DNA from: Acaryochloris marina S15
Lineage (GTDB): Bacteria; Cyanobacteriota; Cyanobacteriia; Thermosynechococcales; Thermosynechococcaceae
Direction: 5' to 3'
Length of the DNA: 32,000 bases
NCBI RefSeq assembly: GCF_018336915.1
Contig: NZ_CP064923.1
Span: forward strand, 2,700,001 to 2,732,000
Shown here: positions 1 through 32,000 of the stretch, piece by piece
Layout: each line of letters begins with the position of its first letter
Numbering within the stretch: the first letter of the stretch is position 1
Notes under the pieces: model-generated
Databases searched by the model: none
Told to the model about the DNA's origin: nothing
Seen by the model: the letters and a program-made list of their open reading frames with translations, nothing else
Position numbers and translations under genes: made by a program

Positions 1-258
1 AATAGGGGTGGATGCACCTAAGGGCAGCTTCTGCAATTCAGCACAGCAGGTAAATCCATCCATAACTGGCATTTTGGCATCCAACAGAACCATATCAGGC
101 TTGCGGGCGAGATAAGCATTCAGGCACTGCTGACCATTTTCAACATCGACTACCTCACACCCGTCTTGCTCCAAAATCAGGCGAAGAATAATTCGAGTTG
201 ATCGATCGTCATCGACAACTAAAATAAGCGGGGTACGTTTTTCCAAGGTCTGACTCAT
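1..258 (-). CDS. Response regulator, CheY-like receiver domain (5' part only; the gene runs off the left edge of the window)
   Basis: The reverse complement of 258..1 starts with ATG and reads MSQTLEKRTPLILVVDDDRSTRIILRLILEQDGCEVVDVENGQQCLNAYLARKPDMVLLDAKMPVMDGFTCCAELQKLPLGASTPI. It carries the acidic DDD pocket and the LLDAKMPxMDG phospho-acceptor motif. The frame stays open to the window edge. It is absent from the ORF track because it is truncated. Confidence 0.8.
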   Translation of the reverse strand, partial: MSQTLEKRTPLILVVDDDRSTRIILRLILEQDGCEVVDVENGQQCLNAYLARKPDMVLLDAKMPVMDGFTCCAELQKLPLGASTPI

Positions 259-704
259 CTCACCAAAACTAGAGAATGGGGAAGAACAATTTTTCGGAGT
301 AAATCATGGCTTTTGGTACTATTTTGCCAGATTTTCTGGAGCTAAATTAGCGACTAACTATTCAAATATTTATCTCCTAGTAAGCCCACCTGTCATTCAA
401 AACATTACATCTCCAGCAGGATCGATAAAACTACCATAATCAGCATTTTTTTCCTCTTCAATTTGCAAGACTAAGATAGCGGACAAAGCACTAGCTAGAT
501 TTAGTGTAAAGGCTGATACCCCTGCCTAAATTGTTCGGTCTAGGAGCGATAAGGGCATGCTAATGATGCAGCAATGGAGAAGCTTTCTCTTGCCAAAGAA
601 AGTCTTTCTAGAAATCAACTTCCTTCTCAGTAAACATTTACATCAAATAACTATTAAAAAAAGAATATTTTTTAATACTCAACTAACATCTATCAAGCGA
701 AAAA

Positions 705-3700
705 ATGCAGCCGCTGAATTCATCAAAGTTTAGCCTGATTGATGGTCTGAAACAATGTTTAGCTCCCCTTCGTTCTCCCCTGAGTCGTCAGATTGGCATT
801 ATGGGGTTAGGAAGCTGCCTCATTGCCGAGGCTGTCATTTTAGTACCGGCCTATTTCAGGATTAGAGAAGCCAAACTAGGCCAACTGGAAGCCCAAAGTT
901 TAACCGCAATCACCCCTTTGGCCAGTTTCGCTAACACGAAGTCCTCTCCAGACCAGCTAGTTGATACGGCTGAGACCCTCATGCAGGGGTCAAACGTCAT
1001 GGGTGGCACCCTCTACCAAAATGGGAGTAAACGGGTCACGTTTGGGACTTCCCCTACATTGCCAGATTTTTCTAATCCTGACATAACCAGGGTTTGGAAC
1101 AACTCGTCATCGACTTACGATATTACTTGGCCACAGCAAGAGAATACCGGTTATCGATTATCTTTAAGGCTGGACGGGACAGAGATTCAGGCAGCAGCCC
1201 TAACGAGCTCTCTACAGTTAGCCGGATTCATTCTGCTCATTTGGATTACGTTTACGATTATTACCCTACAGGCTGTGAGCCGTACGGTTATCAGTCCCCT
1301 CAACCAGCTGTTAGATGAGTTACGGAAAGTTGAAGTTGCCATGTCTGGCGATCCTAGCCAGGTGGAATTGAGTTCTCTGGAATGCGATCGCAACCATGAA
1401 TTAGCTGAGGTCATCGATACCTTCAATGTTGTTCTCCAACGAGCCGCTCTCAATATTGGCCAACTCAAAGACAGCATGATTTCCCTGTTGGAGACTCGGC
1501 AGCAGGAGTTAGAGGAGATGGTTTCTGAGCTCCAATCTGCTAAACATGAAGCAGAGACAGCCAATCAGGCCAAAAGTCAATTTCTGGCCAATATGAGCCA
1601 TGAAATTCGCACCCCCATGAATGCAGTCATTGGCATGACTGGTTTACTCTTAAATACGCCTTTAGAGACACAACAACAGGATTTTGTCGAAACCATCCGC
1701 AGTAGTGGGGATGCCTTACTGACCCTGATCAACGATATTTTAGATTTCTCCAAAATTGAGGCAGGGAAGCTGGATCTTGAACAGCAACCCTTTGAAATCA
1801 GGACCTGTATTGAAGAAGCCTTGCTGATCGTTGCATCGAAAGCCTCTGGTAAAAATCTGGAGCTGGCTTATCTGATTAATCCACCCACGCCAACCGCCAT
1901 TCTGGGGGATATTACTCGCCTACGTCAGGTTTTAGTCAACCTGCTCAACAATGCGATTAAGTTTACAGGCGAAGGGGAAGTCGTCGTTTATGTGTCTTCA
2001 AAACCCATTGAGACTATAGATATGGGGACTGATACAGACCTGGAAGTGATCGCCGAAGCCACCCCCTATGAAATCCAATTTGATGTCAAAGACACGGGAA
2101 TTGGCATTCCCCCGGACAAGTTAGAGCATTTATTCAAATCTTTTTCCCAGGTTGATGCTTCTACAACCCGTAAGTTTGGGGGTACTGGCCTTGGTTTAGC
2201 CATTAGTAAGCAGCTCAGCGAACTGATGGGGGGCAAAATATGGGTCACTAGCGAGGTGAGTCTCGGGTCCACCTTTTCCTTTAACATTGCTGCCTCCGAG
2301 ATTCCGAACTATGTCAGCCCCAAAGCAGTCTCAGATATTCAGTTAGCGGGCAAACAGCTCTTGATTGTGGATGATAATGCCACCAATCGAGAGATCTTAT
2401 CCCTACAGGCTCAATCTTGGGGAATGTTAACTTGTGCGGTTAAGTCCGGCATTAAAGCCTTAGAGTGGCTGCAACGAGGTGTAAATTTTGACCTCGCCGT
2501 CCTTGATATGCAAATGCCGGAGATGGACGGGGTGACCTTGGCACAGAAAATCCGGGAAGAGCCCAACGGTAAAACATTACCCCTGGTGGTCTTAAGTTCT
2601 TTAGGACAAGATGACATCCGAGCCCGGGCTGGCGACATTAATTTTTCGGCCATTTTAAACAAGCCTGTTCAGCAAGCTCAACTTCAAAGCGTCCTCTCCC
2701 AAGTGCTAGACAACCCTCTGATTAAAGTTGAGCAGACCTCAGGCGTTCAAGAAAAACCCACCAATCTAGGTGATCAACATCCCTTGCGCATCCTCTTAGC
2801 AGAGGATATGGTGGTCAACCAAAAAGTGGCCCTGTTGATTTTAAAACAATTGGGCTATCGAGCCGACGTTGCCAACAACGGTCTAGAAGTCATTGAAGCC
2901 TTAGAGCGGCAATCCTATGATGTTGTTCTCATGGATGTGCAAATGCCAGAGATGGATGGTCTCACCGCAACCCGAGAAGTTTGCCAACGCTGGTCCCCTG
3001 AAGATCGTCCTCACATCATCGCCATGACCGCCAATGCCATGCAGGGCGATCGAGAAATGTGTCTGGATGCGGGTATGGATGCCTATATCACCAAACCCGT
3101 CCGCGTCAACGAGCTAAGGGATGTCCTCAGTCGGTGCCAACCGATGGAGGAGCCTGAGGAAACACCTCCTCCTATTCCTGTGGCACCATTGCAGCCCGTC
3201 AGCCTCAATGAACCGACTCCACCAGACTTGCCCATGGCACCGGAAAGCTCTCAACCCGTTGCCGTTTTAGTGGGGAGTACAGCAACCCAGCAGGTCCAGG
3301 CGACTGAACAGATTCCCCAATTAGAAGAGAATCTGTCAGTACCGTTTCCTCAAAGCACCTCCATTCCCCCTCTCCCCGAGATACAAGCTACTCTTGCGTC
3401 TCAAGAAACAACCGTAATCATGGAACAACCAACGATGGCCGAAACCTCAATGGATCCGAGCATTATTGACCCCGCAGCATTGGATAGTTTCCGCCAGCTC
3501 GCTGGGGAACATGCGTCTTTACTCATTGCTGATTTGTTAAACACCTATCTGGAAGATGCACCGGGGCGAGTCGAAAAAATGCATCAGGCCGTCAAAGACG
3601 CTGATCCAGATGGGTTAAGTGATGCAGCCCATGCCCTGAAATCAGCCAGTGCCAACCTTGGTGCTAAACAACTGGCGAGTTTCTGTTCCGAGGCAGAAGC

Positions 3701-3815
3701 CCTCGGGCGTTCAGGTACGACGGCAGGATCTGCAGACGTTGTCTCTCAGATTTCTCAAGCCTACGAGACCGTTCGCATTGCTTTTGAAGCGGAAATGGCT
3801 GCCTGCAGTGTTTAG
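705..3815 (+). CDS. Hybrid sensor histidine kinase (TM sensor, HAMP-like linker, HisKA, HATPase_c, REC, REC, HPt)
   Basis: 1036-aa ORF with ATG at 705. TM1 is [22 protein letters not shown], followed by a ~130-aa external region and TM2 [17 protein letters not shown]. The H-box is [16 protein letters not shown] (His codon 1599-1601). ATP-lid boxes are [16 protein letters not shown] and [10 protein letters not shown]. There are two receivers ([20 protein letters not shown] and [20 protein letters not shown]). A ~110-aa Pro/Gln-rich linker leads to a C-terminal HPt domain, [15 protein letters not shown] (His codon 3630-3632). Confidence 0.95.
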
Positions 3816-3860
3816 GAATGTCCTGCTAGGGGGAACCCCAGTTTTAACTAGGTAACGCTT

Positions 3861-6800
3861 ATGTTATGGCTACTTGTCTGTTCAGCACTAGTCTTTGTGA
3901 TGCAACCCGGGTTTATGTGCCTGGAGTCTGGACTTACGCGTTCCAAAAATAATATCAACGTTGCCATTAAAAATTTTGCAGACTTTAGCCTATCCACCCT
4001 TATCTTCTGGTTTTTGGGCTATGGCTTGATGTTTGGAGCATCCATTAACACTGTTATCGGCACGGATCAATTTCTAGCTTCCCCTGAAACAGACGCAGCT
4101 CTAGCAGCGTTTATTGTCTTTCAAACTATGTTTTGCAGCACTGCAGCCACCATCGTTTCAGGAGCTGTGGCGGAGCGCACTAAGTTTGGGGGCTATCTGA
4201 TGATCACTGCCTTTATGGCCAGTGTGATCTACCCCATCTTTGGGCATTGGGTCTGGAACGGTATCGAAGCTGGACAAGTGGAGGGCTGGTTAGGACGGAT
4301 GGGATTTGTTGATTTTGCCGGATCAACGGTCGTCCATAGTGTGGGGGGATGGGTTGCCCTAGCAGCTATTTTAATTATTGGGCCTAGACAAGGGAGATTT
4401 TCCAAGACAGATGCCCCAAAGGAGATTTTGGGGTCAAGCTTACCATTATCCGTCTTGGGTGCTTTACTGCTATGGATGGGATGGCTAGGCTTTAATGGCG
4501 GGAGTGGTCTAGAATTCAGTGACCGCGTTCCGATCATCTTACTGAATACAGTGCTCGGCGGTGCTGCTGGGACCCTGACTGCAGGTGCTCTAGGATGGTG
4601 GCGGACGAAGATTCCCAAGATTGAGTTAATGATTAATGGTTCCCTGGCAGGACTAGTGTCGGTGACCGCCAGTTGCCATGTCATCAACCCACCCCTAGCT
4701 ATCATCATCGGTGCCATCGGTGGAGCCGTCATGATGGTGGTCAAACATTGGATGACTCAGCTACAAATTGACGATGCAGTTGATGCCGTACCGGTTCATT
4801 TGGGAGGCGGAATTTGGGGCACCTTAGCGGTCGGGCTATACGGTCGCCCAGATTTACTAGAGACCGGCCTCAATCGCGGTAGCCAAATCGGCGTTCAGCT
4901 TTTGGGGATAGCCGCATGTGGGGTTTGGACCTTCGGTTTGAGTTGGCTTTTGTTAAAAGGGGTGGATCGACTGATGCGCTTGCGGGTATTGGCAAAAGAT
5001 GAACAGATGGGCCTTAACTTTGCCGAGCATCATGCCAAATCTGAAGTCCTTGATTTGTTCCAGGTAATGGATCAACAGGCAGAAGACCTCGACTTCAGCT
5101 TGCGGGCTCCCGTTGAACCCTTTACAGAGGTCGGTCGCATTGCTACCCGCTATAACCAAGTGATTGATGCGTTAGAAAAGTCTAATCACGAATTGTTGGA
5201 TACGAAAACCACCCTAGAGCAACAAGTGGAAGCTCGAACAGCGAAACTCGTTGAAACTAATCAAGAACTGCAGCAGCTTGCTCACTTGAAAGCAGATTAC
5301 TCGCGAACCCTGGAAGCCGAGGTCGAAGCCAAAACTCAAAAGCTGAGACAAGAAATTGAAGAGCGGCAAGAAGCAGAAATTGCCCTGGCTCAGCAGGTTA
5401 AGCGAGCACAGCTTTTGGAGAAAATCACCCAGGCTATTCGTCAAAACCTAGATACCCAAAGAATTTTTCAGGCTGCAGCAGATCAAATTGGTCAGGTTTT
5501 TCAAGTCAGTCGTTGCCACTTACATAGCTATACGGAAGATGGAGAGGCCTCTATTCCTGTTGTGGCAGAATATACAGCTCCTGGTACTAATTCACTTCTC
5601 GGCATTGAGATGCCTGTGGCGGATAATCCCCATGCCCAACAGGTCCTCGCTCAGGATAAAGCTGTCGTAACTCCGAATATCTATACCGATCGATTGCTGG
5701 AAGCCCTGATTTCAGATTCTCAGCCGGTTACCTTGAAGTCGATGTTAGCGGTACGCACGTCCTATCAAGGCAAACCCAATGGCGCGATTATCTTACAACA
5801 TTGCGATCGCAGATTGTCTCGCCAAGCGTATCTGTCCCAACCCGATGCCCATGAGGACTGTTTTCGAGCTTGGCCCGCTGCCGAAATCGACTTATTAGAA
5901 GCAGTTGCTGACCAAATCGGCATTGCCCTGGCCCAAGCCCAACTGTTGGAACAAGAGCAATCCCAGCGCACCCAGCTGCAACAAGAAATTTTTGAGCGCC
6001 AACAAACTGATGCGGCTTTAAAGGAAAGCAAGGAACGGTTTCAATTAGCCGTTCAGGGGTCAGGAGATGTCCTTTGGGATTGGAATATCGTTAACAAAGC
6101 CTTTTATCTTGCCCCCCGATTTGGTCAACTGTTGGGCTATGAAACCGATGAGTTAGACTGCACCTTAGACACCTGGAAAGCCCATATTTGTCTAGAGGAT
6201 CAAGAGCAGGTCTCTCTGGCTCTCAAGCATCATTTAGAACACTTAGTTCCTTACGAAGTAGAGTATCGTCTGCGGACAAAAGCAGGCTATTACCTGTGGG
6301 TGTCCGGTCGTGGTCAAGCCATCTGGGATATCGAAGGCAAACCCATCCGCATGGCCGGATCTATTCGTGATATTACAGAAAACAAAGCAGCCACTGAAGC
6401 CCTAAAGCAACAAATGCGTCGGGCTGAACTGGTAGAAGAAATTACCCGTAAGATCCGTAAAAATATAGACCGCCAACAAATCTTCAAGGCCACTGTTCAA
6501 GAACTTGGCAAAGCCTTTCAAGTCAGTCGGTGTCATCTTCATACCTACGTCACGCAACCCAAACCCCATTTACCCATCGTTGCAGAATACCTAACGGGAG
6601 AGTCCCCCTCCATGCTGGGGACCGACATTTTGCTGGAAAACAATCCCCATGCCCGCAAAGTTCTACGGCATGATCGCGCGGTTGCCTCTGCTAATATACT
6701 CAGCGATCCTCTTCTGCAAACCGTTGCGGACATTTTTGTGCAAGGCCAAGTTAAATCCATGTTGGCAATTCGCACCTCCTATCAGCGCAAAGCGAATGGA

Positions 6801-8624
6801 GTGATTGTGCTACAACAATGCGATCGCAACCGGGACTGGACCCAAGCCGAAATTGAACTCATAGAAGCCGTTGCCGGACAAGTTGGTATTGCCCTAGCCC
6901 ATGGTCATCTCCTGGAGCAGGAACAACAACAGCGCCAAAAATTGACTCAGAACAATTCAGCATTGAAACAAGCCCGGACAGAGGCCGATGCTGCCAACGT
7001 CGCCAAAAGCGAATTTTTGGCCACCATGAGTCATGAAATTCGCACCCCGATGAACGCGGTCATTGGCATGACGGGTCTGTTGCTGAATACAACCTTAGAT
7101 AATCAACAACGGGACTTCGTTGAAACCATTCGCAGCAGTGGAGATGCCCTGTTAACCCTGATCAACGACATCCTAGATTTCTCCAAAATTGAAGCTGGAA
7201 AACTAGAATTTGAAGAACAGCCCTTTAGTCTACGGGCCTGTATTGAAGAATCCCTGCGTCTAGTGGCCCCCAGAGCCATTGATAAACAGCTCGAACTTGC
7301 CTATTTATTCGATCCCACTACCCCCAACCACATCGTGGGCGATGTTACCCGGCTACGCCAAATCTTGGTGAATTTACTCACCAATGGCGTTAAATTTACG
7401 GAGCAGGGTGAAGTAGTGATTTATGTTCAGGACATCACTGATACTGAAACCGACCCGAAAGAGACGTCACCCCAACGGAAAAATATTACCGATATTCAAA
7501 ATCAACGTCGTTTGATCCAATTCGAAGTCAGAGATACCGGCATTGGTATTCCGGAAGATCGGATGAACCGTCTGTTCAAATCCTTTAGCCAGGTGGATGC
7601 CTCAACTACCAAAAAATATGGGGGTACAGGACTTGGATTAGCCATTTGTAAATCTCTCTCCCACATGATGGGTGGCCGGATCTGGGTCGAGAGCAAAGCT
7701 GGTGTTGGGTCTAGCTTTTTCTTTACTATTGCGCTACCTGTTGCCCCTGAGGGAGACAATACCCTCGATCAATCTCAACAAATACTCGATGGCAAGCAGC
7801 TACTTGTGGTGGACGACAATCCCACTAATCGCAGAATTTTGACCCTACAAGCCCAAACCTGGGGCATGGGAATCCAAACTGTTAGCGGTGGTGCTGAAGC
7901 CCTGGCACTCCTGAACAGTGACTCCCAGTTTGATCTGGCGATCTTGGATATGCAAATGCCCGAAATGGATGGGGGCGAATTAGCAAAGCATATTCGACAA
8001 CTCGATCAGGGAAAACAGCTCCCCCTCGTCATGCTCAGTTCCTTGGGACAAGACGAAATCATTAAACATAAGCAAGAAATTCAGTTTTCTGCCATTCTCA
8101 ACAAACCAATCCAGCAATCCTACTTATACGATGCCTTAGCAGAAATCTTTGAAGGTCAGCGGATCAAAGTTAAACCCACTTTAGCTTGTCCTGTGAATTT
8201 GGAAGTACAGAGTGATCAGTCCCTCCAAATATTGTTGGCAGAAGATATTGTCGTCAATCAAAAAGTGGCTCTACTGATCCTGAAACAAATGGGTTACCGG
8301 GCAGATGTAGCCAACAATGGCGAAGAAGTCTTAGAAGCTCTTCATCGCCAGTCCTACGATGTCGTGTTAATGGATGTTCAAATGCCCGAAATGGATGGCC
8401 TGACAGCAGCCAGCTGCATTAAAGAACAGTGGAAGGAAGAGGAACGGCCCTATATTATTGCGTTGACCGCCAATGCTATGCAGGGGGATCGGGAAATGTG
8501 TATGGCAGCAGGAATGCATGACTATGTCAGTAAACCCATTCGTGTAGATGAGTTACAAACTGCCTTTGAACGGTATTATGCTCAGGCCAAACAACCCCAG
8601 GTGGCTTATGCAGCCCCCAACTGA
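3861..8624 (+). CDS. Ammonium transporter (Amt) domain fused to coiled coil, GAF, PAS, GAF, HisKA, HATPase_c, REC and REC: a multi-sensor hybrid histidine kinase
   Basis: Single 1587-aa ORF with ATG at 3861, 45 nt after the previous stop. Residues 1-~390 are Amt-like: QPGFMCLESGLTRSKN, FQTMFCSTAATIVSGAVAER, VDFAGSTVVHSVGG (His159), DAVDAVPVHLGGGIWG (His313). Then come a coiled coil and two GAF repeats that share FQVSRCHLH.Y and KSMLA.RTSYQ.K.NG.I.LQ.CDR. A PAS domain sits between them (FQLAVQGSGDVLWDWN..YEVEYRLRTKAGYYLWV). The H-box is [12 protein letters not shown] (His codon 7032-7034), the ATP-lid boxes are DTGIGI and [10 protein letters not shown], and there are two receivers. There is no HPt domain. 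Confidence 0.95.
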   Translation: MLWLLVCSALVFVMQPGFMCLESGLTRSKNNINVAIKNFADFSLSTLIFWFLGYGLMFGASINTVIGTDQFLASPETDAALAAFIVFQTMFCSTAATIVSGAVAERTKFGGYLMITAFMASVIYPIFGHWVWNGIEAGQVEGWLGRMGFVDFAGSTVVHSVGGWVALAAILIIGPRQGRFSKTDAPKEILGSSLPLSVLGALLLWMGWLGFNGGSGLEFSDRVPIILLNTVLGGAAGTLTAGALGWWRTKIPKIELMINGSLAGLVSVTASCHVINPPLAIIIGAIGGAVMMVVKHWMTQLQIDDAVDAVPVHLGGGIWGTLAVGLYGRPDLLETGLNRGSQIGVQLLGIAACGVWTFGLSWLLLKGVDRLMRLRVLAKDEQMGLNFAEHHAKSEVLDLFQVMDQQAEDLDFSLRAPVEPFTEVGRIATRYNQVIDALEKSNHELLDTKTTLEQQVEARTAKLVETNQELQQLAHLKADYSRTLEAEVEAKTQKLRQEIEERQEAEIALAQQVKRAQLLEKITQAIRQNLDTQRIFQAAADQIGQVFQVSRCHLHSYTEDGEASIPVVAEYTAPGTNSLLGIEMPVADNPHAQQVLAQDKAVVTPNIYTDRLLEALISDSQPVTLKSMLAVRTSYQGKPNGAIILQHCDRRLSRQAYLSQPDAHEDCFRAWPAAEIDLLEAVADQIGIALAQAQLLEQEQSQRTQLQQEIFERQQTDAALKESKERFQLAVQGSGDVLWDWNIVNKAFYLAPRFGQLLGYETDELDCTLDTWKAHICLEDQEQVSLALKHHLEHLVPYEVEYRLRTKAGYYLWVSGRGQAIWDIEGKPIRMAGSIRDITENKAATEALKQQMRRAELVEEITRKIRKNIDRQQIFKATVQELGKAFQVSRCHLHTYVTQPKPHLPIVAEYLTGESPSMLGTDILLENNPHARKVLRHDRAVASANILSDPLLQTVADIFVQGQVKSMLAIRTSYQRKANGVIVLQQCDRNRDWTQAEIELIEAVAGQVGIALAHGHLLEQEQQQRQKLTQNNSALKQARTEADAANVAKSEFLATMSHEIRTPMNAVIGMTGLLLNTTLDNQQRDFVETIRSSGDALLTLINDILDFSKIEAGKLEFEEQPFSLRACIEESLRLVAPRAIDKQLELAYLFDPTTPNHIVGDVTRLRQILVNLLTNGVKFTEQGEVVIYVQDITDTETDPKETSPQRKNITDIQNQRRLIQFEVRDTGIGIPEDRMNRLFKSFSQVDASTTKKYGGTGLGLAICKSLSHMMGGRIWVESKAGVGSSFFFTIALPVAPEGDNTLDQSQQILDGKQLLVVDDNPTNRRILTLQAQTWGMGIQTVSGGAEALALLNSDSQFDLAILDMQMPEMDGGELAKHIRQLDQGKQLPLVMLSSLGQDEIIKHKQEIQFSAILNKPIQQSYLYDALAEIFEGQRIKVKPTLACPVNLEVQSDQSLQILLAEDIVVNQKVALLILKQMGYRADVANNGEEVLEALHRQSYDVVLMDVQMPEMDGLTAASCIKEQWKEEERPYIIALTANAMQGDREMCMAAGMHDYVSKPIRVDELQTAFERYYAQAKQPQVAYAAPN

Positions 8625-8676
8625 TGGCAACCCTCTTATCTGGAAATTCTAACCGCTTCTCCAGCCATATCTCTCA

Positions 8677-8712
8677 AGCTATTCGTCTCAAAGACGAATA
8701 GCTTTATGTTTA
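8677..8712 (+). terminator. Probable intrinsic terminator of the kinase transcription unit
   Basis: Perfect 12-bp inverted repeat AGCTATTCGTCT (8677-8688) / AGACGAATAGCT (8692-8703) with a 3-nt loop, followed by TTATGTTTAT. It lies 53 nt after the stop at 8624. The stem is only moderately GC-rich. Confidence 0.55.
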
Positions 8713-8753
8713 TAAAGTCATCACCGTAGGTTGAAGCAGACATGATACGCTGA

Positions 8754-8875
8754 TATCCTCATCGGTTTTAGTGGGGAGCAGCCACTAAAGTAATGGGGAA
8801 AGCTTGGTGAAATTCCAACACTGTCCCGCAGCTGTAAGCAGAGCATCTCTGTAAGTCAGAACGCCCGCCGAGATA
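8754..8875 (+). promoter_or_regulatory. Cobalamin (B12) riboswitch
   Basis: Conserved core read directly: AATGGGGAA, GGTGAAATTCC (8806-8816), CTGTCCCGCAGCTGTAAGC, and the B12 box AGTCAGAACGCCCGCC (8854-8869). A P2-like hairpin pairs TTTAGTGG (8767-8774) with CCACTAAA (8782-8789). A P1-like closing helix pairs TATC..TCGG with CCGAGATA (8868-8875). The element ends 30 nt before the hupE start. The outer boundaries are approximate. Confidence 0.85.
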
Positions 8876-8905
8876 TACGGTAAACACTTCTGCGAGGCAC
8901 AGAGA

Positions 8906-9568
8906 GTGACAGTACAGATTAATCGATCAAACCGAAGACCAGTATTTTTTATCCCCAGCATCAGCTTACTGGCAAGCTTAGGGGTTTTTAGTTCCAGTCT
9001 AGAGGCTCAAGCCCACCATCCCTTTGGCGGACAAACACCTTCCAATATTCTTGAAGGCTTTTTATCGGGCCTAGGTCACCCAGTCGTTGGTATAGACCAC
9101 CTTGTATTTGTCATTGCCATTGGCTTAATGGCCGCTATTTTGCGTCAAGGACTTTGGGCTCCCCTTGCCTTTGTGACCACCGCATTATTGGGAGCGGGAA
9201 TTCATCTACAAAGTTGGGACCTACCCGCTCCTGAATTCTTTATTTCTGCATCGGTCCTCTTAATGGGTGGCCTGCTGGCTCTTAAACAAAGTCCCCACCC
9301 TTGGTTAGCCTCCGGATTGGCTGGTTTTGCGGGTCTATTTCATGGCTATGCATATGGTGAGGCGATTGTCGGTGCCGAAATGACGCCTTTGGTGTCCTAC
9401 TTAGTTGGTTTTTCAGTCATTCAACTGGTGATTGCAGCCCTAGCCTACCGCTGTGGACGTGCTCTCAATTCTGCTTCTTCAGAACAGTCTACCCTGCCAT
9501 TAAGATTTGCTGGCTTTGCGATCGCAGGGATGGGACTCGCTTTTTTAAGCACCGTCCTTCTGGGCTAG
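8906..9568 (+). CDS. hupE: HupE/UreJ-family metal (probably cobalt) permease
   Basis: 220-aa ORF with a GTG start at 8906, preceded by GAGG (8894-8897). The signal peptide ends ..SSLEAQA. It is followed by HHPFGG and GFLSGLGHPVVGIDHLVFVIAIG, the HupE/UreJ signature. The rest is multi-TM and hydrophobic. The gene sits immediately downstream of the cobalamin riboswitch. Confidence 0.85.
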   Translation: MTVQINRSNRRPVFFIPSISLLASLGVFSSSLEAQAHHPFGGQTPSNILEGFLSGLGHPVVGIDHLVFVIAIGLMAAILRQGLWAPLAFVTTALLGAGIHLQSWDLPAPEFFISASVLLMGGLLALKQSPHPWLASGLAGFAGLFHGYAYGEAIVGAEMTPLVSYLVGFSVIQLVIAALAYRCGRALNSASSEQSTLPLRFAGFAIAGMGLAFLSTVLLG

Positions 9569-9596
9569 GTTCAGTTATTTAGAGATCTTTAATACC

Positions 9597-10658
9597 ATGC
9601 ATAAAATTCCCGTAACGGTGGTCACCGGATTTCTAGGTGCCGGCAAAACGACGTTAATTCGCAATTTACTACAAAACAATCAAGGTCGACGGATTGCCGT
9701 CATGGTCAATGAATTCGGCGAAGTCGGTATTGATGGCGATCTATTGCGTTCCTGTCAAGTTTGTGACGAAGAAGGAGAGGTGGACAGCAATATCCTCGAA
9801 CTCACCAACGGCTGTCTGTGCTGCACGGTTCAGGAAGAGTTTTTACCAACCATGCAAACCCTTTTGCAACGGCGAGATCAAATTGACTGCATCGTGATCG
9901 AGACGTCAGGTTTGGCCTTGCCTAAACCCCTTATCCAAGCCTTTCGCTGGCCCGAAATCCGCACGGGGGCGACGGTAGACGGGGTGATTACTGTAGTGGA
10001 TTGTGATGCGATCGCATCCGGTACCCTAGTGGGCGATCTAGACGCTCTTGAGTCTCAGCGCCAAGCCGATGACAGCCTCGATCACGAAACCCCCATCGAA
10101 GAGCTTTTTGAAGATCAATTGGCCTGTGCAGACCTCGTTTTACTGACCAAGGGAGATTGTGTCGAACAAAAGGATCAAGAACGAGTCCAACACTGGTTGC
10201 GTCAAGAACTTCCCAGCGGTGTCAAAGTCTTACCTTGTCATGCAGGACAAGTCAGCCCCGACCTATTATTAGGCTTTAATGCGGCGGTTGAAGATCACCT
10301 AGAATCTCGTCCCAGTCACCACGATCACGAAGAGGAACATGATCATGATGATGACATCAATGCCATCCAAGTGATAGTCGACCAAGCATTTGACCCGAAA
10401 GAGCTATTGACCCAACTGCAAGCATTAGTTCAAACCCATGAGATCTTTCGGATAAAGGGATTTGTGGCCGTTCCCCAAAAACCGATGCGCCTCGTTATTC
10501 ATGGTGTGGGGCAACGCTTTGATTCTTTTTATGATCGTCTTTGGCAACCTCAAGAAGCTCGCCAAACAAAGTTGGTATTTATCGGTGAGAATCTTCAACA
10601 ATCCGAAATAGAGAATGCCCTTCTCCAACCCACGGCAAAACTTTCTCTTCAACCGTAG
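9597..10658 (+). CDS. cobW: CobW/COG0523-family metallochaperone GTPase
   Basis: 353 aa. P-loop GFLGAGKTTL and the COG0523 metal motif GCLCCTV (CxCC). Also IETSG, LTKGD and an acidic His-rich stretch SHHDHEEEHDHDDD. The tail is CobW_C-like (FRIKGFV..VIHGVGQRF). The start is 28 nt after hupE, so the gene is probably co-transcribed under the B12 riboswitch. Confidence 0.9.
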   Translation: MHKIPVTVVTGFLGAGKTTLIRNLLQNNQGRRIAVMVNEFGEVGIDGDLLRSCQVCDEEGEVDSNILELTNGCLCCTVQEEFLPTMQTLLQRRDQIDCIVIETSGLALPKPLIQAFRWPEIRTGATVDGVITVVDCDAIASGTLVGDLDALESQRQADDSLDHETPIEELFEDQLACADLVLLTKGDCVEQKDQERVQHWLRQELPSGVKVLPCHAGQVSPDLLLGFNAAVEDHLESRPSHHDHEEEHDHDDDINAIQVIVDQAFDPKELLTQLQALVQTHEIFRIKGFVAVPQKPMRLVIHGVGQRFDSFYDRLWQPQEARQTKLVFIGENLQQSEIENALLQPTAKLSLQP

Positions 10659-10663
10659 GACCA

Positions 10664-11719
10664 TTACTTCGTGAGACACACCGTATTACTTTCTGGGCTT
10701 GTCAAGGCCCCAGTTGTGGCTATCACAGAGTAGCAATGCTGTTCGCCACTATTGCCAGACAAAGCAACTGAGGTCGAGGAATTGCTCCCACTATAAACTT
10801 GTGACTCATTGGTGACGACCACTTGCTGGACCCCATAGGCTGTCAGCGCCGTTTGACCAGACCATGTCCAAGACAAATCAACCGTATCGGTACCTGATGG
10901 TCTCGTCCCCGTCAGGACTGGGACCGTCTGCATATTACCCAATCGAGAGGTAGCGGTACTACTCAAACGGTGGATTTCCACATCCGATATATTGCTGTGC
11001 ATCAACAAGTCCACTTGTGTTCCCTTCACACAGGCTTGAAACCCCATGGCTCCCACCAACACACCCGGTGCTAGGCAAGGGGGAGACTCATCATTCGCAG
11101 TTGCGATCGCATCTACCAAAGTATCGCTAGAAATAGGGTCACTACAGGGATTAATGCTGCCGTCCAATTCTGGGATCCGACCATATCGAAAAATTGAGTT
11201 TGGGGGTAGCCAATCTTGTCCACTAGCTCGCACATCGTAAACCACCCGATCATAGTTTGCGGGCTGGGGAGGCGAAGATCCAGCATTTGGCCCATCTGCT
11301 GGGCAAACTTGAGGGATTGACGAATTAATCGGGATTTCCAAATAGAGGACCAACGTGCCATAGGCCCCTAGATCGGCTAGGTCTAATCCTGCATCCGTGA
11401 CCACATTTGCCAAAGTCGAGGAATTTGAGGCCACTACATTGTTTGTGTGATTGATGCGATTTGCCATTCTGATCTCATTACTAATGAAATCAAAGGCTCT
11501 ACTTAAGTCATGGCGTCGAGCCGCAATAGATTCCGTTTTTTTGTTGGCTTGGGATGCAGTGACGACCCCAAACCCAATCACACTGGTCACTAACCCAGTA
11601 ATGATGGTGGCAGCAAGAAGTTCTACCAGGGTTACTCCCTGTTCATGTAATCGAGGATGATCCTGCAGGGGAGTCTGCTGCACCAACGGCCCTATTCGCC
11701 AGTGTTGGAAATGCTTCAT
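10664..11719 (-). CDS. Type IV minor pilin / pseudopilin (PilW-like) with a C-terminal Fn3-like domain
   Basis: Prepilin cleavage/methylation motif QG|VTLVELLAATIITGLV, then RHDLSRAFDFISNEIRMA typical of PilW-like proteins. I prefer the ATG at 11719 (MKHFQHW...) because it forms an ATGA start/stop overlap with the upstream gene's TGA (11716-11718). The track ORF extends to 11746. The last ~85 aa look like fibronectin type III (TVDLSWTW...YGV...CYSVIATTGALTSPESNTVC). Confidence 0.8.
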   Translation of the reverse strand: MKHFQHWRIGPLVQQTPLQDHPRLHEQGVTLVELLAATIITGLVTSVIGFGVVTASQANKKTESIAARRHDLSRAFDFISNEIRMANRINHTNNVVASNSSTLANVVTDAGLDLADLGAYGTLVLYLEIPINSSIPQVCPADGPNAGSSPPQPANYDRVVYDVRASGQDWLPPNSIFRYGRIPELDGSINPCSDPISSDTLVDAIATANDESPPCLAPGVLVGAMGFQACVKGTQVDLLMHSNISDVEIHRLSSTATSRLGNMQTVPVLTGTRPSGTDTVDLSWTWSGQTALTAYGVQQVVVTNESQVYSGSNSSTSVALSGNSGEQHCYSVIATTGALTSPESNTVCLTK

Positions 11720-12609
11720 TGCTGGTCCCATTTCTCTGCAATGCAACGTCCAGTCGTCGTAATTGCTAACGGCGTCATTTCACCGGTATAGGTCCCTACT
11801 CGGGTCAGTCCCAAGGTATTCGAAATGGCGATACAACGCTTCGTTCCTTGGGCATCATCAGGAAAAAAGAACACAATCTTGCCGCTAGGGTCAGTCGGGC
11901 TATTCCCGTTGCTAACAATCGAGAAGTCGGGGTTACCTAGAACACCAAACCGAATGGGAATATCATAGGAAACCCCTGACTTAGATGTCCCTGGTGAATC
12001 TTCATCACCGACAAAATCACCAGCAACTTGCATACACTTCCCAGAATTTAAGGGCTGACAAGGTGAAATAACTTGCACAACCATGCCCGCATTAGAGGCT
12101 CGCTCGGCTTGTTCCGCTAAATCTGACAAAGCAATCAAAGAAGAGGCTCGCTCGGCTTGTTCCGCTAAATCTGACAAAGCAATCAAAGAAGGGGAAACAC
12201 CATTACTCACCCCCTGCACTATCTGGCTATCAGCAATAACCCTGCCCTTTTGACTCGTCAGGGGACTCGAACCATCATTGGTTAAATTCGTAGCGATGGA
12301 AATTTCAGATGCTAAGTTGCGATCCCCCGTCTTTAAACAAGACCCCGTGACCTTCCCATCTACAAAATTTAGAGTCACTGTACAAACTTTGTTCCCACGG
12401 ATCGCTTCCCGTTGGGTTTCGTTAAGAGCAGTCCGAACTTCAGCAACGGTTTGCTTCAGTCTGGCTCGATTCAGCATTCCCCAAACCCCTGGCGCAGAAA
12501 TGCTAGCAACGATACCCAAGATGGCCACAATCACCATCTTTTCTATCAAGGTAAATCCAGATACCGGAGATAACCTCCAGGGGGGCAGTCTCAAGTTGTT
12601 GGGGAGCAT
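11716..12609 (-). CDS. Type IV minor pilin / pseudopilin (GspH/FimT-like)
   Basis: MLPNNLRLPPWRLSPVSG|FTLIEKMVIVAILGIVASI is a classic prepilin leader with G-FTLIE. It is followed by LKQTVAEVRTALNETQREAIRGNKVCTVTL, which is FimT/GspH-like. GAGG lies 9 nt upstream of the ATG at 12609. The gene contains an in-frame 16-aa tandem duplication. Confidence 0.85.
   Translation of the reverse strand: MLPNNLRLPPWRLSPVSGFTLIEKMVIVAILGIVASISAPGVWGMLNRARLKQTVAEVRTALNETQREAIRGNKVCTVTLNFVDGKVTGSCLKTGDRNLASEISIATNLTNDGSSPLTSQKGRVIADSQIVQGVSNGVSPSLIALSDLAEQAERASSLIALSDLAEQAERASNAGMVVQVISPCQPLNSGKCMQVAGDFVGDEDSPGTSKSGVSYDIPIRFGVLGNPDFSIVSNGNSPTDPSGKIVFFFPDDAQGTKRCIAISNTLGLTRVGTYTGEMTPLAITTTGRCIAEKWDQQ
12095..12190. 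repeat. Perfect 48-bp direct tandem duplication (2 copies) inside the FimT/GspH-like pilin gene
   Basis: GAGGCTCGCTCGGCTTGTTCCGCTAAATCTGACAAAGCAATCAAAGAA occupies 12095-12142 and repeats identically at 12143-12190. It is in frame and encodes SLIALSDLAEQAERAS twice. Confidence 0.97.
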
Positions 12610-12647
12610 CTACGAACCTCAGGGATGAAAGCGGATATCAGAACGAT

Positions 12648-13172
12648 TTAGGGACACTTGAACACAGCATGGGGTATCACTTCAGTATTGACTATCGCAA
12701 TCGGTTTGCTTTCCCCCTGGGCCGTTACCTGGTAAGTCACATTCAACAATCGAAATGGGTCCGATGAACTAGCATAATTGGCCGTGCGCGTCAGCGTATA
12801 GTATTTTCCACCTAAAGCTCTCGGGCCAATAGTGGCAGAGGTCCCCCCTAAGCCCGCTACAGTATCGTTTAGAAACCCTGCAGCTAAACCATTGCTACTC
12901 AAGGTTGCTAAGCATCGAGAAGAATAAGGCTGTGTTAATACCTCATACTGGGTCGCTTGATTAACCACCATTTCTAGGTCTTCTTGTATCCAACTCACTG
13001 CTTCGTCATATTGAGTAGCCACAACGCGAAATGCAGCAGAGGTAACAATGGCTTGCATCGTCATAGAGACAAAAACAGCAGCAACAATCATTGCCACCAA
13101 TACTTCTATCAACGTAAAACCAGTATGTCGACGGTCAACATCGACGGCTTTGCAAGATGAGCGAGTTGGCAT
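12648..13172 (-). CDS. Type IV pilin-like protein (PilV-like minor pilin)
   Basis: RRHTG|FTLIEVLVAMIVAAVFVSM is a prepilin methylation motif. Cysteines at SSRCLATL and the C-terminal FKCP could form the pilin D-region disulfide. I prefer the ATG at 13172 (MPTRSSCKAVDVDRRHTG leader, 18 aa). The track ORF runs to 13265 but would add an implausible 31-aa Trp/Met-rich extension. The start remains uncertain. Confidence 0.75.
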   Translation of the reverse strand: MPTRSSCKAVDVDRRHTGFTLIEVLVAMIVAAVFVSMTMQAIVTSAAFRVVATQYDEAVSWIQEDLEMVVNQATQYEVLTQPYSSRCLATLSSNGLAAGFLNDTVAGLGGTSATIGPRALGGKYYTLTRTANYASSSDPFRLLNVTYQVTAQGESKPIAIVNTEVIPHAVFKCP

Positions 13173-13623
13173 CACTCCCCATTGCAGCACCCACCACCGA
13201 TACATAAAATTCATTGCCCTACATTGACGCATCATCATATCCCCATCAGCGATCCATTCTTGCACTCACAAAACGATGTGACATCAATCGATTGATTCTC
13301 AACATCCGCTCAATATCACACGTTATCTAGCAACTTGAACGCAACACTCCTAGCACTGTCATGGGCATCCTCTTAAGGGCTGAGAAAGTGAGATATAACC
13401 ATGGCTAAGGTACCTATATGCCCACCCACCGCTTTCTTTTGAAAGAGGTGTATCTTTATTCCTCAATCTCATTATTCGTTGGACCAGCTATTTTTTCGAC
13501 CGGAGGAATACTGATATTCGATATCCAAGACCATTACATTCTTCCTGGGACCCTCTTACATACTCATTCACTCCGTAGTTTTAACTAGACTGATTAGGAG
13601 GCTACTGGGCGACTCAAAGATAA

Positions 13624-14949
13624 TTAACCTGAACTGGAGCGAAAAACTTCTGTTGCCAGGCAAACCCGATTTCGTCCCAGTTTCTTCGCTTGAAACAAGG
13701 CTTGATCGGCTTTTCGTAACAGTGACTCTTCAGACTTCACATCACTCGGAAAAGTCGCTAACCCCAAACTTGCAGTCAGATGAATTCGATCTTCCGAAGA
13801 AATACGAATGGGTTGAATTGCAATTTCTCGACGAATGCGATGGGCAACAGCCACACTATCTTCTGCAGACGATTTGGGCAATATGATGGCAAACTCTTCT
13901 CCCCCATAGCGACTAACAATATCTCCCGGACGTACCTCTTTTCTAAGGAGTTGAGCAACACAACACAATGCTGCGTCCCCGGCCTGATGACCATAGGTAT
14001 CATTTAATTGTTTGAAATGATCGAGGTCCACCATAATTAAGGAAACGGGATGTTCGTCGCGCCTAGACCGTTCAAATTCTACCGATAACCAGCGGTTGAA
14101 TTCCCGGCGGTTATACACTTCTGTCAGACCATCTAAGGTTGCTAACCGCTCCAAATCCGTTTGACTTTGCTCCAAACTCCCTGCCATTGCATTAAAAGTA
14201 TTGGCAAGGCGAGAAAACTCATCTTGGGTTTTGAGTTTAATTCGATATTTAAAGTTGCCGTCGGCTAAATGCTTAACGCCCTCTTGTAACTGATAAAGAG
14301 GAACTAAGATCGATCGAGATAAAGCATATGCACAAATAACCGCTATGGTCAGGGCTAACAGGAAAATGATTGCGACTAATAGCCTGACTCGCTCTCGGAC
14401 TAATTGCGCTTGTCGAAGATTTTCAGTATTTTGAAACGCGATCAGTCGATAATTGAGCTCTTGAACATTTTGGAGTATCTTTTGCAGTTTTATCTGAAAT
14501 TTGGATATTTTTGTAGATTTATTAGCTTTAGAGGCCTGAATACTAGATCCTACGATTTCTAAGCCTAATTCTTCTAATTGATTCCACTCTTCCTGAATCC
14601 GATATATCGATTCATTTCGTTCAGGCAATTGTGAAGGCCGGGTCAAAATAATTTTGAAATTATAGTTAATATCAGCAGCAGTCTTTTCGAATTCAGTAAC
14701 GGAAACTGTTTTAGAGACAAAACTTTCTACATTAATGACCCCAGAAATGTCTAGCAATAATCCCTCTATTCTAGCTAAGGGGAATAATTCTTCTAGCCCA
14801 ACATTTTCTTGCTTTTCAAAACTATCTATTGCCCCCTCGAAAGATACCAAGGCCCCTCCTGCAAGTAATAAAAAGGGGACTAACATAGTTCCTAAGCCGA
14901 TGCTTAAACGCTGGCGGAGGGAGGTCTGGCGAGGAGACCTAATGCGCAT
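13624..14949 (-). CDS. Membrane-bound diguanylate cyclase (periplasmic sensor, HAMP, GGDEF)
   Basis: ATG at 14949 (MRIRSPRQ...); the track start at 14967 is a TTG. N-terminal TM, a ~160-aa external region, then TM2 LLVAIIFLLALTIAVICAYAL. The HAMP domain reads PLYQLQEGVKHLADGNF..FNAMAGSLE. The GGDEF domain has DLDHFKQLNDTYGH and the active site GGEEF. An RPGD (RxxD) I-site lies five residues upstream of GGEEF. Confidence 0.9.
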   Translation of the reverse strand: MRIRSPRQTSLRQRLSIGLGTMLVPFLLLAGGALVSFEGAIDSFEKQENVGLEELFPLARIEGLLLDISGVINVESFVSKTVSVTEFEKTAADINYNFKIILTRPSQLPERNESIYRIQEEWNQLEELGLEIVGSSIQASKANKSTKISKFQIKLQKILQNVQELNYRLIAFQNTENLRQAQLVRERVRLLVAIIFLLALTIAVICAYALSRSILVPLYQLQEGVKHLADGNFKYRIKLKTQDEFSRLANTFNAMAGSLEQSQTDLERLATLDGLTEVYNRREFNRWLSVEFERSRRDEHPVSLIMVDLDHFKQLNDTYGHQAGDAALCCVAQLLRKEVRPGDIVSRYGGEEFAIILPKSSAEDSVAVAHRIRREIAIQPIRISSEDRIHLTASLGLATFPSDVKSEESLLRKADQALFQAKKLGRNRVCLATEVFRSSSG

Positions 14950-15170
14950 AAGGAGCAAACAATACAAAAGGGGTTATTTTATTATTCCCGAATCATAAGG
15001 ACTTGGTAAAATTATGAAGCGGATATTGGCAATCGACTTCAGAGTTTTTAATTATTTTAGAAACCTCATACTTATATTTGTCATTCTTAACTACCTTTCC
15101 TCTATTTTTTGTAGGATAGATTGGTAATTATGGCCTCCACAAAACAATATAATACTTTTGAGGCAATCTA

Positions 15171-16064
15171 TTGAGTAACAAGCATATTCGACAGGTTGTC
15201 ATTGTCGGGGGAACCCATGGTAATGAGCGTATAGGATTGTATTTAGTCAAGAAATTTAACCAAGATCCATCTTTACTCGTTCGCCCTAACCTTTCCACCA
15301 CTTGTCTGATTGGTAATCCCCAAGCCTGTAATGAAAATCGACGATACATTGAAACTGATTTGAATCGGTGTTTTATCAAAGCAGATTTAGAAAACAATCT
15401 GTTGGGTAGGCACGAAGAGAAACAGGCTAAAGTACTCCACCAGCAATTGGGTCCTAAAGGGAATTCTGAAAATTTTCTATTAGATCTACATTCCACCACA
15501 GCCAATATGGGGATGACCCTTATCCTGGTCAATGGCCATCCCTTTAATCTGCATCTAGCGGCATATCTGACCCATCACAATCCTCACGTACGGATCTACC
15601 GGTGGACCCAAGGGGATCAAGAAAATGCTTTTGTCAGCTCACTTTGTCAACTGGGCTTTGCCATAGAAGTGGGCCCTATTCCGCAAGGCATCCTGTTAGC
15701 CTCCTTATTCAAGGAGACCGAAACGTTGATTCACCAAACCCTTGACTATCTAGAGCAGATAAATCGGGACTCCTCACCCCTTTTACCCAAAACTCTCACT
15801 CTATTTCAGCATCTTGAAGTCGTCGATTTCCCGAAAACACCTGGTGGAGAGTTGACAGCCATGGTTCATCCTCAACTTCAGGGTAGGGACTATCAGCCAC
15901 TGAATCCAGGCGATCCGATGTTCTTAACGCTTGATGACCAAACCCTTTTCTATAAAGGTTGCTCAACCGTATGGCCAATTTTTATCAATGAAGCGGCCTA
16001 TTACGAAAAAGGGGTTGCCATGTGTTTAACTCAAAAACAAGACATTCCACTTCAGCGTGATTAA
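15171..16064 (+). CDS. Succinylglutamate desuccinylase/aspartoacylase-family zinc hydrolase
   Basis: 297 aa. VVIVGGTHGNERIG supplies His/Glu zinc ligands and LLDLHSTTANMG supplies the third His, matching the AstE/AspA family. The only N-terminal in-frame start is TTG at 15171, so the exact start is uncertain. Confidence 0.8.
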   Translation: MSNKHIRQVVIVGGTHGNERIGLYLVKKFNQDPSLLVRPNLSTTCLIGNPQACNENRRYIETDLNRCFIKADLENNLLGRHEEKQAKVLHQQLGPKGNSENFLLDLHSTTANMGMTLILVNGHPFNLHLAAYLTHHNPHVRIYRWTQGDQENAFVSSLCQLGFAIEVGPIPQGILLASLFKETETLIHQTLDYLEQINRDSSPLLPKTLTLFQHLEVVDFPKTPGGELTAMVHPQLQGRDYQPLNPGDPMFLTLDDQTLFYKGCSTVWPIFINEAAYYEKGVAMCLTQKQDIPLQRD

Positions 16065-16116
16065 GGTAAATCGTCAAAATACCAGGGCTTGGCAAGAGTC
16101 GAGACTTGATCGATAT

Positions 16117-16974
16117 TCAGGTTTTTTCTGACAAGGCAGAGTGGGCGACATGTTGCTCTAACCAATGCTCCACATCCGCTAGAACTGTCTGATAGCCAAG
16201 ATCTAGATGAAGATCATGGTAAGCATTTGGATATTCAATATAGGTCTTATCTGGATAGGTAACGCCTTGAAAGTAATGACGGCTAGAATCCGGCGGAATC
16301 GTCCGATCAGCAGCACCATGCAGCATCAGCACTGGAACTCTTAATTCTTCAACATGGGCATTTAACCAATCCAAGGTAGAGAAAAACTCTGTCGACATCC
16401 GGGCTCTACCCCGGGTATGGCGGAGTGGATCTTGAGCATGGGTCTGAACAATGTCAGGGTTACGAGATCCCGCTGCTACATCAATCCCCGTACTAAGGGC
16501 AAAACTGGGCCAAATAGAAGACAAAATCCGGCCAATGAAAAATTTAATGGGAGAAAGTCCAACTTTACCAATAGGCAACGCACTTAAAATAACCCCTTGA
16601 ATGCCATAGGGCAGGCGAACAACATAATCTAGAGCAATCGTTGCCCCCAAACTGTGGCCATATATAAAGGTCGGACAGTGAGGTGAATCTGTTGTCACAA
16701 AGTGGATAAATCCCCTTAAATCTTCTCTGAGTTCTGACCAGTGGTTAATATAACCCCGCATCCCTTTCGATTGCCCATGTCCTCGTAGATCGTAGCTATA
16801 AACTGCATATCCACACTCAACCAGATGGGCGACAAGTGTACTAAATGTATTCGAATGGCTTCCTAACCCATGAACAATGACAAGGTTAGCTCGGATTTGA
16901 TCTAGAGGCTGCCAGGTTTGGTAAAACAGGCTGAGACCTCCAACCCCTTTAAACCTGCCGGTGCGATGGTTCAT
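16117..16974 (-). CDS. Alpha/beta hydrolase (lysophospholipase / monoacylglycerol-lipase-like)
   Basis: 285 aa with ATG at 16974. VIVHGLGSHS, the nucleophile elbow GHSLGA, LMLHGAADRTIP and AYHDLH give a Ser-Asp-His triad arrangement. Confidence 0.85.
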   Translation of the reverse strand: MNHRTGRFKGVGGLSLFYQTWQPLDQIRANLVIVHGLGSHSNTFSTLVAHLVECGYAVYSYDLRGHGQSKGMRGYINHWSELREDLRGFIHFVTTDSPHCPTFIYGHSLGATIALDYVVRLPYGIQGVILSALPIGKVGLSPIKFFIGRILSSIWPSFALSTGIDVAAGSRNPDIVQTHAQDPLRHTRGRARMSTEFFSTLDWLNAHVEELRVPVLMLHGAADRTIPPDSSRHYFQGVTYPDKTYIEYPNAYHDLHLDLGYQTVLADVEHWLEQHVAHSALSEKT

Positions 16975-17231
16975 GATTGCCCCTTGATCTCATATCTATT
17001 CTTTACGTTACCCAAATTTTTTCTAGGTTATCCTTTGCGTCATAGAAGCCTCCTGTTCCCTAACCTTTCTGGACTCTCCTTTTAAGAGAGTAATCATACA
17101 ATCACCGACTTCAGCAACACTTTATTCTCTATTGTGATGTGATTCGGAGGAACAGATCATCTTGTTATTATGATGTGGCCTTTCTACAATCGCCGTTAAC
17201 ACCTTAGAATGTTATCGGTCTTTTTCTAGTT

Positions 17232-17305
17232 GGGGCTGTGGCTCAGTTGGATAGAGCAAGCGCCTCCTAAGCGCTAGGTCGGCGGTTCGAATCCGCCCAG
17301 TCCCG
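17232..17305 (+). tRNA. tRNA-Arg (anticodon CCU)
   Basis: Hand-folded cloverleaf. Acceptor stem GGGGCTG/CAGTCCC (one G-U pair). D arm GCTC-AGTTGGATA-GAGC. Anticodon arm AGCGC-CTCCTAA-GCGCT, giving anticodon CCT. Variable loop AGGTC. T arm GGCGG-TTCGAAT-CCGCC. Discriminator G. No CCA is encoded. Confidence 0.93.
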
Positions 17306-17524
17306 TTCCTATTTTCCCGTCATCTGCAGATACTGCTCTGTTCACAGTGGGCTAATAGATTGCTTAGCCCCCCTTAAAAGTGCAGGATGATCATCCTCCT
17401 ACATATCTCTTTGCTAAACTTATAGAATTTTCACCCCTATTTAACGAGTAGGGTGTTTAAAACATCTCGTCTCCTTATACGCCTGTCCTACACTGACTCA
17501 TTGTTTGAGGCATATTTGCTGATT

Positions 17525-20491
17525 ATGACCCAATCCCCAACATCGACTTCCGTTTCTGCTGGACTTTCATCCTCTTCAGGAGATATCAGCAAATTTGATT
17601 CGCTGGCCTTACAACAACCAGCACTCTTGAAACCATCTGATACCTTCGCTTATCGCCACATCGGCCCCAGCGAATCTGAAATCGGTCACATGCTAGACAT
17701 GATGAATGTTGAGGATTTGGAGGCGTTGATTGATGCTGCAGTGCCTGCTCAAATTCGTCTCAAGCAGCCTCTAAAGTTAGGGCAAGAGCGGGGAGAACAT
17801 GAGCTGATCCAGGAATTACGCACGATTGCTGCTAAGAATAAAATTTTTCGGTCCTATATTGGTATGGGGTATGCCGGATGTATTACACCTCCAGTGATTC
17901 AGCGGAATATTCTTGAGAATCCCGGTTGGTATACCCAATACACCCCCTACCAAGCCGAGATTGCCCAGGGTCGGCTAGAGGCTCTGCTCAATTACCAAAC
18001 CATGGTGATGGACTTAACGGGTTTGGAAATTGCGAATGCCTCCCTGTTGGATGAAGGAACCGCTGCAGCCGAAGCAATGGCCATGAGCTACAACCTGCAG
18101 AAGAAGCAGACGGCTAAAACCTTTTTTGTTTCAGAGCAATGCCATCCACAAACCATTGACATTATTCAGACTCGGGCATTGCCCTTAGGAATTGAGGTGA
18201 TTATCGGTGATCACCAGCAATATGATTTTGCTGAGCATTCGACCTTTGGAACGCTGCTCCAATATCCTGCGACAGATGGGACTATTCATGATTATCGAGA
18301 GTTTGTAGAGGCTGCCCATGAGGCTGGAGCCTTAGTCACCGTAGCCACAGATTTGCTCAGCCTGCTATTGCTGACTCCACCCGGAGAATGGGGAGCTGAT
18401 ATTGCCGTGGGCAATAGCCAACGGTTTGGCGTACCCCTGGGTTATGGTGGTCCCCATGCTGCGTTTTTTGCAACTCGAGCTGCTTATCAGCGCAAAATTC
18501 CCGGTCGAATCGTGGGGATTTCCCATGATGTTCAGGATAAGCCAGCACTTCGACTGGCGTTGCAAACTCGTGAGCAACATATCCGTAGAGATAAGGCGAC
18601 GAGCAATATTTGTACGGCTCAAGTTTTATTAGCTGTGATGGCTGGGATGTATGCGGTCTACCACGGCCCCCAGGGGTTAAAACAAATCGCGGATCGGGTG
18701 CATGGATTGACGAGTCTGTTAGGGACTGGGTTGAAGAAACTCGGGTATGAGCTGACTTCAGAGCTATACTTCGATACCGTGACGGTGAAGTTAGGGACTT
18801 TGTCGGCGGAGGAATTGCGGGTGCGATCGCAATCCCAATCCATCAATCTCCGGTATCTAGATGCCGAAACGGCTAGCATTGCTTTTGACGAAACCACCAC
18901 CCCAAAGGATCTATGGGATGTCCTCAGCTTATTTACCTCAGAGGATCTCAGCTTTACCCTAGAAGATTTACTGGCTGAAGCCCTCTTCGACTATCCAGAG
19001 CTGCATCAGCGCACGAGTCCATATCTGACCGAACCTGTTTTCAATATCTACCATTCAGAGTCAGAACTGCTGCGCTATACCCATCGACTGCAGGCTAAGG
19101 ATTTGTCCCTGACTACCTCGATGATTCCCCTAGGGTCCTGCACCATGAAGCTCAACGGTACTTCAGAAATGGTGCCCGTGACCTGGCCTGAATTCGGTCA
19201 GCTCCATCCGTTTGTTCCAGTGGAACAAGCCCAGGGCTACAAAGAACTCTTCCAACAGTTGGAAACAATGCTGGCAGAGATAACCGGGTTTGCCGGAATC
19301 TCTCTCCAACCCAATGCTGGATCTCAGGGAGAATATACGGGCTTATTGGTGATTCATCAATACCATGCCAGTCGAGGAGAAACCCATCGCAATATCTGCT
19401 TAATTCCAGACTCTGCCCACGGCACCAATCCTGCCAGTGCGGTGATGGCTGGGATGAAAGTGGTAGTCGTAGCCTGCGATGAGTTGGGCAATATCGATAT
19501 GACCGATCTGCGCCAAAAAGCAGAGCAGCATCGCGACAATCTATCGGCGCTGATGGTGACTTACCCCTCTACCCACGGCGTCTTTGAAGAGACAATTAAA
19601 GAGATTTGTGACCTGATCCATGAGTGTGGGGGGCAAGTCTATATGGATGGTGCCAACCTCAATGCCCAGGTGGGGCTCTGTCGTCCTGGAGATATTGGCG
19701 CAGATGTCTGTCACTTGAATTTACATAAGACGTTCTGTATCCCCCACGGTGGCGGTGGTCCAGGCATGGGGCCGATTGGGGTGGTAGCCCACCTCGCTCC
19801 GTTCATTCCTAAACATCCAGTGGTGTCGATGGGAGGAGAAGCAGGGATTGGTGCTGTAGCGGCGGCCCCCTGGGGCAGTGCCAGCATTCTGCCGATTTCT
19901 TGGGTTTATATTGCCTTGATGGGTGCCAGTGGTTTAACTCGGGCAACCAAGGTGGCGATCCTCAATGCGAACTATATTGCCAAACGTCTAGAAGCCTATT
20001 ACCCAGTCCTTTACAAGGGAAAATCGGGGTTAGTGGCCCATGAATGCATCCTTGACTTAAGAGGCGTAAAGAAGACAGCCGGGATTGAAGTCGAAGATAT
20101 TGCCAAACGGCTGATGGACTACGGCTATCATGCACCTACCGTGTCTTGGCCGGTTCCTGGCACCATTATGATTGAGCCGACGGAAAGCGAGTCCAAGGCT
20201 GAACTGGACCGATTCTGTGAAGCGATGATTGCCATTCGGGCTGAGATTGCTGAAATTGAAGCAGGGCAAGCAGATACTCAAAACAACGTCCTCAAGAATG
20301 CCCCCCATCCTGCCGATGTGGTGATTTCCGATAGCTGGGATCGACCTTATTCGCGGGAGAAAGCGGCCTATCCTGCTCCCTGGACTCGGGAATCTAAATT
20401 CTGGCCAGCAGTCAGTCGGATAAACAATGCCTATGGCGATCGCAACTTGGTCTGCTCCTGTGCACCACTATCAGACTACGCTGAGCAATAA
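17525..20491 (+). CDS. gcvP: Glycine dehydrogenase (decarboxylating), glycine-cleavage-system P-protein
   Basis: Single-chain P-protein. [10 protein letters not shown] lies near the N-terminus, followed by [23 protein letters not shown]. The PLP-lysine motif is [25 protein letters not shown]. It is 988 aa from the ATG at 17525 (MTQSPTS...). The track ORF begins at an upstream GTG (17453), which adds 24 unconvincing residues. Confidence 0.93.
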
Positions 20492-20783
20492 CAGGGGGGC
20501 TTCTTCCTTGAATTCGCTCTTTTCCCCCTTATTGATCGCTTACTCCCCAAAAAGTGGTTCATAAGGGGCAGGAGCGACCCACTCAATACGAACTGACCGT
20601 ATTCCATTTAACAGACTTCGGAATGAGAATCAGTTATTAATTTATTAAGGTGATTAGCCATTAACGCTAATCACAATTATGGCTGACCTCAATCACAGTC
20701 AAGCCTGATCATTTCACTAATAATAGCTGCAGAAACTATCATCTATTGCGATAGCAGCGGGTCTTGAGCGATATATCGGCACT

Positions 20784-21029
20784 TTGGGTTTAGATATACT
20801 GCTCATGCTGCAAAAATTTCAAGAAATATCGACGTTAATAGTGAAGATTATTATGCCAGACAATATTCATACTCAGATTCCGGTTATTCAGCATTCCTCA
20901 AACTCTGAGCAGCAAGCCCAATTAGCATCAGTGGCCTCTCAACCTCAAGCCCATCCAACTTCATCTCCCTATTGGACCCCTATTGCGCTGTACTACCTTG
21001 AGCGAGAAGCAGAGTGGGCTAGAGGCTAG
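20784..21029 (+). CDS. Hypothetical small ORF (doubtful)
   Basis: 81-aa ORF with a TTG start and an internal ATG giving 58 aa (MPDNIHTQ...). It has no recognisable motif, a low-complexity Q/S/P-rich middle, and terminates inside the heptamer repeat. It lies in an AT-rich region. Confidence 0.2.
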   Translation: MGLDILLMLQKFQEISTLIVKIIMPDNIHTQIPVIQHSSNSEQQAQLASVASQPQAHPTSSPYWTPIALYYLEREAEWARG

Positions 21030-21055
21030 AGGCTAGAGGCTAGAGGCTAGAGGCT
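21017..21055. repeat. Heptanucleotide tandem repeat (GGCTAGA) x5 plus a partial GGCT
   Basis: GGCTAGA repeats perfectly head to tail from 21017 to 21051, then GGCT follows. Each unit carries TAG. The tract lies exactly between the stops of two convergent small ORFs. Confidence 0.95.
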
Positions 21056-21360
21056 CAATTTTTAGACGCTCTGATTTGATAGAGCCTAATTTGAGAATTA
21101 GGATAGTAATCGATTGATGTATTTGAATCGCCAGCAAGATTGCGGCAAAATAACTCAAGCTCTACATCAGCAATCCCGCAGCGATGTTGCAGATTGATCT
21201 GGCAGTTACTCATCTTAAATACCGATACATTACGAGTCTCCAAAGCACTAGGATTAGTCGCGATGGCAATCACTTTATCCAAGTCAATTCGGCATAAAAC
21301 CGTAAGTTTTGGTAATTCGACGATCACCGTATAATTTTCAAGATTTTCAGTCTGGGGCAA
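21055..21360 (-). CDS. Hypothetical protein (orphan, doubtful)
   Basis: 101-aa ORF starting at TTG (21360). An alternative GTG start lies 11 codons in. I recognise no motif. The stop TGA (21055-21057) abuts the heptamer repeat. Confidence 0.3.
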   Translation of the reverse strand: MPQTENLENYTVIVELPKLTVLCRIDLDKVIAIATNPSALETRNVSVFKMSNCQINLQHRCGIADVELELFCRNLAGDSNTSIDYYPNSQIRLYQIRASKN

Positions 21361-21818
21361 TACAGAAAATTTTGACTTAGGAGATGAAAGGACAATCTAA
21401 ATAGAAACTCCATACTCTTGGTGAGATGAGTGTTTACCAAGATTTATATTTAGTTCAAAAAGAATATTTTGTAGTCCCGATTCCCCAGTTAACATCAGAT
21501 ATTTAGACAGACTCCTATAGTGATAGCCTACCCACCTAAAGGGAACCTTAAAGACTTGATAACTTCTCACTAAGATTTGGGGGAAAGGCTGGGAGCGGCT
21601 TTCAAATAGGGTTTTGGACTGCTGCTAACAATGCTTAGTTGGGGATACTATTTTGCGATCGCACCCTGCATCCCCAACCAAGCCGACTCAAGTTCATCAA
21701 TATTTCTTTGCAATGGGAACTATTGTCACTCTAGGCAGATAATACATATCAGTACACAACCCAAATGAGATAGAACTGGGTGTATTCTTTCTGCTTATCA
21801 GTGATTTGAGGTCCCTCC

Positions 21819-23222
21819 ATGCGCGTCAACCCCCTGACCATTGGCCCCATAGTTGGAGCAACAACAACAACTGAAGTCCACCTCTGGGGAAGAGGAGAAT
21901 TTGAAAAGACCCAGTTGGGGTGCAAACGCTGCTTAGGGATTGCCCGGATAAAAAAATTAGAAGATTCAGCTTTTGGGACAGGACAGTTTTTCAAACTGAA
22001 TCCAAATTTTGACATGACCGGAGTGACGATATTCGATCATTTAGATCCTGAAACCCAATATTTTTTCCAAATAGGATGGTTTTTTTCTGAACAGAGTTAT
22101 TCGGAAATTCCCGACAATCTTCGCATCAATTGGACTCAAGCCAGTACAGGAGAAGTAACAACTGCCTCTGCCGATCTCCAAGCTCCTCGACAGTTTATTT
22201 TCGGTTCCTGTCGGTATCTATTGCGCCTGTTTCTTGGATCCCTATTTGATACCCGGGGGGATAAGACATTTCAGACCATCTCGAAATTGCTAGGGGAAAA
22301 TCATGCCATCAACCAATTTCTGATGCTAGGGGATCAAATCTATGCGGATGACTTGAATGTTATTGGTGCAGATACTCGCTTAGACGAGTACTACAAACGG
22401 TATCGTCAGGCATTTTCCCAACCCTATATTCGCCAAGTCATGAGCCAAATTCCCACTTATATGACCCTTGATGATCATGAGATTGAGGATAACTGGCCCG
22501 CTCAAAGTACCCCGAAAGACTATGTCACGAAGTACCCTGCTGCGATTCATGCTTATCTAACCTATCAAGCGAGTCATAGCCCATTATTTCCAGCCCATGA
22601 AAAACGAATTACTGGCATTCCAGATAGACTTTGGTACACATTCAGTGATGGATGTTGTGATTACTTTATGACCGACACCCGTACTGAACGCCATCTCGCC
22701 ACTCAAAGAATGATGAGTGATGAGCAAATGGAGGCGCTCAAGTGCTGGTTGAAGGATGGTTCCAATCGAGTCAAAATCATTGCCACATCCGTTTTGCTGT
22801 TCCCAGATGCTGTACAAGGTAATGACGATCAATGGTCCGGTTTCCCGGAGCAAAGACGTGAGCTGTTCGACTGGATTTTTCATCATAAGATCAAGCGAGT
22901 TGTCTGCATTTCGGGAGATATTCATGCCTCCTTATCCACAGAGCTAGTCAGCCCAGATGACTCTGACTTCAAGATCATATGTGTTGTTTCCTCACCCTTT
23001 TTCTGGCCTTATCCTCATCCAACCAGCAGTGCCTTCAAGTTAGAGGGAACGCTAGAAAAAAGTGCACTAGCGACCTATAACATGGCCAATGCCAGTGAAC
23101 CTTATCGTTCTGATAATTTCACACTGGTCAAGGTAGATCTTGAGAAAGTGGAGGTCAATGTCTTTCCACGAAAAGCTGAACAGCTAAAACCTATCCGTAC
23201 AAAAGTACATTCTTTTACATAG
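21819..23222 (+). CDS. PhoD-like phosphatase (alkaline phosphatase D family metallophosphoesterase), no signal peptide
   Basis: 467 aa. Metallophosphatase motifs GDQIYADD, LDDHEIEDNW and SGDIHAS. The N-terminus is PhoD_N-like (LTIGPIVGATTTTEVHLWGRG). An in-frame TGA at 21807-21809 rules out an N-terminal extension. Confidence 0.85.
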   Translation: MRVNPLTIGPIVGATTTTEVHLWGRGEFEKTQLGCKRCLGIARIKKLEDSAFGTGQFFKLNPNFDMTGVTIFDHLDPETQYFFQIGWFFSEQSYSEIPDNLRINWTQASTGEVTTASADLQAPRQFIFGSCRYLLRLFLGSLFDTRGDKTFQTISKLLGENHAINQFLMLGDQIYADDLNVIGADTRLDEYYKRYRQAFSQPYIRQVMSQIPTYMTLDDHEIEDNWPAQSTPKDYVTKYPAAIHAYLTYQASHSPLFPAHEKRITGIPDRLWYTFSDGCCDYFMTDTRTERHLATQRMMSDEQMEALKCWLKDGSNRVKIIATSVLLFPDAVQGNDDQWSGFPEQRRELFDWIFHHKIKRVVCISGDIHASLSTELVSPDDSDFKIICVVSSPFFWPYPHPTSSAFKLEGTLEKSALATYNMANASEPYRSDNFTLVKVDLEKVEVNVFPRKAEQLKPIRTKVHSFT

Positions 23223-23377
23223 AAAGCTGGTTAATATTCACTGATCTTTCTGCTATTCGCTTATTTTTCGCAGTTAGGAGGAGATGATATTGGAACAATG
23301 AATAGAGGTTGAATAGGACAACATCAACCGTTAGATTTTCAGGCATAGTATTGGCTTGCTAATGCCACCACATACGA

Positions 23378-26300
23378 TTAACTACCGCTGATTCGGGCTA
23401 CATCTTTGGCATTTTGCTCAAAGGCAGCAGACAAAGCATCATCCCCACTCAAGCCATCCTCGATCGCATTCTGGATTGCCTGCAATACCCGCTTATAATC
23501 CCGTGGCATTACCTTCACAAACTTGGGCAACATGGCTTCCCAATCTGCGAGAACTCTAGCCCCCTGTTCGCTTTGGGTATAGTCCACATGGCGCTGAATG
23601 GCCTCCTTCAAATCTTTGATATCTTCAGGATCTACTAAAGTCTCTAGAGCGACCATTTCCGTATTGCAGCGCGTCGCAAAGTCCCCAGCTTCATCAAGGA
23701 CATAGGCGACCCCACCACTCATACCCGCAGCAAAGTTACGGCCTGTAGTTCCCAGGATGACAGCTTGGCCGCCCGTCATATATTCACAGGCATGATCACC
23801 CACTGATTCCACGACAGCCCGCACCCCAGAATTCCTGACACAGAATCGCTCTCCACCAATTCCGCGAATATAGGCTTCACCGCCAGTAGCTCCATAGAAG
23901 GCTACGTTACCGACAATGATGTTCTCTTCCGCTACAAACGTCGATTCCTTAGAGGGATAGAGAATAATCTTGCCGCCACTGAGGCCCTTACCAAAGTAGT
24001 CATTGGCATCACCCTCTAGCTCTAGGGTTACGCCGGGTGGTACAAAGGCACCAAAGCTTTGCCCCGCACTGCCTTGAAAATGGAGGTGAACCGTGTTTTC
24101 AGGTAGACCTTCCCAATGATGTTTGGTGATTTCATTACCAAGAATCGTACCCACAGCCCGATTGACATTTTTAATCGGCAGGGTGGCTTTTACCTTCTCG
24201 CCCTTTTCAATGGCTGGCTGACATAGATCCAATAAGGTCGTCATATCTAGCGATTTCTCCAGACCATGATCTTGAGGAATCTGGCAATAGCGACCGATAT
24301 CGTCGGAAACGTCAGGCTGATAGAGAATCTTAGAGAAGTCTAATCCCTTGGCTTTCCAGTGATCAATAGCCCGGCGAGGTTCCAAGACATCCGAACGGCC
24401 CACCATCTCATTCAGGGTCCGGAAGCCCAGTTGTGCCATCAGTTCCCGCACTTCTTGAGCGATGAACTGCATAAAGTTAACGGTGTGGGCTGGGTCGCCG
24501 GTGAATTTATCCCGAAGTTGTGGATCTTGGGTAGCGACGCCCACAGGGCAGGTATTCAAATGGCAGACGCGCATCATAATGCAGCCCAGGCTAACCAAAG
24601 GTGCAGTGGAGAAGCCAAACTCCTCGGCTCCCAAAAGAGCGGCAATCACGATATCCCGGCCCGTCTTCAGTTGACCATCTGTTTCCACAACAATACGGCT
24701 GCGCAGATTATTGAGAACTAAGGTTTGATGGGTCTCGGCAATTCCTAGCTCCCAGGGCAGTCCTGCATGCTTAATAGACGTTTGAGGTGAGGCTCCTGTG
24801 CCCCCGTCAAAGCCAGAAACAAGGACCACATCCGCATGGGCTTTAGCGACCCCAGCAGCAATGGTACCAACACCCACTTCAGAGACTAATTTGACGTTGA
24901 TGCGGGCACTACGGTTGGCATTCTTAAGGTCGTGGATCAGTTCTGCCAAGTCCTCAATCGAGTAGATGTCATGGTGGGGTGGGGGTGAAATCAGACCCAC
25001 ACCTGGGGTGGAGTGGCGCACCTTGGCAATCCAGGGATAGACCTTGCGGCCAGGGAGTTGCCCTCCTTCTCCCGGCTTGGCACCCTGAGCCATTTTGATT
25101 TGGATTTCTTTGGCCTGGGATAGGTAGAGGCTGGTGACGCCGAAGCGACCAGAAGCCACTTGTTTAATGGCGCTATTTTTGGAATCGCCCTGGTCGTTGG
25201 TCCAGGTGAAGCGTTCAGGGTCTTCACCGCCTTCGCCCGTATTGGACTTGCCACCAACGCGGTTCATGGCAATGGCTAGGGATTCATGAGCCTCCCTGGA
25301 GATTGAGCCATAGCTCATGGCCCCCGTCTTAAACCGTCGGGTGATTTCTTCAACAGGTTCAACTTCGTCAATGGGAATGGGCTGACGATCTTTAAATGCC
25401 AGCAGACCTCGCAGGGTAAATAGCTGTTCATTCTGCTCATTCACTAGGGCCGAGTATTTCTTGAACAGGTCAAAATCACCTGCACGGGTTGCTTGCTGCA
25501 GGGTATGGATGACTTGGGGGCTAAACAAATGGGCTTCCCCTTCTTTTCGCCACTGGTATTCGCCACCGACATCAAGGGTATGGACTTCCACATCCCTTTC
25601 AGGGAAGGCATGACGATGGCGTTGAATTGCTTCTTCTGCTAAGACGGCGAGGTCCGCCCCCTCAATCCGAGAGGCAGTCCAGCTAAAGTACTTGTCTACC
25701 ACGGATTTGTTGAGGCCAATGGCTTCAAAAATCTGGGCACCGCGATAGCTTTGAATCGTAGAAATCCCAATTTTGGAGGCTACCTTAATCACGCCTTTGG
25801 TGGCGGCCTTGATGTAGTTCTTACAGGCCGCTTTAGGATCAATATTCACCATCAGTCCCTGGTGAATCATGTCGTGGATAGTTTCAAAGGCAACGTAGGG
25901 ATTAATTGCCCCACAGCCATAGCCAATCAGAACCGCATAATGATGGACTTCACGAGGTTCACCAGATTCCAGAACGAGACCGACTTGAGTCCGGGTGCCT
26001 TCCCGAATCAAATGGTGGTGTAAACCGGAGACGGCAAGCAATGCAGGAATAGGGGCATGATTATGATCCAAGTTGCGATCGCTCAATACGATCAGACTTG
26101 CACCGGAGGCAATGGCCTTATCTGCCTGCTGACACACTTCAGCCAAGGCCGCTTCTAAGCCCTGAACCCCAGCATTGTGGTCAAACAAAATGGGTAGAGT
26201 GGCCGACTTAAAGGGATCGCCGTTGAGGGCTTTAATTTTGGCTAACTCAGCATTGGTGAGGAGCGGCGTCTTCAGTTCTAGGAGATGACAGCTCTCAGGC

Positions 26301-27967
26301 TCGGGGTTGAGCAAGTTGCGCTCGGAGCCAATGGTGGTTTCAGGAGAGGTAATTATCGCTTCCCGAATGGAGTCAATCGGGGGATTAGTGACTTGGGCAA
26401 ACAGTTGCTGGAAGTAGTTGTAAAGTAACTTCGGCTTATTGGATAGCACCGCGAGGGGGGTATCGGTCCCCATGGCCCCAATCGCCTCAACCCCGTTATT
26501 AGCCATCGGGGCCATCAGCATTCGCAGTTCTTCAAAGGTATAGCCAAAGGCCATCTGCCGCTGCAGCACCGTCTCGGCATCGTACTCGGGAGCGGCTTCT
26601 GCAGCGGGTAGCTGCTCGACACTCACCATCTGTTGATCCAGCCATTCCTGATAGGGATGTTCGGAAATAATCTGGTCTTTGAGTTCTTGGTCGGAAATAA
26701 TTCGCCCTTGCGCCATATCCACCACAAACATTCGTCCGGGGGTGAGTCGGCCTTTCTTGGCCACACGTTCTGGCTCTATAGGTAATACACCTGCTTCCGA
26801 GGCCAAAATCACCAGATTATCTTTGGTGACGTAATAGCGAGAGGGCCGCAAACCATTCCGATCTAGAACTGCCCCAATCATGGTGCCGTCCGTAAAGGAA
26901 ATCGATGCAGGGCCATCCCAGGGCTCCATCAGACAGGAATGGTACTTATAAAACGCTTTTTTCTCAGCACTCATGGACTCATGGGCTGTCCAGGGCTCGG
27001 GAATCATCATCATGGCGGCATGGGGAAGGGATCGTCCCGCCAAGAACAGCATCTCTAAAGTGTTGTCAAAAATGGTGGAGTCACTCCCGTCCACGTTAAT
27101 CACGGGCTGGACTTTGGCCATATCCTCGCCAAATAGCTCTGACTCAAACATGGACTGGCGAGCCAACATCCAATTGATATTGCCCCGCATGGTATTGATT
27201 TCACCGTTATGGGCAATGTAGCGATAGGGGTGGGCTCGATCCCAACTGGGGAAGGTGTTGGTGCTAAATCGAGAGTGAACCAATCCCAAAGCAGATTCCA
27301 TCTCTGGATCATGGAGGTCGGGGTAATATTGCCCCACCTGAATCGGCATCAACATGCCTTTATAGACAATGGTGCGAGAGGACAGGCTGGAGATATACCA
27401 ATAACCATCAATGCCCGTGGTGCGAATCGCAATGTGGGACAGCTTGCGAAGCACGTATAGCTTGCGTTCAAAGGCCATATCATCCTGCAGCGCCGGGCTA
27501 CATTGGATAAAGACCTGCTCCATAAATGGCTCGCTGGCCTTGGCGGTATTACCCAAGGAGGAATTATCGGTGGGCACATCTCGCCAGCCTAGAACCTTAT
27601 GGCCTTCTTGGGAGGCAACCTGCTCAAAGGTTTGTCGACTGGCTGCACGCTCTTGGGCATCGGGGGAAGCGTAAATCATCCCGACCCCGTACTGCCCTGG
27701 TTCTGGCAGTTCAAATCCTAATCGGGCGGCTTCTTTCTGGAAAAAACGATGGGGAATCTGCATCAGCAGGCCCGCACCATCACCCGTATTGGTTTCACAA
27801 CCACAGGCACCCCGGTGATCTAGATTCACCAGAATCGTCAGGGCCTGTTCAATAATGTCATGGGATTTTTGACCCAACTGATGAACGACAAACCCCAACC
27901 CACAGGCATCATGCTCAAATTGTGGATCGTAGAGACCTTGGGGGGCAGGAGTGGTATTGCTATTCAT
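23378..27967 (-). CDS. glsF: Ferredoxin-dependent glutamate synthase (Fd-GOGAT; also annotated gltS/gltB)
   Basis: The Ntn-amidotransferase nucleophile Cys is in [11 protein letters not shown]. The 3Fe-4S cysteines are in [23 protein letters not shown]. The FMN-domain motif is GEGGQLPG. The C-terminal beta-helix reads [23 protein letters not shown]. It is 1529 aa from the ATG at 27967. The track start at 28048 overlaps a TATAAT box. There is no adjacent gltD-like small subunit, which fits the Fd-dependent type. Confidence 0.95.
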
Positions 27968-28162
27968 ATTGGGTGATCTGAAGGTTCGAACTGTTACTTG
28001 ACTATGTCGCATATCCTCAGCCAAGGGAAAGTCGGCTGAGACCAGCATTATAAGCTTTAACTTTAGTCAATCTAAATTCTCTTACGAAGAAACTAAATTA
28101 ACAGTAGGTTTTAATGCAAATTCAAGGAAAGCGATCCGACTGATGTTCCGTGAATTTAGCGT

Positions 28163-29977
28163 CTAGGTCATACTCTCAGGGTGTAGGGCAGACAGGGCAA
28201 CACGAAAGCCAATATAGAAGTTGCTGCAGTCCTGGGAAACATAGTAACGAGCCGCCGAACGACAATACCGAGGGGAGTAAATCCAAGCGCCGCCTCGCAA
28301 AATCCGATAGGAGCTATCCTCTTCCTCCCAAGCACTGCCATTCTTAGGGGCATTGTGATAGCTGCTATGCCAGGTGTCTTGACACCATTCCCACAGGTTG
28401 CCCGCCATGTCATATAGCCCAAACGCATTGGCGGGGAAACTGCCCACTTCCGTTGTCTGTTTTCGATATTGTCCCTGGGGACCAGAGTCATGGGCTTGAT
28501 TGCGATCATAATTGGCGAGATCAGATGTAATGCTGGCTCCAAAGTGGAAAGGAGTGGTCGTCCCAGCGCGGCAAGCATATTCCCATTCAGCTTCACTGGG
28601 TAATCGATAGGGCCGCTGGGTTCGATCCGAGAGACGCTGACAAAATTCCATCACGTCTATCCAGGACACTTGTTCAACTGGACGTTTAGCCCCCTTGAAT
28701 GAGGATGGATTATTGCCCATAATCTGTTGCCATTGGGATTGGGTGATCAATACTCTACCCAGATAAAACGGGGCAATAGAGACGACATGCTGAGGCCCTT
28801 CATCCCCAAATCGCTGGGGATCATGGTCTGCCGATCCCATCCAGAACTGCCCTTCTGGAATGGCGACCATTTCTAGGGTGTCATTACCTAGGTCTTCTAA
28901 GAAACGCTGTCCTAGGTAATGGGAGCGATTGATGATTTGCCCCTGGGTATCCACTTCAAGCCCCTCAAAACTAAATGGTTCTAGGGTGGAATAAGGGAGA
29001 GACAGCTGACTTTGCCCATGGCGAGGGGAGATGGTGTTGGAAATTGCTGTGGGCCAGCTGGTTGAGACAGAGGTGAGAGAATCGTTGCTGCCCTGGGCTG
29101 GGGCTAAGGCGGCCAAAACCTCATCGGCCGAGACAAAGCGATCGCATATCTTGATCCGCAGTAATTTACCAATAATGGCTGCTAAATCTTGGCTAACGGG
29201 TTGGGGTAGATGGCTTTGCCATTCATTCACCCAGGCATACCCTTGGAGATGTTTGAGATGATTCGGATAAATGCCTGTGAGTAGATTAAAACAACAAACT
29301 CCTAAGCTAAATAGGTCACTAGCGGGGCAAACTTTGCCATCTATAAATTGCTCCAGCGGGGCAAACCCTTCGGTGCCTAGGATAGTTCCTGATTGCATAA
29401 GTTTTGAAAAACTATCTTGTTTGGCAATGCCAAAGTCAATGAGGACTAAATGTTGATCAGCATACCGTCGCATGATGTTGACGGGTTTGAGATCCCGATG
29501 GATGATATTTTGCTTATGAATATCCTGCAGAATAGGGAGTAGATCTAGCAGTAGACGACGGATTTTATTCTCATTAAACATACCGTCTTGATCTAGCTCC
29601 TCTTGCAAATTTTGACCATCCACAAATTCTTGAACTAAATAGGGATGTTGATGATCTTCAAAATAAGCGAGAAGACTCGGAACTTGTGGGTTCTGTTTCA
29701 GTTTCTGAAGTTGTCGCGCTTCCCGCAAAAAGAGCTGTAGTTTCTTTTCTATATATTGATCTTGAGTCGGACAAATCAGCTGCTTGACCACACAAAGCTC
29801 ATTGAAGTTATCAATATCTTCGGCTAAATATGTTTTGCCAAATCCCCCCTGACCTAAAGGTTTGAGGATCTTGTATCGATGTCGTAGTAAATCAAGAGAT
29901 CTGCCACAACATTGGCACTGTTGATCGAGATCGGGATTAACAGGTTTCTGGCAATCTGGATTCAGACAATAGACCAT
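28163..29977 (-). CDS. Ser/Thr protein kinase with an N-terminal 4-Cys zinc-ribbon prefix and a C-terminal FGE-sulfatase (SUMF1/EgtB/PvdO-like) domain
   Basis: 604 aa. The prefix is MVYCLNPDCQKPVNPDLDQQCQCCG. Kinase motifs are GQGGFGKTYLA, VVKQL, HRDLKPVNIM, DFGIAK and GTEGFAPLEQ. The C-terminal half carries FWMGS, RPVEQVSWIDVMEFCQRLS, YRLPSEAEWEYACRAGT, GNLWEWCQD and RILRGGAW..YCRSAAR. Confidence 0.92.
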   Translation of the reverse strand: MVYCLNPDCQKPVNPDLDQQCQCCGRSLDLLRHRYKILKPLGQGGFGKTYLAEDIDNFNELCVVKQLICPTQDQYIEKKLQLFLREARQLQKLKQNPQVPSLLAYFEDHQHPYLVQEFVDGQNLQEELDQDGMFNENKIRRLLLDLLPILQDIHKQNIIHRDLKPVNIMRRYADQHLVLIDFGIAKQDSFSKLMQSGTILGTEGFAPLEQFIDGKVCPASDLFSLGVCCFNLLTGIYPNHLKHLQGYAWVNEWQSHLPQPVSQDLAAIIGKLLRIKICDRFVSADEVLAALAPAQGSNDSLTSVSTSWPTAISNTISPRHGQSQLSLPYSTLEPFSFEGLEVDTQGQIINRSHYLGQRFLEDLGNDTLEMVAIPEGQFWMGSADHDPQRFGDEGPQHVVSIAPFYLGRVLITQSQWQQIMGNNPSSFKGAKRPVEQVSWIDVMEFCQRLSDRTQRPYRLPSEAEWEYACRAGTTTPFHFGASITSDLANYDRNQAHDSGPQGQYRKQTTEVGSFPANAFGLYDMAGNLWEWCQDTWHSSYHNAPKNGSAWEEEDSSYRILRGGAWIYSPRYCRSAARYYVSQDCSNFYIGFRVALSALHPESMT

Positions 29978-30298
29978 CTAATCTGGGCCATCGAAACTTC
30001 CCACAACTATCAGAATACCGAGGGTTGATGCTCCACATATGTTCGTAAAATTACAATCCGAATCATGAATTGTGAGGATTTGATTATTGACTACCTACAT
30101 TGATGCTCACTCTTGGATTTTGGTATGTGCCAATGTTGAGAGTTTTAAGCTGATTTGGACCTTTTGAACGAGGTTTCTCAAATGAGCAAGGGTCAGTTTA
30201 GTAAATACGGTTATTGGCTTTAGCTTCTGTAGATTAACTGGTCAAAAAGACTGCATCCAAAATAGTTGATTGCAAAGGGCCAACAGATTCCAGAAATT

Positions 30299-30332
30299 GG
30301 TCAGTGGGCAATAATACAATTGCCCACTGACC
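30299..30332 (-). terminator. Strong hairpin directly after the SDR stop (probable terminator)
   Basis: Perfect 14-bp inverted repeat GGTCAGTGGGCAAT (30299-30312) / ATTGCCCACTGACC (30319-30332) with a 6-nt loop. It lies 8 nt downstream of the stop at 30340 on the minus strand. The trailing sequence AATTTCTGG gives only a short U tract. Confidence 0.5.
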
Positions 30333-30339
30333 CGCAAAA

Positions 30340-31146
30340 TTAGTAACCGCGACTCCAGATAGATTTCTTGGGTTGTTCAGACCGGGGAGCAGTGAGTTGG
30401 AGCCACCACTCTAAGAGCCTGGGAGCAAAGCGATTGCCCAAAACGGCTAAGTGACTTTGCCAGCCCACCAGAATTTCTGGGGATTCCTTGGCCAGACTGT
30501 TGACTAAGACCTTAGCCACTTTCTCGGGGGTCATTGCTGCTACCCAGCGAAACCGTTGGGTATTGCGAGTCATATCTGTTTCTGTGAGAGAAGGCAACAG
30601 GGCCGTGACTTTAATATTATGGGCAGCTAGCTCAGTGCGCAGAGCCTGGGTAAAACCCAAAATCGCAAACTTGGTAGCGGAGTAAGTGGCCATGGTTGGG
30701 GCACCTATTTTGCCCATAAGACTAGAAACATTGACGATGCGTCCTTCCTTCTTACTGGCCATGCGTCGCGCCAGGACCTGAGTCATAGTGTAAATTCCCA
30801 TTAAGTTGAGAGAAAGCTCTTCCTGCACTTTGGGGAGCTTGGTTTGCAGGAAAGGGGCCTGATGAGCCACCCCAGCACAATTCACCAGTAAGTGAATGGG
30901 ACCATGCTGCTTCCAGGTCTGGGCGATGGCAATATTCACCTCCACCGTCTGAGTCAGATCCAGGGGAAGAACAACTGCTTGGGTGCCCAGTGCTTCTATT
31001 TCTATGGCGACTTGCTGTAGGCGGGCTTGATTACGGGCCACAAGGATGACTTTTTCTATTCCTTGCTGGGCTAACTCTTGTGCGATCGCACGGCCAATCC
31101 CTCGGGATGCACCTGTAATGAGTGCGGTTTTTCCTTGTATTTTCAT
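30340..31146 (-). CDS. Short-chain dehydrogenase/reductase (SDR) family oxidoreductase
   Basis: MKIQGKTALITGASRGIGRAIA carries the TGxxxGxG motif. NCAG, a catalytic Ser (VNVSS) and YSATK (YxxxK) are also present. GGGAGG lies 6 nt upstream of the ATG at 31146, so I prefer that start over the track start at 31197. Confidence 0.9.
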   Translation of the reverse strand: MKIQGKTALITGASRGIGRAIAQELAQQGIEKVILVARNQARLQQVAIEIEALGTQAVVLPLDLTQTVEVNIAIAQTWKQHGPIHLLVNCAGVAHQAPFLQTKLPKVQEELSLNLMGIYTMTQVLARRMASKKEGRIVNVSSLMGKIGAPTMATYSATKFAILGFTQALRTELAAHNIKVTALLPSLTETDMTRNTQRFRWVAAMTPEKVAKVLVNSLAKESPEILVGWQSHLAVLGNRFAPRLLEWWLQLTAPRSEQPKKSIWSRGY

Positions 31147-31699
31147 GGGATACCTCCCGACACAATGGTCAGACAATGGGCAGATTTGTCCCTTCACTGA
31201 AGCAATATCCTTAAGCGCTCGACAGGATAGGTCAATGAGTGGATTGAGGCGAAAATAGCTTGTTAATCAATCTGTGAAAACGAAGTAGTAAAAAATTAAA
31301 ATCTTTTCTGAGAAAAATAGTTACACAATTGTAAAAAAAATCGTCATTCTCACTTGAAGTATTGCAATCAACGCTTCAAGCTTAAGATCAGTGCAAATGT
31401 ATTAATTATGTGCTGAAGATTACATTTTGTAAGCCTTTCATTCTGCTCAACATATTCAAGAAGAAATTAAATTCTTTATAAGCATAAGCTAGCAACTAAA
31501 TCAATCAACTGCAATAAATTTTATAATATTCTTATTGCATTAACATAAGTACATATAATTCTCAGATTGAGTACCACTGGAGAGCATTCCTAGCAGAAGG
31601 ACCTGCAATCACTCAGGGACAGATTAAGTGAAATATTGCCTCTCGTTGAATCTGAGAATAGCGGAGATTTATCATCCATTTCTGAGGAGGCCATCCAGG

Positions 31700-32000
31700 C
31701 TACAATCCCGCGAGGAACTGTAATCCAGAGAACAAAAGTGCTCCTAATCCCATACAAATGGGCAAAGTAAGACCCCAAGCTCCCGCAATTTGCCCCAGGG
31801 TGGCCCATTGAATCGCCTGTCCCCGTTGCGATAAGCCAATGCCAATTACTCCACCCACTAAGGCATGGGTGGTAGAGACAGGCAGTCCCCAGCGAGAAGC
31901 GAGAAGAATGGTCGTGGCTGCTGCCAATTCAGCACAAAAACCACTGCTGGGCTGGAGGGGAATAATGTCTTCGCCAACGGTGGTCATCACTTTTTGCCCT
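31700..32000 (-). CDS. Inorganic phosphate transporter, PiT/PHO4 family (3' end only; the gene continues past the right edge)
   Basis: The hydrophobic C-terminal segment contains GLPVSTTHALVGGVIGIGL, the PiT-family signature. The stop is TAG at 31700-31702. The frame is open to the window edge, so the track's internal ATG at 31990 is probably not the start. Confidence 0.75.
   Translation of the reverse strand, partial: GQKVMTTVGEDIIPLQPSSGFCAELAAATTILLASRWGLPVSTTHALVGGVIGIGLSQRGQAIQWATLGQIAGAWGLTLPICMGLGALLFSGLQFLAGL

What the first reader, a model, noticed from the sequence alone, without database searches (positions are those of the whole stretch)
3861..8624. A complete Amt ammonium channel fused in one ORF to GAF-PAS-GAF, a histidine-kinase core and two receivers
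Seen in the sequence:
- One uninterrupted 1587-aa ORF.
- The first ~390 aa carry the Amt hallmarks, including both pore histidines: VVHSVGG (His159, codon 4335-4337) and VPVHLGGG (His313, codon 4797-4799). The FQTMF..AER segment holds the Phe-gate region.
- After these come a coiled coil, two GAF domains flanking a PAS domain, an intact H-box/ATP lid, and two receivers with their acidic pocket, phospho-Asp, Ser/Thr and Lys positions.

Established knowledge:
- The Amt C-terminus is cytoplasmic, so the topology suits cytoplasmic signalling domains.
- An Amt-histidine-kinase fusion (Ks-Amt5 of Kuenenia stuttgartiensis) has been characterised as an ammonium sensor.

Inference: this protein is an ammonium transceptor that integrates further cytoplasmic inputs through GAF-PAS-GAF before feeding a phosphorelay. 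The architecture is much more elaborate than the characterised example. I know of no characterised cyanobacterial member, where nitrogen sensing is normally attributed to PII/NtcA.
Basis: partly seen in the sequence, partly recalled or inferred. Interest (0 to 1): 0.7.

Follow-up and report, generated by a model that had tools for sequence, protein, structure and literature searches.

The report
Ammonium-receptor (Amt-like) hybrid histidine kinase
This Acaryochloris marina gene really does join a complete ammonium-transporter-like membrane domain to a multi-sensor hybrid histidine kinase; it carries the full ammonium-binding signature of the known "sensor Amt" receptors, so it is an elaborate, uncharacterised cyanobacterial member of a known receptor class and not a new kind of system.

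Summary
Window 3861-8624(+) is one 1587-aa ORF with the order Amt (2-392), HAMP-like helix pair and coiled coil, GAF, PAS, GAF, HisKA, HATPase_c, REC, REC. It is identical to WP_212665958.1, "ammonium transporter [Acaryochloris marina]".

The Amt module is closest to the two characterised ammonium receptors, Sd-Amt1 (46.6% identity) and Ks-Amt5 (39.9%). It matches the published AmR N1/N2 signature exactly (Q15, E22, N38, D41, F42, T97, S100). It also keeps the switch Lys37, the exit Asn259, the Trp/Ser filter, the Phe gate and the twin His. These residues are almost invariant in 240 fused homologues.

Every domain is under purifying selection. Orthologues from independent assemblies keep the fusion, so it is not an artefact.

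The protein has no Hpt domain. The gene 45 bp upstream is a paralogous hybrid kinase that ends in an Hpt. A REC-PAS-GAF-PP2C regulator is transcribed divergently. This three-gene module is conserved, and one lineage has lost everything of the upstream kinase except the Hpt.

More than 100 other Amt-hybrid-kinase clusters exist in cyanobacteria, Planctomycetes and Nitrospirota. The exact architecture is restricted to Acaryochloris, but the kind is known. Whether ammonium controls the kinase is untested.

The parts
3861..8624 (+). Whole gene: 1587-aa Amt-like ammonium receptor / hybrid histidine kinase. It is identical to WP_212665958.1 of Acaryochloris marina.
3864..5036 (+). Amt module (residues 2-392) with 11 transmembrane helices. 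Pore residues are F91, F211, W132, S215, H159 and H313. The exit Asn is N259.
   Evidence: Pfam E 7e-118. PDB sequence hits: Sd-Amt1 2e-115, Ks-Amt5 5e-89. Residue map. AF2 model and Foldseek: TM-score 0.94 (normalised to the target length), rmsd 1.6 A to 8qj3.
3903..4160 (+). N1/N2 ammonium-binding signature, residues 15-100: Q15, E22, N38, D41, F42, T97, S100. Also F18 and the switch Lys K37.
   Evidence: The published regex QX6EX15NX2D[F/T]X54-60TX2[S/T] matches residues 15-100 (PMC11152129). Column-by-column match to Sd-Amt1 and Ks-Amt5. Nearly invariant in 240 homologues.
5037..5252 (+). HAMP-like connector (residues 393-464): short helix 395-409, loop, long helix 423-464. Strongly conserved among cyanobacterial fused Amts.
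   Evidence: AF2 secondary structure, pLDDT about 83. Conservation. Below the Pfam HAMP threshold, with only a weak match to the poly-HAMP structure 9trk, E 0.28.
5268..5417 (+). Long signalling helix / coiled coil (residues 470-519) leading into GAF1.
5451..5930 (+). GAF1 (residues 531-690).
   Evidence: Pfam GAF 5.9e-12. 46% identical to GAF2, E 7e-59.
6105..6362 (+). PAS domain (PAS_3, residues 749-834).
   Evidence: Pfam 2.1e-19. PDB 3mr0, 3e-34.
6468..6896 (+). GAF2 (residues 870-1012). Related to cyanobacteriochrome-type GAF domains but lacks the chromophore Cys-His.
7002..7199 (+). HisKA / DHp domain (residues 1048-1113) with the phospho-acceptor H1058.
7338..7736 (+). HATPase_c catalytic domain (residues 1160-1292) with N, G1, F and G2 boxes.
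7803..8138 (+). Receiver 1 (residues 1315-1426): D1318/D1319, D1363, S1393, K1415.
8229..8567 (+). Receiver 2 (residues 1457-1569): E1461/D1462, D1505, T1536, K1558.
8676..8704 (+). Terminator-like hairpin with a 13-bp stem, 52 nt after the stop codon. It probably marks the end of the transcription unit.
705..3815 (+). Upstream paralogous hybrid kinase (1036 aa), 45 bp before the Amt-HK start. Order: TM, periplasmic segment, TM, weak HAMP, HisKA, HATPase_c, REC, REC, Hpt. Probably in one operon with the Amt-HK.
   Evidence: Pfam. Core 58% identical to the Amt-HK core over 595 aa. Conserved upstream of the orthologues.
3531..3776 (+). Hpt domain (residues 943-1024 of the upstream kinase). It is the only Hpt in the neighbourhood and the inferred phosphotransfer partner of the Amt-HK receivers.
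   Evidence: Pfam 2.5e-16. 69% identical to the 180-aa Hpt ORF that alone survives upstream of the orthologue in L082-L084.
1..258 (-). First 86 codons of a divergently transcribed REC-PAS-GAF-SpoIIE (PP2C) response regulator; the gene runs off the window. Candidate terminal acceptor of the relay.
   Evidence: 91% identity to the N-terminus of the 709-aa regulator of L082. Same gene in the same position in L082-L084, L087, L088 and L089.

Best explanation
The gene encodes an Amt-like ammonium receptor (AmR) of the class defined by Ks-Amt5 and Sd-Amt1, built as a hybrid histidine kinase. Shown by sequence: a complete 11-helix Amt module with an intact outer selectivity filter, Phe gate and twin-His pair, plus the full ligand set of the intramembrane N1/N2 site. 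Inferred from the two solved receptors: external NH4+ passes the filter and is diverted below the His pair into N1/N2, formed by E22, N38, T97 and S100 (N1) and Q15, N38, D41 and T97 (N2). Binding moves E22 and K37 and shifts the C-terminal end of the Amt module. That movement goes through the conserved HAMP-like helix pair (393-464) and a long signalling helix into GAF1-PAS-GAF2. These domains add unknown cytoplasmic inputs and set the autokinase activity of the DHp/CA core at H1058. The phosphoryl group then goes to one of the protein's own receivers (D1363 or D1505). The protein has no Hpt, so the next step is inferred to be the Hpt at the end of the co-transcribed upstream hybrid kinase. 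From there the signal would reach the receiver of the divergently encoded REC-PAS-GAF-PP2C phosphatase regulator. In this model, external ammonium, a second signal sensed by the upstream kinase and cytoplasmic ligands converge on one relay. As in Sd-Amt1, a trimeric sensor must drive a dimeric transducer.
For: Domain order and completeness. The nearest solved proteins by sequence are the two receptors (Sd-Amt1 2e-115, Ks-Amt5 5e-89), ahead of the transporters Af-Amt1 (3e-58) and EcAmtB (2e-32). The same order holds by fold. The published AmR signature matches, and every N1/N2 ligand, the switch Lys and the exit Asn align (PMC11152129, PMC5764959). The transporter-type Tyr and Ser (Af Y27/S251, Ec Y32/S263) are replaced by E22 and N259. 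The signature is nearly invariant in 240 fused homologues. All domains have dN/dS of about 0.13 or less with saturated dS, and the Amt module is the most conserved part. Kinase and receiver catalytic residues are intact. A helix-loop-long-helix follows TM11, as described for the Sd-Amt1 HAMP. The three-gene module is conserved in four diverged lineages, and only the Hpt is retained in a fifth. A terminator hairpin and a separate riboswitch bound the unit downstream.
Against: There are no functional data for this protein or for any cyanobacterial relative. The N1/N2 signature is not exclusive to pure receptors. The same cluster holds about 30% of all Amt sequences, including transport-competent plant AMT1 proteins (PMC11152129). 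The bulky pore-blocking residues Y30 and F34 of Ks-Amt5 are L21 and L25 here, so transport is not excluded. The HAMP assignment fails the Pfam threshold. The relay partners are inferred from gene neighbourhood only, and only within one genus-level clade. More distant Amt-hybrid kinases have other neighbours. The ligands of the GAF and PAS domains are unknown.
Confidence: 0.62

Rival explanations
1. It is a true transceptor. The Amt module still conducts ammonium into the cell, and the kinase reports flux or occupancy during transport, as proposed for plant AMT1 and yeast Mep2. The protein would then contribute to nitrogen uptake as well as to signalling.
For: All pore residues are intact. The Ks-Amt5 blocking residues Y30 and F34 are the smaller L21 and L25. 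The N1/N2 cluster includes proven transporters, and the structural data on Sd-Amt1 alone could not resolve whether it also transports (PMC11152129).
Against: The two closest characterised proteins bind ammonium but do not complete translocation (PMC5764959, PMC11152129). The exit-narrowing Asn of Sd-Amt1 is conserved as N259, and the exit Tyr and Ser of transporters are absent.
Confidence: 0.22
2. The information flows the other way. The cytoplasmic GAF-PAS-GAF-kinase part senses the internal state and gates or regulates the Amt pore through its C-terminal region. This would resemble the control of plant AMT1 by C-terminal phosphorylation or of AmtB by GlnK.
For: The Amt C-terminal region is a known regulatory element. 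The cytoplasmic part resembles soluble multi-sensor kinases that work without any membrane sensor.
Against: In both characterised fusions ammonium modulates the transducer (PMC5764959, PMC11152129). The N1/N2 receptor site is conserved, although a regulated transporter would not need it. A full kinase plus two receivers is a costly way to gate a pore.
Confidence: 0.07
3. The Amt module is only a membrane anchor or oligomerisation scaffold, or it senses another small cation or amine, and ammonium is not the physiological signal.
For: No direct ligand data exist. Membrane domains of some kinases are mere anchors.
Against: The Amt module is the most conserved part of the protein (83-90% identity, dN/dS about 0.04). 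The filter, gate, twin-His and N1/N2 residues are almost invariant across 240 fused homologues. An anchor would not be under such constraint.
Confidence: 0.05
4. The long ORF is an artefact, for example two genes joined by a sequencing or assembly error between the Amt and kinase parts.
For: None found.
Against: Thirteen of the 15 members of the 90%-identity cluster are 1587 aa long and come from many independent assemblies. Seven further orthologue clusters have the same architecture. Purifying selection acts across the junction.
Confidence: 0.01

Closest known systems
Sd-Amt1 of Shewanella denitrificans (ammonium receptor; PDB 8QJ3, 8QJ4, 8QPF; PMC11152129)
   Same: It is the closest solved protein: 46.6% identity over the Amt module, Foldseek TM-score 0.94 (target-normalised), rmsd 1.6 A. 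It shares every N1/N2 ligand (Q, E, N, D, F, T, S), the switch Lys (K44 = K37), F25 = F18, and the exit Asn (N269 = N259). Both have a short-helix, loop, long-helix connector directly after TM11.
   Different: The Sd-Amt1 transducer is a GGDEF diguanylate cyclase placed right after the HAMP. Here the connector leads into GAF-PAS-GAF, a histidine-kinase core and two receivers. The connector here does not reach the Pfam HAMP threshold.
Ks-Amt5 of 'Candidatus Kuenenia stuttgartiensis' (ammonium sensor histidine kinase; PDB 6EU6; PMC5764959)
   Same: It is an Amt module fused to a histidine kinase. It has the N1/N2 site and an intact filter, gate and twin-His pair.
   Different: Identity is only 39.9%. 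Ks-Amt5 joins a plain kinase to the Amt by a helical connector, without GAF, PAS or REC domains. Its extra pore-blocking Y30 and F34 are L21 and L25 here. It has R46, T51 and T271 where this protein, like Sd-Amt1, has K37, F42 and N259.
Assimilatory Amt transporters (E. coli AmtB, A. fulgidus Amt1)
   Same: Same 11-helix fold. Same Trp/Ser filter, Phe gate and twin-His pair.
   Different: Identity is 30-34%. They lack all N1/N2 ligands (Af: V, Y, S, S, A; Ec: I, Y, V, T, G). They have Tyr and Ser at the exit where this protein has E22 and N259. They carry no fused cytoplasmic domains.
Soluble cyanobacterial multi-sensor hybrid histidine kinases of the BarA/TorS/ArcB type (e.g. Coleofasciculus L001: CBS-PAS-GAFx3-HK-RECx2-Hpt)
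   Same: Residues about 493-1577 align with them (best segment 58% identical; DHp 79-80%, REC2 65-71%). The order GAF/PAS, HisKA, HATPase_c, REC, REC is the same.
   Different: They have no Amt head, and they carry their Hpt on the same chain. Here the Hpt sits on the neighbouring gene. NCBIfam scores for TorS, BarA and ArcB are far below the cut-offs, so this protein is not an equivalog of any of them.
Uncharacterised cyanobacterial Amt-PAS-SpoIIE/PP2C and Amt-PAS-HK fusions, annotated 'ammonium transporter'
   Same: They are the closest relatives of the Amt module plus connector (52-63% identity) and have the same invariant N1/N2 signature.
   Different: Their output is a directly fused PP2C phosphatase or a simple kinase. 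Here a PP2C domain appears only on the separate, divergently encoded response regulator.
Eukaryotic ammonium transceptors (yeast Mep2, plant AMT1, Drosophila Amt)
   Same: They share the concept of an Amt protein used for signalling. Plant AMT1 and Dm-Amt fall in the same N1/N2 cluster according to PMC11152129.
   Different: They have no fused bacterial signalling domains. Mep2 lacks the N1/N2 site and is only a distant match here (E about 1e-37).

Membership tests
AmR: sensor Amt-like ammonium receptors (Pfluger et al. 2018, 2024) | Amt/Rh fold with 11 transmembrane helices | tested here: met
   Pfam PF00909 over 396 of 399 profile positions, E 7e-118. The AF2 model has 11 long helices and a target-normalised TM-score of 0.94 to 8qj3.
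AmR: sensor Amt-like ammonium receptors (Pfluger et al. 2018, 2024) | N1/N2 signature QX6EX15NX2D[F/T]X54-60TX2[S/T] | tested here: met
   The regex matches residues 15-100. Each ligand aligns with its Sd-Amt1 and Ks-Amt5 counterpart.
AmR: sensor Amt-like ammonium receptors (Pfluger et al. 2018, 2024) | Retained selectivity filter (Trp/Ser), Phe gate and twin-His pair | tested here: met
   W132/S215, F91/F211 and H159/H313.
AmR: sensor Amt-like ammonium receptors (Pfluger et al. 2018, 2024) | Cytoplasmic transducer module fused to the C-terminus of the Amt module | tested here: met
   HisKA and HATPase_c lie downstream in the same ORF. The fusion is kept in all orthologues.
AmR: sensor Amt-like ammonium receptors (Pfluger et al. 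2018, 2024) | NH4+ binding modulates the transducer, and there is no complete translocation | not testable with these tools
   This needs an autophosphorylation assay, ITC/MST and SSM electrophysiology.
Assimilatory Amt transporters (cluster 1 of PMC11152129: AmtB, Af-Amt1) | Tyr and Ser lining the cytoplasmic exit (Af Y27/S251) and absence of the N1/N2 ligands | tested here: not met
   E22 and N259 occupy these positions, and the N1/N2 ligands are present.
Hybrid histidine kinase (HisKA family) of a multistep phosphorelay | H-box His and N, G1, F and G2 boxes | tested here: met
   H1058 in SHEIRTP. NLLTNGVKF at 1171, DTGIGI at 1225, FKSFSQ at 1239, GGTGLGL at 1254. Pfam HisKA 5e-22 and HATPase_c 3e-26.
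Hybrid histidine kinase (HisKA family) of a multistep phosphorelay | Fused receiver with acidic pocket, phospho-Asp, Ser/Thr and Lys | tested here: met
   Both receivers are complete, with CheY-like spacing.
Hybrid histidine kinase (HisKA family) of a multistep phosphorelay | An Hpt domain (in cis or trans) and a terminal response regulator | tested here: inconclusive
   There is no Hpt in the protein. An Hpt lies on the upstream gene, and a REC-PP2C regulator is encoded divergently. Both are conserved in the orthologous loci. Actual phosphotransfer is untested.
HAMP domain | Match to PF00672, and a two-helix unit with a connector | tested here: inconclusive
   There is no Pfam match even at E up to 10. 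A poly-HAMP structure matches only weakly, E 0.28. The AF2 model shows helix 395-409, a loop, and helix 423-464 at pLDDT about 83.
Cyanobacteriochrome / phytochrome bilin-binding GAF | Canonical chromophore-binding Cys(-His) in the GAF domain | tested here: not met
   The nearest PDB GAF domains are cyanobacteriochromes (E 1e-13 to 1e-6). The Cys-His position aligns with non-Cys residues or with a gap in GAF2. GAF1 has no Cys at that place.
TorS / BarA / ArcB equivalogs (NCBIfam) | Score above the curated equivalog cut-off | tested here: not met
   Scores are 435 against a cut-off of 676 (TorS), 413 against 890 (BarA) and 364 against 838 (ArcB).

The most novel reading that the evidence does not exclude
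Acaryochloris, and by extension many cyanobacteria, may have a direct sensor of external ammonium that works independently of the 2-oxoglutarate/PII/NtcA route. In this genus the receptor would be wired into a multi-input phosphorelay: two hybrid kinases, one shared Hpt, and a REC-PAS-GAF-PP2C regulator. That relay would be a split version of the directly fused Amt-PAS-PP2C receptors common in other cyanobacteria. A PP2C phosphatase (partner-switching type) output would then be the general end point of cyanobacterial ammonium perception.
Probability: 0.3. Interest if true: 0.65.

Novelty: new variant of a known kind. Interest (0 to 1): 0.4.

Why it matters
Nitrogen control in cyanobacteria is usually explained by internal 2-oxoglutarate sensing through PII and NtcA. 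I found no paper on a dedicated sensor of external ammonium in cyanobacteria in the searchable library. This gene shows that cyanobacteria carry receptors of the AmR class with an intact ammonium-binding site, yet the databases call them only "ammonium transporter". So do its many relatives: Amt-PAS-PP2C, Amt-PAS-HK and Amt-hybrid HK. The Acaryochloris locus is a convenient test case because the likely partners (Hpt and the REC-PP2C regulator) lie next to the receptor. The protein also combines a Sd-Amt1-like sensor head and connector with a Ks-Amt5-like kinase output. That makes it useful for asking how a trimeric sensor drives a dimeric kinase. It does not reveal a new principle.

Tried and rejected
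- **Bilin photoreceptor idea.** The GAF domains match cyanobacteriochrome structures best. The canonical Cys-His is absent, so I rejected this.
- **HAMP by profile.** There is no Pfam hit even at E up to 10, and the HAMP hits in homologues P0020, P0026 and P0103 lie in a second, downstream segment. I kept only "HAMP-like", based on the AF2 model.
- **Functional link to the downstream hupE/ureJ-cobW genes (nickel, urease or ammonium).** I rejected this. A strong terminator hairpin and a cobalamin riboswitch lie between them and the Amt-HK, so they form their own B12-controlled unit, even though they are syntenic.
- **NtcA control.** One GTAN8TAC sits at 506-519 in the divergent promoter region. 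The window has 5 matches against 2.6 expected, and I saw no -10-like box at the spacing I expect from memory of NtcA-activated promoters. This is not evidence.
- **Special co-evolution or heterodimerisation of the two neighbouring kinases.** The DHp domains are 87% identical, but unrelated cyanobacterial hybrid kinases reach 79-80%. This is family-level conservation.
- **Generality of the Hpt/REC-PP2C neighbourhood.** Distant Amt-hybrid kinases have other neighbours. These include a Tll0287-HAMP hybrid kinase, a REC-GGDEF-EAL regulator, or nothing relevant.
- **The genome-contig scan.** It was dominated by the kinase part and did not return the source genome. The organism came instead.
- **The first protein search.** It missed the self-hit because of the candidate cap.
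- **Loci L044 and L057.** They looked fragmented and I did not analyse them further.
Full report
**1. The observation**

Window 3861-8624(+) is a single open reading frame of 1587 codons. Pfam finds these domains, in order:

| Domain | Residues | Note |
|---|---|---|
| Ammonium_transp | 2-392 | E 7e-118; 396 of 399 profile positions |
| GAF | 531-690 | |
| PAS_3 | 749-834 | |
| GAF | 870-1012 | |
| HisKA | 1048-1113 | |
| HATPase_c | 1160-1292 | |
| Response_reg | 1315-1426 | |
| Response_reg | 1457-1569 | |

I aligned the protein with E. coli AmtB, A. fulgidus Amt1, Ks-Amt5 and Sd-Amt1. That alignment reproduces every published residue number for those four proteins. It places the residues of this protein as follows:
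- F91 and F211 at the Phe gate
- W132 and S215 at the outer filter
- H159 and H313 at the twin-His pair

The kinase has H1058 in its H-box and intact N, G1, F and G2 boxes. Both receivers have the acidic pair, the phospho-Asp, the Ser/Thr and the Lys at CheY-like spacing.

The fusion is real:
- The protein is identical to WP_212665958.1, "ammonium transporter [Acaryochloris marina]", on a 5.88-Mb contig.
- Thirteen of the 15 members of its 90%-identity cluster are 1587 aa long. They come from other Acaryochloris genomes and many independent assemblies.
- Seven more clusters at 80-91% identity have the same architecture.

**2. What the Amt module is**

By sequence, the nearest solved proteins are the two characterised ammonium receptors: Sd-Amt1 (E 2e-115) and Ks-Amt5 (5e-89). 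They are far ahead of the transporters Af-Amt1 (3e-58) and EcAmtB (2e-32). An AlphaFold2 model of residues 1-520 (mean pLDDT 83.8) gives the same ranking by fold. Sd-Amt1 is first, with a target-normalised TM-score of 0.94 and rmsd 1.6 A.

Pfluger et al. (PMC5764959, PMC11152129) define this receptor class ("AmR") by an intramembrane site for two NH4+ ions, called N1/N2. They propose the signature QX6EX15NX2D[F/T]X54-60TX2[S/T]. The signature matches residues 15-100 of this protein. Each ligand aligns with its counterpart: Q15, E22, N38, D41, F42, T97 and S100.

Three further Sd-Amt1 features are also present:
- the switching Lys (K37)
- F18
- the Asn that narrows the cytoplasmic exit (N259)

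The Tyr and Ser that line the exit of true transporters (Af Y27/S251, Ec Y32/S263) are replaced by E22 and N259.

In 240 fused homologues these positions are almost invariant; for example E22 is conserved in 240 of 240 and D41 in 239 of 240. This argues against the Amt part being a mere membrane anchor.

One caveat applies. The same N1/N2 cluster holds about 30% of all Amt sequences, including transport-competent plant AMT1 proteins (PMC11152129). The Ks-Amt5 pore-blocking residues Y30 and F34 are Leu here. Transport is therefore not excluded.

**3. The cytoplasmic part**

After TM11 the model shows a short helix (395-409), a loop and a long helix (423-464), followed by another long helix (470-519). 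Sd-Amt1 has a HAMP at the same place. This segment is strongly conserved among cyanobacterial fused Amts. It does not reach the Pfam HAMP threshold, so I call it HAMP-like.

GAF1 and GAF2 are 46% identical to each other (E 7e-59), which indicates an internal duplication around the PAS domain. Their nearest solved relatives are cyanobacteriochrome GAF domains, but the chromophore Cys-His is missing. They are not bilin photoreceptors, and their ligands are unknown.

Residues 493-1577 resemble soluble cyanobacterial multi-sensor hybrid kinases, for example a Coleofasciculus CBS-PAS-GAFx3-HK-RECx2-Hpt protein. The protein therefore looks like an AmR head grafted onto a common kinase chassis.

Against four orthologues, synonymous sites are saturated. 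dN/dS is about 0.13 or less in every domain where it can be computed, and the Amt module is the most conserved part.

**4. Genomic context**

The protein has no Hpt domain. The gene 45 bp upstream (705-3815) encodes a membrane hybrid kinase with this order: TM, periplasmic segment, TM, weak HAMP, HisKA, HATPase_c, REC, REC, Hpt. Its core is 58% identical to that of the Amt-HK.

On the other strand, window 1-258 encodes the start of a REC-PAS-GAF-SpoIIE (PP2C) response regulator.

The arrangement "regulator, divergent hybrid kinase with Hpt, Amt-HK" recurs in three further diverged lineages (L087, L088, L089). In a fifth lineage (L082-L084) the upstream kinase has been deleted down to a 180-aa Hpt ORF. 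That ORF still begins with a remnant of the second receiver, MMAMTANALQGD. Selective retention of the Hpt next to an Hpt-less hybrid kinase is my main argument that this Hpt serves the Amt-HK. It is an inference.

Downstream, a 13-bp-stem terminator hairpin (8676-8704) and a cobalamin riboswitch (8746-8886) separate the gene from hupE/ureJ and cobW. Those two genes are therefore an independent unit.

More distant Amt-hybrid kinases have other neighbours. These include a Tll0287-HAMP hybrid kinase, a REC-GGDEF-EAL regulator, or nothing relevant. The proposed partners are specific to this clade.

**5. How it most likely works**

Shown here:
- an intact receptor-type Amt module
- an intact kinase
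- two intact receivers
- a conserved gene module around them

Inferred from Sd-Amt1 and Ks-Amt5:
- External NH4+ passes the filter and occupies N1/N2.
- The resulting shift at the Amt C-terminus is passed through the HAMP-like unit and the signalling helix to GAF-PAS-GAF.
- This sets the activity of the kinase dimer. As in Sd-Amt1, a trimeric sensor has to drive a dimeric transducer.

Inferred from context:
- The phosphoryl group travels H1058, then D1363 or D1505, then the Hpt of the upstream kinase, then the REC-PP2C regulator.

The rival readings are a transport-competent transceptor, a kinase that gates the pore, an anchor or a different ligand, and an artefact. I weigh each of them in the rival explanations. 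The last is refuted.

**6. Comparison and novelty**

The protein meets every sequence-testable criterion of the AmR class. It combines the sensor head and connector of Sd-Amt1 with the kinase type of output of Ks-Amt5, and it adds GAF-PAS-GAF, two receivers and an Hpt in trans.

It is not unique. The 120 best hits of the full-length search are all Amt-kinase-receiver fusions. They come from cyanobacteria, Pirellulales, Nitrospirota and Deltaproteobacteria, and one locus from Anaerolineae also matches over the full length. Among the 120 best hits to the Amt head, about 50 are Amt-PAS/HAMP-PP2C fusions and about 34 are Amt-PAS-HK fusions, mostly cyanobacterial. Those that carry a source name are called "ammonium transporter".

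The exact architecture is confined to Acaryochloris and its close relatives. I found no paper on a cyanobacterial member in the searchable library. Pfluger et al. already state that such receptors are widespread.

**Verdict.** This is a real, well-preserved and uncharacterised variant of a known receptor kind. It is of moderate interest, mainly as a tractable entry point to direct ammonium sensing in cyanobacteria.

Noticed in passing
window 8746-8886 (+), with 8906-9568 and 9597-10658: A cobalamin riboswitch (RF00174, 57.9 bits) lies directly upstream of a hupE/ureJ-family metal permease and a cobW-family GTPase. This looks like a B12-controlled, probably cobalt-related unit. It is syntenic with the Amt-HK in most of the orthologous loci read (cobW in all, hupE not called in L087) but is separated from it by a terminator hairpin.
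   Followed up: partly
proteins P0001-P0120: Cyanobacteria carry many other fused sensor-type Amts whose source names, where given, read only 'ammonium transporter'. About 50 of the 120 best hits are Amt-(PAS or HAMP)-SpoIIE/PP2C (about 800-850 aa), and about 34 are Amt-PAS-histidine kinase (about 870-900 aa). The rest are Amt with a 100-200-aa tail or with PAS domains only, including a 604-aa A. marina paralogue (P0067). All keep the N1/N2 signature.
   Followed up: partly
L082 8850-9921 (also L083, L084): In one orthologous lineage the upstream hybrid kinase has been deleted down to a 180-aa Hpt ORF. That ORF still starts with a remnant of receiver 2 (MMAMTANALQGD). DNA similarity to the window resumes at window 3013-3051 and 3442-3796.
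   Followed up: yes
L090 8001-12953 (P0139) and L091 5995-12038 (P0136): Other unusual Amt fusions turned up in marine cyanobacterial MAGs. One is Amt-HK-REC-PAS-HK-REC, with two kinase cores on one Amt. Another is Amt-GAF-GAF-HK-REC next to a divergent REC-GGDEF-EAL regulator.
   Followed up: no
L085 910-3498 (-) and L086 4993-7662 (-): The Amt-GAF-HK-REC relatives (47-50% identity) each have a divergently transcribed Tll0287-like-HAMP-HK-REC hybrid kinase. From its second TM/HAMP region onward it is about 44% identical to the window's upstream kinase. A second hybrid kinase beside the Amt kinase may therefore be an older feature.
   Followed up: partly
window 17453-20491 (+) and 23378-28048 (-): The glycine-cleavage P protein (gcvP, which releases ammonia) and ferredoxin-type glutamate synthase (GOGAT, which assimilates ammonium) lie 9-15 kb downstream of the Amt-HK. 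There is no evidence of a regulatory link.
   Followed up: no
window 506-519: A GTAN8TAC motif (NtcA-like) sits in the divergent intergenic region between the PP2C regulator and the upstream kinase. It is not significant (5 matches in the window against 2.6 expected), and I saw no well-spaced -10 box.
   Followed up: partly
window 11716-13265 (-), 13624-14967 (-), 28163-29977 (-), 17232-17305 (+): Other features: two ORFs with N-terminal methylation (pilin-like) motifs, a HAMP-GGDEF diguanylate cyclase, a Ser/Thr protein kinase fused to an FGE-sulfatase domain, and one tRNA gene.
   Followed up: no
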